Shown here piece by piece: positions 1 to 64,000 of a DNA stretch of 64,000 nt. Below the pieces are notes generated by a model. It did not search any database. It was not told where the DNA came from and saw nothing but the letters and a program-made list of their open reading frames with translations. The stretch lies in assembly GCA_965220745.1 (NCBI GenBank), contig CBDCQT010000012.1, positions 384,001 through 448,000 of the forward strand, in the 5' to 3' direction. A program made the position numbers and the translations under genes. Numbering within the stretch: the stretch's first letter is position 1; each line of letters opens with the position of its first letter. The DNA is from Alphaproteobacteria bacterium (lineage in GTDB: Bacteria > Pseudomonadota > Alphaproteobacteria > UBA828).

Positions 1-573
1 TGGGACTACTTCCTCCACGATATCGAGACCTTCCACCACTCGCAGCAGATCGGCGTCTACGTCTACCGCGCGACCGAATGGTGGCGACCGATCGCCTGCG
101 TCTCGCCGGCCGAACGCGACTGGCTGGAGGAGAAGTATCCGGGCTGGAACGACACCTACGGCAAGTGCTGGGACGTGGTGATCGACAATATCCGGGGCGG
201 CCGCTTCGAGAAGACGGTGCCCGAGGTGCCGCCGCTGATCTGCAACATGTGCGGGCTGGAGGTGACCGGAATGGGCGGCGCAGGCCGCCAGGTGAACGGA
301 CGGCGTTGGAACGCCACGGATTTCCACCTCGACCACGCGGGCCGGCGCTATCACTTCTGTTCCGAGCCCTGCAAATGGGTCTTCGAGCTTGAGCCTACCC
401 GCTATCAGGGCCACCGCAGCATCATCGACCGCGTGTTGGACGGCACCGTGCCGCCGGGCCCCGATGCCTTCTACGAGTACATGGGCCAGAGCTTCGAGGA
501 ACGCGGCGTCTGCGGCTACGACTATCAGTGGGTCGACGGCTACGACCTGCCGCGCGCCGCGGCGGCCGAGTAG
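1..573 (+). CDS. Soluble di-iron monooxygenase hydroxylase alpha subunit, C-terminal part (TmoA/TouA-like, YHS domain); starts before the window
   Basis: Frame 1 is open from base 1 (WDYFLHDIETFHHSQQIG...ERDWLEEKYPGWNDTYGKCWDV...CNMC...YHFCSEPCKWVF), matching the TmoA-family C-terminus. Confidence 0.92.
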   Translation, partial: WDYFLHDIETFHHSQQIGVYVYRATEWWRPIACVSPAERDWLEEKYPGWNDTYGKCWDVVIDNIRGGRFEKTVPEVPPLICNMCGLEVTGMGGAGRQVNGRRWNATDFHLDHAGRRYHFCSEPCKWVFELEPTRYQGHRSIIDRVLDGTVPPGPDAFYEYMGQSFEERGVCGYDYQWVDGYDLPRAAAAE

Positions 574-582
574 GCGCGTATC

Positions 583-843
583 ATGGCCGACATCCCGCTC
601 GCCGTGCTGCTCGAGGGCGACTACGGCTACAAGGTGCAGGTGTTCGACACCGGCGACACCATGGCGGTGCTGGCGGAGAAGGTGGCCGACCAGGTCGCGG
701 GCGTCCTGGTGGCGCCGTTCCCGCCCGAGGCGGTTCTCAGGGTCCGCGTGCAGGGCAGCGCAGACCCGCTGCCCGACGAGCTGACCATCGCCGACGCCGG
801 CTTCGTCGAGATGGAGTCCGTGGAAATCTACCGCGCCGGCTGA
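583..843 (+). CDS. Monooxygenase gamma subunit (TmoB-like)
   Basis: 86 aa directly after alpha; PL..LEGDY...DT.DTM..LAEKVA pattern of TmoB. Confidence 0.85.
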   Translation: MADIPLAVLLEGDYGYKVQVFDTGDTMAVLAEKVADQVAGVLVAPFPPEAVLRVRVQGSADPLPDELTIADAGFVEMESVEIYRAG

Positions 844-874
844 ACCAGCCGCTGCGGGCAAGGAGAAGACGAGC

Positions 875-1168
875 ATGACGACGGCAGACGACGCCGGCAA
901 TCTCGTGGGCCCCGTGATGCGCGCGGGCGACATCGCCGACGCGGTGCTCGAAGCGATCCAGGAGGACAACGAGGGGCGCGAGGTCATCACCGAGGCTCAC
1001 GCGTCCTACATCCGAATCAAGGTCGCGGACGAGTGCTTCGTGCGCTTCGAGACGGTGGGCGACGTGCTCGGCCGCACCGTCACCCGCGGCGACATCGAGG
1101 CGAACATGCCGAGCTTCGCAGGGTTCATCCGCACCGAGCCGGACGGCATCCGGTTCGTCGCGCGCTAG
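875..1168 (+). CDS. Monooxygenase effector/coupling protein (TmoD/MmoB/DmpM family)
   Basis: VGPVMRAGDIADAVLEAI.EDN...YIRI...MPSFAGFI motif; AGGAGA RBS. Confidence 0.9.
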   Translation: MTTADDAGNLVGPVMRAGDIADAVLEAIQEDNEGREVITEAHASYIRIKVADECFVRFETVGDVLGRTVTRGDIEANMPSFAGFIRTEPDGIRFVAR

Positions 1169-1179
1169 GAGGCTGTACC

Positions 1180-2169
1180 GTGACGGTCGAAGTCAAAGGC
1201 ATGAAGACGTGGAGCGGCCTCGCCAAGAAGAGGCGGCGGCCCAGCGAGTACGAAGTCGTCACCACCAACCTGCAGACCCGCACGCGGCACCCGGACCAGG
1301 CCTACGAGCTCTCGCCGGCGCCGGACCTGGGGATGAACCAGTTCTACAAGCAGAACGTCTCCGAGAGCCCGCTGCAGCATCCGGACTGGGAGGGTTTTCG
1401 GGACCCGGACGAGATGATCTATCGCGTCTACACGCGGATTCAGGACCAGCAGGAGCAGTACGTCGACGGCCTGCTCGACGAGCACAACGAGATCGGCCAC
1501 GACGCGACGCTCAGCGACGCGTGGCTCGACGCGCTGGAGCGGCTCTACACGCCCCGGCGCTTCCTTCAGATGGCGCTCCAAATGGGCGCGGCCTACCTGG
1601 TGCAAATTGCGCCGGCGAGCACGATTACCGCCTGCGCCGGGTTCCAGGACGGCGACGAGTTCCGCTGGCTCTCCCGCTGTGCCTACCGGGCGCGCGAGCT
1701 TCAGCGCGCGCACCCTTCGCGCGGCTTCGGCCAGACCGAGCGCCGCACCTGGGAGGAAGAGCCTGCGTGGCAGGGCTTCCGCGAGCTGCTGGAGAAGACG
1801 CTTGCCACCTACGACTGGGGCGAGCACTTCGTCGCGCTCAACCTGGTAGCGAAGCCGGCGGCGGACGAGGCGCACCGGCAGCTCGGCCGCATCGGGCGCC
1901 GCTTCGACGACGGGCTGCTCGGGCTGCTCGCCGACAACCAGATGCGGGACAGCGAGCGCTCACGGCGCTGGAGCGCGGCGCTCGTCGCCTTCTCGCTGGA
2001 GAACGAGGCGAACGCCGCCGTCCTCAACGGCTGGATCGAGAAGTGGATGCCGCTCGCGCGCCAGGCGGTCACGGCCTACTGCGGCGCCCTGCCCGAGCAG
2101 GACGACGCGACGGACGCGGCGCTTGCCGCAGTCGAGGCCTTCCACCGGAGCTTGGGACTCGACGCCTGA
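1180..2169 (+). CDS. Monooxygenase hydroxylase beta subunit (TmoE-like)
   Basis: GTG at 1180 after AGGAGG; KTWS.L..RRRPSEYEVVT, W..FRDPD...Y, WQGFREL.EK.L..YDWGE motifs. Confidence 0.92.
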   Translation: MTVEVKGMKTWSGLAKKRRRPSEYEVVTTNLQTRTRHPDQAYELSPAPDLGMNQFYKQNVSESPLQHPDWEGFRDPDEMIYRVYTRIQDQQEQYVDGLLDEHNEIGHDATLSDAWLDALERLYTPRRFLQMALQMGAAYLVQIAPASTITACAGFQDGDEFRWLSRCAYRARELQRAHPSRGFGQTERRTWEEEPAWQGFRELLEKTLATYDWGEHFVALNLVAKPAADEAHRQLGRIGRRFDDGLLGLLADNQMRDSERSRRWSAALVAFSLENEANAAVLNGWIEKWMPLARQAVTAYCGALPEQDDATDAALAAVEAFHRSLGLDA

Positions 2170-2181
2170 GCCTCTACGCCC

Positions 2182-2886
2182 TCACCACGGGATGATGGTG
2201 CGCTCCGGCGCGTGCCAGAAGGCGGGCTGCGCGCCGGGCTCGACAGGCTCGACCTGATCGATTCGCTCGATCAGGGCGGCGGCGGCGTCCTCCGGCGGGC
2301 GCGCTTCCTGGCGCTCGTCGTCGAAGGTCATGGCGGTCGCCACCATGCCGGGGTGCAGGACCACCGCAGCGATGCCGCGCTGCGCGAGATCATGGGCGAG
2401 GTTGACCGCCACCATGTTGGCCGCGCACTTGGAGATGCGGTAGCCGTAGAGCCCGCCCGACTTATTGTCGCCGAGCGAGCCGATCCGGCTGGTGATGAAG
2501 GCGACCGTTGATCCGGGTTTCAGCTGGCCCAGCAGGGCTTCGGTCACGCGAAGGGGCCCGAGCGTGTTGACCTCGATTTGTCGGCGGATGGCATCGTAGT
2601 CGAGCGCGCCCAACGCGTCGCGCACCGCGATCCCGGCGTTGTTGATGAGCACGTCGATGGTGGTGTCCGTGCCGGCGAGCCTCCCCACGAGGGCCTGCAC
2701 CGCCTCGTCAGAGGTCACGTCCACGTCGGGCTCGACCCGGATGCCGAGCGCCCGTAGCGCGTCCGAGTCATCCAGGCAGGCCGCGATCACGGTGTCGCCG
2801 CGCGCGCGGTAAGCGCGGCAGAGCGCGTTGCCGATGCCGCGATCGGCGCCCGTGACCAGGACGACGCTCACGGCGCGGCCCGCCAC
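2182..2886 (-). CDS. Short-chain dehydrogenase/reductase
   Basis: TGADRGIG, INNAG and YRISK motifs; start may be GTG at 2871. Confidence 0.88.
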   Translation of the reverse strand: MAGRAVSVVLVTGADRGIGNALCRAYRARGDTVIAACLDDSDALRALGIRVEPDVDVTSDEAVQALVGRLAGTDTTIDVLINNAGIAVRDALGALDYDAIRRQIEVNTLGPLRVTEALLGQLKPGSTVAFITSRIGSLGDNKSGGLYGYRISKCAANMVAVNLAHDLAQRGIAAVVLHPGMVATAMTFDDERQEARPPEDAAAALIERIDQVEPVEPGAQPAFWHAPERTIIPW

Positions 2887-2901
2887 CCCGGCCGACGCCG
2901 C

Positions 2902-4917
2902 TTAGGCGACGCGGAGCGTGGGCTGCTCGTTGCGCGCCTGCCCCGGCACCTCCCAGTGGGCCGCGGTGCGGCGCCGCAGCATGTCGCGGAACTGCCGGGT
3001 GGTGTTGGGCAGAAGCTCGCCCGTGCCCCAGTCCACGATCACGCCGTACTGTCGGATCAGGTCGAGCGCGTCGAGCTCCTTGCTGCGGTACTTGGCCGCG
3101 ATGTCTTCCGCATCCACGTCGAGCCAGGCGTGGCGTTGCGCTCGGATGCGCTCGCGCTCGGCCGCGGTCGCTGCCTCGTCCACCTCGTATTCGGCGAGGT
3201 CGGCATCGATCTCGCGGACCACGACGCCGTAATCCTTCTTCGCCCGCTCGATGGAGACGTAGCCGTCGGCCACGTCCTCGCACACGGTTGCGGGATCGCG
3301 CGTGAGGGGGTCGCCGAGGCCGCCGCCGCCGGCGGACGGCCGGGTCACGGTATCGCCGGCCTCCACCGGCACGCCGGAGAAGATCGAGCCCAGGTAACGC
3401 TCGCCCTGCGTGCCGGGATTGACCCAGACGCCGTGCGGAATCGAAGGCAGCCCGCCCCAGAGGCCCCAGGTCACCGAGCGCTCGCGGTCGCAGCAGTAGG
3501 AGACCACCGAGCGCTCCGCCTTGGTGAGGATCGCGCCCTTCTCGACGCCGAGGCCGCCGCGCGAGTTGCCCGGCCCGCCGGAATCGACGATGAGCTCGTG
3601 GCCGGTGGTCAGCACCGGGGCGAGCCGCTCCTGCCCCTCGAAGGGCTGGGTGCCGAGCTGGACGCCGAAGACCGGCCCGGTGGCGCCCCAGCCGTCGCGG
3701 CCGTTGCGCGCGCCCCAGCCGCCCACCATCCAGTCGTACCACATGAAGTAGGGGCGGTCCTCCTTGCGGCCGTCGCGCCCGCCGATCAGCAGGTATTCGA
3801 GGTTGAAGGTGCAGGCCATGGCGCGCTCGGGCAGGATTTCGGCCCAAAGCTCGAACACCGAGTTCATGATCTTCTCGAAGGGGCCCGAGCAGAAGCCGGC
3901 AACCGGCGTCGGCCAGTCCGCGTTGACCACGGTGCCCTTCGGTCCGAGGTCCACGGTGACCACCCGGTAGAAGCCGGAGTTCAGCGGGATGTCGGGCGAT
4001 TGCATCTTGGTGCCGGCGACGATGGCCGCGAACGCGCCGCCGTAGCAGCAGTTGAGGAAGGTCGAGATCGTCTTCGGGTGCGAGCCGGAGAGGTCGTAGT
4101 GCACGCTGTCGCCGTCGATGGTCATCTTGATGCGGATCGGGATCAGCCCCTCGCCGGCGACCGGGTCCACGTCGATGTAGTCCTCGGTCTCCCACACGCC
4201 GTCGGGCAGCCTGGCGATGCGCTGGCGGGTCAGCGTCTCGACGTAGTCCTGCACTTCGGCGAAGGAGGTCTGGATCACGTCGACGCCGTACTTGTCACAG
4301 AGCCGGCCGACCTCCCGCTCGGCGACGTTGCAGGCCTCCGCCTGGGCCTGGAGGTCGCCGATGATGTCGGCGGGCGCGCGGGTGTTGTTGGCGATCAGCT
4401 CGGCCACGTCGGAGAGGTATTCGCCCTTGCTGTAGACCCGGACCGGCGTGATGCGCAGCCCCTCGGCCATGTGGTCGAGCGCGCTCACGTTGAAGGAGCC
4501 CGGCACCGCGCCGCCGACATCGGCCCAATGCCCGTTGGCCTGGGAGAAGCCCAGGTGGATGCCCTTGTAGAAGATGGGGCGGACGATGCGCGTGTCGTTG
4601 AAGTGGGTGCCGCCCTGGTAGACATCGTTGACGACGAAGGTATCGCCGGGGTGGATGTCATCGCCGAACTTGTTGATGACGGCCTGGGCGGTGTAGTGCA
4701 GCGTGCCCACGTGGGCGGCGATGTCGCCCGAGCCCTGCATGATGGTGTTGCCTTCGGTGTCGCAGATCGCCGAGGAAAAATCCCGGGACCAGATCACGAA
4801 GGAGTAGCAGGTGCGGAAGATCTGCTCCGCCATCTGGTCGACGATGTTGACGTAGGCGTTCTTGAGCACCTCGAAGGTCACGGGGTCGAGCGTGTAGCCT
4901 TCTCCGTTCTTGCTCAT
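2902..4917 (-). CDS. Hydantoinase B/oxoprolinase family subunit
   Basis: LDPVTFEVL, RDFSSA, NDVYQGGTHFND, GHWADVGGAVPGS, DSGGPG..RGGLG, GGGGLGDP; ATG at 4917 after GAGGAAGAG. Confidence 0.93.
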   Translation of the reverse strand: MSKNGEGYTLDPVTFEVLKNAYVNIVDQMAEQIFRTCYSFVIWSRDFSSAICDTEGNTIMQGSGDIAAHVGTLHYTAQAVINKFGDDIHPGDTFVVNDVYQGGTHFNDTRIVRPIFYKGIHLGFSQANGHWADVGGAVPGSFNVSALDHMAEGLRITPVRVYSKGEYLSDVAELIANNTRAPADIIGDLQAQAEACNVAEREVGRLCDKYGVDVIQTSFAEVQDYVETLTRQRIARLPDGVWETEDYIDVDPVAGEGLIPIRIKMTIDGDSVHYDLSGSHPKTISTFLNCCYGGAFAAIVAGTKMQSPDIPLNSGFYRVVTVDLGPKGTVVNADWPTPVAGFCSGPFEKIMNSVFELWAEILPERAMACTFNLEYLLIGGRDGRKEDRPYFMWYDWMVGGWGARNGRDGWGATGPVFGVQLGTQPFEGQERLAPVLTTGHELIVDSGGPGNSRGGLGVEKGAILTKAERSVVSYCCDRERSVTWGLWGGLPSIPHGVWVNPGTQGERYLGSIFSGVPVEAGDTVTRPSAGGGGLGDPLTRDPATVCEDVADGYVSIERAKKDYGVVVREIDADLAEYEVDEAATAAERERIRAQRHAWLDVDAEDIAAKYRSKELDALDLIRQYGVIVDWGTGELLPNTTRQFRDMLRRRTAAHWEVPGQARNEQPTLRVA

Positions 4918-4939
4918 TGTCTCTTCCTCGCTCTCTGCG

Positions 4940-6994
4940 TCAGCCTTCGGCCTGCGGGATGTGCATGACGATGGTGTGCCAGGGGTCGACCTCGGCCTTG
5001 AGGCCGGGCGGCACCAGCACCGTTGAATCGAGCTGCTCGATGATTGCCGGCCCTTCGACCACCGCGCCGGCATGCAGGGCGTCGCGGTCGTAGATGGGCG
5101 TCATGATCGGATCGGGCGCCTCGTCGAAGACCACCAGCCGCTCGGTCTCGGGCTCCGGCGCCGAGCGGTCCATCTCTTCCCTGGCGAACTCGGCCTTCTG
5201 CGAGAGCCCGGTGGCGGTGACGGTGAGGCGGTAAATCTCGACCGGCGCGTCGGGCCTGGAATAGTTGTGCTCGCGGCCGTGCTCCTCGTGGAACTGGGCG
5301 ATCGCCGCATCCAGCGAGCCGGCAGTCGCGTCCACCTTGATCGACATGGAGCGCCACTGGCCGAGATAACGCATGTCGACGAAGCGCTCGAACTGCATGC
5401 GGTCTTCGGTCACGCCCTCGTGCAGCAGCCGCTCGCGGCCTTCGTCTTCCAGCGTGCTGAAGGTCTGCTCGATCTCCTCGACCTTCGCCTCGTCGGTGGA
5501 GCGCAGATACATCTGCGACATGTCGTGCTTGATATCCACCAGCAGGCAGCCGAGGGCGGACGTGACGCCGGGGTTCGGCGGCACCAGCACGGTCGGGATC
5601 GAGAGGTCGCGGGCGAGCGCCACGCCGTGCAGCGGCCCGGCGCCGCCGAAGACGGTGAGCGCGAAGTCGCGCGGGTCGTAGCCCCGCCGGATCGAGACCA
5701 GGCGCACGGCGTCCGCCATGTTGGCGTTCGCCACCTGGAGGATGGAGACCGCAGCCTCCTGCACCGTGAGCCCGAGCGGGTCGGCGATGCGGCGCTTGAT
5801 CGCCTCCTCGGCGAGCGAGCGGTCCAACGTGACCGCACCGCCCGCGAGCCGGTCGCTGATGCGGCCGAGAACGATGTTGGCATCGGAGTTGGTGGGTTCC
5901 ACGCCGCCCCGGCCGTAGCAGGCGGGTCCGGGCGACGAGCCCGCCGACTGCGGCCCGTTGCGGAGCGAATTGGCCTCGTCGATCCAGGCGAGCGAGCCGC
6001 CGCCCGCGCCGATGGTCAGCACCTCGATGCTGGGGAAGCAGATCGGGTAGCCGTACTGCACGTACCAGTCGGTGGTGACGCGGAGGTTGCCCCGGTCGCA
6101 GAGCGAGACGTCGGTGCTGGTGCCGCCCATGTCGAGGCTGATGGAGTTCTCGTAGCCCGCGAGCTGGGCGACGAAGCGGCTCGCGATGGCGCCCGCCGCG
6201 ATGCCCGAGGCGGCGAGCCGGGCCGCGAATTTCGATGCCGTGCTCTCGGTCATCACGCCGCCGCCGGAGTGCAGCAGCAGGATGTCCTCCTCGTAGCCGC
6301 CTTCGCGGAGCCGCGTAGCGAGCCGGCCCACGTAATCGCCGGCAACGGGGGCAAGCACCGCGTTGGCCACGGTCGTGGAGAAGCGCTCGTGCTCGAAGAT
6401 CTCGGGCATGATCTCGCTGGAGAGCGAGATGGACGCGCCGGGCACTTCCTCCTCGAGGATGTCGCGCATGCGGCGCTCGTTCTCGGGGTTGGCGAAGGCG
6501 TTGGCGAAGCAGACCGCGATGGTCGTAACCCCGCGCTTGTTGATGATGCGCGCAGCCTCGCGCGCCTCGGCCTCGTTCACTGGCTCGATGATCGTGCCGC
6601 TGTAATCGATGCGCTCGCTGACCACCAGGCGGTTGCGGCGCTGGATGTAGGGCGGCGCCATCTCCTTGTAGGTGTCCCACAGGTCGTCGCGGGTGCCGCG
6701 CCGGATCTCGATCACGTCGCGGAAGCCCTTGGTGGTGACCATGATCGCGGGCGGGAAGTTGCGCGTGATCAACGCGTTGGTGGCGAGCGTGGTGCCGTGG
6801 GCGAAGAGCACCATGTCCTGGAGGTCCACCCCGCCGGCCTTGATGCCCTCTAGCACGCCGTCGATCGGATCCGGCGTCGTCGGGGTCTTGGCGACGCGCA
6901 TCTGGCCGCTCGCTTCGTCCAGGACGCACACGTCGGTGAAGGTGCCACCGACATCGCACGCGACGCGAACGGCCGCCCTCGAAACGTCATTCAT
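4940..6994 (-). CDS. Hydantoinase A/oxoprolinase family ATP-binding subunit
   Basis: DVGGTFTD, HGTTLATN, DMGGTSTD, IGAGGGS, GPQSAG..PGPACY and FGGAGPLH motifs. Confidence 0.94.
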   Translation of the reverse strand: MNDVSRAAVRVACDVGGTFTDVCVLDEASGQMRVAKTPTTPDPIDGVLEGIKAGGVDLQDMVLFAHGTTLATNALITRNFPPAIMVTTKGFRDVIEIRRGTRDDLWDTYKEMAPPYIQRRNRLVVSERIDYSGTIIEPVNEAEAREAARIINKRGVTTIAVCFANAFANPENERRMRDILEEEVPGASISLSSEIMPEIFEHERFSTTVANAVLAPVAGDYVGRLATRLREGGYEEDILLLHSGGGVMTESTASKFAARLAASGIAAGAIASRFVAQLAGYENSISLDMGGTSTDVSLCDRGNLRVTTDWYVQYGYPICFPSIEVLTIGAGGGSLAWIDEANSLRNGPQSAGSSPGPACYGRGGVEPTNSDANIVLGRISDRLAGGAVTLDRSLAEEAIKRRIADPLGLTVQEAAVSILQVANANMADAVRLVSIRRGYDPRDFALTVFGGAGPLHGVALARDLSIPTVLVPPNPGVTSALGCLLVDIKHDMSQMYLRSTDEAKVEEIEQTFSTLEDEGRERLLHEGVTEDRMQFERFVDMRYLGQWRSMSIKVDATAGSLDAAIAQFHEEHGREHNYSRPDAPVEIYRLTVTATGLSQKAEFAREEMDRSAPEPETERLVVFDEAPDPIMTPIYDRDALHAGAVVEGPAIIEQLDSTVLVPPGLKAEVDPWHTIVMHIPQAEG

Positions 6995-7100
6995 TCCTAA
7001 CGGTCCTCTCCCTTATGTCCCTGCAACCGAAGGCTGCCGCCGCGCGCGGCGGCACAGCTTATGCGGAAGGCGCCCCGAGACCTAGAGCGAGAAAATCGCC

Positions 7101-7979
7101 CTAACACTTGAGGATGCGGCGGGCATTCTTGCCGGCGATGGCGGGGCGGAGCGCGGTCCACGCGTTGAACAGCGCCTCGTGAGCCTGCCAGGTTTCGTGG
7201 CTCAGGATGCGGACAATCACCAGGTCGCCGATGCGGGTGACGCCGGCCTCGGTGCCGTCCACGCCCGAGATCGCCTCGTGCACGTCGTCCTCGACATCCG
7301 GTGGCAGGTCCGGCGCGTAGCCGAACGCCATTGCCATGTGCAGCCGGCCGAGCCAGAGCCGCTGCAGCGCGGCGATGGTCTCGGGCGTGGTCGCCACCAG
7401 GCGGTCGAGGGCGACCAGGCGGCCGCCGATGACGATGCGGAACTCCGAGACCAGATGGTGGAAGCGGAAGACCTCGCCGTCGCCGTAGTGCACGCGGCCG
7501 GCCGAGACCATGTCGGTGGCGAAGAGCCGGGACGAGGGCTCCAGCGCGATCCGGTTGAGCCGGTGCACCCGGCTGCGGGCGAAGGGAATCGCCTCGTCCG
7601 GGCAGAACTCCAGCAGCGCGTCCGCGCCCACGTGGAGGTCCACGATCTCGCGCGAGACGGCGCCGTCCGGGCACTTGTAGAACTTGCTCGACGCGGTGGT
7701 GGTGAAGAGGGCGCGGGTGCCGGGCTCCAGCACGCCGTGGAAGTGCGAGACGTCGCCCTCGACGAAGCCGCCGCCGCTGTTCACCAGCAGCATGAACGGC
7801 TGGTCGTCGTGGTCCTGGTAGTGGTAGCCCTGCCACTGGAACGGGATGCGCCAGCAGAGCGGGTCGATTTCCGTGCGGCCGAGCCTGCTCGACGCGCGGA
7901 CGTTCATCAGCGCGTACTTACCGACGATCCATTCGGGATCAGGCTGTACCGGCGCGCTGCTCGGCTCCGTCATGCCCAT
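7101..7979 (-). CDS. ureD: Urease accessory protein UreD/UreH (divergent)
   Basis: [35 protein letters not shown] motifs; overlaps ureG. Confidence 0.85.
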
Positions 7980-8583
7980 CCATCAGGAGAACGTCGCGCT
8001 CGATCCAGGCGATCACTTCGGCAAGGCCATCGCCGGCGCGCAGGTTGGTGAAGAGGAAGGGCCGCGTGCCCCGCATCTTCCTGGAATCCCGCTCCATCAC
8101 GCCCAAGTCGGCGCCCACCATCGGTGCGAGGTCGATCTTGTTGATGACCAGCAGCGGCGACTTGGTGATGCCGGGCCCGCCCTTGCGCGGGATCTTGTCG
8201 CCCTCGGCCACGTCGATCACGTAGATGTAGCTGTCCACCAGCTCGGGGCTGAAGGTCGCCGCGAGGTTGTCGCCGCCGCTCTCGACGAAGACGATGTCGA
8301 GGTCGGGATGCAGCGCCGCCATCTCCTCGATGGCATGCGCGTTCATCGAGACGTCCTCGCGGATGGCGGTGTGCGGGCAACCGCCGGTCTCGACGCCGGC
8401 CACGCGCTCGGGCGCGATGGCGCCCGACTTGATGACGAATTCGGCGTCTTCCTTGGTGTAGATGTCGTTGGTGATGGCGGCCAGCGAGTGGTCCGGCCCC
8501 ATGCTGCGGCAGAGCGACACCAGCAGCGCCGTCTTGCCCGACCCCACCGGCCCGCCGATGCCGATCCTGACCGGCTTGCGCAT
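7939..8583 (-). CDS. ureG: Urease accessory GTPase UreG
   Basis: [41 protein letters not shown]. Confidence 0.96.
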
Positions 8584-8658
8584 CCGCAAGTCTCCCCGTT
8601 TTCCTGCGTCTAACGTCGCGTTTCCGAAACGAAAGAGCAGAGTGCTCCCGTCCCCGTC

Positions 8659-8750
8659 TCGTCATGGCCGGGCTTGACCCGGCCATCCACTCGCGCATCC
8701 CGGTCTTGCTTGGACCGACTGGATGCCCGGATCAAGTCCGGGCATGACGA
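8659..8750. repeat. Alphaproteobacterial intergenic palindromic (REP/RPE-like) element
   Basis: TCGTCATGGCCGGGCTTGACCCGGCCATCCA ... TGGATGCCCGGATCAAGTCCGGGCATGACGA: two self-palindromic arms that are inverted copies of each other. Confidence 0.85.
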
Positions 8751-8800
8751 CAGGAGGTCGATGGCACCCGTGCGCATTTTCAAGACACGACGCCAGACTA

Positions 8801-9499
8801 TCACGACATGCAAAGCCGCGTGTGCAGGCGCTCGTGCCGCATGCTGGCGACATCGAGGCCGGCGGTGGCGCTCCCGAGAGCGTCCAGCTCCATGGCGCAG
8901 GCGTCCTCGGTGCCTTGGGTCAGCAGCGGCCAGGCCTCCTTCACGATGCGCTGGCTCTCGATCTGGCCGAGCGGGATCAGCCGCGCGCCGACGCTGACGA
9001 GGTTGGAGAGCGCCGCGTGAAGGAAGGCGAGCACCGCGTCCGCCGTGCCGATGCCTTGCGCCTCCGCCGCCGCGCCGAAGATCACCGCCTGATGGCCCTC
9101 GCAGCGCCCGTCGCGCACAGCCTCTGCAAAGGGCGCGAGGGGCTCGCCCGAGAAGACGTCGCGGTAGGCGCCGAGCAGCGCGCGGCCGGTCTTGAACGAG
9201 GCCTCGCGCGCTTCCCGACTGAGCTTGAGCGCGCCCACGATGCGGTCGAGGTCCACCAGCCCGTCGAGATCGCCTGCGGCGGCGCGGCGGTGGGCGTGGG
9301 CGACTGCGGCGCCATCGGTGGGCGCGGCGGCGTAGCGGAGCCAGTCCCGGCAGGCTCCCTCGAAGCTTGCGGCGTCGTCCAGCGCGCCCGAGTCGATCCA
9401 GGTCTCAAAGCCGTAGGAATGGTTGAACGCGCCGGTCGGGAACGAGGCGTTCGCCACCTGCAGCAGGTAGAGGAGCCGGTCCGGCGCGTCAGTGGTCAT
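8801..9499 (-). CDS. ureF: Urease accessory protein UreF
   Basis: LLQVANASFPTGAFNHSYGFE, RLIPLGQ, C-terminal HERLHTRLCMS; start 9499 or 9511. Confidence 0.92.
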   Translation of the reverse strand: MTTDAPDRLLYLLQVANASFPTGAFNHSYGFETWIDSGALDDAASFEGACRDWLRYAAAPTDGAAVAHAHRRAAAGDLDGLVDLDRIVGALKLSREAREASFKTGRALLGAYRDVFSGEPLAPFAEAVRDGRCEGHQAVIFGAAAEAQGIGTADAVLAFLHAALSNLVSVGARLIPLGQIESQRIVKEAWPLLTQGTEDACAMELDALGSATAGLDVASMRHERLHTRLCMS

Positions 9500-9971
9500 G
9501 GTGATGGCCATGGTGATCGTGGTGATGGTGGGCGCCGTGGGCGCCGTATCGGCGGCCGACGAAGGGGATCGTGCGTTCCTCGTAGGCGATGCCGAGGCGC
9601 ATGAGCAGGTCGGCCACCATGGGATCGGCCGGGGTCAGCATCCCCTCGTCGGTGAAGCGGACGGGCCGGTGCAGGTTGCCGAGCTGATAGCCGGCGACGC
9701 CCCAGGTGTAGGCATCGTCCGGGCTGACGACGTAGAGCGCCTCCGGCGCGGCGCGCGCCACGACCGCCGTGGTGCCCTCCAGCGCCAGCACGTCGCCGTC
9801 GTTGATCTCGGTGCCGCGCGGGAGCGAGATGCGCACGTCGCGCCCGCCCTCGGAGCGCCCGACGAGATGGGCGCTGGCGCGTTCCTCCGAGTTGAGCAGG
9901 ACCGGGTCCTCGCTCTCGATCTTCTCGCGCAAGGTTTCGACCGTGCCGAGGACCGCGGTGACGACCGCCAT
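9489..9971 (-). CDS. ureE: Urease accessory nickel chaperone UreE
   Basis: LPRG...DGDVL, YQLGNLHRP, His-rich tail AHGAHHHHDHHGHHHDH. Confidence 0.9.
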   Translation of the reverse strand: MAVVTAVLGTVETLREKIESEDPVLLNSEERASAHLVGRSEGGRDVRISLPRGTEINDGDVLALEGTTAVVARAAPEALYVVSPDDAYTWGVAGYQLGNLHRPVRFTDEGMLTPADPMVADLLMRLGIAYEERTIPFVGRRYGAHGAHHHHDHHGHHHDH

Positions 9972-9995
9972 GCGTGCCGTCGCCTCTGCCGCCCC

Positions 9996-11702
9996 TTAGC
10001 GGAAGTAGAAGAGCTGGGTCAGCGGCAGGGTCTTGGCCGGCTTCACCGTGATGCGCTCGCCATCGACGTAGACGTTGTAGGTCTCGGGGTCGATCTCGAT
10101 ATCGGGCAGCGCGTCGTTGTGGATCATGTCGCGCTTGGAGATGGTGCGGCAGCGCTTCACCGGCACCAGCGTCTGGGTCTCGATCCGGTCCGCAAGGCCG
10201 TTGTCGAGCGCCGCCTTGGTGACGAAGGAATAGCTCGTCCGCTTCGGGTTGACGCCGAGGGAGCCGTACTGCGGGCGGTACTTGAGCGGCTGGCCGGTCA
10301 TCAGCGAGCCCGCCGGGTCGCCCATCACCGCGTGCGAGATGAAGCCGCCCTTCAGCGTCACCTCGGGCTTGGCGATGAAGAACTCGGGCCGCCAGAACAC
10401 CAGGTCCGCCAGCTTGCCGGGCGTGATCGAGCCCACGTAGGAATCGACGCCGAAGCAGATCGACGGGTTGATCGTCACCTTGGCCAGATAGCGCTTGATC
10501 CTGAAGTTGTCGTTGTCCGAGCCGTCCTCCGAGAGCCGCCCGAAGCGCACCTTGTTCACCGCCGCGAGCTGGAAGGAGCGCTGCGCGCTCTCCGCCGCGC
10601 GGCCCACGCCCTGGCTGTCGGAGCCGATCATGCTGATCGCGCCCATGTCGTGCAGCACGTCCTCGGCCCGCATGGTCTCCGCCCTGGCCCGGCCCTGAAT
10701 GAAGGCGATGTCCGTCGGCACGCTCTTGTTCAGGTTGTGGCAGGTGATCAACATGTCGATCTCTTCGTCGTACGTGTTGATCGAGAACGGGTTGGTCGGG
10801 TTGGTCGAGCTTGGCAAGAGGTTGGGCTCGCCGCAGACCCGCATCATGTCCGGCGCGTTGCCGCCTCCCGCGCCCTCGCAGTGGTAGATGTGCATGACGC
10901 GGCCGTTGATGGCGGCGATGGTGTCCTCGTAGTAGCCGGTCTCGTTCAGCGTGTCGGCGTGAATCTGGACCTGGAAGTCGTACTCGTCCGCAAGCTCCAT
11001 GGTGGTCTCGATGGCGGCGGGCGATGACGACCAGTCCTCGTGAATCTTGAGCCCCGTGGCGCCGGCCAGGATCTGCTCCACCAGCGAGCCCGGCGTCGCC
11101 GCGTTGCCCTTGCCGAAGTTGCCGAAGTTCAGCGGGATGTCCGCCATCGCCTCCAGCATGCGCTGGATGTTGAACACGCCGGGGCACTCGATGCCCACCG
11201 TCTTCGGCCCCGAGCCGCCGCCGATCACCGTGGTGAAGCCCGCGTTCTGATACTCGTAAAGCTGCTGCACGGAATCGAAGTGGGGGTGGATGTCGACGAA
11301 GCCCGGCGTGCAGATCATCCCCTCCACCGAGAGGATGTCGGTGTTGGGCGAGACGATCAGCCCCGGCGTGATGTTCATGGTGTCCGGGTTGCCGGACTTG
11401 CCGACGCCGACGATCTCGCCGTCCAGCACGCCGATGTCGCCCTTCACGACGCCGAGGATGGGGTCGATGATCACCGCGTTGGTGATCACCATGTCGAGCC
11501 CGCCGTCGCTCTGCTTCCACTTCGACGCCTGGCCCATGCCGTCGCGGATGGTCTTGCCGCCGCCGAAGACGAGCTCGTCGCCGTAGGTGGTGTAGTCGTG
11601 CTCGATCTCGGCCACGAGGCCGGTGTCGGCGAGGTGAATCTTGTCTCCGGTGGTCGGCCCGTACTGCGCGGCGTAGTCCGGGCGGGCGATCTTCATGCTC
11701 AT
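9996..11702 (-). CDS. ureC: Urease alpha subunit homologue (divergent active-site pocket)
   Basis: YGPTTGD, FGGGKTIRDGMGQ, DIHPH, GLKIHEDW, HADTLNE, HCEGAGGG, SDSQ, DNDNFRIKRYLAK. Confidence 0.95.
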   Translation of the reverse strand: MSMKIARPDYAAQYGPTTGDKIHLADTGLVAEIEHDYTTYGDELVFGGGKTIRDGMGQASKWKQSDGGLDMVITNAVIIDPILGVVKGDIGVLDGEIVGVGKSGNPDTMNITPGLIVSPNTDILSVEGMICTPGFVDIHPHFDSVQQLYEYQNAGFTTVIGGGSGPKTVGIECPGVFNIQRMLEAMADIPLNFGNFGKGNAATPGSLVEQILAGATGLKIHEDWSSSPAAIETTMELADEYDFQVQIHADTLNETGYYEDTIAAINGRVMHIYHCEGAGGGNAPDMMRVCGEPNLLPSSTNPTNPFSINTYDEEIDMLITCHNLNKSVPTDIAFIQGRARAETMRAEDVLHDMGAISMIGSDSQGVGRAAESAQRSFQLAAVNKVRFGRLSEDGSDNDNFRIKRYLAKVTINPSICFGVDSYVGSITPGKLADLVFWRPEFFIAKPEVTLKGGFISHAVMGDPAGSLMTGQPLKYRPQYGSLGVNPKRTSYSFVTKAALDNGLADRIETQTLVPVKRCRTISKRDMIHNDALPDIEIDPETYNVYVDGERITVKPAKTLPLTQLFYFR

Positions 11703-11725
11703 GCTCTGGCTCCCTGCTCCTGACC

Positions 11726-12235
11726 TCAGTCGCCGTCTTTGCCGCCGCCGAACTTCTCGTCCGGCGGGGTCTGGACCGGATAGCGCTCGCCCTCGAAGCA
11801 GTAGCCCTCGGCCCTGAGGCGGCGCATGGTCTGCTCCTTGATGATGCCGGAGCGGACCGAGCCGTTGGTCATGTTGTTCATGCCGTAGGCGACCTGGCGG
11901 CCGACGTAGCCGGTGATCTGCACCTTGCGGCTCTGGCCGGGCTCGAAGCGCACCGCGCTGCCGGATGGCACGTCGAGGCGCATGCCGAACGCCGCCTCAC
12001 GGTCGAAGGCCATCGCCCTGTTGCACTCGGCGAGGTGGTAGTGGGCGCCGATCTGGATCGGCCGGTCGCCGGTGTTGACCATGACGATCTCGATCGCGGG
12101 GCGATCGGCATTGATCTCGATGTCGCCGTCGGCGAAGTCGATGGCGCCGCACTTCTCCGGCTCGCCCACCTCGAACGCCTCGTCCGGCACGATCGATTCC
12201 GGCAGCGGCGGCGGGCTCCATTTTCTCTTAGCCAT
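11726..12235 (-). CDS. ureB: Urease beta subunit
   Basis: NTGDRPIQIGAHYH..E.N, GMRLDVPSGSAVRFEPG. Confidence 0.93.
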   Translation of the reverse strand: MAKRKWSPPPLPESIVPDEAFEVGEPEKCGAIDFADGDIEINADRPAIEIVMVNTGDRPIQIGAHYHLAECNRAMAFDREAAFGMRLDVPSGSAVRFEPGQSRKVQITGYVGRQVAYGMNNMTNGSVRSGIIKEQTMRRLRAEGYCFEGERYPVQTPPDEKFGGGKDGD

Positions 12236-12260
12236 GGCTGTTCTCCACGCTTGGCCCGCG

Positions 12261-12572
12261 CTACTCGCGGATCGGGTTCATCACCGTGACGAGCTTGGTC
12301 CCGTCGGGGAACATGGCTTCGACCTGGACGATCTTCATCATCTCGGGCACGCCCGTCATCACGTCGTCCCGCTTCAGGATGGTGGCGCCGTACTCCATCA
12401 TGTCGGTCAGCATGGGGATGCTGCCCTCGCGCGCGCGCTCGAGAATCTCGTCGCAGATCAGCGCAATCGCCTCGGGGTAGTTCAGCTTGACGCCGCGATC
12501 GAGGCGCCGCCGGGCCATCTCTGCCGCGGCCCAAATCTGTATCCGTTCTTCTTCCCTAACAGTGAGATGCAT
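12261..12572 (-). CDS. ureA: Urease gamma subunit
   Basis: ATG at 12572; MHLT.REEE...RGVKLNYPEAIALI...VQVEAMFPDGTKLVTV.NPI. Confidence 0.94.
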   Translation of the reverse strand: MHLTVREEERIQIWAAAEMARRRLDRGVKLNYPEAIALICDEILERAREGSIPMLTDMMEYGATILKRDDVMTGVPEMMKIVQVEAMFPDGTKLVTVMNPIRE

Positions 12573-12844
12573 AAGCCCCCACTCCCTTTCGCTCGCGCCA
12601 CGCTTGAGGACCAGGCGAGCGCCCGGCCCTTGGTGATCGACGGCCCGATGGGCAGCCGCCGAGAGGGTATACCGCGAGGCGTACGAAGGGAAAGCGTGTC
12701 GCAGGAGAGCCGGCCCACACGCTGCCGAATGGCGAGCGGCGCGCGCTTGGCGTAGATTTATGCGTGGAGGATCGTTCGCGGCGGACCGGCTTCGGGGCCG
12801 CCCGCCCGCGCAGTAAGTAACCAGTGAAACGGAGTCACGCTTCC

Positions 12845-14134
12845 ATGACAGACGGTTCAACCGGCAACGGTGCCAAAGGCCCGCGCGTGGTCGTCGTCGG
12901 CGGATCGATGGGCGGCCTGCTCGCCGGTAGCATGCTCTACCGCGCCGGCTGCGACGTAACGGTGCACGAGCGCATCGGCACCGAGCTCGCCGAGCGGGGC
13001 GTCGGCATCGCGACCCACCCGGAGCTTCACGCCGCGCTCGAGAGCCTGGGGCTTTCCATCGACGGGGCGTACGGCGCGCGGCTCGAGGAGCGCATCACCC
13101 TCGGCACCGACGGCAGCATTCTCGCGCGCTATCACTGTCCCCAGATACAGGCATCCTGGGGGCACCTCTACGGCCTGCTGCGCAGCAACTTTCCCGACGA
13201 ACGCTACATCGGCGGCGCCAACTTCACAGGCTTCGAGCCCCACGGCGAAGGCGTGCTCGCGCACTTCGAGGACGGCACCAGCATCGAGGCCGATCTTCTG
13301 ATCGGCGCCGATGGCGTGCGCTCCACCGTGCGTCCCCAGCTCTGGCCGGATGCGGTGCCGCAGTACGCAGGCTATGTGGCCTGGCGCGGCATCGTCGATG
13401 AGGACCAGCTCTCGGCGGAATGGCGCGACATGCTGATGGCGCACTTCATCGTCTACCTGCCGCCAGGCGAGCATGTGGTCGCCTACCCGGTGGCGGGCGC
13501 GGACGGCGAGCTCAGCCCCGGCAAGCGCCGCTTCAACATCGTCTGGTACACGCTGACCACGGCCGAGAAGCTGCGGCAGATGCAGACCGACGCCACCGGC
13601 CACCATCACGAGGCGGGGATCGCGCCGCACCTCATCCTCCCGTCGTTCGTCGATGAGGTCCATCAAGCGGCGGCCGAGCGCCTGCCGCCCTGCCTCGCCG
13701 AGCCGATGACCCTCGCGCAAGGGCTATTCTTCCAGACCATCGTGGACCTGGAGGTGCCCCGGATGGTGCAGGGGCGCGTGGCCATGCTGGGCGACTCGGC
13801 GTTCTCCGCCAGGCCGCACACCGGCATGGGCGTGGTCAAGGCGACCGGCGATGCGAACTCTCTCGCCCGGGCCATCGAGGGCCATCCCGGCGATCTCGCG
13901 GGCGCGCTCTCGGCCTACGACGAGGAGCGGACCCTCTATGGCCGCTCCCTGGTCCGCTTCGGCCGCCGCCTGGGCACCCATATCGAGACCCCGGAGCGGA
14001 GCGCCGAGGACTGCGCCTTCGGCGACTACCTGCGCGAGCCCTTGACGGTGATCCAGGCCATCTCGATCCCGCCGCCCTGCTCACCGCTCGCGGCGTTCAG
14101 GGACGACCCGGAGATCGCCTGCGGGCAGCGTTAG
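12845..14134 (+). CDS. FAD-dependent monooxygenase (2,6-dihydroxypyridine 3-monooxygenase-like)
   Basis: VVGGSMGGL, GADG.RS.VR, YAGYVAWRG, R.N.VWY, LGDSAF.ARPHTG.G..KA. Confidence 0.88.
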   Translation: MTDGSTGNGAKGPRVVVVGGSMGGLLAGSMLYRAGCDVTVHERIGTELAERGVGIATHPELHAALESLGLSIDGAYGARLEERITLGTDGSILARYHCPQIQASWGHLYGLLRSNFPDERYIGGANFTGFEPHGEGVLAHFEDGTSIEADLLIGADGVRSTVRPQLWPDAVPQYAGYVAWRGIVDEDQLSAEWRDMLMAHFIVYLPPGEHVVAYPVAGADGELSPGKRRFNIVWYTLTTAEKLRQMQTDATGHHHEAGIAPHLILPSFVDEVHQAAAERLPPCLAEPMTLAQGLFFQTIVDLEVPRMVQGRVAMLGDSAFSARPHTGMGVVKATGDANSLARAIEGHPGDLAGALSAYDEERTLYGRSLVRFGRRLGTHIETPERSAEDCAFGDYLREPLTVIQAISIPPPCSPLAAFRDDPEIACGQR

Positions 14135-14146
14135 CCCGGTGCGGGC

Positions 14147-15595
14147 TCAGCCGGCCGGGCGCTCCACGGCGCGGAAGGGGTGGCGGGCCCGCAGCGTGTT
14201 CACCGCGTCGAAGATGGCCGGGAAGGTCGGCCGCTCCACGTAGGCGCCGTCGCCCTGGTCGGCGCGAATCTCCGAGCCGTCCCAGACATGCCGGCCCCGG
14301 CTCACGGTGGCGCGCGCGACGCCGGTCACCGTCATCCCCTCGTAGATGTTGAAGTCGTTGTTCTGGAGGTGGGTCTTGGCCGAGATCGTGCGCGTGGCCT
14401 TGGGGTCCCAGACCACGATATCCGCGTCCGCACCCACCTTGATCGCCCCCTTGCGCGGATAGATGTTGAAGATCTTCGCGGCGTTGGTGGACGTGATCGC
14501 GACGTACTCGTTGGCCGTGATCCGGCCAGTCTCGACACCCTGGTCCCAGAGCACCGACATGCGGTCCTCGATGCCGCTGGTGCCGTTCGGAATCTTCGAG
14601 AAATCGTCCTTGCCCATCTCCTTCTGCCAGTTGCAGTAGGCGCAGTGATCGGTCCCGGTGGTCTGCAGGTTGCCGGATTGCAGGCCGCGCCAGAGGTCCT
14701 CCTGATGGTCCTTGGGTCGGAACGGCGGGCTCATCACGAAGCCGCGGGCGACCTCCGGGTTGGGGTCGTAGTAGACGCTCTCGTCGATTACCAGGTGCTG
14801 CGCCAGGCACTCGCCGTAGACGCGCTGCCCCTCCAGCCTGGCGCGGGTGATCGCCTCCAGCGACTCCCGGCAGGTCACGTGGACGATGTAGATCGGCGCC
14901 TTGAGCAGCTGGGCGATGCGGATCGCACGGTTGGTGGCCTCGCCCTCGACCTCCGGCGGGCGCGACTGCGGGTGGCCTTCCGGCCCGGTGATGCCGGCCT
15001 TGAGCAGCTCCTGCTGCATCATCCAGACCAGGTGGCCGTCCTCGCAGTGGACGGTGCAGAGCGCGCCGAGATCCCGCGCCCGCGCGAAGCTGTTCATCAT
15101 CTTCTCGGCGTCGAGCATGACCTCGCCCTTGTAGGCCATGAAGTGCTTGAAGCTGTTGACGCCGTGATCGCGGGTCAGCGTCTCCATGTCCTCGTGAATT
15201 TCGTCGTTCCAGTTGGTGATGGCGACGTGGAAGGAATAGTCCGACGGCGCCTTCGCCGCGCGCTGCTGCCAGATCCGATAGGCATCCATCGGCCGCTGGT
15301 CCGGCGCCGGAATCACGAAGTCGATGATCATGGTGGTCCCGCCCGAGAGGCCGGCGGCGGGGCCGGTATAGAAGTCGTCGCCGGTCACGGTATCCATGAA
15401 CGGCGTTTCCATATGGGTGTGGGGGTCGATGCCGCCCGGCATGACCAGCGCGTCTCCGGCATCCACCGTCGTCGTGCCCGCGGGCACGTCGAGCCCGGTG
15501 CCGATTTCCTGAATCTTGCCGTCCGCGCAATAGATGTCGGCGACGTAGCGCTCGTCTGCGGTCACCACCGTGCCACCCTTGATCAGCGTCGACAT
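14147..15595 (-). CDS. hydA: Dihydropyrimidinase / D-hydantoinase
   Basis: PGGIDPHTH, GVNSFKHFMAYK, VHCEDG, TDHC, IPNG..GIEDRM; ATG at 15595 after GGGAGG. Confidence 0.93.
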   Translation of the reverse strand: MSTLIKGGTVVTADERYVADIYCADGKIQEIGTGLDVPAGTTTVDAGDALVMPGGIDPHTHMETPFMDTVTGDDFYTGPAAGLSGGTTMIIDFVIPAPDQRPMDAYRIWQQRAAKAPSDYSFHVAITNWNDEIHEDMETLTRDHGVNSFKHFMAYKGEVMLDAEKMMNSFARARDLGALCTVHCEDGHLVWMMQQELLKAGITGPEGHPQSRPPEVEGEATNRAIRIAQLLKAPIYIVHVTCRESLEAITRARLEGQRVYGECLAQHLVIDESVYYDPNPEVARGFVMSPPFRPKDHQEDLWRGLQSGNLQTTGTDHCAYCNWQKEMGKDDFSKIPNGTSGIEDRMSVLWDQGVETGRITANEYVAITSTNAAKIFNIYPRKGAIKVGADADIVVWDPKATRTISAKTHLQNNDFNIYEGMTVTGVARATVSRGRHVWDGSEIRADQGDGAYVERPTFPAIFDAVNTLRARHPFRAVERPAG

Positions 15596-15744
15596 GGCTG
15601 CCTCCCTTCCCGGCGCGGTCGATGCCGGCGTCACGGCGCCTCCCTGGCAGGCCGGGCCGGACCGTTGCCGCGCGATATCCGCTGCCCCACACTACCCTAT
15701 CTGTGGCACACAGTTGCGATCTTCGCCGAAGGGGAGGGCCGAGG

Positions 15745-16197
15745 ATGGAGAAGAGCTGCGAGCGGGAGGTGCGGGAGTTTCATGCCTTCCTGCGGGACTG
15801 GCTGGCCGGCGCCGTGCCGCGCACGGCCGAAACGTTCGTCCGGTTCTCCGGCGTGATGGGCGAGGGGCTCGAGGTCATCGGCCCGCGCGGTGGGGTGACC
15901 GGGCGGGAGGCGCTGGTAAGCGAGTTCGAGGGGCTGCACGGCGAACTCGCAGGCGATGCGGACGCGTTCGAGATCTGGATCGAGAGTTTCCGCTGCCGCT
16001 GGGCCGTGGGCGATCATGCGCTGGTGACCTACGAGGAATGGCACCGGCGGCAAGGCGCGGAATCGGCGCGCCTCTCGACGGCGCTCTTCCGCCGAGCCGA
16101 GGTGACGCCCTGCGGCGTGGCTTGGTTGCACGTTCACGAGACCTGGCTGCCCGGCCGCGCGCCCGAGGGCGGCGAGCGCTTCCCCGAATCCGCCTGA
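15745..16197 (+). CDS. NTF2/SnoaL-like (DUF4440-type) protein
   Basis: EV..FH.FL.DW, LVTYEEW...RLSTALF...W.HVHETW; GAGG RBS. Confidence 0.72.
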   Translation: MEKSCEREVREFHAFLRDWLAGAVPRTAETFVRFSGVMGEGLEVIGPRGGVTGREALVSEFEGLHGELAGDADAFEIWIESFRCRWAVGDHALVTYEEWHRRQGAESARLSTALFRRAEVTPCGVAWLHVHETWLPGRAPEGGERFPESA

Positions 16198-16223
16198 GCA
16201 GGCCGGAGCGAACGCGGCGTCCC

Positions 16224-17354
16224 ATGACCGGACCCATGACCATCGAGCCTTCGACCCCTGCGCCGCCGCCCCCAGCCATGCCCCTCGACGCGGTCCACAC
16301 CCGCGAGCGCCAGTTCACGCGCATCTTTACGACGATGTACGGCCAGAAACACCGCGCCCGAACCCGGCTGCCGGTCAAGACGCAAGCGGTGCGGATGCAC
16401 GAGGCCGGCGGGCCGGAGGTACTGCAGGTCGAGGACCTCTGGGTGCCGGACCCCGGCGCCACCGAGGTGCGCGTCGCGCAGAAGGCGATCGGCCTCAACT
16501 TCCTCGACACCTATCAGCGGCGCGGCACCTTCCCCTCGCCGGGGCTGCCCTGGGTCATCGGCTTCGAGGGCGCGGGCGTCGTCGAGGCCGTCGGCGGCGC
16601 GGTGACGGCCTTCAAGGAAGGCGACCGCGTCGCCTACGCGAGCGCGCCGCCCGGCGCCTATGCGGGGCTTCGCACCATTGCGGCGGACGCGCTGGTCAAA
16701 CTGCCCGACGCCATCGGCTTTGAGCAGGCCGCCGCCGCCACGCTCAAGGGCATGACGGCGGAATACCTGGTCAACAAGAGCGGCGCGGTGCAGCCGGGCG
16801 ATGCCGTGCTGGTCCATGCGGCGGCGGGCGGCACCGGCCTGCTGCTCTGCCAGTGGCTCGCGCATGCGGGTGCCACCGTCATCGGCTGCGCCGGTGGCGA
16901 CGAGAAGCGCGGTCTCGCCGAGGCCCACGGCTGCAGCCACGCGATCGACTACCGGCGGGAGGACGTTGCCGCCCGCGTCGCCGAACTCACCGGCGGCGAA
17001 GGGCTTGCCGTGGTCTACGATTCCGTTGGTCGGGACACGGCCGAAGCCTCCGTCGCCTGCCTTCGCGAGGGCGGCACGCTGGTGCTCTACGGCAGCTCGT
17101 CTGGCGCTCCGCCGCAGAGCGCGCTTGCCGCCGCATCGGCGAAGTCCTTGCAAGTCGTGCGCCCCGGTCTCTTCCAGGAGAACGACACGCCGGCGGCGCT
17201 GCAGGCACGCGCCGGTGCGCTCTTTGAGGTGCTGGAGAGCGGCGCGGTCGCCCCCCGGATCGACCGGCGCTATGCGCTGGCCGATGCGGCAGACGCCCAT
17301 CGCGACCTCGAAGTGCGGCGCACCACCGGCCAGAGCGTGCTGATCCCCGCGTAG
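16224..17354 (+). CDS. NADPH:quinone oxidoreductase (MDR family)
   Basis: GGPEVL, AIGLNFLD, G.EGAG.V, LKGMTA.YL, VHAAAGGTG, YDSVG; start uncertain. Confidence 0.88.
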   Translation: MTGPMTIEPSTPAPPPPAMPLDAVHTRERQFTRIFTTMYGQKHRARTRLPVKTQAVRMHEAGGPEVLQVEDLWVPDPGATEVRVAQKAIGLNFLDTYQRRGTFPSPGLPWVIGFEGAGVVEAVGGAVTAFKEGDRVAYASAPPGAYAGLRTIAADALVKLPDAIGFEQAAAATLKGMTAEYLVNKSGAVQPGDAVLVHAAAGGTGLLLCQWLAHAGATVIGCAGGDEKRGLAEAHGCSHAIDYRREDVAARVAELTGGEGLAVVYDSVGRDTAEASVACLREGGTLVLYGSSSGAPPQSALAAASAKSLQVVRPGLFQENDTPAALQARAGALFEVLESGAVAPRIDRRYALADAADAHRDLEVRRTTGQSVLIPA

Positions 17355-17444
17355 CTCCCGGTGCTTCCGGCGCGTTGAGAGTGCCGGGGATATGCACTAT
17401 CAGGGGGCCGCACTCACACCACCCTGCGGGCACGGGAGTCTTTC

Positions 17445-18203
17445 ATGAGCAAGCCGACAGTCATGATCACGGGCGCCGGAATCGGCATCGGCCACGCCAC
17501 CGCCTTGGCCTTCGGCCGGGCCGGCTATCACGTCTACGTCACCGACGTGCTCGACGAGGAAGGGCAGGGAACCGTTGCCGCGATCGAGGCGGAAGGCGGC
17601 AACGCGAGCTTCAGCCACGTCGACGTGACCGACAGCGCCAACGTGAACGACGCGGTTGCGGCCGCCGAAGCCGCCACCGGCCCGCTGGACGCCGCCATCG
17701 CCAACGCCGGTATCGCCCACAAGGTGCCGCTCACTGAGATGTCGGACGAGAAGTGGGACCACACCCTCGATGTCGACCTCTCGGGCGTGTTCCGCTTGTT
17801 GCGCGCTGCGGCGCCGGGAATGCGCGAGGCGAAGCGGGGTGCGATGGTCGCCGTCTCCTCGGTCATGGGCACGACCTGGGGCTGGCACGACCACGTGCAG
17901 TACAACGCGGCCAAGTCCGGCGTGGTCGGGCTGGTGCGCGGCATGGCCTGCGACCTGGGCGGCGACGGCATCCGCGTCAACGGCATCGCTCCCGGCTTCA
18001 TCAAGACCGCACAGGCGCTCTCGACCGTGCACTCGCTCGGGATGGCAGGGCTGGAGGCGGCCGCCGAGTACATTCCCCTCGGCCGCTACGGCGAGGCCGA
18101 CGACATCGCCGACGTGATCCTCTTCCTCTGCTCCGACGGCGCGCGCTACGTGAGCGGCCAGACCATCATCGTCGATGGTGGGGTGACCGTGGGGCGGTAT
18201 TAG
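17445..18203 (+). CDS. Short-chain dehydrogenase/reductase (FabG-like)
   Basis: TGAGIGIG, ANAG, YNAAK, RVNGIAPG, SGQTIIVDGG. Confidence 0.92.
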   Translation: MSKPTVMITGAGIGIGHATALAFGRAGYHVYVTDVLDEEGQGTVAAIEAEGGNASFSHVDVTDSANVNDAVAAAEAATGPLDAAIANAGIAHKVPLTEMSDEKWDHTLDVDLSGVFRLLRAAAPGMREAKRGAMVAVSSVMGTTWGWHDHVQYNAAKSGVVGLVRGMACDLGGDGIRVNGIAPGFIKTAQALSTVHSLGMAGLEAAAEYIPLGRYGEADDIADVILFLCSDGARYVSGQTIIVDGGVTVGRY

Positions 18204-19132
18204 AGCGGAGCGGCGTTGATGGTGGGGCCGTGGGGCCGCGTCACACTTGCTGGGATGGGCTTGTTCTGAAAATGCTTGGCCATACTAACTAAACAATAGC
18301 GACGTTCGCCGATATTTTCTTCCTCGCACAAGTTAAATTTTGGTGCCAAAATATACTCCTTTGGCAAGTAGTCAACAGGATTGGTAAAACGACTACCGGC
18401 TTGCCTGAGCCACGAATCAAACCATATGTACCATGCCAGCAACGAATGGGATCCTAAATTATAAATCTCCGCAGGTTCGGGCAGCTACTTGAATAGATCG
18501 TCTCCGTAGCGAGCAACCAAGCTCTGATGAAATGGACTATTCGGATGCCCTAGCTTACTTATCTCAAGATAACTACCGGACCTAGCAACTATACCGTCCA
18601 ACGCGATTATGAAATCAGGACGTTCAGACCAAGGAATATTTTCAAGAGATGCAATAAGATTATCCTTCATAGTTTTCGGCCGCGATGATTCGAAGGACCA
18701 GACAACAAGCAGGGAATCTCTGAGGCTCTGGAATTCTTTTGTTTCACAGAATTTGCGTGTCATGCGCTTGAATCGCTGCCTTACTGACTGAATCAGTTAA
18801 ATTCGCCGCATCCAACTTAGTCTTTACTTCGATCAGTGCATAAACGGCTTCAGCTGGCCATAATTTATTTCTGTTGTTTCCGTAAAGTGGTGCGTTGTTT
18901 TTCTTATCGACTACTACGAGGTCAGCTTGGTTAGAAACATGCCATCGTGAGAGACAACAAATCCACTACTGACTCCAAAACGTTCTGGCAAATGACTTAG
19001 AAGAAAATTCTCGACTAAGTCTTGTCGATTCTCGCCGGTAGAAAGCCTGTGCTGAGAAAAATCACGGCGGAGCGCTGTTGATTGCCGGGAAATTTCGTTA
19101 GCTACATCTTCCATATATTCGACTAATTTCAT
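18200..19132 (-). pseudogene. AT-rich PD-(D/E)XK-like nuclease (DUF6602-like) pseudogene
   Basis: Reconstructed MKLVEY...GENRQDLVENFL..HLP.RFGVSSGFV / SNQADLVVVD...AEAVYALIEVKTKL / ...PDFIIALD...; frameshifts near 18935 and 18780, in-frame TAG at 18485. Confidence 0.72.
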
Positions 19133-19473
19133 AAGTTCACCATTCCCGTCTCGCATCGAAGAATTAACTCTTTCCACATTTGTGTTCTCCCAAAATGACA
19201 ACTTATGATAGTAATTAAGTAAGTTCCAACGTCGTTCGGGTGATGTTTCAAAGGCCGAGAAGCTCGATCCATCTTGTGGCAACAATAGGAAGAGTTCGTC
19301 GTGAAGGAAGGTAGTGAGTTCAATAAAGTAGATGTATACAGATACCATTGTGGTCGAATCAAAGACGGGGCCCCGAAGAGGCCCGGCACCCTTCGGTCGA
19401 AGCCCCAAGGGGAGTTGACTGTGACATAACTCCGAATAGGAGAAGGGTCAAGAGGAGCGGGACGGAGTGTCGC

Positions 19474-20532
19474 TAGAGCATTTTTCGACCTTATAGAATC
19501 TTTAGAATTTTCAATTGCTTGTAGATGTGATTCAAGATGCAGGCTGGTGAAGGAGGCCAGCCTGCATGACGCGACCTCTTTCGAATGATCTACGTCGTCG
19601 GGTGGTGACGGCGGTGGTCGATGGCGGCATGTCCCGGCGGAGCGCGGCGAGACGCTTCGGCATCGCGCCGTCGACGGCGATCAAGTGGGTCAGCGCCTGG
19701 CGCCGCACGGGCAGCTGGCGGCCGAGAGCGCAGGGCGGCGACAGACGCTCGCAGCGGATCGAGGCACGGGCCGAGGTGGTGCTTGCGCTCCTGGACGAGA
19801 CCCCGGACATGACCTTGGCGGAGATCGCCGCCCACCTGGAGGACGAGCACGGCCTGCGGGTCTCCCAGAGCGCGGTGTGGCGCTTCTTTCACCGCCGCGG
19901 CATCACCTTCAAAAAAAACCGCGCACGCCAGCGAGCAGCAACGCGCTGACGTGCTCAGGCGCAGGCGCGCCTGGGTCGAAGCCCAGCCCGATCTCGACCC
20001 TGAGAAGCTCGTCTTCGTCGATGAAACAGGCGCGTCCACCAAGATGGCGAGACGCTCGGGCCGGGCTCCGCGCGGACAGAGGTGCCGCGCCCCTGTGCCC
20101 CATGGCCACTGGAAGACCACAACCTTCGTCGGTGCCCTCAGGCTGAGCGGGATGACCGCTCCCATGGTGCTCGACGGCGCCATGCATGGCGCCGCCTTCC
20201 TCGCCTACGTAGACCAAGTGCTGGTGCCCACGCTCAAGCCCGGCGACATCGTGGTGATGGACAACCTTGCCTGCCACCGCAGCAGCGCTGTCCGCGACGC
20301 CATTCACCAGGCCGGGGCCGAGCTCCACTTCCTGCCGCCCTACAGCCCCGACCTCAACCCGATCGAGATGGCCTTCTCCAAGTTCAAGGCCTACCTCAAG
20401 CGACGCGCCGCCCGCACCGTCCCGGAACTCTGGGACGCCATCGGCGAAGCCACAGACAACTTCACACCCGCCGAATGCCAAAACTACTTCGCTGCTGCAG
20501 GATATGACCGCGTATGATCGGAACCTGCTCTA
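19474..20532 (+). mobile_element. IS630-family insertion sequence
   Basis: TAGAGCA...TGCTCTA ends, each within CTAG (TA duplication); two-ORF transposase. Confidence 0.92.
19566..20517 (+). CDS. IS630 transposase, OrfA+OrfB joined by a programmed -1 frameshift
   Basis: HTH ORF 19566-19949; A8C slippery run at 19911-19919; DDE motifs [23 protein letters not shown]. Confidence 0.9.
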
Positions 20533-20578
20533 GCACATGATCAGTCCAGTTTAGGTAGCACGTGAGTTGTCCGGTTAG

Positions 20579-21787
20579 GTGTCTCCGCGAGGAGTTGCCT
20601 GGATGAACCGGACGATGTGGCTACAGGAGCGCAGGATGGAGAAGCTTTGCGATGTGCTGGGACGCTTCGAGGCGAAGCGTTTGTCGGCGCTGGATGCGGC
20701 GGAGCTGCTGGGGATGTCGGAGCGCAGCTTCCGGCGCTGCCGGCGGCGCTACGAAGCGGAAGGTCTGGACGGCCTGTTCGACCGCCGGCTCGGCAAGGCG
20801 TCGTCGCGCCGGGTCTGTGTGGATCGGATCGAGTGGGTGCTGGAGCAGTACCGCACCCGCCATGTCGGCTGGACGGTCAAGCATTTCCACGACCATCTGC
20901 GCGCGCATCACGGCTTTCACTTGAGCTACAGCTGGACCAAGACGGTGTTGCAGCGTGCGGGGCTGGTGACCCGGGCGGCACGCCGCGGGGCGCATCGCCG
21001 GCGGCGGCCGCGCAAGCCGTACCGCGGCATGATGCTGCATCAGGACGGCTCGCGTCACGCGTGGCTGGCCGGCCGGGCGCCGCTCGATCTGATCGTCACC
21101 CCGGACGACGCCACCTCGGAGATCTACTCGGCCTTCCTGGTCGAGGAGGAAGGCACGGCCTCGACCTTCCGGGCGCTCAAGCAGGTGTTCACCGAGCACG
21201 GCCTGCCCGGCGCGCTGTACACCGACCGCGGCAGCCACTACTTCCACACCCCCGAGGCCGGCGGCAAGGTCGACAAGGGCCGGCACACCCAGGTCGGGCG
21301 CGCCCTGCACCAGCTCGGCATCGAGCACATCGCCGCCTACTCCCCCGAGGCGAGGGGTCGCTCGGAGCGCGCCTTCGGCACCCTCCAGGACCGCCTGGTC
21401 AAGGAGCTGGCGCTGGCCGGCATCGACACCGTCGAGGCTGCCAACCGCTTCATCGAAGAGCGCTACCTGCCCGACCACAACCGCCGCTTCGCGATCCCGC
21501 CCGAGCTCGACGAGACCGCCTTCGTGCCGCTGGTCCGGCCCGACCAGATCGACGACATCCTCTGCCTGCATGCTGAGCGCGTGGTCGCCCGCGACAACAC
21601 CGTGCGCTACGCCAGGCGGGTCTTGCAGCTCCCCGCCGGCCCCGATCGCCCGCACTACGTCAAGGCGAAGGTCCGGGTGCACGAGTATCCCGACGGCACG
21701 CTCGCCGTCTTCCACGGACCCAGGTGCCCGGCCCGCTACCACGCCGATGGCGAACCGTTCGTAACTCCAAACCGGAAGGCCGCGTGA
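20579..21787 (+). CDS. ISNCY/IS1202-type DDE transposase
   Basis: MLHQDGS.H.W, DDATS, YTDRGSHY, AYSPEARGRSERAFGTLQDRL; start may be 20602. Confidence 0.92.
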   Translation: MSPRGVAWMNRTMWLQERRMEKLCDVLGRFEAKRLSALDAAELLGMSERSFRRCRRRYEAEGLDGLFDRRLGKASSRRVCVDRIEWVLEQYRTRHVGWTVKHFHDHLRAHHGFHLSYSWTKTVLQRAGLVTRAARRGAHRRRRPRKPYRGMMLHQDGSRHAWLAGRAPLDLIVTPDDATSEIYSAFLVEEEGTASTFRALKQVFTEHGLPGALYTDRGSHYFHTPEAGGKVDKGRHTQVGRALHQLGIEHIAAYSPEARGRSERAFGTLQDRLVKELALAGIDTVEAANRFIEERYLPDHNRRFAIPPELDETAFVPLVRPDQIDDILCLHAERVVARDNTVRYARRVLQLPAGPDRPHYVKAKVRVHEYPDGTLAVFHGPRCPARYHADGEPFVTPNRKAA

Positions 21788-21956
21788 GACGCTTCGACGC
21801 GACCCGCCCGCAGCCTGTGGATAAGTGGACAGCCGCTTGGCGCCTGACCACTTCCCCACAGGCCCAACAACCACAACAGAAGCGGCCAATCGATGTACTA
21901 CGAAAACCGGACAAATCTACTTGCTAGCGACAGTTCTGTGCAGCGGCGCAGCGCAC

Positions 21957-22658
21957 TCAAGCGCCGCCTGAGCGGTGCCAGGCGGCGAGGGAGGCGAGAC
22001 CGGTGAAGGTGATGTCAGGTTCCACATCGACCGGCGGTGTCGCACCGCCGGGGCGACCAGCGCGGCGGTCGATCCAGCAGGTGGAAAAGCCCGCGTTGCG
22101 GCCGGGCTGCACGTCGTGGAACAGGCTCTGGGCCACGTGGAGCACCTCGCCGGGCGCGATCCCTTCGTCCGCGAGCAGCGCCTTGGCACGCTCGAAGTGC
22201 GCGGGCGCGGGCTTGTAGCTCCCGACATCCTCGGCTGTGATGACAGCGTGGAAGGGATCACCCAGGCGCCGGGCGCTCACGGCAAAGGACGCGCGGTCCA
22301 CGTTCGAGAGCACCATCAGCAAGCCGTGCTCGCGCAGGTAGGCGAGGGCCTCGACCGAATCCGGGAAGGGCGGCCAGTCGGCGATCGAGGCACCGAAGGC
22401 GGCGGCCTGCTCGTCCGCCGCAGCCTGGCCGAAGTCGGCCGCGATCGCCTTGCAGGCGCGACTCAACACCTCGGGGTAGCGCATGGCCGGGTTCTGCTCC
22501 TGGATCGTGTGCTCGTGCCGGGCGAAGGCGGCGAGCAGTGCCTCGTCGTCGCCGTCGATTCCAGCGAGCGTGCGGAGTGCCCGGAGCATGCCCTGCTCCC
22601 AGTCGATCAGGGTGCCGTAGCAATCGAAGGTGAAGGCGCGGAAGGCGCTCGGCGTCAT
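21957..22658 (-). CDS. HAD-IA hydrolase (haloacid dehalogenase type II-like)
   Basis: TFDCYGTLIDWE, LSNVD, SYKP, HVAQSLFHD. Confidence 0.92.
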   Translation of the reverse strand: MTPSAFRAFTFDCYGTLIDWEQGMLRALRTLAGIDGDDEALLAAFARHEHTIQEQNPAMRYPEVLSRACKAIAADFGQAAADEQAAAFGASIADWPPFPDSVEALAYLREHGLLMVLSNVDRASFAVSARRLGDPFHAVITAEDVGSYKPAPAHFERAKALLADEGIAPGEVLHVAQSLFHDVQPGRNAGFSTCWIDRRAGRPGGATPPVDVEPDITFTGLASLAAWHRSGGA

Positions 22659-22730
22659 CGTTTCCTCTTGCCGTGATGGGTGCGGTCGAGGCGTGGGACG
22701 GGCAGGCCCCAGCCGGTCGGGCCGGAGAGA

Positions 22731-23666
22731 TTAATCGTTCAGCGCGAAGGCGGCACGCAAGATGTTTCCAAAGCCCGAGTTTCCTGCGGCATCGACTCCC
22801 GCGCTGGCCGTGGCCGGATACGGGCCGCCAAGATGTTTCGCGAAGAAGGCCAGCATACGCGCCTGCGAGTCCCGCCGCGCCCGGGAGTTTCCTTGTACTG
22901 TATGGAAGCGGCCGTTCATGCCCTCCACGTAGTAGGGCCCCTGCATGGGCAGGTCGAAGGAATGGTGTGCGTCGGGATAGACCTCCAACTCCATGTCGGG
23001 CGCCGCTATCTCGGCAAGCGAGTGCATGGCGATACACCGCGACACGGACGTCCAGTCGTCTTTCTCGCCGATCAGTACGAGGAAGGGGCGCGCCAGCTCG
23101 AAGGCCCTGGCGCCCTCGCACCAGGGATAATAGGCGACGAGCGCCGCGTAGGACCCTTGCCCCTCTCTGGTGCGAGAATCGACGGTCGATCCCAGCGCCA
23201 GCCGCAGCGCGGTGCCGCCACCCAGCGAAAGACCCACAAAGCCGATCCGCTCATCGTCCACGAAGGGCAGAGAGGCCAGGTGATCGAAGGCGGCATGGGC
23301 GTCGCTGACCTGCACGGGGTAGTACTTTCCGCCGGTCTGGCAGCCGTCGGTAATGCGCCGTGCTCCGAAACTGTCGACGATGAGTGTGACGTAGCCGTAG
23401 TCGTTCAGCAGAGCGGCATGGCCGTTCAAGCCACGCCAGACCGTCTGATGTGACGTGTTTCTCTCGGTCCCGCTGCAGCCGTGCATCAGGACGACGGCAG
23501 GGAAGGGGCCCTCGCCCTCCGGCTTGGCGAGCCAGGATGTGAACGTCGCCTCTCCCGTGTCGGTGACGAGCGAGGTCATCGTTCCGGACGTCTGACACGC
23601 CGCGAGGCCCAGCACCAGAGCCACAGCCAAGGTGCCTAGCAAGCCGAGTCTCTTGGTGACGCTCAT
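22731..23666 (-). CDS. Dienelactone hydrolase family alpha/beta hydrolase, probable lipoprotein
   Basis: Lipobox LAAC; P.GEGPFPAVV.MHGCSG, GLSLGG, GEKDDW, YPDAHHSFD. Confidence 0.85.
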   Translation of the reverse strand: MSVTKRLGLLGTLAVALVLGLAACQTSGTMTSLVTDTGEATFTSWLAKPEGEGPFPAVVLMHGCSGTERNTSHQTVWRGLNGHAALLNDYGYVTLIVDSFGARRITDGCQTGGKYYPVQVSDAHAAFDHLASLPFVDDERIGFVGLSLGGGTALRLALGSTVDSRTREGQGSYAALVAYYPWCEGARAFELARPFLVLIGEKDDWTSVSRCIAMHSLAEIAAPDMELEVYPDAHHSFDLPMQGPYYVEGMNGRFHTVQGNSRARRDSQARMLAFFAKHLGGPYPATASAGVDAAGNSGFGNILRAAFALND

Positions 23667-23790
23667 CGGTGTGCCTCTGCTCAAGCCTCTTAATGGTGCC
23701 GCCGCCGACTGCTTCGGCATTCAATACTGATATATCGTTGTCACTCAGACCGCTTGACGGCTCCGTCAAAGGGCGCTGCAATAGGTGGGG

Positions 23791-23824
23791 GAAAGAAGGG
23801 GAGTGCGCATTGCACGCACTCCCC
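23791..23824 (-). terminator. Probable intrinsic terminator of nrdJ
   Basis: GGGGAGTGCG-7 nt-CGCACTCCCC hairpin followed by TTCTTT on the minus strand. Confidence 0.65.
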
Positions 23825-23862
23825 AGTGCCAGTGGTTCATGACCGCGGGAGATGGACGGTCG

Positions 23863-26800
23863 TCAGGAACAACCACTGGTAGCGCCACAAGTCACACACT
23901 TCATGCAGGTCCCGTTACGGACCAGCGTGAAATTTCCGCAATCGCCGCAGGCCTCGCCCTCGTAACCCTTGCCACGTGCTTGGGTTTGGGGCGCGCGGCC
24001 GCCCGTCGCCGCACCGCTCGCCGCAGGCTCGCTTCGCCGCTCGTGCCGGGGCCGCACCGCTGCAACCTCGGCGTCGTGCGCCGTGCCCGCGCGGCGGGCG
24101 GTTGCCCGGCCGGCCTCGTCGTCGCCCGCGCCGCCGGCACCGCCGTTGAGCACCAGCAGGTTGGAGCGCACGTAGCCGGCGCTCACCGGGTCGTCAGTGC
24201 CGCCGTTCGCACCGGCACGCCCGCCTCTGTCAGGCAGCATGGGTGCGCGCACGGTCTGCTCCTCGCCGCCGCCGATGGTATCCGGCAGCAGGTCCTCGGC
24301 CTCGGCATGGGCGAGGTCGCTGCGCCCGAGATAGGAGATGGCGAGCTCGCGGAAGATGTAGTCGAGGATCGACGTGCTCATCTTGATGGCGTCGTTGTTG
24401 ACCACCATCCCCGCCGGCTCGAACCGGGTGAAGGTGAAGGCATCGACGTACTCGTCCAGCGGCACGCCGTATTGCAGGCCGATGGAAATCGAGATCGCGA
24501 AGTTGTTCATCAGACTGCGGAAGGACGCGCCCTCCTTGTGCATGTCGATGAAGATCTCGCCGAGCCCACCGTCCTCGAACTCGCCGGTCCTGAGGTAGAC
24601 CTTGTGCCCGCCAACGATGGCCTTCTGGGTGTAGCCGCGCCGTCGATGGGGCAGGCGCCGCCGGTCGCCCTCGCGGATGACCTGCTTGACGATGCGTTCG
24701 GCCACGGCGAGCGGGTCAGGTCGGCTGGCCACGGCCGGCGGCGCGTCGGCTGTCTCTTCCTCCGCCGCCTCGTCGAGCCCATCGCCGAGCGCGAGCGCGG
24801 TCAAGGGCTGGGAGAGCTTGGAGCCGTCGCGGTAAAGCGCGTTGGCCTTGAGGCCGAGGCGCCAGGAGAGCTCGTAGGCCCGGCGGCAATCCTCGACTGT
24901 GGCGTCCATCGGCAGGTTGATGGTCTTCGAGATCGCGCCCGAGATGAAGGGCTGGGCCGCCGCCATCATGCGCACGTGGCTCTCGGTCGAGAGGCAGCGG
25001 TTGGAGCCGGTGCGCCCGCAGGGGTTGGCACAGTCGAAGACCGGCAGGTGCTCGTCCTTGAGGTGCGGCGCGCCTTCCAGCGTCATTGCGCCGCAGCAGT
25101 AGAGCGTGGCCGCCTCGATCTCGCGCGCGCTGAAGCCGATGGCGCCGAGCAGGTCGAAGTCGGGCCGGTCGAGATCGTGGGCGTCGAGGCCGAGCGTGCC
25201 GGTGCAGAAGTCCTCGCCAAGCGTCCACTTATTGAACGCGAGGTTGAGGTCGAAGGCGGCATCGAGAGCGCCTTCGACCTGCGCGATGGCGGCCGGCGTG
25301 AAGCCCTTGCGCGCGAGCGCCGCGTGGTCGATTGCCGGCGCCCCTTTCAGGGTGCCGCTGCCGACGGCGTAGGCGACGATCGCGCGAATCTGCGGCGCCG
25401 TGTAGCCGAGGGTCTTCAGCGCCTTCGGCACCGTGCCGTTGATGATCTTGAAGTGCCCGCCGCCGGCGAGCTTCTTGAACTTGACCAGGGCGAAATCGGG
25501 CTCGATGCCGGTGGTGTCGCAGTCCATGACCAGCCCGATGGTGCCGGTGGGCGCGATCACCGTCGCCTGGGCGTTGCGATAGCCGTACTTCTCACCGAGC
25601 TTCACGGCCCGGTCCCAGGCACGCTTCGCGGCCTTGCCGAGCGCCTTGTCCGGCAGGTTGGCGTGATCAAGCGGCACCGGCTGGATATCGAGGTCTTCGA
25701 ATTTCCCCGTCTCGCCGCGGGCGGCGGCGCGGTGGTTGCGCATCACCCGAAGCATGGCGTCGCGGTTATCGTCGAACGCGGGGAAGGCGCCGCATTCGCC
25801 GGCCATCTCCGCCGAGGCCGCGTAGGAGGTGCCCGTCATGAGCGCGCTGATAGCGCCGCCAAGCGCCCGGCCCGCCTCGCTGTCGTAGGAGAGCCCGAGC
25901 GACATCAGGAGCCCGCCGAGATTGGCGAACCCCAGTCCCAGCGTGCGGTACCGGTAGGACCGGAGCGCGATCTCGCGCGAGGGAAACTGCGCCATCACCA
26001 CCGCGATTTCGAGAACGACGGTCCAGAGCTTGACCGCGTGCTCGAAGCCCTCGATGTCGAAGCTGCCGTCCTCGCGCCTGAAGGTGATCAGGTTGAGCGA
26101 GGCGAGGTTGCACGCGGTGTCATCGAGGAACATGTACTCGGAGCAGGGGTTGGACGCGTTGATCCGCCCCCCCGCCGGGCAGGTGTGCCAGGCGTTGATG
26201 GTGCTGTCGAACTGGATTCCGGGGTCGGCCGAGGCCCAGGCCGCCTCCGAAATCTGGTCCCAGAGCCCGCTCGCGTCGATGGTCTTCGCCACCTTGCCGT
26301 CGGTGCGGCGGATCAGATCCCAGGTGCCGCCGGCCTCCACCTGCTTCAGGAAGGCGTCGGTCACGCGGATCGAGTTGTTGGAGTTCTGGCCCGATACCGT
26401 GAGATAGGCCTCGGACTGCCAGTCGGTGTCGTAGATGCGGAAGTCGATCTCGGTGAAGCCCTGCTCGGCCCAGCGGATCGCGCGGTGGATGCAGGTCTCG
26501 GGCACCAGCGCCCTCCGCGCCTCGCGGACCGCGTCGCTGAGCGCCGGGTTGGACTTGGGCTCGAAGCGGTCGGCGCCGCTGCCCGCGTGGCAGGCATCGA
26601 CGATGGCGTTGAGGCGGGTGTGCAGGAGCCGCGATCCACTGACCAGCGCCGCGACCTTCTGCTCCTCCACCACCTTCCAGGAGACGAAGTCCTCGATGTC
26701 GGGGTGGTCGACATCGACGATGACCATCTTGGCGGCGCGCCGGGTGGTGCCGCCCGACTTGATGGCGCCGGCGGCGCGGTCGCCGATCTTGAGGAAGCTC

Positions 26801-27561
26801 ATCAGGCCGGAGGACTTGCCCCCGCCGGAGAGCGACTCGCCCTCGCCGCGCAGGTTGGAGAAGTTGGTGCCCGTGCCCGAGCCGTACTTGAAGAGCCGCG
26901 CCTCACGCACCCAGAGGTCCATGATCCCGCCCTCGTTGACGAGATCGTCCTGGATGCTCTGGATGAAGCAGGCGTGCGGCTGGGGGTGTTCGTAGGCCGA
27001 CTCGGCCTCCTTCAGATCGCCGCTCTCGTGATCGACGTAGTAGTGACCCTGGGCCGGGCCGTCGATGCCGTAGGCCCAGTTCAGGCCGGTGTTGAACCAC
27101 TGCGGCGAGTTCGGCGCGGCCACCTGGAGCGCCAGCATGGCCACGAGTTCGTCGTAGAAGGCGCGGGCGTCCGATTCGGCATCGAAATAGCCGGCCTTCC
27201 AGCCCCAGTAGGTCCACGTGCCGGCGAGGCGGTGGAACACCTCCCTGGCCGAGCGCTCGCCGCCGGTGGGGCGCTCGTCGTCGGCGCCGGCGCTCTCCGG
27301 GTCCGGCTCGCTCCGCCACAGCCACTCGGGTACGTCGGCCTCGGGTACGGGCTTGCGTCGAGCCGCGATGCCGGCCTTGCGGAAGTATTTCTGGGCGAGA
27401 ACGTCGCAGGCGACCTGCGACCAGCCGGCCGGGACCTCGACGTCCTGCTGCACGAACACCACCGAGCCGTCGGGATTGCGGATCTCGCACGAGGTCGTGC
27501 GGTACGCGACCTCCTCGCGCGGCGCTCCGTCGTCCGTCGTATAGTGGCGCTGGATGCGCAT
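23863..27561 (-). CDS. nrdJ: Vitamin B12-dependent (class II) ribonucleotide reductase
   Basis: [44 protein letters not shown]-terminal TSCPD-like domain and CxxC...CxxC...GCS. Confidence 0.97.
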
Positions 27562-27613
27562 AGACTACCCCCAAATGACCGGCCGAAACCGAAGAACAAC
27601 GCGGCCACCGCCT

Positions 27614-27660
27614 CAACGACATATAGCTCATCAAGGCGACAGTACCGCAACTTATGGTAT
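27614..27660 (-). promoter_or_regulatory. Tandem NrdR boxes
   Basis: Minus-strand ATACCATAAGTTGCGG (27645-27660) and GAGCTATATGTCGTTG (27614-27629), 31 bp apart, upstream of nrdJ; resemble acaCwAtATaTwGtg. Confidence 0.75.
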
Positions 27661-27757
27661 GAAATGCCAAGTGTCGTGGGTCTGTCAACAATAATTTTGT
27701 TACGACTGGCTGGGCCATTTTTCGCGCTCAGCGCTTCGAACTGCCGGTCGACGCGCC

Positions 27758-29029
27758 TCACGCTGACTCTCCAATTCGCAGGCTGACCTCGAAGCAGGCG
27801 CCGCCGCCTTCGCGCGCGAGGCAGCGCGCTTCGCCGCCGTGGCGGCGGGCTATCTGGCGCACCAGGCTGAGCCCGAGTCCGACACCCCGGTCGTCGTCCT
27901 CGTCCTCGCGCCGGCCCTCGCGGCGGTAGAAGGGCTCGAAGATGCGCTCGCGTTCGTCTTCCGGCACGCCCGGTCCGCGGTCGAGCACGCGCAGGATGGC
28001 GTGGCCGTCCCGCACCTCCAGCTCGACCAGAGCCGGGCTGCCGGGCGCATGATGCGCGGCATTCTCAAGCAGGTTGCGGATCAGGCGGGCGAGCAGCCGG
28101 CCTTCGCCCGCCACCGTCGCGGGCCCGCCGGCGAAGTCGGCCCCGGCCCGCGCCGCCTCCTCGGCGCAGAGCGCTTGGAGATCGAGTCGCTCCTGATGCG
28201 CGGGCCGCTCCAGGGTGCTGAGGCGGCTCGCCAGCAGGATCTCCTCGATCAGCTCGTCGAGGTCCTCGATGTCGCGCTCGATGCGCGCGCGAAGGGCAGG
28301 GTCGCCGTTCTCCGCCAGCAGCTCCACCGCCATGCGGATGCGGGCGAGGGGCGAGCGCAGCTCGTGGGAGGCGGCGGCGAGGGTATCGCGCTGGGCCTCG
28401 ACGAGGGCCTGGATTCGCTCTGCCGCGCTGTTGAAGCTGCGCGCCAGTGCCGCGATCTCGTCCTTGCCCTCGACATCGACCCGGGCGGCGAGGTCGCCCG
28501 CGCCCAGCGCCTCGACTCGGGCCTGGAGGCGCTCCAGCCGCCGTGCGAGGCGGCGAGCGAGCGGCCAGGCGCCGACGGCGACGGCGAACGCAAGGATGCC
28601 GAGGGCGGCGAGGAAGCCGATCGCCGGGGCGTGAAATACGTCGTCGCGCTTGGGGCGGACCTTGACGAGGCGGCCGTCCGGTAGCGGCAGAGTAAAGGCC
28701 TTGCCCTCCCGCTTGCGCGAGCCGGAAGGCCGTTCCTTTGGCGCTCGCAGGGGCCGGCCCAGGCTGCCGAGCAACTCCCCCTCCGGCCCGAAGACACTGA
28801 TGCGGGCATTGAAGTCTTTGCCCAGCCGGGCGAGGGCGGCATCGGTCTCGGCCCGAGTCGCGTCGGGCGGCGGCAGCAGCTCGACCAGGATCGCGCCGAC
28901 GCTCCGGCGAAATTCCGCGTCCGGGCGCTCCTCGTGGGTCAGCCACCAGCCGAGGACGGCGAGCGCGCCGAAGAGCACGATGATGCCGAGCAGCGTCAGA
29001 TAGACCTGGAGGAAGAGGCGCCGTCTCAA
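27758..29029 (-). CDS. HAMP-domain sensor histidine kinase
   Basis: TTG start overlapping the regulator stop; two TM segments, ASHELRSPLAR, NLLENA, DRGPG, GVGLGL. Confidence 0.92.
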   Translation of the reverse strand: MRRRLFLQVYLTLLGIIVLFGALAVLGWWLTHEERPDAEFRRSVGAILVELLPPPDATRAETDAALARLGKDFNARISVFGPEGELLGSLGRPLRAPKERPSGSRKREGKAFTLPLPDGRLVKVRPKRDDVFHAPAIGFLAALGILAFAVAVGAWPLARRLARRLERLQARVEALGAGDLAARVDVEGKDEIAALARSFNSAAERIQALVEAQRDTLAAASHELRSPLARIRMAVELLAENGDPALRARIERDIEDLDELIEEILLASRLSTLERPAHQERLDLQALCAEEAARAGADFAGGPATVAGEGRLLARLIRNLLENAAHHAPGSPALVELEVRDGHAILRVLDRGPGVPEDERERIFEPFYRREGRREDEDDDRGVGLGLSLVRQIARRHGGEARCLAREGGGACFEVSLRIGESA

Positions 29030-29745
29030 GCGTCGTCGTCCTGGCTGCGGGTGAAGAGGTAACCGGCGCCCCGCAGGGTGACGATGCGGCGCGGGTGCTT
29101 GGGGTCGTCCTCGATCGCCGCGCGGATGCGCGAGATATGGACATCGATGCTGCGGTCGAAGGCCTCGAGCGACTCGCCCCGCACCCGGTCCATGAGCTGC
29201 TCGCGGCTGAGCACGCGGCCGGCGCTCTCGGCCAGCGCGCAGAGCAGGTCGAACTGGTGACTGGTGAGCGGCCGTTCCTCGCCGTCGACCAGGACACGCC
29301 GCGCCGCGCGGTCGATGACGAGACGGCCGAAGCGCAGCGTCTCGCCCGACCCGGCCCGGCCGCTGGGGGTGCGGCGGCGCAGGATGGCGCGCAGGCGGGC
29401 CAGCAGCTCGCGCGGGTTGAAGGGCTTGGGCAGGTAGTCGTCGGCGCCGATCTCCAGGCCCACGATGCGGTCCGCCTCCTCGCCCCGCGCCGTCAGCATG
29501 AGGATCGGCACGTCGGAGCGGGCGCGGATCGCCCGGCAGATCTCCAGCCCGTCGCCATCGGGCAGCATCAGGTCGAGCACGACGGCGTCGTAGCCGCCCT
29601 GGAGGGCGGCCGCGAGGCCGGCCTCGGCACCCTCCCGATGATCGAGGGTCATGCCGGCGCGGCCGAGATAGGTGGCGACCATCTCGGCGAGCGCACGGTC
29701 GTCCTCGATCATCAGCAGGCGGGTGGAGGCGCCATGCCCCTTCAT
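29026..29745 (-). CDS. OmpR/PhoB-family response regulator
   Basis: IEDD, LDLMLPDGDG, LTARG, GADDYLPKPF, DRSIDVHISRIR, TLRGAGY. Confidence 0.94.
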   Translation of the reverse strand: MKGHGASTRLLMIEDDRALAEMVATYLGRAGMTLDHREGAEAGLAAALQGGYDAVVLDLMLPDGDGLEICRAIRARSDVPILMLTARGEEADRIVGLEIGADDYLPKPFNPRELLARLRAILRRRTPSGRAGSGETLRFGRLVIDRAARRVLVDGEERPLTSHQFDLLCALAESAGRVLSREQLMDRVRGESLEAFDRSIDVHISRIRAAIEDDPKHPRRIVTLRGAGYLFTRSQDDDA

Positions 29746-31325
29746 TGCCGTGCCGTCCCTTCTCCGTGCTCCTCGTACCCATCGGCGAACTGGAGTAGTC
29801 CGGCGAAGAGCGCCTGGTCGTTGACGATTCGGGGCACCTTGTTCTGCCCGCCGAGCTTGCCCCGGCCCTTCATCCACGCGGCGAACCCGCCGGCGGGAAG
29901 AAAGCGCACGCGCGGAGCGTCCATGCCGTAGCCGCCCGCGCGGTGGGTCTCGTAATCGTCGTTGAGGCGGCAGAGCGTCGAGTCGAGCACGGCGGCAAAG
30001 CGCGCCTGCTGCGCGGCGTCGAGGCCCGTTTCCGCGCGTTCTGCCCCCAACTCGACGATGTAGAGGTGCCCACCGCGCGCGCCCGTCTCCTCTGGAAACA
30101 GGCTTCCGGCCGCGAAATCGTTGACGGTCGCGCCGATCGCTCGTGCCGCCTCCGCCACGGCCTGTTCTACTTCGGCGCCGATCACGTGCTCACCGAAGGC
30201 GGAGAGCATGTAGCTCGTCCGTCCGGTGACGAGGACGCGCGGGGGATCGCGCTCGACCACGGTCACCGTGTCGCCGACCAGATAGCGCCAGAGGCCGGCG
30301 CAGGTGGTCACCGCCAGCGCATAGTTGACGCCGGGCTCCACGTCGCCGACCCAGCGGCAATCCGGCTGCGCGCTGTCGAGCTGATCGACGGGAATGAACT
30401 CGTAGAAGATACCGGCGTCGAGCCGCAGCCGGAGGCCCTCGCCGTCTCCGCCGTCGGCGATGGCGAAGAACCCCTCGCTCGCCGGATAGACTTCGCGTGT
30501 CTCCGCGCGGCTGCCTTCGAGCAATGCAGCGAAACGGTCGCGATAGGGGGTCCAGGCGACGCCGCCGTGCGACAGCAGTTCCAGCGCGGGATAGATGTCG
30601 GCGATCCGGCGTGCCACTCCACCCCGGCGGGAGCCGGCCAATTCGATCAGGCGCTCGAAGAAGATCAGCAGCCAGCTTGGCGTGCCGGCGACCGCGCTGA
30701 TCTCCGTATCCAGGGAGCGTTCGGCGAAGCGGCCGATCTTGGCCTGCCAGTCGTCGATGCCTTCGAGATCGCGCGGCGGGAAGTAGCGCAGCCGCGCCCA
30801 GCCGGGCATGGCGGACGCCTCGATCCCGCTGATGTCGCCGCTGAAGACGCCCGGTGCCTGGCGCACCAGGCCGGTCGAGCCGCCGAGCATGAAGACCCGC
30901 CCGGCAAGCACGCGGCTCTGGGGCCGGTTGGCGAGGTGGTGGGTCATCAAGTCGGCGCCCGCGCGCACGTTCGAGCGGTGCATCTCCCGGCTCACGGGAA
31001 TGTACTTCGTGGTGCCAGTCGCGGTGCCCGACGACACGGCGAACCAGGGAATGAGGCCGGGCCAGGTGCAATCGGTAAGGCGAGGGAAGGGCGCCTGCCA
31101 ATAGTCCTGCCAGAAGGCATCGTAGTCGCGGAGCGGCACGCGCGCGCGGTAGTCGTCGAGGGACCAGGCGGGCGAAAACCCGTGGTCCCGGCCGAACCTG
31201 GTGCGGCGGCCGCGGCGGATGAGGGACGCGAGCGTGCGGCGTTGTGTCTGCTGCGGCTCCATCGCCTCAAGCTGTCGCAGGCGCCGCCGGGCACAGAGCC
31301 GCAGCATCCAGGTCGCGTCGTACAT
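29742..31325 (-). CDS. GH3-family acyl-adenylate-forming (amido) ligase
   Basis: SSGT..GTTKYIP, YPASEGF, FYEF, GLWRY.VGD, GKLGGQNKVPR. Confidence 0.9.
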   Translation of the reverse strand: MYDATWMLRLCARRRLRQLEAMEPQQTQRRTLASLIRRGRRTRFGRDHGFSPAWSLDDYRARVPLRDYDAFWQDYWQAPFPRLTDCTWPGLIPWFAVSSGTATGTTKYIPVSREMHRSNVRAGADLMTHHLANRPQSRVLAGRVFMLGGSTGLVRQAPGVFSGDISGIEASAMPGWARLRYFPPRDLEGIDDWQAKIGRFAERSLDTEISAVAGTPSWLLIFFERLIELAGSRRGGVARRIADIYPALELLSHGGVAWTPYRDRFAALLEGSRAETREVYPASEGFFAIADGGDGEGLRLRLDAGIFYEFIPVDQLDSAQPDCRWVGDVEPGVNYALAVTTCAGLWRYLVGDTVTVVERDPPRVLVTGRTSYMLSAFGEHVIGAEVEQAVAEAARAIGATVNDFAAGSLFPEETGARGGHLYIVELGAERAETGLDAAQQARFAAVLDSTLCRLNDDYETHRAGGYGMDAPRVRFLPAGGFAAWMKGRGKLGGQNKVPRIVNDQALFAGLLQFADGYEEHGEGTARQ

Positions 31326-31355
31326 GGTCCCGTTGCCGGCGCGTCCGCCACGTTG

Positions 31356-33638
31356 TCAGTTCGTCAGGGAGAGCACGTGCGGGAAGCTCGCGCGCACCGC
31401 GTCGAGCGTGAGCGGCACGCGCACGTAGTCGCCGCGGCGCCACAGCTCCCACTGATCCAGGATGGTCGTGCTGTTGAACCAGCCGTCCTGCCCGCCCAGC
31501 AACACGAAATAGTTCTCGTCCGGGTCCGTCATATCGGAGATATGCCGTGCGTTGGAGCCATAGTTGACGGTGTGACGCTCGGCGGTGGGATCGTGCGCGG
31601 TCTTCATCAGCGTGGCCGAGCTGCCTCCTACGCCGGCTTCGGCGAACTCGTAGCGGCCGCCGATGAGCGGGACGTAGGAGAGGGGATGCGCGAGGCTGAG
31701 GCGGTGCATTTCGCCCCAGTCTGCGAACGACTCCAGGCCATCGACAGCCGCTTCCAGCCCCGCACCAAGGGCCGCGCGCAGCGTCTTCTCATCGGCGGCG
31801 GCGATCTCCTCGCCCAGCAGCGCTGTGCGACGGTCGACCGAGGCGAATGCCTGCCCGTCGTCCTCTCCATAGAGCAGGGTGTAGAAGCGGCCGGTGAAGC
31901 CGTGGCGGAATTGCTCGAACGTCACCGCCCCGCGCGAGTCGGCCCGGTATTCCCCGTCCCAACTGCGCAGCCGTTCGATTGCCTTCTTGCCCTCGGCGTC
32001 GGCTGACTCGCTCATTCCCAGCGCATCGAGCCTGGCGATGAAGAGATCGCGCAGTGCCACCGACGACGCCATGTAGACGTCCTGCTGCACCGCCTTGAGC
32101 GTCTCGACGCCCACGGCGGATTCGGCCTCGACGAGGGCGTGCATGCGGTTCACCCGGTCGTCGCGCGAGAAGAAGAATCCCACCGGGATGCTCGTCGCCG
32201 GCGGCCGGTCGTTGGCGGAGACCAGGTAGCCCGCCTCCGGATTGTAGCTGAAGGGCAGATCCGCAGCGGTGCGCATGGCGCTCCACGAGGCGTCGTGGCC
32301 GGCCGTGTCGAGGGCGATGTCGGTAGGCGGGCCGTTGCGGCTGGGGAGCCGCACTGCCAGCACCCTGCCGATATTCCCGTCTGCATCCGCGTAGAGCATG
32401 TTCTGGCCCGGCACCGCGAAGCCGTCGAACGCCGCGCGGAACTCGGCGAAGGTGCGCGCCCGGCTCACTGCGAGCATGGCACCGATCTCGTCGCTTGCAT
32501 CGTGACCGGTCCATCGCAGCGCGAGCGGCGGCAGGTCGAAGTCGGCGAGGAGCGGTACGTCGGTGACGATCGGCCCCCACTCTGATTCGCGGACGGTCAC
32601 GTCGCTGTCGAACCACCAGCGCACGCCGATGCTCTCGCGTCGCTCGTCGATCTCCGAGACCGGCACGTCGCTGACATCGTAGAGGTCGCTCGAGGCCGCG
32701 CGCATGTTCGTGCCGCCCCAGGCGATGTGCGGGTTGCGGCCGATGGCAAAGATCGGCAGCCCCGGCGCCATGAGCCCGACTGCGTGATAGGAGGGTGATC
32801 TGATTCCGGCGATCAGCCAGACGTTGGGAACCAGAATGCCGAGATGGGGGTCGTTGGCCATGAGCGCGCCGCCCGTGTCGGTGCGGTGGCCTGCCACGGC
32901 GAGGCTGTTGCTGCCGGACTTCGAGAGCCCGCCGAGCCAGCGCTGCATCCGGGCGGTGTCTCCGTCACCGTCGGATCCCGCGACCGAGACCGCGCCGCCC
33001 TCCACCAGGCGCGCCCAAAGCTCGTCCCAGCCGGCCCGTGCGCGCAGGGGGAGCAGGTCCATCCAGACCAGCCAGTTGACGTCCGTGCCGGCGAGGCGCC
33101 CCATGGCGAACACGTCCTCGACCGTCCAGGGCTCGGGCTCCAGGTTGAGAACGTCGAAGTCGTGCGGCAGCTTGGCAGCGGTGTCCTGGTAGTGGTTGAT
33201 GCCGTCCACGAAGCGCTGCACCCAGAGCCGCGTCGCCGCATCCATGCCGCTCTCGATCTCAGGCGCCGCGCGACCGAAGTCGAGGGTGCGCAGGCCGTGG
33301 TCGATGTCGACCCCGAGAGGGCCAATCATCTCCGACACCCTCCCCCGCGCGATCATCCGCATCGTTGCCATCTGACCCAGCCGCAGATGGGCGTGCACGA
33401 GGCCGAGCGCAAACGCCGCGTCACCGTCGCTCTCCGCCTCGATGAACGGAATCTGCTGCTCGCTCCAGTGGATCGTCACGGCCCCGTCGAGCAGCAGGCC
33501 GGCGGTGGGGAACGCCGCCAGACGCTCGGCGACGTCCTTCTGCTTCGGCAACGGCGTGAGCAGCGCGCACGCCGACAACGCGACCATCGCCGTCCCGAGG
33601 GCAAGCCAGGCGGCGAGGGGGGAAAGAAAGGAAACCAT
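31356..33638 (-). CDS. Penicillin acylase family Ntn-hydrolase, probable lipoprotein
   Basis: Lipobox LSAC; IPFIEA, GSNSLAV (catalytic Ser), ANDPHL, QNMLYAD.DGNIG, SAND. Confidence 0.9.
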   Translation of the reverse strand: MVSFLSPLAAWLALGTAMVALSACALLTPLPKQKDVAERLAAFPTAGLLLDGAVTIHWSEQQIPFIEAESDGDAAFALGLVHAHLRLGQMATMRMIARGRVSEMIGPLGVDIDHGLRTLDFGRAAPEIESGMDAATRLWVQRFVDGINHYQDTAAKLPHDFDVLNLEPEPWTVEDVFAMGRLAGTDVNWLVWMDLLPLRARAGWDELWARLVEGGAVSVAGSDGDGDTARMQRWLGGLSKSGSNSLAVAGHRTDTGGALMANDPHLGILVPNVWLIAGIRSPSYHAVGLMAPGLPIFAIGRNPHIAWGGTNMRAASSDLYDVSDVPVSEIDERRESIGVRWWFDSDVTVRESEWGPIVTDVPLLADFDLPPLALRWTGHDASDEIGAMLAVSRARTFAEFRAAFDGFAVPGQNMLYADADGNIGRVLAVRLPSRNGPPTDIALDTAGHDASWSAMRTAADLPFSYNPEAGYLVSANDRPPATSIPVGFFFSRDDRVNRMHALVEAESAVGVETLKAVQQDVYMASSVALRDLFIARLDALGMSESADAEGKKAIERLRSWDGEYRADSRGAVTFEQFRHGFTGRFYTLLYGEDDGQAFASVDRRTALLGEEIAAADEKTLRAALGAGLEAAVDGLESFADWGEMHRLSLAHPLSYVPLIGGRYEFAEAGVGGSSATLMKTAHDPTAERHTVNYGSNARHISDMTDPDENYFVLLGGQDGWFNSTTILDQWELWRRGDYVRVPLTLDAVRASFPHVLSLTN

Positions 33639-33771
33639 GCGCTCCTCCAGGCAACGACCCGCTCTCCCTTATACGCCCAATGCCGCGTATTCGGAGAGGG
33701 GCGGGCGGAACCTCCTTCACGCAGGGAGAACGTAAGGGACTCCACCCGCCCGGGCACCGGCACGCGGGAGG

Positions 33772-34290
33772 CTAGTCGTGCCTATGGTGGTGCCGCCAGT
33801 GGGACTCCAGTTCCGCCGCGAGTTCCTGGCGCTGAGCAGGTGTCAGCACGTCGGCCACGTCGGCGAGTGCCGTGAGCAGGCGCTGGCTGGCACGGTCGGC
33901 GGCGGCGAGCTTGTTCTGGCGCAGCGCTTCGAGCGCCTCGCGGTCGACGGTCTCCTGGGTGAGCGCCTCGACCAGCGCCTGCCGGCCCTCACGCTTGAAG
34001 TCGCGGAACTCCTCCATGTCGGCCAGAGCGGCGGTCGTGATCGCACGCACTTGCTCGCGCTGCTCGTCCGTGGCGTCGACCTCGTCGAGCATGCCGTCGA
34101 TCTTCCACTCGACGAAGCGCTCGATCTTGTCGCCGTCCCATGACTTGCCGGAATAGGCCACCGCGCTCCAGGTCATGCCGCCGATGACCAGGACGAGGGC
34201 GCCGGCGATGCTCATCAGGATCCAGCGCGGGCGCGCCTTGCGGCGGCTGGTGCGGTCGGGGGTGTTTTCCGTCTTGTCGTCGTCGGTCAT
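33772..34290 (-). CDS. Spy/CpxP-family periplasmic protein
   Basis: N-terminal TM/signal; ATDEQ and VLTPAQR (LTxxQ) motifs. Confidence 0.82.
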   Translation of the reverse strand: MTDDDKTENTPDRTSRRKARPRWILMSIAGALVLVIGGMTWSAVAYSGKSWDGDKIERFVEWKIDGMLDEVDATDEQREQVRAITTAALADMEEFRDFKREGRQALVEALTQETVDREALEALRQNKLAAADRASQRLLTALADVADVLTPAQRQELAAELESHWRHHHRHD

Positions 34291-34369
34291 GTCTTTGCTT
34301 CTCTCTTGCTATGGGGTGTCGGACATGACTCAAGATGGGGATGGGCGGTTTCCCGCCGGTGTCCGGCAA

Positions 34370-34384
34370 GTAAAGAATTGTAAA
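34370..34384. promoter_or_regulatory. CpxR/OmpR-type binding box
   Basis: GTAAA-GAATT-GTAAA, the exact GTAAA-N5-GTAAA pattern, 80 bp upstream of the Spy/CpxP gene. Confidence 0.7.
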
Positions 34385-34420
34385 GGCCGGGCGGGCGCCA
34401 ATCCGCCGCCGAGGTGCCGC

Positions 34421-34882
34421 CTACTGGGTGGTTCGGCGCCGCCCGAGCCAGCGTCCGACTTTTCGGCAATAGGCGTCGTAGCGCTCGCCGAACTGCTGGC
34501 GCATCGCGCGCTCCTCGTAAGCGATGTACCAGTAGCGAACGACGAGCGCGTAGGCCGCGGCCAGGACGACCCCCGCCAGCGTTGCGGTGATCAGCGCGGC
34601 TCCGAGACCCGCCAGAACCATGCCCACGTACATCGGGTTCCGGCTGATGGCATAGGGCCCGTCGGTGACGAGCACGCCAGGCTCCTCGAAGGTATGGAAG
34701 TTGGTTCGGGCTCGCCGAAACCGCAACATCGCGGGCCCCGCGATGCAGACGCCGAGAACCACGATCGCCGCGCCCGCCCAGAGGAGACCGGGCGGGTCGA
34801 ACCGGATCAGGGGCAGGAACATGTCGGCCCCGACCATCAGGCCGACCAGGATGCAGAGCAGTATCGGCGGGATGATGCGCAT
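34421..34882 (-). CDS. ICMT/PEMT-family membrane methyltransferase
   Basis: LVTDGPYAISRNPMYVG, EE..M...FG..Y..Y...V.RW. Confidence 0.9.
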   Translation of the reverse strand: MRIIPPILLCILVGLMVGADMFLPLIRFDPPGLLWAGAAIVVLGVCIAGPAMLRFRRARTNFHTFEEPGVLVTDGPYAISRNPMYVGMVLAGLGAALITATLAGVVLAAAYALVVRYWYIAYEERAMRQQFGERYDAYCRKVGRWLGRRRTTQ

Positions 34883-35052
34883 GACTCGTCCTCAGAATAG
34901 CGGCACTTGGCGGTTGCCGTAGATCGGATTTTCGGGAGGTTGCAGGAACCGGGTGGATCAGGGGCGACTGCGGTCTCTGGACGGGTGGCGGGCGGCCGTG
35001 GCATAAGCGGCGTCGTCGGGCTGAAACGGGTGCGGGAGCACCGGCGGGAACC

Positions 35053-35436
35053 ATGGCGACGATCGGCACACGGCTCTACACCATGCTGTGCGGCGCGCTG
35101 GTGGGCGAGGACGACGCCGGCAACCGCTACTATCGCGAGCGGTGGGGGCGGTCGGGGCCTGGCGAGCGCGAGCGGCGCTGGGTCGTCTACGAGGGCGAGG
35201 TGGAGGCATCCCGCGTGCCGCCGGAGTGGCACCGCTGGCTGCATCACAGCACGGACGAGCCGCCGACGGAGGCACCGCTCAGGGCGCAGCCGTGGGAGAA
35301 GCCGCACCAGCCGAACCTCACCGGCACCGCCGCCGCCTACCGGCCGCCGGGCCACATCCTGGGCCGCGGCAAGCGCGACCCGGCGACCGGGGATTACGAG
35401 CCCTGGCAGCCCGACGAGGGGCCGGCCAACGGCTGA
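35053..35436 (+). CDS. NDUFA12-family NADH:ubiquinone oxidoreductase accessory subunit
   Basis: VGED..GNRYY, RRWVVY.GE.EASRVPPEWH.WLHH, WEKPH.PNLTGT..AY. Confidence 0.93.
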   Translation: MATIGTRLYTMLCGALVGEDDAGNRYYRERWGRSGPGERERRWVVYEGEVEASRVPPEWHRWLHHSTDEPPTEAPLRAQPWEKPHQPNLTGTAAAYRPPGHILGRGKRDPATGDYEPWQPDEGPANG

Positions 35437-35482
35437 GTGCCGGACGTCCGGGAGGAGCGCGCCGGGGTCTGGCGCGCGGGAA

Positions 35483-36730
35483 CTAGGCCGGGCGGATCAG
35501 GGCGTGGCGCTTCTTGCCGGCGGAGAGCTTGATCTGGCCGTCGGCGCCGATGTCGTCGGGGCCGATGGCGCGCGTTTCCGACTCGATCACCGTGCCGTTG
35601 ATGCGGGCGCCGCCGCCCCGGATGAGCCGCCTTGCCGCGCCTCCCGATTCGCAGAGCCCCGCCGTCTGAAACAGCGCGATGACGGGAATGCCGGCTTCGA
35701 GCTCGCTCCGCGCGGCGTCGAAGACGGGCAGGTCCGCACCGGCGGCGCCTTCCTCGAAGGTCTGCCGCGCCGTCTCGGCGGCATTGGCGGCGGCTTCCTG
35801 GCCGTGGCAGAGGGCCGTCGCCTCGTTCGCCAGCAGCTTCTTCGATTCGTTCAGCTCGGCACCTTCGAGCGCCTCGTGACGCGCGATCTCGTCGAGCGGA
35901 AGCTCGGTGAAGAGCCGCATGAAGCGGCCGACATCGGCATCGTCGGTGTTGCGCCAATACTGCCAGTAGTCGTAGGGCGAAAGCCGGTCGTCGTTGAGCC
36001 AGACGGCGCCTTGCGCGGTCTTGCCCATCTTCGCGCCGGAGGCCAGCGTGATGAGCGGCGTGGTGAGCCCGAAGACTTGGCGCCCGTCGATGCGCCGCGC
36101 GAGCTCCACGCCGTTGACGATGTTGCCCCACTGGTCCGAGCCGCCCATCTGCAGGAGGCAGTCGGCGCGGCGGGAAAGCTCCAGGAAGTCGTAAGCCTGG
36201 AGAATCATGTAGTTGAACTCCAGGAAGCTCAGCGGCTGCTCGCGGTCGAGACGCAGGCGCACGCTGTCGAAGGTGAGCATCCGGTTGATCGAGAAGTGGG
36301 CGCCGATATCGCGCAGCAGCGGGATGTAGCCGAGCCCGTCGAGCCAGTCGGCGTTGTCGACCAGCAGCGCGTCGGTGGTCCCGTCGCCGAAGGAGAGGAA
36401 GCGGTCGAACGAGCGTCGAATGCCCTTCTTGTTCGCCACGATCGCGTCTTCGCTGAGCAGCGAGCGCGATTCGTCGCGCCCGCTCGGGTCGCCGATCTTG
36501 GTGGTGCCGCCGCCGAGCAGCACGATGGGCCGGTGACCTGTCTTCTGCAGCCAGCGCAGCATCATGATCTGCACCAGGCTGCCGACGTGCAGGCTGTCGG
36601 CGGTGCAGTCGAAGCCGATGTAGGCGGTGACGCGCTCCGCTGCGGCGAGCCCGTCGAGCCCCGCATCGTCGGTGCACTGGTGGATGTAGCCGCGCTCCGA
36701 CAGCACGCGCATGAAATCGGAGGAGAACAC
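35483..36730 (-). CDS. tyrS: Tyrosine--tRNA ligase
   Basis: [37 protein letters not shown]4 domain. Confidence 0.97.
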
Positions 36731-36843
36731 CGTCGCTCGACCCGCTGGCTGCCGTTCCGCCCGGCGGCCCGCGCGGGGCGCCGAGGCGCGCGGTCATGTA
36801 TCACACGGCCCGCGCGCGGACAACGCGGCACCCAGCTTGCCGC

Positions 36844-37950
36844 ATGGCACAGATGAGCGGCGCTTTGCCGGATGGGCCGGTCTGGGCCTTGGGCATGATG
36901 AGCGGCACCTCGCTCGACGGTGTCGATGCGGCGCTGATCGAGACCGACGGCGTCACCGTCCCGCGCTTCGGTCCGTGGCGCACCGCGCCCTATCCCGCCG
37001 CGCTGCGCGCGCAGCTCCGGACCGTGATCGAGGGGCGTGGCGAGCGCGAGGACGCGGAGCGGGCACTCACCGCGTTCCACGCGGATGCAGCCGAGGCGTT
37101 GCTAGCCGAAGCCGGCGTACGCCGGGAGGAGGTCGCTGTCGCGGGCTTCCCCGGCCACACGGTCCGTCACGAGCCCGAGGCCGGGCTGACCGACCAGATC
37201 GGCGACGGCGCGGCGCTCGCCCGCCGGCTCGGGATCGACGTGGTCAACGATTTTCGCAGCAACGACGTCGCCGCAGGCGGGCAGGGGGCGCCGCTCGTGC
37301 CGCTCTTTCACGCGGCGCTCGCGCGACGTAGTGGGCTCGCCGCGCCGCTTGCCGTGCTCAATCTCGGCGGCGTCGCCAACGTCACCTGGATCGGCGGGCC
37401 TGCCGACGAGGACCTGCTGGCCTTCGACACAGGGCCGGGCTGCGCACTGATCGACGACTGGGTGCTCGGCACGACCGGGGCCGCCCTCGACCGCGACGGC
37501 CGGCTGGCAGGCTCAGGCCAGGTGGACCGGGACGCCCTCGACGCCCTGCTGGCGCATCCCTACTTCGAAGCAAAACCGCCCAAGTCGTTGGATCGCAACC
37601 AATTCGACCCGGCGCCCGTGAGCGGGTTATCGGCGGGCGATGGCGCCGCCACGCTGATGGCCTTCACGGCGGAAGCCGTGCGCCGTGCGCTCGCGCACGT
37701 GCCGGCGGCGCCTTTGCGTTGGTTGGTGACCGGCGGCGGGCGGCACAACCTGGCGCTCATGGCGACGCTCGGCGAGCGTCTGGGCGCACCTAGCCAGCCG
37801 GTAGAGGCGGTCGGCTGGCAGGGCGATGCGCTGGAGGCGCAGGCCTTCGGCTATCTCGCCGTGCGCAGCCGGCGGGGGCTCGCGCTCAGCCTGCCGCGCA
37901 CCACGGGCGTTCCCCACCCGGTGAGCGGCGGGGTCTTCCATCCGGCGTAA
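36844..37950 (+). CDS. anmK: Anhydro-N-acetylmuramic acid kinase
   Basis: GMMSGTSLDGVD, DVAAGGQGAPLVP, NLGGVAN, FDTGPG, EAQAFGYLA. Confidence 0.95.
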   Translation: MAQMSGALPDGPVWALGMMSGTSLDGVDAALIETDGVTVPRFGPWRTAPYPAALRAQLRTVIEGRGEREDAERALTAFHADAAEALLAEAGVRREEVAVAGFPGHTVRHEPEAGLTDQIGDGAALARRLGIDVVNDFRSNDVAAGGQGAPLVPLFHAALARRSGLAAPLAVLNLGGVANVTWIGGPADEDLLAFDTGPGCALIDDWVLGTTGAALDRDGRLAGSGQVDRDALDALLAHPYFEAKPPKSLDRNQFDPAPVSGLSAGDGAATLMAFTAEAVRRALAHVPAAPLRWLVTGGGRHNLALMATLGERLGAPSQPVEAVGWQGDALEAQAFGYLAVRSRRGLALSLPRTTGVPHPVSGGVFHPA

Positions 37951-37956
37951 GGGGAG

Positions 37957-38595
37957 TCAGTCGACGCGGCGAGCGACGTAACGCTCGACGATCTCGGCCA
38001 TGGTGTCGAGCTCACGCTCGTAAAAGTGGCCGGCGCCCTCGATCACTTCGTAGTCGATCTCGATCTGGCGCTGGCTCTGCAGCTTCGTCGCAAGCTCCGC
38101 CACTTCGGGCTCGGGCACCAGGTCGTCGGCGCCGCCGTGGACGATCAGGCCCGACGATGGGCACGGCGCGAGGAAGGTGAAGTCGAACTTGTTGGCCGGC
38201 GGGGAGACCGCGACGAAGCCTTCGATCTCCGGCCGGCGCATCAAGAGCTGCATGGCGATCCAGGCGCCGAAGGAGAATCCGGCGATCCAGCAGCGGTCGG
38301 CACCCGAATTCTGTATCTGCAGCCAGTCGAGCACCGAGGCCGCATCGCTCAGCTCGCCCTGGCCGTGGTCGTACTGGCCCTGGGAGCGGCCGACGCCGCG
38401 AAAGTTGAACCGAATGACCGAGAACGATTGCCGGAGGAAGGCGTGGTAGAGCGCGTGGACGATCTTGTTGTTCATCGTGCCGCCGTGCTGCGGGTGCGGG
38501 TGCAGCATGAGCGCGATGGGTGCGCGAGGGTCCTCGGCCTGCTGGTAGCGCGCCTGCAGGCGCCCCTCTGGCCCGTTGATCATCACTTCCGGCAT
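37957..38595 (-). CDS. Alpha/beta hydrolase of the type found divergent from alphaproteobacterial Fe-S loci
   Basis: GPEGRL, HPHPQHGGTMNN, FNFRGVGRS, GFSFG, LMRRPE. Confidence 0.93.
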   Translation of the reverse strand: MPEVMINGPEGRLQARYQQAEDPRAPIALMLHPHPQHGGTMNNKIVHALYHAFLRQSFSVIRFNFRGVGRSQGQYDHGQGELSDAASVLDWLQIQNSGADRCWIAGFSFGAWIAMQLLMRRPEIEGFVAVSPPANKFDFTFLAPCPSSGLIVHGGADDLVPEPEVAELATKLQSQRQIEIDYEVIEGAGHFYERELDTMAEIVERYVARRVD

Positions 38596-38698
38596 GGGCG
38601 ACTCATGGGCTCCGAACGCTGCTGAACAGGATCACGGTGCGACCGATGCCGGCGACGCATGGCGGCCACGCCTCCCCGCCCAGCATGGCGCAGCGGAG

Positions 38699-38723
38699 AT
38701 ACTTGACCCCTAGAGTCGGGAAC
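38699..38723 (+). promoter_or_regulatory. IscR type-1 box overlapping a TTGACC -35 element
   Basis: ATACTTGACCCCTAGAGTCGGGAAC versus ATASYYGACTRWWWYAGTCRRSTAT; upstream of cysE-iscR-iscS. Confidence 0.68.
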
Positions 38724-38803
38724 TCTATATCCCGTCCGTCACACGGGTATAATGGCCGGCGGCGGCGCCCCGCGCCGGCCATTGATATACGGACGGCTGC
38801 GCC

Positions 38804-39547
38804 ATGTTCAAGCGTATTTGGGAAGATATCGGCTGTGTGTTCGGCCGCGACCCGGCGGTCCGCTCCAGGATGGAGGTGTTTTTCTGTTATCCGGGGTTCC
38901 ACGCGCTGCTGTTCTATCACGTGTCGCACTGGCTCTGGCAAAGCGGCTTCCGCCTGCTCGGCCGCTTCGTGTCTCACGTGGGCCGGATTGTCACGGGCAT
39001 CGAGATCCACCCCGGCGCCCAGATCGGCCGCCGTCTCTTCATCGACCACGGCATGGGCGTGGTCATCGGCGAGACCTCCGTGATCGGCGACGACGTGACG
39101 CTCTATCACCAAGTCACGCTTGGCGGCGTCACTTGGTCGCCGGGCAAGCGGCACCCCACGGTGGGCGACGGCGTGGTGGTGGGGGCGGGCGCCCAGGTGC
39201 TCGGCCCGATCACGGTCGGCCGCGACGCGCGCATCGGTGCCAATGCGGTGGTGCTGAAGGACGTGCCGCCCGGCGCCACCATGGTGGGCATCCCGGCGCG
39301 GGCCGCAGGCCCGACTGAGGCGAAGACGGAGGCATCGTCATTCGATGCCTATGGCACGCCGTCGCCGGACATCGCCGATCCCATGACGCGTGCCGTCGAT
39401 AAGCTGTTGGCCGAGGTCCATGCCCTGAGAGACCGCGTGGAGGAGCTGGAGCAAGCCGCGCAGCCCGAGGCCGCGCCGTCGTCTGACAGCGAAGCCGAAG
39501 CCGAGGAGGCAGCGACACCGCTCGGCCGCCGTGCTGCGGGCGGCTAG
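38804..39547 (+). CDS. cysE: Serine O-acetyltransferase
   Basis: [38 protein letters not shown]. Confidence 0.96.
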
Positions 39548-39556
39548 GAGCGGCCC

Positions 39557-40042
39557 GTGAAGCTCGGCACCAAGGGCCGCTACGCGGTGATGGCGATGGC
39601 GGAGCTTGCAATGCGCTCCGGCGGCGCGAGCGACGCTCAGCCCGTGACCCTCGCCGAGATCGCGGCACGGCAGGAGATCTCCCAATCCTATCTGGAGCAG
39701 CTTTTCGGCCGCCTGCGCCGCGCGGGCCTGGTGCGGAGCGCACGCGGGCCGGGCGGCGGCTACCGGCTGGCGCGGCCTGCGGCGGAGCTCCGGATCGTGG
39801 ACATCGTCGTCGCGGTGGACGAGAACTTGCGCGCGACGCGTTGCCCGCCGGATTCCGGGCGCGGCTGCATGAAGGACGCGAAGCGCTGCGTCACCCACGA
39901 TCTGTGGGACGAGCTGGGCCTCCACATCCACGGCTTTCTCAGCGCCGTCTCGCTTGAAGACGTGTGCGCGCGCCGGGTGCTCGGCATGAGCGACCGGCTT
40001 TCAGGCGGCGGGCGCGGGCTCGTGGAGCAGGCGGCGGAATGA
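39557..40042 (+). CDS. iscR: Rrf2-family Fe-S regulator IscR
   Basis: TKGRYAV.AM, SYLEQLF..LR, RGPGGGY, three Cys plus THDLW. Confidence 0.9.
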   Translation: MKLGTKGRYAVMAMAELAMRSGGASDAQPVTLAEIAARQEISQSYLEQLFGRLRRAGLVRSARGPGGGYRLARPAAELRIVDIVVAVDENLRATRCPPDSGRGCMKDAKRCVTHDLWDELGLHIHGFLSAVSLEDVCARRVLGMSDRLSGGGRGLVEQAAE

Positions 40043-41193
40043 GCGGTTCGGGCCCGATCTATCTCGACTACAACGCCACGGCGCCGATCAAGCCGGCGGT
40101 GGTGGAGGCTGTGGCCGAGGCGATGCTGCTGGCCGGCAATCCGTCGTCGGTGCACGGCTTCGGCCGCGACGTGCGCAAGCGCATCGAGGACGCGCGCGAG
40201 CAGATCGCGGCGCTGGTGGACTGCACCCCGGCGGAGCTGGTCTTTACCGCAGGCGGCACCGAGGCCAACAACACCGCACTCAGGGGCGCCGGCCGGCGGG
40301 CGCTGATCGTCAGCGCCATCGAGCATCCGGCGATCCTGCGCACGGCCGAGGCCGTGGCGGACGACCTCGTCGTGCTGCCGGTGGATGGCGACGGCGTGCT
40401 CGACATGGCCGCGCTCGGTGCGGCGCTGGCGGCGCACGGGCCGGAGGCGCTGGTCTCGGTCATGCTGGCGAACAACGAGACCGGCGTGATCCAGCCGGTG
40501 GCAGAGATCGCGTCGCGGGCCAAGGTGGCGGGCGCGCTGGTGCATTGCGATGCGGTGCAGGCGCCCGGCCGGATTCCGGTCTCCTTCGCCGGGCTCGGCG
40601 TCGACATGATGAGCATCGCCGCGCACAAGTTCGCCGGGCCCAAGGGGATTGGCGCGTTGATCGTGCGCGGAGGGCTGGATGTCGCGCCTCTCATCACCGG
40701 CGGCGGGCAGGAACGGGGCCTGCGCGGCGGTACCGAGAACGCCGCCGGCATCGTCGGCTTCGGCGCGGCGGCTGCCCTTGCCCGTGACGACCTCGCGCGG
40801 GCAGGCGAGATCGTGGCGCTCCGGGATCGGCTGGAGGCGCGGCTGCGCGAGACCGAGCCCGATGTCGTCATCTTCAGCGAAGGGGCAGCGCGCTTGCCCA
40901 ACACCAGCTGCCTCACCATGCCGGGCGTGCAGAGCGAAACGCAGGTCATGGGCCTCGATCTCGCGGGCGTCGCGGTGAGCGCGGGCTCCGCCTGCTCCTC
41001 CGGCAAGGTGGAACCCAGTCATGTGTTGCGCGCGCTCGGTGCGCCCGATGGCATCGGCGGTTGCGCCATCCGGGTCAGCCTGGGCTGGGCCACCACCGAG
41101 GACGAGGTCGAGCGCTTCCTGGGCGCCTGGCGGGCGCTCTACGCGGGCCTCACCAACCGCTGGAAGGCCGGCGTCTCGGCCGCTGCAGGATAG
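40039..41193 (+). CDS. iscS: Cysteine desulfurase (IscS/NifS type)
   Basis: YLDYNAT, GNPSSVH, NNETG, AHKFAGPKG, SAGSACSSG; ATGA overlap with iscR. Confidence 0.92.
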   Translation: MSGSGPIYLDYNATAPIKPAVVEAVAEAMLLAGNPSSVHGFGRDVRKRIEDAREQIAALVDCTPAELVFTAGGTEANNTALRGAGRRALIVSAIEHPAILRTAEAVADDLVVLPVDGDGVLDMAALGAALAAHGPEALVSVMLANNETGVIQPVAEIASRAKVAGALVHCDAVQAPGRIPVSFAGLGVDMMSIAAHKFAGPKGIGALIVRGGLDVAPLITGGGQERGLRGGTENAAGIVGFGAAAALARDDLARAGEIVALRDRLEARLRETEPDVVIFSEGAARLPNTSCLTMPGVQSETQVMGLDLAGVAVSAGSACSSGKVEPSHVLRALGAPDGIGGCAIRVSLGWATTEDEVERFLGAWRALYAGLTNRWKAGVSAAAG

Positions 41194-41207
41194 GCGCAGC
41201 CCGACCC

Positions 41208-41534
41208 GTGCCCTCCATGACCTTCATCGACCCCGATGGCACCCGCCACGAGGTCGAGGCGCCCGTCGGCGACTCCGTGCTGGATATCGCCTTCCGCCAC
41301 GGCATCGACATCGAGGGCGCGTGCGAGGGCGCGATGGCGTGCTCGACCTGTCACGTCATCGTCGATCCCGCGTGGTACGGCAAGCTCGAGGAGAAGTGCG
41401 AGGACGAGGAGGACATGCTCGATCTCGCGCTGGGCCTCACGCGCACCTCGCGCCTCGGCTGCCAGATCGTCATCACCGAGACGCTGGACGGGCTGGTGGT
41501 GACGCTGCCGGCAGAAACCAGCAACATGATGTGA
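41208..41534 (+). CDS. fdx: Adrenodoxin-type [2Fe-2S] ferredoxin
   Basis: EGACEG..ACSTCHV, EEDMLD.A, SRLGCQ. Confidence 0.92.
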   Translation: MPSMTFIDPDGTRHEVEAPVGDSVLDIAFRHGIDIEGACEGAMACSTCHVIVDPAWYGKLEEKCEDEEDMLDLALGLTRTSRLGCQIVITETLDGLVVTLPAETSNMM

Positions 41535-41583
41535 TGGGGTGCCCGGCGCCCCATCCCACGCAGGCCAGGCGGGACGCAAGACG

Positions 41584-42267
41584 ATGACGGAGGTAGAGGC
41601 GGGCTTCTTCGCGGGGCTACGCGAGGCCGCCGGGGACGACTGGCGGGCGTATGTCGAGCATCCCTTCGTGCAGGGCCTCGGCGACGGCACTCTGCCCGAG
41701 GCCGCGTTCCGCCGTTATTTGGTTCAGGACTATCTGTTCCTGATCCAGTTCGCCCGCGCCTACGGGCTCGCCGCCTACAAGGCGGACACCCTGGCCGAAA
41801 TCCGCGCGGCGTCCGACGGCCTCAAGGCCCTGGTCGAGGTCGAGATGGACCTGCACCGCGCCTATTGCGCCGACTGGGGGATCGTGGAGGCCGACCTCGA
41901 AGCGGTCGAGGCCGATGGCGCGACCCTCGCCTATACGGCTTACGTGCTGGAGCGCGGGCTGGCCGGCGACCTGCTCGACCTGCGGGTGGCGCTCGCGCCC
42001 TGCGTCATAGGTTATGGCGAGATCGGCGCCCGTCTTGCGGCCGAGCCTGGGGCGCACGGCGCTGGCAACCCCTACGGCCCCTGGATCGAGATGTATGCCG
42101 GCGAGGAGTACCAGACGTTCATGCGTGCCGAGATCGAGGCGCTGGGCGCGCTCGCGGCGGGCCGCGGCGGCTCCGCACGCTTCGCGCGGCTTGCCGAGAC
42201 CTTCCGCATGGCGACCCGGCTGGAAGCCGCGTTCTGGCAGGCCGGCCTCGACGCCGCCGGGACCTGA
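41584..42267 (+). CDS. tenA: TenA/thiaminase II family protein
   Basis: HPFV..L.DGTLP, YLVQDYLFL..FAR, LAPC..GY, NPY..WI..Y, LE..FW. Confidence 0.92.
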   Translation: MTEVEAGFFAGLREAAGDDWRAYVEHPFVQGLGDGTLPEAAFRRYLVQDYLFLIQFARAYGLAAYKADTLAEIRAASDGLKALVEVEMDLHRAYCADWGIVEADLEAVEADGATLAYTAYVLERGLAGDLLDLRVALAPCVIGYGEIGARLAAEPGAHGAGNPYGPWIEMYAGEEYQTFMRAEIEALGALAAGRGGSARFARLAETFRMATRLEAAFWQAGLDAAGT

Positions 42268-42515
42268 CAGACACGCACGACGCCGAAACATGGTCTGGTG
42301 CACGGTGCTTGGCGCCCGTGCCAGGATCGCGCCATGAGGTGTGTAGGCGATCGGAATACGGCCGGCCGGAGGAGCGTTCGCTCCGCAATCGAGAGGCTGC
42401 CCCTCTCAGTATGCACGCGGTCGTCCCTGCGGAATCCCGTCCATCCCGCTGAATCCCGGCGTGTCCCGCAACAAAATTAAGGTTGTGTGTCCCACGTGAG
42501 ACGCGGGAGGGGTAG

Positions 42516-42543
42516 TTGCGCCCCGCCAGCGCAACCCTATAGT
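42516..42543 (+). promoter_or_regulatory. Possible sigma70 promoter giving a leaderless mnmA transcript
   Basis: TTGCGC-16 nt-TATAGT, then 7 nt to the ATG with no Shine-Dalgarno. Confidence 0.45.
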
Positions 42544-42550
42544 GCGCGCC

Positions 42551-42691
42551 ATGCCCGCAGAGACCCTCGACCTCGGCCTCGCCAAGCCGCGCCGGCAGAC
42601 GCGCGTGGTCGTTGCCATGTCCGGCGGCGTCGATTCGTCCGTTGTTGTTCGGCACGTCGGTTGCGCGCCGACCGGCGCAATAAGCTATTGA
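42551..42691 (+). pseudogene. mnmA: 5' fragment of tRNA 2-thiouridylase MnmA, truncated after about codon 32
   Basis: MPAETLDLGLAKPRRQTRVVVAMSGGVDSSVV, then unrelated residues and TGA at 42689; expected location after iscS-fdx. Confidence 0.82.
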
Positions 42692-42734
42692 AGTGGCTCG
42701 ATACTGGGGGGTCACAATTGCACGCCGGGCAACA
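42643..42734. mobile_element. IS21-like end / miniature remnant at the mnmA breakpoint
   Basis: Ends GGGGGTCACAATTGCACGCCGGGCAACA (IS21-type ...ACA terminus); begins TGTTGTTCGGC, an imperfect inverted match. Confidence 0.55.
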
Positions 42735-43002
42735 CACCAGGCTGTCCACGGTCTCGATCGACCGCATGCTCTGGACCGTCGAGCGCAGGAAGTGCGCCAG
42801 CGGGCGGCCCTCCCGCACCGTGATCAGCAGCTCGGCCTCTGCATTCGCGAGGATCGCGGCCTGACGGCGGAGATGATCTTCGAGTTGCGACAGCCGCGCA
42901 GGCGGATAGATCGGAACCGGGATGCACCCTGCATAGAGAATCCCGGCGAAGGCGTGCAGAAAGCCGGCGCATGTGGGCAGCATCAGGGCGACGCGGGCGC
43001 CG
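42735..43002 (-). pseudogene. Internal fragment of a fatty acyl-AMP ligase / AMP-binding enzyme
   Basis: GARVALMLPT...AFAGILYAGCIPVPIYPP...ILANAEA..LIT. Confidence 0.72.
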
Positions 43003-44000
43003 GAACTCGGTGAACAGGCGCGCCGGCTGGCCGCTCTCCCGCGAGCGGGCTTCGGCCAGGTCCAGGTCCGGTTGCAGGCGGTCCGTGAGCCGCGAGTTTC
43101 GGGCGAGGCCGAAGACGTAATCCACGCCGTTCTCCTCGCACCAGGCCATCAGCGCCTCGCGGGCGAAGCCGGAGTCTGCGCGCAGCACGATCTCGACGGC
43201 GGGCCAGCGGGCGCGGATGCGCGCGACGATGCGCGCCACCTCTTCGGCCGCGCCGGCGCTGGCGTCGATGTCGGCCCGCCTCAGCTTGGCCGCCAGCAGG
43301 TGATCGCCGCAGAAGATGTAGAGCGGCAGATAGCAGTAGCAGTCGTAGTAGCCGTGGAAGAAGCGGCCTTCCTGATGGCCGTGCAGCGGGTCGTCGGTGG
43401 CATCCAGATCGAGGATCAGCCGCTCAGGGGCTTGCCCGTGGGCGTCGAGGAAGAGATCGACGAAAAGCGTCTCGATTGCCTCAGGCTCATGACCGATCCG
43501 GCGGTAGCGATGGGCGCCCGAAGGCGCGTGCTCCAGACGGTTCAGCGTCGACTTGCCCGCAAGCGGCGCACAGCCCGCACGCCTGGCCTCCAGACGCCCC
43601 AGCACCACACCCAGAACAGGGTCGTGGCGCAGCGCGTCGTGGTCGATCAGGTCCTCGTAGCCCAACGCGATCCCGAACACCCGCTGGCCCACCAGGGTCG
43701 CGACATCGTGCACCACACGCCCGGCCGCGCGCCCGTCCGAGAAGCAGGCGGCGAAGCGATCCACCAGTCCGATCGCCCGGTCCGTGGCGCCGAGCAGCAA
43801 GGCGCCCGCGTCCGAGGTCATCACGCCGCCGCCGAAATCGGCCACCACATCACGACCATCGAGACGTGCAAACTGCATCGCGGCAGCGCTACACTCTGCG
43901 GGCATCGGGGAACTCCTCTGCAACTGATTAGGTCTTTGTTGCAGAAGAGCTTTCTCACGAGCAGAGCCCCGATGCACACTCTACTCGTGAGAAATACGGG
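43003..44000 (-). mobile_element. IS1380-family element, 3'-truncated (transposase ATG at 43905)
   Basis: FGGG.MTSDAG, GYEDL.DHD.LRHDP, LDLDATDDPLHGHQEG, RADSGF; left end CCCGTATTTCTCACGAG at 44000; breaks after FTEFR. Confidence 0.9.
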
Positions 44001-44184
44001 CTAGGCCCGGCTGAGCCGTGCGAGCACCCGCAGTATATCCCAAAGTCTCCAAAATCTGTCGTCCGACGATAAATCGGTCAGGCATGGGGCACAGCATGGG
44101 ACCTCGATGCCGGCCAGGTTTCCTTGCCCCGCGGCGGTGTGCCGCAACGGCCGAGCGCGCTTAGAAACTCAAATCGGTCTTCCC

Positions 44185-44230
44185 TGTAACCGGTCACATG
44201 CGCTATGGTTGGCTCACGTAACCGGTTACA
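44185..44230. promoter_or_regulatory. Two LacI-family-type palindromic operators
   Basis: TGTAACCGGTCACA (44185-44198) and GTAACCGGTTACA (44218-44230) upstream of the ABC operon. Confidence 0.7.
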
Positions 44231-44398
44231 AATCATAAGACCGGATGCCTTGGGTCAATGGGGAGGATGTCCGCGTGCGCTCCGCCGCGAGACCATCATC
44301 TGAGAGCGAAATGTCGACATGATTGCACGATCGGATACTCACGAGCCCATTGCCGAGACTGGACTCTCAACTACCGCAAATCGAAAGGAGTGCTCGAC

Positions 44399-45373
44399 AT
44401 GAAACGCACCGGCTTCATGGCAGTCGTCGCGGCAGGTGTGGCGATGCTGTTCGCATCGTCCGCGTCTGCCCTCGACAAGATCACGGTCGCCTACTTCCTC
44501 GAGTGGCCGACCGCGAACCAGGTCGCGCAGCTCGAGAAAACCTATGACGAGGCGATGGGCGTCGAAGTCGAGTGGCGCGCCTTCGGCAACGGCAACGAGA
44601 TGAGCCAGGCGATGGTCTCTGGCGACGTGCAAATCGCCTATTCCCAGGGGCTGGTTCCGTGGGTGGTCGCGGTCACCAACGGGTTGCCTCTCAAGCTCGT
44701 CGGCGTGGCGGTGAGCTATGCGGAGGCCGACAACTGCGTCGTCCACGCCGACACCGGCATCACGCAGGCGAATGCGAGCGAGCTTGAGGGCAAGCAGATC
44801 GCGACTCCGATCGGCAACGTGACCCACTACAAGCTCTTGCGCACCCTCGATCACCTGGGAGTGGACGCCTCGAAGGTCAACATGGTGCAGATGAATGGCG
44901 CCGACGCGTCGGTCGCGCTCGCACGCGGAGACGTCGCCGCGGCCTGCGCCTTCGGCGGCCCGCTCCAGCGGATGAAGGAATACGGCGACGAGCTGATGAC
45001 TCCGGCAGAGCAGGAGGCCATCGGCATTCGCGTCTTCGACGTCGTCTCGGTGACCGAGAGCTTCGCCAACGACCATCCCGACCTGCTGCGGAAGTTCATG
45101 GAGGTCACCGATCAGGCGAATGCGGCCTACAACGCGGATTCGGCGCCATTCGTGGAGACCATCTCCCAGGCAGCCGGCATGGACCTCGCGGCAACGGAAG
45201 ACATGCTCGGCATGTTCTCGTTCCCGTCGGCGGCGGACCAGAAGTCGGAGGCCTGGATGGGCGGCACCGTGCAGGCCTTTACCAAGGAAGTGGCGGATTT
45301 CTTCGTCCAACAGGGCCAGCTTGACAGCGCTCTCGACAGCTACGCCTTCGCGATCGACGACAGCTTCCTCTAA
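44399..45373 (+). CDS. tauA: Taurine/sulfonate ABC transporter substrate-binding protein
   Basis: Signal peptide; TVAYFLEWPT, V.WRAF..G.EM..AM.SG; same operon as xsc. Confidence 0.82.
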   Translation: MKRTGFMAVVAAGVAMLFASSASALDKITVAYFLEWPTANQVAQLEKTYDEAMGVEVEWRAFGNGNEMSQAMVSGDVQIAYSQGLVPWVVAVTNGLPLKLVGVAVSYAEADNCVVHADTGITQANASELEGKQIATPIGNVTHYKLLRTLDHLGVDASKVNMVQMNGADASVALARGDVAAACAFGGPLQRMKEYGDELMTPAEQEAIGIRVFDVVSVTESFANDHPDLLRKFMEVTDQANAAYNADSAPFVETISQAAGMDLAATEDMLGMFSFPSAADQKSEAWMGGTVQAFTKEVADFFVQQGQLDSALDSYAFAIDDSFL

Positions 45374-45420
45374 GCGCGACCGAGCGCGACTGCGGCTGGC
45401 AGGCCGCAGATGCACAACTC

Positions 45421-45455
45421 CTCCCTGCCTCCCCAAGCCTTCGGGAGGCAGGGAG
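45421..45455 (+). other. Intercistronic hairpin after the binding-protein gene
   Basis: CTCCCTGCCTCCC...GGGAGGCAGGGAG 13-bp stem without a U-tract. Confidence 0.55.
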
Positions 45456-45578
45456 GGCATTTCGCTGCCGATAGCCGGTCCTCGCGCAAAGCGGGGGTCG
45501 GTGCCGTGTGCTCGTGGTGCGGGACGCCTGCGGCTGTTACGGTCCAAGCTCTTTGGGACCCGCGAAGAAGGGAGCGTG

Positions 45579-46382
45579 ATGGACGGGCTGGTCATCGACA
45601 ACGTCTCGATGGTCTTCACCTTGCCCAATGGCGGCAAGGTCCACGCCCTCCAGGACGTCTCGCTGCACCTGAAGCCCGGCGAGCTGATGGCTGTACTGGG
45701 TCCCTCGGGCTGCGGCAAGACCACGCTGCTCAACATTGTCGGCGGCTTTCTGGCGCCGACCGCAGGCCAGGCGCTTCTCAACGGTCACCAAGTGACCGGC
45801 CCGCACAAGGAGCGCGGCGTGGTGTTCCAGCAGGGTGCGCTCTTCGAGTGGATGACAGTCGCCCAGAACGTGAGCTTTGGCCCGCGCATGTGCGGCGTGC
45901 CCCGCGCCGAGATCAAGCAGATCGTACGCCGCCTGCTCGACACCGTGGCGCTACAGGGATTCGCCGACAAGCCGGTCTATCAGCTCTCAGGCGGCATGCA
46001 GCAGCGCGTGGCCCTGGCGCGGTGCCTCGCGAACGACCCGGACGTGATCCTGATGGACGAGCCGCTGGGCGCGCTGGACGCGCTCACCCGCGAGAAGATG
46101 CAAGGTCTCGTGCTCAAGCTGTGGAAGGAGACCGGCAAGACCATCATCCTGATTACCCACTCTGTCGAGGAAGCGCTCTTCCTCGGTGAGCGCCTGGTGG
46201 TGATGGCGCCGCGCCCCGGCCGGATACATAAGGAATACACGCTACCCTTCGCCGAGCAGGGGGTCGAAGGGGACGCGCGCGCAATCAAGGCCCAGCCCGA
46301 CTTCATCACTGCCCGCGAGGAAATCCTCTCCATGATCTGGGAGATGGAGGAGGAGATCATGGGCGGCGCCGACGCACGCTGA
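45579..46382 (+). CDS. tauB: Taurine/sulfonate ABC transporter ATPase
   Basis: GPSGCGKTT, LSGGMQQR, MDEPLGALDALTRE, ITHSVEEA. Confidence 0.88.
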   Translation: MDGLVIDNVSMVFTLPNGGKVHALQDVSLHLKPGELMAVLGPSGCGKTTLLNIVGGFLAPTAGQALLNGHQVTGPHKERGVVFQQGALFEWMTVAQNVSFGPRMCGVPRAEIKQIVRRLLDTVALQGFADKPVYQLSGGMQQRVALARCLANDPDVILMDEPLGALDALTREKMQGLVLKLWKETGKTIILITHSVEEALFLGERLVVMAPRPGRIHKEYTLPFAEQGVEGDARAIKAQPDFITAREEILSMIWEMEEEIMGGADAR

Positions 46383-46392
46383 CGAGAAGAGC

Positions 46393-47310
46393 ATGGCGGC
46401 GCGCAATCAAAACAAGCAACCCTCGCGCTGGGGCATGTGGCTCGGCATCGCGGACACCTCGTTCACCCGGCAGAAGACGATCAAGTTCGGCGATGCGTCG
46501 GCGGTGAACTCCGGCCGCCTGTGGTCGGTGCTCACTCTGATCCTGCTGATCCTGGCCTGGTGGATCGCGACCATCAGCGGGTTCATCGATCCCCTCTTCT
46601 GGCCGCCGCTCGAGGGCAGCCTCTATCCGTGGGACAACCCCAATCGGGCGAGGCCCGGCGTGGTCGACCGCTTCGTGAGCCTCTTTGTCGACGGCTACCG
46701 CAACATCTCGCTCTGGGAGCACGTCGGGACCTCGGTCAAGCGCGTGCTCCTCGGCGTGATCATCGGCGCGCTGGTGGGGATCCCGCTTGGCTTTGCCATG
46801 GGCCTGAACTCGGTGGCGCGCGGGCTGTTCGACCCGATCGTCGAGTTCATCCGTCCGATTCCGCCGCTGGCGCTGATTCCGCTGGTCATCCTGTGGCTGG
46901 GGATCGACGAGGTCGCCAAGATCTTCCTGCTCTTCCTGGCGGCGCTCTTCATCATGTTGATCGCTGCCCGCGCCGGCGTGAACTCGGTGCAGATCTCCAA
47001 GGTCCACGCGGCCTACTCTCTGGGCGCTTCCAAGTTCCAGGTGCTGCGCCACGTCATTCTGCCGAACGCCTTGCCGGAGATATTCACGGGGCTGCGGACC
47101 TCCATGGGCGTCTGCTGGGGAACGCTGGTCGCGGCCGAGCTGGTGGCGGCGGATCAGGGCGTCGGCTCGATGATGATGATTGCGAAGAACTTCCTTCAGA
47201 CCGACGTGGTGGTGATCGGCATCATCATCATCGGCGCGATCGGCTTCGCCATCGAGATGTTCATGCGCTTGCTCGAATCTTGGTTGATCCCCTGGAAGGG
47301 GAAGGGCTGA
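46393..47310 (+). CDS. tauC: Taurine/sulfonate ABC transporter permease
   Basis: RPIPPLALIPL..LWLGI, AA.SLGAS, WGTLVAAELVAA, PWKGK. Confidence 0.88.
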   Translation: MAARNQNKQPSRWGMWLGIADTSFTRQKTIKFGDASAVNSGRLWSVLTLILLILAWWIATISGFIDPLFWPPLEGSLYPWDNPNRARPGVVDRFVSLFVDGYRNISLWEHVGTSVKRVLLGVIIGALVGIPLGFAMGLNSVARGLFDPIVEFIRPIPPLALIPLVILWLGIDEVAKIFLLFLAALFIMLIAARAGVNSVQISKVHAAYSLGASKFQVLRHVILPNALPEIFTGLRTSMGVCWGTLVAAELVAADQGVGSMMMIAKNFLQTDVVVIGIIIIGAIGFAIEMFMRLLESWLIPWKGKG

Positions 47311-47377
47311 TGTCCCGGACCTTGTCCAAGTTTGTCTGGCCGCAATGCGGGAACGAAAGGAACAGGAACGTAACGCC

Positions 47378-49144
47378 ATGAGAATGACGACTGAAGAGGC
47401 CTTCGTGAAGGTCCTGCAACGGCACGGAATCGAGCACGTATTCGGCATCATCGGCTCGGCCTTCATGCCGATATCGGATCTCTTCCCGAAGGCCGGGATC
47501 ACCTTCTGGGACGTGGCCCACGAGAGCAACGCCGGCTTCATGTGCGACGGCTATACCCGCGCCACCGGCAAGATCGCCATGTGCATCGGCCAGAACGGCC
47601 CCGGCATCACCAATCTCGTGACCCCGGTGAAGACCGCGTACTGGAACCACACCCCGCTGTTGCTGGTGACCCCCCAGGCGGCCAACAAGACCATCGGCCA
47701 GGGCGGCTTCCAGGAAGTGCCGCAGATGGCGCTGTTCGAGGAGATGGTCTGCTACCAGGAGGAGGTGCGTGATGCCTCCCGCATGGCCGAAGTCCTCAAC
47801 CGGGTGATCGAGAACGCGGTGCGCCAGTCGGCGCCGGCGCAGATCAACGTGCCGCGCGATCTCTGGACCCAGGAGGTCGATATCGAGCTGCCGCCGGTGG
47901 TGCATCTGGAGCGCGCCGCGGGCGGCGAGGACTCGGTGGCGGAAGCCGCGCAGCTGCTCTCGGAGGCGCGCTTCCCGGTCATTCTCTCCGGCGGCGGCGT
48001 GGTCATCGGGGGCGCGATCGATGAGTGCCGGGCGCTGGCCGAGCGCCTCGACGCGCCGGTCTGCTCGGGCTACCAGCACAACGACAGCTTCCCCGGCTCG
48101 CACCCGCTTGCCGTGGGTCCGCTGGGCTACAACGGCTCCAAGGCCGCGATGGAGCTGATAGCGCAGGCCGACGTGGTGCTGGCGCTCGGCACCCGCCTCA
48201 ACCCATTCTCGACGCTGCCGGGCTACGGCATCGACTACTGGCCGAAGGACGCGGCGATCATTCAGGTGGAACTGAATCCGGATCGCATCGGGCTGACCAA
48301 GAAGGTGACGGTCGGGATCTGCGGCGATGCCAGGAAGGTGGCGCGCCAGCTACGCGAGCAGCTGTCGGCCGGCGCCGGCGATGCCGGCCGCGAGGAACGC
48401 CGGGCGACGATCCACAGCACCCGCTCGGCTTGGCTGCAGACGCTTGCCGGCATGGACCACGAGGACGACGATCCCGGAACCACCTGGAACGTGGACGCGC
48501 GAACGCGCGAACCCGACCGGATGTCGGCGCGGATGGCGTGGCGCGCGATCCAGGACGGCTTGCCTAAGGACGCCATCATCTCGTCGGACATCGGCAACAA
48601 CTGCGCCATCGGCAACGCGTATCCCACCTTCGAGGAGGGCCGGAAGTACCTCGCGCCCGGCCTCTTCGGCCCGTGCGGCTACGGCTTTCCGGCCATCCTC
48701 GGCGCCAAGATCGGCTGCCCGGTCGTGCCGGTCGTGGGCTTCGCCGGCGACGGCGCCTTCGGCATCTCCATGAACGAGATGACCTCCATGGGGCGCGAGG
48801 GCTGGCCCGCGATCACCATGGTGGTCTTCCGCAACTACCAGTGGGGCGCGGAGAAGCGGAACTCGATCCTCTGGTACGACAACAACTTCGTCGGCACCGA
48901 GCTGAATCCTAACCTGAGCTACGCCAGGGTGGCGGACGCCTGCGGGCTGAAGGGCGTCGCGGTGAGCACCATGAGGGAGCTGACGACGGCGCTCCGAGAA
49001 TCCTGCGAGGCGCAAGCCGACGGGGTCACCACCTTCATTGAGGTGATCCTGAACCAGGAGCTGGGCGAGCCCTTCCGGCGCGATGCGATGAAGAAGCCCA
49101 ACGTGGTGGCGGGCATCGACGGCGCCGACATGCGCCCCCAATAG
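47378..49144 (+). CDS. xsc: Sulfoacetaldehyde acetyltransferase
   Basis: [59 protein letters not shown]. Confidence 0.96.
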
Positions 49145-50145
49145 TGGACATCGTCGAACGCCTCATCGCGCAAGCGAAACAGCGTCGGCGCACTGTCGTC
49201 CTGCCGGAGGGCGACAATCCGCGAATCCTCCAGGCGGCGCGGCGGCTGCACGACGAAGGCATCGCCCGGCCCGTCCTGATCGGGGCGCGTGGGGCGCTGG
49301 AAGAGACCGCCGCGGCGGCCGGTACTTCGCTCGACGAGATCGAAAGCGTGGCGCCGGCAGAGAGCGGCGCGCTCGACGCTTACGCCGCGCTATACCTCGA
49401 AGGCCGGCCGAAGGCGAACGAGCGGGTAGCGAAGCGCCTGCTTGCCAAGCCCTTGTTCTACGCGGCGATGGCGGTGAAGGCCGGCGATGCCGATGCGCTC
49501 GTGGCCGGCGCCAGTCAGCCCACGGCGCGGGTCATCGAGGCCGGGCTGATGTCGGTGGGTCTCGCGGACGGCATCGCGACGCCGTCGAGCTTCTTCGTGA
49601 TGGTGCCGCGTAGCGGGGGCGAGCCGCTGGTCTTCGCCGACTGCGCGGTCAACGTCGAGCCGGACGCGGAGGCGCTCGCGGATATCGCCATCGCCTCGGC
49701 CGCGAGTGCCGAGCGCCTGCTCGGCGTGCCCGCGCGAGTGGCCCTGCTCTCGTTCTCCACCCATGGCAGTGCGAAGCACCAACGCGTCGAGAAGGTCCGC
49801 CGCGCCGTGGAGATCGTGCGTGCGCTGGCGCCGGGAATCGCTATCGACGGAGAGCTACAGGCGGACGCGGCCCTCGTGCCGCGCGTCGCCAAGCTCAAGA
49901 CGTCGCGCGGAACGCGCGCGGAGCACACCACGAGCCCAAGCGACGTGGCAGGGCGGGCCAACGTTCTGGTGTTCCCGGACCTCGACGCCGGCAACATCGG
50001 CTACAAGCTGTGCGAGCACGCTGGCGGCATGCGCGCGATCGGCCCCTTCCTGCAGGGCTTCGCCAGGCCACTCTGCGATCTCTCGCGGGGCGCGACGGTG
50101 GATGACATCGTGGCCGCCGCAGCCATCACCGCTGCGATGGCCTGA
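49144..50145 (+). CDS. pta: Phosphate acetyltransferase
   Basis: [51 protein letters not shown]. Confidence 0.93.
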
Positions 50146-50149
50146 GCGT

Positions 50150-51292
50150 CTAACCGCGCTCCTCGATCGGCACGTAGTCGCGCGCCTCGGGCCCGGTATA
50201 GAGCAGGCGCGGGCGGATCAGGATGTTGTTCTCCAGCTGCTCCATCGCCTGCACGGTCCAGCCCGGAATGCGGCCGATGGCGAAGATCGGCACGAACAGA
50301 TCCTCCGGGATCCCGTGCAGGTAGTAGACGACACCAGCATAGAAATCGACGTTCACGTTGACGCCGTGCCGAGCGTAGGGGCTCATCGCCTCCACCAGCG
50401 CTTCCAGGATCGCGTGCCAGTGGGGCTCCCCCATCTCCTCGGAGAGCCGCCTGACGCCTTCGCGCATGTGCCTGGCTCTGGGGTCCTCGGCCCGGTAGAC
50501 CCGATGGCCGAAGCCCATGATCGGCTCGCGCGCCTTGCGCTTCGCCTTGACGTAGCCCGCCGCCCTGGCCGGATCGCCGATCTCCTTCGCCATGCGCATC
50601 ACGTTCTCCGCCGCGCCGCCGTGCGCAGGGCCGGAGAGCGCGGCCACCGCCGCGGTGATGCCCGCATGCAGGTTCGCATCGGTGCTGACCACGACCCGCG
50701 CGGTGAAGGACGACGCGTTGGAGCCGTGCTCGGCGTGCAGCACCATGTCGGTGTCCATCAGCGCGCAGGCATCTGCGCTCGGCGTCTCGCCCTTGAGCAT
50801 GTAGAGGAAGTTCGCGGCATGGCCGAGGTCGGTGCTTGCCGGCACCGGTCCGCGGTCGTGGCGGATGTGGTGGTGCGCGGTCACGATCATCGGCACCTGC
50901 GAGGTGAGCCGGATGCCCTTGCGCCGGGTCGCTTCCAGCGAGTTGTCGCCAGTCTCGGGATCGTAGGCGGCGAGCGCGGACACCGCGGTCCGCAGCACGT
51001 CCATGGGGTGCGAGTCCTTGACTGCGCGGATGATGTCGTGGATCGCGCTGGGCAGAACGCGCGCTTCCTTCAGTGCGGCGTCGAAGGCGTCGAGCTCGGA
51101 CCGCGTCGGAAGTTCGCCGTTGAGCAGGAGGTAGGTAGTCTCCTCGAAGGACGAGTGCTGAGCCAGATCGTGGATGGAGTACCCGCGATAGCGAAGCTCG
51201 CCGGCCCGGCCGTCGATCAGCGTGGTCGGCGAGCGGTCGAAACACAGGTCCTTCAGGCCGCGATGCACCTCGGGCTGGTTCGCATCCGACAT
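50150..51292 (-). CDS. Citrate synthase family protein (short type)
   Basis: L.YRGY, HAEH..NASSF, GPAHGGA, GFGHRVY..EDPR, NVDFY. Confidence 0.93.
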   Translation of the reverse strand: MSDANQPEVHRGLKDLCFDRSPTTLIDGRAGELRYRGYSIHDLAQHSSFEETTYLLLNGELPTRSELDAFDAALKEARVLPSAIHDIIRAVKDSHPMDVLRTAVSALAAYDPETGDNSLEATRRKGIRLTSQVPMIVTAHHHIRHDRGPVPASTDLGHAANFLYMLKGETPSADACALMDTDMVLHAEHGSNASSFTARVVVSTDANLHAGITAAVAALSGPAHGGAAENVMRMAKEIGDPARAAGYVKAKRKAREPIMGFGHRVYRAEDPRARHMREGVRRLSEEMGEPHWHAILEALVEAMSPYARHGVNVNVDFYAGVVYYLHGIPEDLFVPIFAIGRIPGWTVQAMEQLENNILIRPRLLYTGPEARDYVPIEERG

Positions 51293-51359
51293 GACTCTTC
51301 GCCTTTCGCCAGTTGGAGATCGAATCGTAGCCGACAGGGCCGGCCAGACAATCGCCTGC

Positions 51360-52229
51360 TTAGCCGAGCCTTGTCTGAAGCGCCCGTCCGACCCCCGACG
51401 GCGTGTCGAGCACCGCGACCCCGACCGCTTCGAGCGCCCTGCGCTTCGATGCGTAGGTGCCCTTGTCGCCCATCACGATGGCGCCGGCGTGTCCCATCTT
51501 CTTGCCAGGCGGCGACGCGGCTCCCGCGACGAAGGCCACGACAGGCTTGGTCATACCTCGCGCGTATTCCGCCGCGTCCTCCTCCATCGTCCCGCCGATC
51601 TCGCCGATCACCACGACCGCGTCGGTGCGCTCGTCGGCGTCCAGAGCCTGCAACGCGTCGCGGGTGGTCGTTCCGACGATCGGGTCGCCGCCGATCCCTA
51701 TGAAGGCAGACTGCCCGAATCCCGCCTGTACGAGGTTGAGACAGACCAAGGTGCCGAGGCTGCCGCTACGGGAGATCACGCCCACGCGGCCGGGCCGGAA
51801 GACGTCGGCCTCGAACGCCGGCATGAAGCCGACGAAGCACTCGCCGGGGGTGACCAGGCCGGCGGTGTTGGGCCCGACGACGGCAGCGCCGTTGGTCCGC
51901 GCCATTGCCAGCAGTTCCATCACGTCCTGCACCGGAACGTGCTCGGTGAGCACGACGAGGCGTGCACATCCGGCCTCGATCGCGTCCTGGGCCGCTGCCT
52001 TCACCCCGAGCGGAGGGATGAAGAGGACCGACACGTCGAACCCGGTCTCGCGCATCGCCTCGCCGGCGCTCGCGTAGACCGGCACGCCGAGATACCGGAT
52101 CCCGGATTTCTTCGGGTTGATCCCGGCCACGATGCGCGTGCCGTAGTTCTGCATGCGCCCGGTCCAGTAGGTGCCCTGCTTGCCGGTGATACCCTGAACC
52201 AGCACACGGTCTGCGCCCCGCACGATCAT
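51360..52229 (-). CDS. SucD-like ADP-forming CoA ligase alpha subunit (probable sulfoacetate-CoA ligase)
   Basis: VQGITGKQG, GPNTAG, SRSGSL, GIGGDP, GEIGG, MGHAGA phospho-His. Confidence 0.88.
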   Translation of the reverse strand: MIVRGADRVLVQGITGKQGTYWTGRMQNYGTRIVAGINPKKSGIRYLGVPVYASAGEAMRETGFDVSVLFIPPLGVKAAAQDAIEAGCARLVVLTEHVPVQDVMELLAMARTNGAAVVGPNTAGLVTPGECFVGFMPAFEADVFRPGRVGVISRSGSLGTLVCLNLVQAGFGQSAFIGIGGDPIVGTTTRDALQALDADERTDAVVVIGEIGGTMEEDAAEYARGMTKPVVAFVAGAASPPGKKMGHAGAIVMGDKGTYASKRRALEAVGVAVLDTPSGVGRALQTRLG

Positions 52230-53371
52230 TGTGTGGCCCTCGCGTCGCGGGCCGCCCCGATCGCGGCGACGATTGCAAGGTCCATCGTCTCGAAGGGGGT
52301 CACGCCGCGCCGTTCGCGCAGCATCGCCTGCGCCTCGGCCGAGCCTGTGCCCCGCACGCTGAAGAAGACCGGAATGGTCGGCTCGAGCGCCTCCCAGGCG
52401 TCGAGCAGGCCGGCGGTCATTACGTCGGTGCGCGCGAACGCGCCGCAGAAGTTCACCAGGAGACAACTGACCTTGGGGTTGTCGAGCACGAGCTCCAACG
52501 CCGGCCTGGCCTTGGTGTACGCCGCGCCGCCGACTTCCAGGAAGTTCGCCGGCCTCCCGCCGTGGTGCGTGATGACGTCCATGGTGGTCATGGTGAGCCC
52601 GGCACCGTTGGCGAGCACGCCGATGTCGCCGTCGAGCTCGATGTACCGCAACCCGAGGGCTTGCCCCCGCGCCTCCAGCGTGGTGAGTGTCTCGGGGCTC
52701 CCCGTGCTGGCGAGATCCCGCCTGCGCTGAATCCCGGAATCGTCGAGAACGAACTTGCAGTCGAGCGCGACCAGCCGCCCGTCCGCAAGCCGGGCCAGAG
52801 GATTCACCTCGAGCAACTCGGCGTCGTTCTCGCGGTAGGCGCGATAGAGCGCGGCTAGGGTCTCGGCGAGCGGTTCCTCGTCGCTGCCGAGGCCAAGGCC
52901 ACCCAACATCGCGCGCGCAGCGTCGAGGTCGAAACCTCGCAGGATGTCGACAGGTGCCTGCCGCAGACGATCCGGCTGCGACGCTGCGATCTCCTCAACG
53001 TCCATACCGCCGTCGGACGAGACCATCACCAGCGGCCCCTTGGACGCCGCGTCGTTCAAGACCGCTGCGTAGTACTCGGCCGCGATCTGCACCCGCTCCT
53101 CGACCAGCACCGACGCCACCCGATGCCCCGCGATCTCCATGTCGAGGATCGCGCTCGCGGCGTCATGGGCGGCCTGGGGATCGTCCGCCGTGCGGATGCC
53201 GCCGGCCTTGCCGCGCTTGCCCGCCGGCACCTGGGCCTTGACCACCACCGGCACCCCGAGCGTTGCCGCCGCGGCCTCAGCCTCGCCGGCGATCCGGGCC
53301 AGCTGCCCGCGCGGGATCGCGATCCCCGCCGCCTGCAGCAGCGGCTTTGCCGCATGCTCCTCGAAGTTCAC
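52226..53371 (-). CDS. SucC-like ADP-forming CoA ligase beta subunit (probable sulfoacetate-CoA ligase)
   Basis: KAQV..G.RGKAGG, EVNPL, NGAGLTM.TMD, PANFLEVGG. Confidence 0.88.
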   Translation of the reverse strand: MNFEEHAAKPLLQAAGIAIPRGQLARIAGEAEAAAATLGVPVVVKAQVPAGKRGKAGGIRTADDPQAAHDAASAILDMEIAGHRVASVLVEERVQIAAEYYAAVLNDAASKGPLVMVSSDGGMDVEEIAASQPDRLRQAPVDILRGFDLDAARAMLGGLGLGSDEEPLAETLAALYRAYRENDAELLEVNPLARLADGRLVALDCKFVLDDSGIQRRRDLASTGSPETLTTLEARGQALGLRYIELDGDIGVLANGAGLTMTTMDVITHHGGRPANFLEVGGAAYTKARPALELVLDNPKVSCLLVNFCGAFARTDVMTAGLLDAWEALEPTIPVFFSVRGTGSAEAQAMLRERRGVTPFETMDLAIVAAIGAARDARATQ

Positions 53372-53407
53372 GTTGGTCGGTTCCGAATCGTGCGGGCGCT
53401 GCTTTGC

Positions 53408-54829
53408 CTACTTCCCGTACTTCTCCCAGTAGGCGCCGAACAGCGCCTCCTCGCTGGGCCTGTCCTGGGTGATCGGTACCGCGAGATGGGTGATGTTGAG
53501 GAAGTGCCGGTAGTTGAGGTTCTCGCTGATGCTGTTGCCCTGCCATGTCCCACAGCCCATGGAGAGCGTGAAGTTGAGCCCGCTGTCGAAGCCGCCGCCA
53601 TTGCCGAAGGTGTGCGCCATGTTTACCAGCACGCGGGCGGTGTCGAGCTCCTCGGCAAGCCGGCGGGCATGCGCCATCTCCTGCGTGTGAATGCCGACGG
53701 AGTGGCCGCGGCCCTTGACCGCCATGATCGCGCGGACCTTGTCCACGGCATCGTCGAAGCTCTTCGCGCGATAGACGGTCAGCACGAGGGCGAGCTTCTC
53801 GTCGGAAAACGGATGCTTAGAACCGATCCCGGTCTCCTCGACCATGAAGAACCTCGCGTCACCCACCTTGTCGTCGAGGCTGCATTCTGCCGCAAGAACT
53901 TCGAAGTCCTTCGCGATCACACTACGGTTGAGCTTGCCGCCCACCCAGAGGGTGTCCCGGATCGCGTCCTTTTCCGCCGAATTCGCCAGATAGCCGCCGG
54001 CGCGTTCCAGCGCGGCCACCGCGTCATCGTACACGTCATCCAGGATGATGACCGCGTTCTCAGAGGAGCACGACGTGGCGTTGTCGAAGCACTTCGACGC
54101 GGCAATCTTCGCCGCTGCCTCGCTCAACTTTGCGCTGGAATCGATGATGACCGGGACGTTCCCTGCGCCGACCCCGATCGCCGGCGTTCCGCTACGGTAG
54201 GCGGCACGCACATTGCTCTGCGAGCCGGTGACGACCACGAGATCGCAGGCCGCCATCAGCGCGTTGGTGATCGCCTTGTCCACGGGCGGCGGCAGCACCT
54301 GAACGAGATCCGCCGGCGCCCCGATCTTCTCCAGCTCTGCCCGCATCAGCGCCACCGCGCGGGTGGTCGTCGGGAGGCCCGCCGGTGACGGCGCAATGAC
54401 GATCGCGTTGCGGCCCTTGATCGCCATCATCGCCTTGTTCACCGGGGTTGCCGCGGGGTTGGTGGAGGGCGTCACCGCACCGACCACGCCGACCGGCTTC
54501 GCGTACTTCACCAAGCCGAGTTCCGGCTGCTCCTCGATGATGCCGACGCTCTTCACCCGCATGAGGTCGCGCAGCGTGCCGAAGGTCTTGCGCTGGTTCT
54601 TGATTACCTTATCCGCGGTGTTGCCGAGGCCGGTGTCCTCCACCGCCATCGCAGCAAGGGCCTCGGCGTGTTCCGGCTTGTAGAGCGACCACGCCAGCGC
54701 GGTCACCGCCTCGTCCACCCGCGCCTGATCCGAGGCCGCGAAGGCCTCCATGGCCGCGCGCCCGCGCCGGACCAGGGAATCGACGATCGCGACCGGGTCG
54801 CGCCCGAAGAGTTCGGCAGGCTGGCTCAT
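53408..54829 (-). CDS. sauS: Acylating sulfoacetaldehyde dehydrogenase
   Basis: KN.RKT.G.LRDL, PSTNPAATP, SK.FDNATSCSSEN, NGGGFDSGL.F.LSMGCGTW; next to xsc and a CoA ligase. Confidence 0.82.
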   Translation of the reverse strand: MSQPAELFGRDPVAIVDSLVRRGRAAMEAFAASDQARVDEAVTALAWSLYKPEHAEALAAMAVEDTGLGNTADKVIKNQRKTFGTLRDLMRVKSVGIIEEQPELGLVKYAKPVGVVGAVTPSTNPAATPVNKAMMAIKGRNAIVIAPSPAGLPTTTRAVALMRAELEKIGAPADLVQVLPPPVDKAITNALMAACDLVVVTGSQSNVRAAYRSGTPAIGVGAGNVPVIIDSSAKLSEAAAKIAASKCFDNATSCSSENAVIILDDVYDDAVAALERAGGYLANSAEKDAIRDTLWVGGKLNRSVIAKDFEVLAAECSLDDKVGDARFFMVEETGIGSKHPFSDEKLALVLTVYRAKSFDDAVDKVRAIMAVKGRGHSVGIHTQEMAHARRLAEELDTARVLVNMAHTFGNGGGFDSGLNFTLSMGCGTWQGNSISENLNYRHFLNITHLAVPITQDRPSEEALFGAYWEKYGK

Positions 54830-55208
54830 CGTCGGTGTCGCTCCTCGAGTCTCGGAATATCTCGCCGAAGCCTGAACTTGGTGCAGGTTCCGGCTTTGAA
54901 TCAAGCATCTTACGTGCAGAGCGGCAGTCGTGCAGCAGGGTACGCGAATCCGCCGGACGAGATATTCCTGGTCGAAACTTGCTGTGATCCCTAGTCAATT
55001 CAGCTGCTCAAGCGTGACGACGACCGATGGCCCGACATCGGGATGCCGGAGCTAAACGGGCTTCACTACGACCCAGAACCGTCGGACCTGCCGGGCATTC
55101 CCGAATGACTGGCGACCATTCTCCGGCAGAGCCGCTGACGTGTTGATCGCCGACATCGATGGTGAAACTCGAACCGGGAACACAATCACCGAATGGTATC
55201 CAAATGGG

Positions 55209-55605
55209 GTGCGCCAGGCGAACTCTGGCGTGGATGGCCGGTGAAAGCCCGGTGAAGGGAAGGTGTAACGAGCCACTCTTTCTTGCCCTCGAGCCGTGCA
55301 TCGGGTCCCGCGAGGGATCAGGTGAAGCGTCGGTAGAGGCGCGTGTGGGCAGGGCTAATGAGCACCGAAAGATTTGTAATTCGGAGTGCCGAGGTTTTCC
55401 CATATGCCGAAGGCAACACTGGCCGTCCAATTTCGTGAGGGCGGTAGGGCTCCGCGGTGTCTGAGAACCCATGCACGCATGCAAGTCCACTCGGGGGACC
55501 TGGGAGGTCTCCATGCCATCCCGCCGTCGTGGCGGGATCGCTGAGGAAAGGAGGAATCCGTAACCGAAGATGGACGGCATGGAGAAGTCAGACTCGGCCA
55601 TAGTA
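55209..55605 (+). ncRNA. Group II intron 5' fragment (domains I to about III); no RT ORF or domains V/VI
   Basis: Starts GTGCG; GAGCCGTG..GCGAG..GTGAAGCGT, TGAGC..CGAAA, GTGCCGA..GAAGGCAACA, GGGAGGTC, GGAGAAGTCAGAC..CATAGTA, then an abrupt break. Confidence 0.8.
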
Positions 55606-56324
55606 ATTGATCGGCTGCCTCTTTCACTACGTGCTTCGCTTACGATGAGACACGTCATATAGTGGGTCGCTCGACGGGAACAACAGGAAGTAGCGTCAAG
55701 TCGGGCGCTACACTTGATCGATGCGCCTTCCTGAATGGCAAGGTAGGGCGGTATAGCGCCCATTCGAAACCGTTTGAGACCGTTGAGATAATCGAGGCGC
55801 CGGAAGATGGTGGCGAGGCACTCCGATTCAGCGGGGATGGGCTGCCGGATGATGAGGGCTGTTTCGGCGAAGGCCATGCGAACGACCATGAGCGCCATCA
55901 ATGTGCAGACCGGGTGCGAGAGCGCCGGCTCAAGCAACGGTCCGGGGGCGTGGCGCGGACAATGGGCGTCTGTCGACGCAGTGGCGAGACGCATGGAAGG
56001 GCGTTGGCCAAGAGGGGAGAGTGGAGCGCAAGCGATGCCGGAGCGGAGCGACGCATCGCCAGGCGCGACACGATGCGGGAGGGGCCGATGCAGGAACAGA
56101 GCGCGATGGCGCGGAGCGCCGAGCGCTGGACGGCGAGCCGTGGCCGGCGCAACGCACTTTTAACTATAGGGGGAGGCGGCGGGGCATTCGGCGACGGTGC
56201 GCATAACCGGGCCGAAGCGTCTAGCGTCACGACACTCGGGACTGGCGCGAACGACGAAGGCGCGCATGCGCCGAGTTGGGCGCGAGGCCGGAGTGGATCG
56301 CGGCTCATCACAGGCTGAGGATTG

Positions 56325-57040
56325 GAGCGTGAACGCCCGGGTGCGCTGACGGGTGCCGTCGCCCAGGATCCGCGCCACCGCCAGCGTCGTGTTGTCATAG
56401 AGGGGCGAGCGCGGGATCCCGCCGAGGAAAGCGAAGGCGCTGACGTGTCCGTCGAGGAAGGCCTCCGTCGTCTCCCGCGGATAGGCCTTGACGAACCACA
56501 CGTCGGAATGGGGCAGGATCAGGCAGAAGATAGCGACCTTCTCGCGAATGCCCCGACCTCGACTGTCGCCTCGCTGAAGTCGACCTGGGCATGGCCGGGC
56601 GGGTGATGCAGCGGAACGAAGGCCTCGCACGTCGTCTGGCGGTGGGCCCGGACATAGTCCTTCACGATCGTGTAGCCGCCGCTGAACCCGTGCTCGTCCC
56701 GAAGCCGCTCGAAGATCCGATGCACCGTGTGCCGCTGCTTGCGCGGAACCTCCGGATCGGCGTCCGCCTCCAGGATCGCATCGATGATCCCGGTGAACCC
56801 GTCCAGCTTCGGACGCCGCACAGGTTTCGTCCGGCGGTCGATCCCGAACCGCCGACCGGTCTCATGATGGCTCAGACCTTCCTCGGCAACCGCTAGCCGA
56901 ACCGCCGCATAAAGCTCCACGCCGCACATCTCCCGCCCCGTGCCCGAACAGACAAGGCACCATGGATGGCGCATTTTCGCGCCGCCGCGACCGGACCGAC
57001 CGGCCGCTCCGCGTGGAGCATTATTCAGCCGCTGTTAACA
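56325..57040 (-). mobile_element. istA: IS21-family remnant with degraded istA (ATG at 56929)
   Basis: Left end TGTTAACAGCGGCTGAATAATGCTCCA; PRKQRHT..RIFERLRDEHG..GGY..V, GHAQVDF, YDN; internal deletion, frameshift near 56550, truncated. Confidence 0.88.
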
Positions 57041-57400
57041 CCGTCTGCACCACAGTCTGGTGCGGATTGCGGAGCGCACGGCGGAAACGGAAGCGGAGGA
57101 AGCGGTGCTGACGCGCATTCGCACTGCGCTCGCCGATCCGCCCCGGGGGCAGTCGGACTTCCCAGGGCAGTGTTGGGCGAAGGCTCTCGGCTCCAATCGA
57201 TCGTCTCCAGCCAGTCGAGCGCCAGGGTTCGTCGCAAATGGTGCCGATCGGCGTGCGGGACGTCTGCGCTCCCCGGTGCGGCAATCGACTGGTTCTCCGC
57301 GCTCAACGCCTACCCTAGGGTACGGAACCGGGGCTATCCTGCTGCTCGGAGCGCCGGGGCCACAACCGCATCTAGTCTTGGACACTCTGGAAGTCATGAT

Positions 57401-58057
57401 ATGACGACGCAAAATCTCGTCCTCTGGGGCGCGGGCACGATGCGGACCCACCGCACCCTGTGGCTCGCCGAAGAACTGGGCCTCGACTACGAGCACCGCC
57501 CGATCGGCCCGCGCACCGGCGAGACCAGGACCGCCGATTTCCTGGCCATCAACCCGCGGCACAAGATCCCGGCAATGGTCCACGGCGATATCTGCCTGAC
57601 CGAGAGCGCCGCGATCATGACCTACATGACCGAGACCTTTCCGGTGCCTGACCATGTCTATGTGCCCGACGACGCGCTCGGGCGGGCGCGGCTGCTCGAA
57701 TGGTGCTTCTTCGCCATGAGCGAGCTCGACGCCAATGCGATCTACAGCATCCGGCGCCACGGCGACCTGGTCGAGATATACGGCGCCTCGCCGATCGCCG
57801 TCCGCGCGGCGATCGAGTATTTCGACCACCAGCTCGAATGCATGGAGGAACGGATCGCCGGGGCCGGCCCGTTCCTGATGGGGGAGAAGATCAGCGTCGC
57901 CGACATTCTCTTCATGTCCTGCCTGGATGCCGCCGAGCACTACGAGCTCGCCTTGCCGGACTGGCTGCGCGACTACCGCATCCGCATGCGAGCGCGCCCG
58001 GCCTATGCGGAGACCTATCCGCGCAACTACGGCGGGCGCAGCGCGCCGAAGGTCTGA
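57401..58057 (+). CDS. Glutathione S-transferase family protein
   Basis: W..EELGLDYE, FLAINPRHKIP, LTESAAI, FLMGE.ISVADI. Confidence 0.9.
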   Translation: MTTQNLVLWGAGTMRTHRTLWLAEELGLDYEHRPIGPRTGETRTADFLAINPRHKIPAMVHGDICLTESAAIMTYMTETFPVPDHVYVPDDALGRARLLEWCFFAMSELDANAIYSIRRHGDLVEIYGASPIAVRAAIEYFDHQLECMEERIAGAGPFLMGEKISVADILFMSCLDAAEHYELALPDWLRDYRIRMRARPAYAETYPRNYGGRSAPKV

Positions 58058-58060
58058 GCC

Positions 58061-59248
58061 ATGCCCGGCCCGCTCGAAGGCGTCCGCGTCCTCGATCTGA
58101 CGACCATGGTCTCCGGCCCGGTGGCGACCATGATGCTCGCCGATCAGGGCGCCGACGTGATCAAGATCGAAGCGCCGGCCGGCGACATCATGCGCCAGTA
58201 CGGTGTCGTCCACCGCGGCATGTCCGCCACCTTCCTGTCCTGCAACCGCTCGAAGCGCTCGCTCTGCGTCGACCTCAAGACCGCCGAGGGCCTCGCCATC
58301 GTGCGCAAGCTCGCCGCGACCGCCGATGTGCTGGTGCAGAACTTCCGCCCCGGCGCGATCGAGCGCATGGGGCTCGGCGAGGACATCGTTCGCGACCTCA
58401 AGCCCGACATCGTCTACGTCTCGATCAGCGGCTTCGGCGAGTCGCGGCCCTATGCCCACCAGCGCGTCTACGATTCGGTCATCCAGGCGCTTTGCGGACT
58501 CTGCGACATTCAGACCAATAACGAGACGGGGCGCCCGCACATGGTGCGCACCATCGTTCCCGACAAGACGACATCTTTGACAGCGGCGCAGGCGATCACT
58601 GCGGCGCTGTTTGCGCGCGAACGCACCGGTGAGGGCCAGCACGTCCGCCTCGCCATGCTCGACACCATGGTCGCCTACCTGTGGCCGGAGGCGAGCGCGC
58701 CGCTCACCTTTCTCGACAACGAGCAGGACCCGGCGCAGGAGCAAGCGGGGCCCGATCTGATCTTCCGCACCGCCGACGGCTATATCACCGCGGCCGCCGT
58801 CTCGGACGCGGAATGGGCGGGGATGTGCCGCGCTTTCGGCCGCGAGGAGCTGACCCTGGACCCGCGCTTCAGGACCGCCGCCGCGCGCGGCCACAACCGG
58901 ACCGAGCGCCGGACCATCATGAACCGGGAGATCGCCAAGTGGCCGACGGCGGAAATCCTCGCGCGTCTCGACCGCGAGACCGTGCCCGCCGCGCCGGTGC
59001 TGAGCCGCGCCGAGGTGATCGCGGACGCCCAGGTGGTCGAGAACGGGATCATCGAAGTGCGCGAGGCCCCCGATCTCGGCCGGGTGCGCCAGCCCAGGCC
59101 GGCGGCCCGTTTCGCCGAGACCCCGGCGGAGATCCGGTCCATCGCGCCCTGGCTCGGCGCCGACAACGCGGCGATCCTGGCAGAGCTCGGCTACGACGAA
59201 GCCGACATCGCGCGTCTCGCCGAAGACCAGGTGGTGCATCGGCAGTAG
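58061..59248 (+). CDS. CaiB/BaiF class III CoA-transferase
   Basis: PLEGVRVLDL, LAD.GADVIKIE, NR.KRS, DV.V.NFRPG, SISGFG, AP.LG. Confidence 0.94.
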   Translation: MPGPLEGVRVLDLTTMVSGPVATMMLADQGADVIKIEAPAGDIMRQYGVVHRGMSATFLSCNRSKRSLCVDLKTAEGLAIVRKLAATADVLVQNFRPGAIERMGLGEDIVRDLKPDIVYVSISGFGESRPYAHQRVYDSVIQALCGLCDIQTNNETGRPHMVRTIVPDKTTSLTAAQAITAALFARERTGEGQHVRLAMLDTMVAYLWPEASAPLTFLDNEQDPAQEQAGPDLIFRTADGYITAAAVSDAEWAGMCRAFGREELTLDPRFRTAAARGHNRTERRTIMNREIAKWPTAEILARLDRETVPAAPVLSRAEVIADAQVVENGIIEVREAPDLGRVRQPRPAARFAETPAEIRSIAPWLGADNAAILAELGYDEADIARLAEDQVVHRQ

Positions 59249-59788
59249 CCGTGACCCTCATGAGAAATGCGGGGGAGCAGCGCACCACCGGCTCGACGGT
59301 GCTTCTCCCGTTTGCGTGACGCGCTTCCGGAGAAACTCCACTTCGGCATGTCGAAGAACGACCGCAGATAAAGCGCGTACACCTACAGCACTGGCACCAC
59401 GGATACCAACTGACGGCGAGTCTCGCCGTCGATCGCAGTGGCCGGAGCGTTGCAGATTCGGCAACGTAGAGCACGGAAAACAGCAATTCCGTTGAACACC
59501 ACCACGGGACTACGATCTCTCCAGCAGCGGGTGATCAGACACGATTCAAACGTCGACTGTCGCTTGCCGTCGCGTACGACCGAAGGCGGGAAAGTCCTGC
59601 GAAACGACGCCTGAACCGCTGGGCCCGGTCACCTGCATCGGAAAGTCAAAAGGGGGACGGTGAGGACAAGACGCCGGTGCCTCGCAGCCATAGGCGAGAA
59701 CGAAGCGCGCGGGCGCTCCAAAGAAGGTTAGCGGGACGGAAGTCGCGTACTTCGCGTGAAACCACATTGCCACTCGGGAGGTCTAGTC

Positions 59789-60835
59789 ATGGCAGAACAC
59801 TCGCAATCACACCGATCGCTCAATCGGCGCCAAATCCTGAAAGGCGCAGCCGCACTCGGCGGCGTTGCCGCCACCTCGTCCTTCATCAGCGTGGAGGCGC
59901 TTGGTGCCGACGCGGCGAAGGTCAACGTGCAACTCGGCTGGCTCGCCAGCAACGGCATCATAGGCGAGGTCGTGGCCAAGCGAACGGGCATCTACGACGA
60001 ACTCGGCATCGAGCTCGAGGTCACGCCGGGCGGGCCTGGCGTGGACGGCGTCGCGTCGGTGGCGGCCGGGCGGGCCGGGGTCGGCCATCTCTCCTCCAGC
60101 CCGTCGCTGATGCTGGCGCGCTCTGCCGGCATCCCGGTCAAGGCCTTCGCCGCCGGTTACCAGAAGCATCCCTTCACCTACTTCTCGCTCGCCAGCAATC
60201 CCATCAACACGCCCCAGGACATGATCGGAAAGACGATCGCCACGCAGCCCACGGCGGTCATTCTGCTCCGGGCGCTGCTGGCCAAGAACGGCATCGCCGA
60301 GGACCAGGTCGAGATCGTCAAGATGGGGAGTGACATGAACCAGGTGATGACCGGCCAGGCTGCCGCCGTCACCGGGTGGATGACCAATACCAATGCGCTG
60401 AAGATCCTTGGCGACGACCGCGTCGACATGATGCTGTGGGACGCGGGCATCCAGCTCTACGCCAATGTCTACTACGCCACCGACGAGATGCTGGCTGACC
60501 ACGCAGACGTGCTGACCCGCTTCCTCATCGGGACTGCGCGCGGCTGGGGCGAGGTGCGCAAGAACCCGGAGGCCGGTGTCGACCATCTCGTCGCCGAGTA
60601 CCAGAACCTCGATCGCGCGAGCGAGCTGGAAGCGGTGGGACCGGTGCTCGGATTCTCGTTCAACGACGTGACGGCAGCCGAGGGCTGGGCGGCCATGAAC
60701 CCGGCGAACTGGCAGGCGCAGATCGACACCTACGCCCAACTGGAGCAGTTCCAAGGCGCGACGCCGACGCTGGACGACGTGATGACCCTGGATATCCTTG
60801 CTGCCACGGAGGCCGTGAGGAAAGAGGTCGGATGA
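59789..60835 (+). CDS. NMT1/THI5-like ABC substrate-binding protein with Tat signal
   Basis: LNRRQILKG Tat motif; QLGW, PGGP, P.D..GKTI. Confidence 0.85.
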   Translation: MAEHSQSHRSLNRRQILKGAAALGGVAATSSFISVEALGADAAKVNVQLGWLASNGIIGEVVAKRTGIYDELGIELEVTPGGPGVDGVASVAAGRAGVGHLSSSPSLMLARSAGIPVKAFAAGYQKHPFTYFSLASNPINTPQDMIGKTIATQPTAVILLRALLAKNGIAEDQVEIVKMGSDMNQVMTGQAAAVTGWMTNTNALKILGDDRVDMMLWDAGIQLYANVYYATDEMLADHADVLTRFLIGTARGWGEVRKNPEAGVDHLVAEYQNLDRASELEAVGPVLGFSFNDVTAAEGWAAMNPANWQAQIDTYAQLEQFQGATPTLDDVMTLDILAATEAVRKEVG

Positions 60836-61647
60836 CGCAAGCCGCCGCCGTGGCGTCGGGCTGCACTAAAGCCTCCCCCGCCACGGCGATTGCAGTCCGC
60901 GACCTGGCGGTCCGTTTCGACGGAGACGCCGGCAGCGTCACCGCGCTCGACGGGGTCGGCTTCGAGGTGCCCGAAGCCGGCTTCGTCACCATGCTGGGAC
61001 CGTCAGGCTGCGGCAAGTCGACGCTGCTCAGGGCCGTCGCCGATCTAGTTCCCATCAGCGCAGGCTCGATCAACGTCTTCGGCCGCACGCCGGAGCAGGC
61101 CCGCCGGGCGCGGGATTTCGCCTTCGTCTTTCAGGACGCGACGCTGCTGCCCTGGCGCAGCGTCATCGACAACGTGCGGCTGCCGCTGGAGGTCGGCCGC
61201 CGCGGCGGTGCGGTCGAGCAGCATGCGGAGCCGGAGGAGCTGCTGGCGCTGGTGGGCCTCGAAGGGCGCGCCGACGCGCTCCCCCACGAGCTCTCAGGCG
61301 GCATGCGCCAGCGCGTCTCTATCGCGCGGGCGCTGGTTTGCCGCCCCCGCGTGCTGCTGATGGACGAGCCCTTCGGCGCCCTTGACGAGATCAACCGCGA
61401 CAAGCTCAACGAGGAGCTGCTGCGTATCTGGAAGGAGACCGGCACCACGATCATGTTCGTGACCCATTCGGTGCCCGAAGCCGCTTTCCTCGGCCAGAAA
61501 TGCCTGGTGCTCTCGGCCCAGCCGGGTCGCGTCCGCGAATACGTGGACATCTCCTTCACGTCGCCGCGTGCCCTCGGCATGCGCGACACACTCGAGTTCG
61601 TGCAGGTCACCGCGCACCTGCGCTCCCTCCTGGAGCTGCCGCGATGA
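60832..61647 (+). CDS. ABC transporter ATPase (TauB/SsuB-like)
   Basis: GPSGCGKST, LSGGMRQR, MDEPFGALD, VTHS. Confidence 0.93.
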   Translation: MTQAAAVASGCTKASPATAIAVRDLAVRFDGDAGSVTALDGVGFEVPEAGFVTMLGPSGCGKSTLLRAVADLVPISAGSINVFGRTPEQARRARDFAFVFQDATLLPWRSVIDNVRLPLEVGRRGGAVEQHAEPEELLALVGLEGRADALPHELSGGMRQRVSIARALVCRPRVLLMDEPFGALDEINRDKLNEELLRIWKETGTTIMFVTHSVPEAAFLGQKCLVLSAQPGRVREYVDISFTSPRALGMRDTLEFVQVTAHLRSLLELPR

Positions 61648-62483
61648 CCACGACAGAGGTGGGCGCCAAGGCCGCCAGGCCACAGGCCGCGGCAGGCGGA
61701 ACTGCCCGCGCCGGGCGAGCGAGAGCGAGGCGGCGTTTCCGCTATGCGCCTGCCATCGGGGCTGGGGTCGGCATGGTGGTTGTCTGGCACCTCATCGTCA
61801 CCGGCTTCGAGATACCGACCTACATCGCGCCGAGCCCGTGGCAGGTGCTGGTGGTGTTCGCCAACCAAGGCGACATACTCTGGATCAATTTCCTGCCAAC
61901 CCTGTTAGAGGCGGTGTGCGGCTTCGCGCTGGGCAACACCATCGCGGTGCTGCTCGCGGTCTGGTTCGTGCACAGCGGGGTGGCGGAGCGCGCGTTCTAT
62001 CCCATCGCGGTCTTCATCAACACGATCCCCATCATCGCCATCGCGCCGATCCTGGTGCTGATGCTGGGCAACGGCTACGAGCCGAAGATCGTCATCGCGG
62101 CTCTGATCTGCTTCTTCCCGACCCTGGTCAACATGGTACGCGGTCTCAAGGCGGTGAGCCCGCAGATGCTGGAGCTGATGCGCGTACTCTCTGCCAACGA
62201 CCGGGAGGTCCTGTTCAAGATCCGGCTGCAGAGCTCGCTGCCCTTCCTCTTCGCGGCATTGAAGATTGCATCGACGACCTGCGTCATCGGCGCCATCGTC
62301 GGCGAATGGATCGGCTCCAACTACGGCCTAGGCTCCCTCATCATCGAGGCCACCTACAACTTCCGCGCCCCCCTGCTCTACGCCACGGTCATCCTGGGCG
62401 CAGGCCTCGCGGTCGCTTTCTTCGTGACCACGTCGATCGTCGAACGGCAGGTCCTGAAGTGGAAGCCGGGCGCGGTCTTCTGA
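61644..62483 (+). CDS. ABC transporter permease (SsuC/TauC-like)
   Basis: P.YIAPSP, PIIAIAP, ALICFFP, IGAIVGEW. Confidence 0.92.
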   Translation: MTTTEVGAKAARPQAAAGGTARAGRARARRRFRYAPAIGAGVGMVVVWHLIVTGFEIPTYIAPSPWQVLVVFANQGDILWINFLPTLLEAVCGFALGNTIAVLLAVWFVHSGVAERAFYPIAVFINTIPIIAIAPILVLMLGNGYEPKIVIAALICFFPTLVNMVRGLKAVSPQMLELMRVLSANDREVLFKIRLQSSLPFLFAALKIASTTCVIGAIVGEWIGSNYGLGSLIIEATYNFRAPLLYATVILGAGLAVAFFVTTSIVERQVLKWKPGAVF

Positions 62484-62514
62484 GCCGGCTGCGCTCACAC
62501 CTGGAGGCAAGTAC

Positions 62515-63876
62515 ATGTCATCGCCTGAAATTCTGACCCGGCCCGAGACCCGCGTGCCGGTGGTCGCCAGTGCCGATGTGGTGGTGGTGGGCGGCGGGCC
62601 CGCCGGCATCTCGGCGGCGGTCTCGGCCGCGCGCAACGGCGCGCAGGCCATCCTGGTGGAGCGCTACCCCTACCTCGGCGGCCTCGCCTCCGGCGGCATG
62701 GTGCTGGTGCTGGACGACATGCACAACGACACGGAGATCTCCGTGCGCGGCCTCGCCATGGAGATCGTCGAGCGCATGCACGCCAAGGGGCTCTGCGTCT
62801 ATCCGCCGAAGGCCGACCGCGACCCGGCGGTCCGCACGACGGACGCGATGTGGCGCAAGTGGTGCCGGTGGGGCCTGTTCGACTTCTACGCCAATACGAA
62901 GCCCTATCCCATCATCTTCGCCGCCTCCTTCGACCCGGACGGCTTCAAGCAGGCGTCCCTCGACATGGTGCGGGAAGCCGGAGTCGAGCTCAGGCTGCAC
63001 AGCTGGTTCCAGTCCACGATCGTCGAGGACGGCCGCGCGGCCGGCGTCATCGTCGAGACCAAGGAGGGCGCGCAGGCCATCCGCGGCAGCGTCGTCGTCG
63101 ATGCCACTGGGGACCTCGACGTGGCCGCGAGCGCCGGCGCGCCTTTCGCCGAAGGCGCCTACATCGTCACCACGGTCTCCCGCATGGGTGGCGTGGATAC
63201 GGACGAGGCGGAGCGCTTCCAATTCGAGGAGCCCGAGCGCTTCGCCGAGATCGACCAGCGGGCCCGGCGCCTGATCGGGGGCTGCTGGCAAAACTGGTGG
63301 CTGAAGACCCCTCTGCCCGGCATCGTCTGGTGCAACTGCCCGCACATGTCAGGCTTCGACGGCCTCAAGGTGGCGGACCTCACGGCAGCCGAGTTCGAAG
63401 GCCGGCGCCGCATGCAGGCGGTGCTGGAATTTGCCCGCGAGCACGTGCCGGGCTTCGAGCGCGCCTACTTCGTGGACTTCGCTGCCCAGACCGGGGTGCG
63501 CCAGACCCGCCTGCTGGAAGGCGAGTACGTGGTCACCAAGCAGGACGTGAAGGACCGCGTGCACTTCCACGACAGCGTCTGCCGCGGGCGCGACTACTAC
63601 ACCCCGTACCGCGCGCTGCTGCCCCAGGGCGTGGACCAGCTGCTGGTGGCGGGCCGGCACTATTCGGCGACGTCGCAGGCCCAGAAGATCAGCCGCGAGA
63701 TCCCGCCCTGCATGGCCATGGGCGAGGCCGCCGGCATTGCCGCGGCGCAGGCGCTCGATGCCGGCATCCTGGTGCGCGATGTCGACGTGCGCGGCATCCA
63801 GAAGCAGATGCGGGCGCAAGGGGCGGACCCCGGCGACCGGCCGGCCGCGAACGCGCTCGTGAGGGAGGCCGCCTGA
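62515..63876 (+). CDS. FAD-dependent oxidoreductase (FAD_oxidored family)
   Basis: VVVGGGPAG, ER..YLGG, VDATGD.D, GVRQTR, PYRALLP..V..LLVAGR. Confidence 0.9.
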   Translation: MSSPEILTRPETRVPVVASADVVVVGGGPAGISAAVSAARNGAQAILVERYPYLGGLASGGMVLVLDDMHNDTEISVRGLAMEIVERMHAKGLCVYPPKADRDPAVRTTDAMWRKWCRWGLFDFYANTKPYPIIFAASFDPDGFKQASLDMVREAGVELRLHSWFQSTIVEDGRAAGVIVETKEGAQAIRGSVVVDATGDLDVAASAGAPFAEGAYIVTTVSRMGGVDTDEAERFQFEEPERFAEIDQRARRLIGGCWQNWWLKTPLPGIVWCNCPHMSGFDGLKVADLTAAEFEGRRRMQAVLEFAREHVPGFERAYFVDFAAQTGVRQTRLLEGEYVVTKQDVKDRVHFHDSVCRGRDYYTPYRALLPQGVDQLLVAGRHYSATSQAQKISREIPPCMAMGEAAGIAAAQALDAGILVRDVDVRGIQKQMRAQGADPGDRPAANALVREAA

Positions 63877-64000
63877 TGACCGCCGATGGAGGCACGGCCG
63901 GCGACCGACCGCTCCCGCTGGACGGTGTGCGGGTTCTCGATTTCACCCAGGTGATGATGGGCCCCTGCTGCACCCAGATGCTCGGCGACTACGGTGCCGA
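63876..64000 (+). CDS. CaiB/BaiF CoA-transferase, N-terminus; runs off the window
   Basis: MTADGG...PLDGVRVLDFTQVMMGPCCTQMLGDYGA. Confidence 0.85.
   Translation, partial: MTADGGTAGDRPLPLDGVRVLDFTQVMMGPCCTQMLGDYGA

Follow-up and report, generated by a model that had tools for sequence, protein, structure and literature searches.

The ureC-like gene of the window (the whole stretch of 64,000 nucleotides that was analysed) encodes a catalytic subunit from a distinct group of urease alpha subunits, which we call clade X. Judging from sequence comparisons, we give roughly an even chance (about 0.5) to the reading that clade X is an amidohydrolase of the urease family adapted to a small urea analogue. 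The binding protein of the importer linked to the clade, in which 5 of 8 urea contacts are replaced, appears to point the same way as the changes in the enzyme's flap. Among the points against this reading is that no abundant natural urea analogue is obvious.

The ure operon and its catalytic subunit

The window contains a complete ureABCEFGD operon on one strand (7101-12572), which encodes the UreA and UreB partners and all of the accessory proteins UreD, UreE, UreF and UreG. The operon and its neighbours are as follows:

2902..5073, minus strand: hydantoinase B / oxoprolinase-type subunit (PF02538, 489.5 bits)
4940..6994, minus strand: hydantoinase A / oxoprolinase-type subunit, directly downstream of ureD (Hydantoinase_A with N and C domains)
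7101..7979, minus strand: ureD (PF01774, 144.5 bits)
7939..8589, minus strand: ureG GTPase with P-loop and Cys-Pro-His motif, start codon uncertain (PF02492, 134 bits)
8801..9511, minus strand: ureF, start codon uncertain (PF01730, 141.9 bits)
9489..9971, minus strand: ureE with a His-rich C-terminal tail (UreE_N and UreE_C; tail read from the translation)
9996..11702, minus strand: ureC-like catalytic (alpha) subunit, clade X (ATG-started ORF, 568 aa; Pfam Urease_alpha and Amidohydro_1; TIGR01792)
11726..12235, minus strand: ureB (beta subunit), 169 aa (PF00699, 128 bits, residues 30-125)
12261..12572, minus strand: ureA (gamma subunit), 103 aa (PF00547, 133.7 bits; start MHLTVREE)
12588..12827, no strand: junction without the importer and regulator cassette (blastn against the 95-96% identical relatives L009 and L010)
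12824..14134, plus strand: FAD-dependent mono-oxygenase, divergent from ureA (PF22607, PF01494; NF005566, 439.1 versus 333 bits)
14147..15634, minus strand: D-hydantoinase / dihydropyrimidinase, upstream of the operon (TIGR02033, 570.7 versus 393.25 bits)

The ureC frame is intact and has a GC3 of 0.96. Both the N-domain (PF00449, 157 bits) and the amidohydrolase barrel (PF01979, 197 bits) were mapped, and the protein passes the cut-off of the urease-alpha equivalog TIGR01792 (747.7 bits, cut-off 680), for which canonical UreC copies in related genomes score 945-1030 bits. The window UreB extends past the 98-position Pfam domain at both ends; its clade relatives are 164-178 aa long. A purine-rich stretch lies upstream of the ureA start, and ureA has 103 aa in relatives too. 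Contigs from sponge, coral and marine RNA libraries span the ure genes at 90-99% identity, a comparison of assembled contigs only that speaks of presence in libraries and not of transcription, operon structure or expression level, and in which gaps are uninformative.

Alignment to solved ureases assigns H139/H141, K219, H248, H274 and D362 as the Ni ligands and H221, D223, C321/H322 and R338 as the substrate and flap residues. The corresponding substrate and catalytic residues of urease we take to be His219, Asp221, the flap pair Cys319-His320 and Arg336 (K. aerogenes numbers). All side chains known to contact urea or to catalyse are retained. A preliminary description of this DNA had reported the ORF, six metal ligands, a flap Cys-His pair with the following Arg, and a full set of maturation genes. 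On these points it proved accurate: the ORF is real, ureE, ureF, ureG and ureD lie on the same strand, and every quoted string (DIHPH, GLKIHEDW, HADTLNE, HCEG, SDSQ, the flap CH and, for the Arg, QGRARAET) occurs in the translation. With its di-nickel ligands, flap Cys-His, substrate-polarising His, Asp and Arg all in place, the enzyme should release ammonia by breaking a carbonyl-amide C-N bond through the urease mechanism. UreABC matured by UreDEFG would then form a complete nickel-dependent urease-type enzyme.

These same features are also what would be expected if clade X were a divergent lineage of ordinary, urea-hydrolysing ureases. The changes in the flap and second shell would then adjust kinetics, stability, pH optimum or regulation, its importer would be a divergent urea transporter, and coexistence with a canonical urease would reflect different regulation or affinity. 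We regard this as a serious alternative at somewhat below even odds. It is favored by the full complement of ligands and catalytic residues, the TIGR01792 score, the complete nickel maturation set together with HupE/UreJ, and the coverage of the ure genes by RNA-library contigs.

Canonical UreABC (Klebsiella aerogenes, Sporosarcina pasteurii; 8hcn, 1ejw, 1s3t) shares the three-subunit architecture and UreDEFG maturation with the window enzyme. The alpha subunits are about 55% identical, and the Ni ligands, carbamylated Lys, substrate His, flap Cys-His, Asp and Arg are the same. However, clade X differs in that the loop after GGG.GP is 3 residues shorter, SDSQ-GV stands for SDSQ-AM, the flap reads EEIDMLITCHN and AFIQGRAR for EHLDMLMVCHH and AFAESRIR, GGGN and EDWSSS replace GGGH and EDWG.., and UreB is longer. 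The window translation accordingly contains GGGSGPKTVGIECPG, SDSQGVGR, EEIDMLITCHNL, GGGNAPD, EDWSS and MGDPAGSLMTGQP, whereas chain 8hcn_C carries the Klebsiella-type strings GGGTGPAAGTHATTCTPG, HEDWGAT, GGGHAPD, EHLDMLMVCHHL, SDSQAMGR and MGDINASIPTPQP; the reference strings used in the preliminary description are thus correct.

Phylogeny and fixed changes of clade X

Phylogenetic analysis of ureases (70 rows) recovered clade X as a monophyletic group of 27 rows with SH-aLRT support of 100 and a stem of 0.42, the longest internal branch in the tree. The clade is found in Alpha-, Beta- and Gammaproteobacteria and in Actinomycetota. Its UreC proteins are 74-100% identical across phyla, whereas identity among the accessory proteins has fallen to 40-60%. 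Clade X split off from other ureases on a long branch, has remained almost constant since, and has been widely transferred across phyla. Representatives at 50% identity, compared all against all with HMMER, were used solely as distant outgroups; the best of them was only 54% identical, and there is no resolution at this level because ureases collapse into a few clusters. Several carriers belong to named methylotroph genera (Methylopila, Hansschlegelia, Hyphomicrobium, Ancylobacter), from which a methylamine link (methylurea to methylamine) was considered, although it is anecdotal.

Among 211 positions that are at least 95% conserved in 101 other ureases, 17 carry fixed differences in clade X, to which the window UreC belongs. 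The differences are not evenly placed: 8 of the 17 fall in flap residues 307-345, compared with 24/211 in the background (p=1e-4), and 7 of the 17 are no more than 4 residues away from a catalytic one (p=0.02). Compared with all other ureases in the sample, the mobile flap, which gates the active site, and several residues flanking the metal ligands are rebuilt, mostly towards smaller side chains. Such a concentration of changes in the flap, at positions otherwise so conserved, argues against an ordinary urease.

Not every altered motif is specific to the clade. The loop shortened by 3 residues, SDSQ-G and ...SLMT... occur in 52 of the 70 rows of the tree, 25 of them outside clade X, and in both other ureC paralogs of the window genome. 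They mark a large short-loop lineage that consists of the gamma/beta-fused ureAB-ureC type together with relatives whose sources label them Firmicutes or cyanobacteria, and that includes those two paralogs. This lineage and clade X have in common the 3-residue deletion, HVHFDS, SDSQG and SLMTC, but the lineage keeps EDWG, HTD, GGGH, CHH and AFAESRIR, and clade X forms a separate branch. None of the solved urease chains aligned has the short loop, and no characterised member of the wider lineage was found. That these three motifs are common to a large urease lineage is a point for the reading as an ordinary urease.

The change of His to Asn after the flap His (CHN) also has a precedent, namely in the solved urease of Yersinia enterocolitica (4z42, 6yl3), the best-scoring solved relative of the window UreC (627.7 bits). 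Since the Yersinia enzyme is active, this too speaks for an ordinary urease. Its gene order is presumably also ureABCEFGD, but unlike the window UreC it has the long loop, EDWGA, GGGH and SDSQAM. Yersinia urease is associated with an acid pH optimum, and acid-optimum ureases of the Yersinia / Morganella type have Asn one position after the flap His and Phe seven before. The window UreC has this Asn; at position -7 it has Ile where Yersinia has Phe.

What remains specific to clade X is EDWSS, HAD, GGGN, the replacement of Met by Val in SDSQGV, and the E/I changes just ahead of the flap Cys-His pair. The six signature motifs occur together in 66 of 87 full-length relatives (at least 68% identity), which indicates that the changes are due neither to chance nor to decay; in the nearest group, at 62%, none of 25 proteins carries any of the five clade-specific motifs. 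The preliminary description had called the altered motifs near-invariant in ureases and had seen them cluster in the pocket under selection for another substrate, not decay. Near-invariance stands for the clade-specific set and lapses for 3 of the 6 motifs, which are lineage-wide, and for CHN. Clustering is borne out by the counts for the flap and the catalytic residues, although half of the quoted changes are ancestral or present in a characterised urease. Selection as opposed to decay is supported by the strongly conserved, monophyletic clade. The description had also proposed that the substitutions would define a separate UreC clade, as they do in our tree, and that finding them in characterised ureases would count against its reading; CHN was so found, in Yersinia, and the clade-specific changes stand.

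That the gene is a decaying or catalytically dead paralog which has persisted by chance is very improbable. The window copy has lost the importer and regulator cassette of its relatives and some nested clade members have no flap His, as might be expected of such a paralog. Yet the frame, GC3, ligands and accessory genes of the window operon show nothing of the kind, and UreC identity has stayed high across phyla while the accessory proteins diverged. An iron-urease was likewise rejected, as was decay, in view of the intact UreE, UreG and HupE/UreJ and the strong conservation.

In nested sub-branches of clade X the flap itself is altered further: in 6 proteins the flap His is changed to Phe together with HEDW to HENW, and in 8 proteins the flap Cys is changed to Val. 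Loss of the flap His or Cys fits a lineage in which the canonical general acid is less strictly required, and if clade X acts on a urea analogue, the members without the flap His would hint that the chemistry has shifted further. The loss of both the flap His and the Asp counts against an ordinary urease.

Linked importer, regulator and carrier genomes

The 67 clade-X loci, many of them on short contigs, include an Urt-like importer in 35 cases, a LuxR-type, ligand-binding regulator in 25 and the nickel permease HupE/UreJ in 14. In the relatives L009 and L010, a 6.2 kb cassette with the Urt-like ABC importer and the LuxR-type regulator sits at the junction where the window has none (by blastn, window 2899-12587 corresponds to L010 9116-18807 and window 12828-15701 to L010 61-2923). 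The importer has the same five-gene layout and belongs to the same fold family as UrtABCDE and the AmiC/FmdD amide binders. We scored its subunits against the curated TIGR03407-03411 and archaeal-type models, and all were below cut-off: the binding protein reached 340.3 versus 494.8 and 156.1 versus 492.75 bits with the NCBIfam urea-transporter models, UrtB 252.8 versus 374.25, UrtC 327.7 versus 575.55 and UrtE 267.2 versus 285.8. The best family matches are still urea-transporter models, as would be expected if the enzyme were an ordinary urease.

According to a study of UrtA, eight residues contact urea (W120, S122, Y141, Q144, E146, Y190, N246 and S274), and urea binding is lost or much reduced when W120, S122 or N246 is mutated (PMC10392092). 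We read the corresponding positions from a profile alignment with three solved chains of the UrtA type that have urea bound. The clade-X binding protein has W120Y, S122G, Y141H, N246V and S274T, each invariant or nearly so in 23 aligned binding proteins, and keeps Q144, E146 and Y190 as well as F192. Our reading is that Tyr at 120 and Val at 246 may resemble AmiC-type amide binders, as judged from one AmiC-like row (L110). Three of the five lost contacts being those whose mutation removes binding in PMC10392092, the protein weighs against an ordinary urease with a urea transporter. A qualification is that L109 and L112 pass the UrtA cut-off yet have neither Q144 nor N246, so these contacts are not universal. 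A further point against an ordinary urease comes from a single genome (G001), where a canonical ureC lies about 9 kb from a UrtA with 8/8 contacts, whereas the clade-X operon has the 3/8 protein.

Guanidine was set aside as an unlikely substrate, both because Val takes the place of a polar contact (Asn) in the binding protein and for want of a guanidine riboswitch. An Rfam scan of six clade loci (130 kb) detected no riboswitch, for guanidine or otherwise; it returned tRNAs, one ALIL element and a borderline '5_ureB_sRNA' match (43.5 bits versus 40) inside the ureC coding sequence, which is taken as a coding-sequence echo.

The distribution of other ureases bears on both readings. A canonical UreC (at least 900 bits) accompanies clade X in 4/5 and 16/36 carrier genomes, while in an even class sample about 60 of 301 genomes have a UreC at about 890 bits or more. 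Canonical ureases are thus commoner in carriers than in the class sample, not rarer, which means that clade X does not replace them and counts against an ordinary urease. On the other hand, about half of the carriers have no canonical urease, and 4 of 41 other carrier genomes (G005, G323, G327, G331) yielded no UreC match besides clade X, as would suit an enzyme that hydrolyses urea. The window genome itself, in which the preliminary description had suggested looking for a second, canonical urease, does not have one: it carries three ureC genes, none canonical, and neither a canonical UrtA nor a urea carboxylase over cut-off was detected in it. The clade-X operon is its only urease locus with a full accessory set, again in favor of an ordinary urease. 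Relatives of the window organism live in urea-rich hosts, and the lineage is sponge- or coral-associated.

A second ure cluster beside an active canonical one is known from Brucella. Brucella ure2 is linked to transport genes, specifically to a urea channel and a Ni transporter, and is reported not to encode an active urease (PMC2868824). The likeness to clade X, compared by description only, lies in being a second cluster with transport genes.

Hydantoinase neighbours and candidate substrates

In the window, the ure operon lies between two kinds of hydantoin-ring-opening enzymes. This suggests a special case of the urea-analogue reading, in which clade X would perform a decarbamoylating step on the N-carbamoyl products of the flanking enzymes (e.g. 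N-carbamoylsarcosine from N-methylhydantoin or N-carbamoyl-beta-alanine from dihydrouracil). The preliminary description had already named an N-carbamoyl compound among the possible substrates. We consider this special case improbable. It draws on the D-hydantoinase/dihydropyrimidinase upstream, with its TIGR02033 score, and on the ATP-dependent HyuA/HyuB-type genes directly downstream of ureD; the protein of 4940..6994 scores 528.7 bits with the caprolactamase alpha model, below the cut-off of 1000. Besides the window, 9 of the 67 clade loci, mostly near relatives, have hydantoinase A/B genes close to their ure operon, in four arrangements (L009, L010, L012 and L062; a fused form with an amidase in L007 and L008; L025; L067). 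Sponge microbiomes are described as degrading host creatinine via N-methylhydantoinase (PMC6742649). However, 58 of the 67 loci have the same active-site signature and no nearby hydantoinase, and the partner seen across the clade belongs to the urea/short-amide importers, a type that does not suit anionic ureido acids. The adjacency may reflect nothing but clustered nitrogen-scavenging genes. As a clade-wide clue, HyuA/HyuB adjacency was rejected, being confined to those 9 loci.

Returning to a small urea analogue as the substrate of clade X, the enzyme and the importer may be co-adapted to a small and neutral compound. Candidates would be an N-substituted urea or ureide, or a short-chain amide, with urea possibly still a side substrate. 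In the window lineage, where the importer cassette is absent and the operon stands between the hydantoin-ring-opening enzymes, the enzyme may act on intracellular ureido products. The substrate was earlier proposed to be probably larger than urea; this is a reasonable hypothesis and not a finding, because the urea side-chain contacts are kept, the equivalog cut-off is passed and the importer is of the urea/short-amide family. Ureases are reportedly not fully selective: Dixon et al. in 1980 are said to have found slow turnover of formamide, acetamide and N-methylurea.

A literature search that left most subscription journals uncovered found no urease-family enzyme with a non-urea physiological substrate, no characterised clade-X member or any paper on the clade, and no papers on the PDB entries 8TG1 and 9IT2. 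We put it just short of an even bet that clade X would be the first such enzyme: a nickel amidohydrolase for a small urea analogue, co-evolved with its own importer and a ligand-sensing LuxR regulator, and horizontally spread. The analogue would be an N-alkyl- or N-carbamoyl-type urea, a cyclic-ureide product or a short amide, and horizontal transfer would have run through soil, freshwater, marine and host-associated bacteria.

Urease is a textbook enzyme that is seen as acting strictly on urea, and ureC commonly serves as a marker gene for urea use in oceans, soils, the rumen and symbioses. Even as an ordinary urease, clade X would stand for a urease/importer/regulator module in its own right, and five of the eight contact residues of UrtA, which are described as strictly conserved, would prove dispensable. 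If it acts on another substrate, part of the environmental 'ureC' signal would be misread, and methylotrophs and sponge symbionts would have a new source of nitrogen, perhaps also of C1 units. The rebuilt flap would then offer a natural test of how specificity arises in the urease pocket.

An intact nickel-urease-type operon

The ureC gene of the window is an ATG-started ORF coding for 568 residues on the minus strand, within a complete ureABCEFGD operon whose genes all share that strand.

Genes of the ure operon in the window
12261-12572, minus strand, ureA
11726-12235, minus strand, ureB
9996-11702, minus strand, ureC
9489-9971, minus strand, ureE
8801-9511, minus strand, ureF
7939-8589, minus strand, ureG
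7101-7979, minus strand, ureD

The reading frame is real, as judged from a GC3 of 0.96 for ureC in a window of 68% GC. UreE has a His-rich C-terminal tail, and UreG contains the P-loop and the Cys-Pro-His motif. Pfam assigns UreC a urease alpha N-domain and an amidohydrolase barrel. It passes the NCBIfam urease-alpha equivalog model (747.7 bits, cut-off 680), yet scores far below canonical copies in related genomes (945-1030 bits). The preliminary description had proposed a non-urea amidohydrolase with an intact di-nickel centre and an altered pocket. All the motifs it quoted are found in the translation, and its Klebsiella-type reference strings agree with chain 8hcn_C. Alignment to solved ureases recovers all six metal ligands (H139/H141, K219, H248, H274 and D362), while the substrate, flap and Arg positions are occupied by H221, D223, C321-H322 and R338. 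The operon thus encodes an intact nickel-urease-type enzyme system, and the idea that ureC is simply decaying is barely credible.

A separate, conserved and mobile UreC clade

Database relatives of the window's UreC are 68-99% identical to it, followed by a gap down to a group at 62%. The suggestion that it might belong to a clade of its own was borne out by phylogenetic analysis (IQ-TREE, quick search, LG+G4, 70 rows): it falls in a separate group of 27 rows (SH-aLRT 100), here termed clade X, whose stem (0.42 changes per site) is the longest internal branch. All six signature motifs are present in 66 of the 87 full-length relatives. The implied uniqueness of the quoted motifs holds for five clade-specific ones, none of which occurs in any of the 25 proteins of the 62% group, and fails for the short loop, SDSQ-G, SLMT and CHN. 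The 3-residue shorter loop (GGG.GP.T---VGI..PG), the Gly of SDSQ-G and SLMT are shared by 52 of the 70 tree rows, among them sequences source-labelled Lachnospiraceae, Oscillospiraceae, Paenibacillus, Domibacillus and Leptolyngbya. Asn after the flap His is likewise found in the solved Yersinia enterocolitica urease; none of the solved urease chains aligned has the short loop.

Among the 80 loci kept from species-representative genomes, 67 code for proteins 74-100% identical to the window's UreC. Their record titles name Rhodospirillales, Hyphomicrobiales (Methylopila, Hansschlegelia, Hyphomicrobium, Mesorhizobium, Chelatococcus, Ancylobacter), Rhodobacteraceae, Burkholderiales, a gammaproteobacterial MAG, Mycobacterium and Thermoleophilia. 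Between these groups UreC retains 79-89% identity, whereas UreD, UreE and UreF retain only about 40-60%. We therefore conclude that the catalytic subunit is under strong constraint and that the clade has spread horizontally.

To locate the fixed differences, 61 core-clade sequences were set against 101 other ureases of the short- and long-loop kinds. The latter have 211 positions conserved to at least 95%, and at 17 of these a different residue is fixed in clade X: M159V, E187A, G225S, T249A, T269V, H282N, T307S, H314E, M319I, H323N, A335I, S337G, I344M, A345R, M366V, W377F and G443I. Eight of them fall in flap residues 307-345 (background 24 of 211, p=1e-4) and seven are no more than 4 residues away from a catalytic one (p=0.02, hypergeometric). 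The flap and second shell have been rebuilt, with replacements that in our own reading mostly have smaller side chains. Intermediate states are seen in the basal members P0087, P0088, P0091 and P0046. A catalytic role of the flap His is described in passages of PMC6077230. In a derived sub-branch nested in the clade, eight proteins have Val for the flap Cys. Others there have lost the flap His, which is Phe in six proteins (P0068, P0069, P0071, P0072, P0073, P0078) and Gln in P0086, a change paired with HENW in place of HEDW. Under the canonical mechanism, loss of this His would be expected to impair urea hydrolysis severely. The paired change looks selected rather than broken, because it recurs in several distinct sequences.

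A canonical UreC, with the long loop and SDSQAMGR, accompanies clade X in four of five named carriers (959-1030 bits). A UreC scoring at least 900 bits is present in 16 of 36 further carrier genomes, and one more has a truncated copy (876 bits). When the window's class was sampled evenly (301 genomes), 70 genomes had any UreC and about 60 a canonical one; apart from the window's own genome (G000), only G053 of the same family gave a score near 745 bits. Since carriers have canonical copies more often than average, clade X does not appear to replace canonical ureases, although the comparison is a weak argument, related genomes being non-independent. In four genomes (G005, G323, G327, G331) clade X is the sole UreC match.

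A second, canonical urease, envisaged in the preliminary description, is absent from G000: none of its three ureC genes is canonical. The other two, G000:C3:136131-137831 (L001/L099) and G000:C7:255483-257180 (L003/L100), share 54% and 49% identity with the window's UreC; in the C7 copy the flap has CHLL, EDYG is present and the terminal branch is long (0.5). Both carry the short loop, SDSQ-G and SLMT and belong to gamma/beta-fused ureAB-ureC loci, one with ureF alone and two amidohydrolases, the other with no accessory genes. As the fused loci lack a full accessory set, the window's operon is the only complete one in the genome.

A dedicated importer with a binding pocket unlike that of UrtA

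We clustered the ORFs of the 67 clade X loci, a set with many truncated members. Three kinds of genes recur beside ureABCEFGD: those of an Urt-like ABC importer with five genes (35 loci), of a regulator of the LuxR family with an autoinducer-binding domain and GerE (25 loci), and of a nickel permease of the HupE/UreJ type (14 loci). In L041, L049 and L066 importer genes are inserted between ureA and ureB. In the actinobacterial loci L053, L085 and L060 (Mycobacterium, Thermoleophilia) the ureB ORF is fused or extended (277-293 aa), and a sodium:solute symporter and a GerE-type regulator stand upstream in the importer's place.

Importer subunits match urea-transporter models best, all below curated cut-offs. 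We aligned the binding-protein profile (n=23) to solved UrtA chains 7s6e, 8hic and 7s6f and to 8tg1. In PMC10392092, eight urea contacts of Prochlorococcus UrtA are described as strictly conserved in bacteria and archaea, and W120, S122 and N246 as required for binding. The clade-linked protein retains three of the eight (Q144, E146, Y190) and has Tyr 120, Gly 122, His 141, Val 246 and Thr 274 instead of the others, all five with little or no variation among the 23 proteins. G001 has both kinds of binding protein: about 9 kb separate its canonical ureC from a UrtA with all eight contacts, while the clade X operon has the three-contact protein. The importer is dedicated, with a pocket distinct from that of UrtA. 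Two proteins with no adjoining ureC, L109 (G003:C3:37237-38316) and L112 (G001:C2:252771-253850), score above the UrtA cut-off of TIGR03407 (540 and 551 bits) and lack Gln144 and Asn246, so the UrtA contacts are not universal; the model may include non-urea (amide?) binders.

A 6.2 kb cassette of importer and LuxR regulator, present at 2924-9115 of L010, is missing from the window at 12588-12827, between ureA and a divergent FAD mono-oxygenase. L009 and L010, 95-96% identical to the window, carry it and L008 (93%) does not, so both forms exist among close relatives. Neither UrtA nor urea carboxylase was found above cut-off in G000, and none of six UrtA-like binding proteins (the genome has at least six) shows the canonical contact pattern. 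The best of them (432.8 bits, cut-off 492.75) lies at G000:C12:706077-713153 (L005, L006, L102), with two amidohydrolase-like genes, each with an in-frame TAA, then permease and ATPase genes of the Urt-like kind; the region is a further uptake locus of the amide/urea type.

We put the probability of altered specificity at about 0.5: enzyme and importer would have shifted jointly to a small neutral urea analogue, N-alkyl ureas and short amides being candidates. Reportedly, in work of Dixon et al. from 1980, ureases turn over formamide, acetamide and N-methylurea slowly, so such a shift in preference would need no new chemistry. The rival view, that the enzyme is an ordinary urease served by a divergent urea importer of its own, is a serious contender and remains strong, because UreC retains all urea-contacting side chains, family models still match, and some carriers have no other urease.

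Neighbouring genes and candidate substrates

The window's operon is flanked by a D-hydantoinase/dihydropyrimidinase gene (TIGR02033, 570.7 bits, cut-off 393.25), and HyuA/HyuB-type ATP-dependent hydantoinase/lactamase genes directly follow ureD; L007 and L008 have a fused HyuAB and an amidase instead. Under altered specificity, ureido products of these ring-opening enzymes would be further candidate substrates in this lineage. The N-carbamoyl substrates of the preliminary description, a special case of that reading, are improbable.

Near-identical DNA occurs in runs labelled sponge and coral metagenomes, and contigs of four RNA libraries cover the ure and hyu genes at 90-99% identity, which establishes presence in those libraries and leaves transcription unproven. 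In PMC6742649, sponge microbiomes are reported to draw on creatine, creatinine and urea from the host by means of N-methylhydantoinase and urease, which makes a nitrogen-scavenging island plausible in the window's lineage.

Elsewhere, window positions 175-2886 and the upstream sequence (L101) hold the gene cluster of a soluble di-iron mono-oxygenase (YHS-domain protein, TmoB-like, MmoB/DmpM-like and hydroxylase subunit). The adjoining SDR best matches the isoprene-pathway dehydrogenase IsoH in NCBIfam (262.8 bits, below the cut-off of 350); the locus might serve to oxidise an alkene or isoprene. Two transposase genes, at 20579-21787 (HTH plus a weak rve integrase-core match) and 42712-43977 (DDE_Tnp_1_4 type), suggest a rearrangement-prone region.

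Full-text searches of a literature collection with few subscription journals yielded no description of clade X or of a urease-family enzyme with another physiological substrate. The anatomy of clade X is clear and testable, but the key claim, an altered specificity, stands as a hypothesis.
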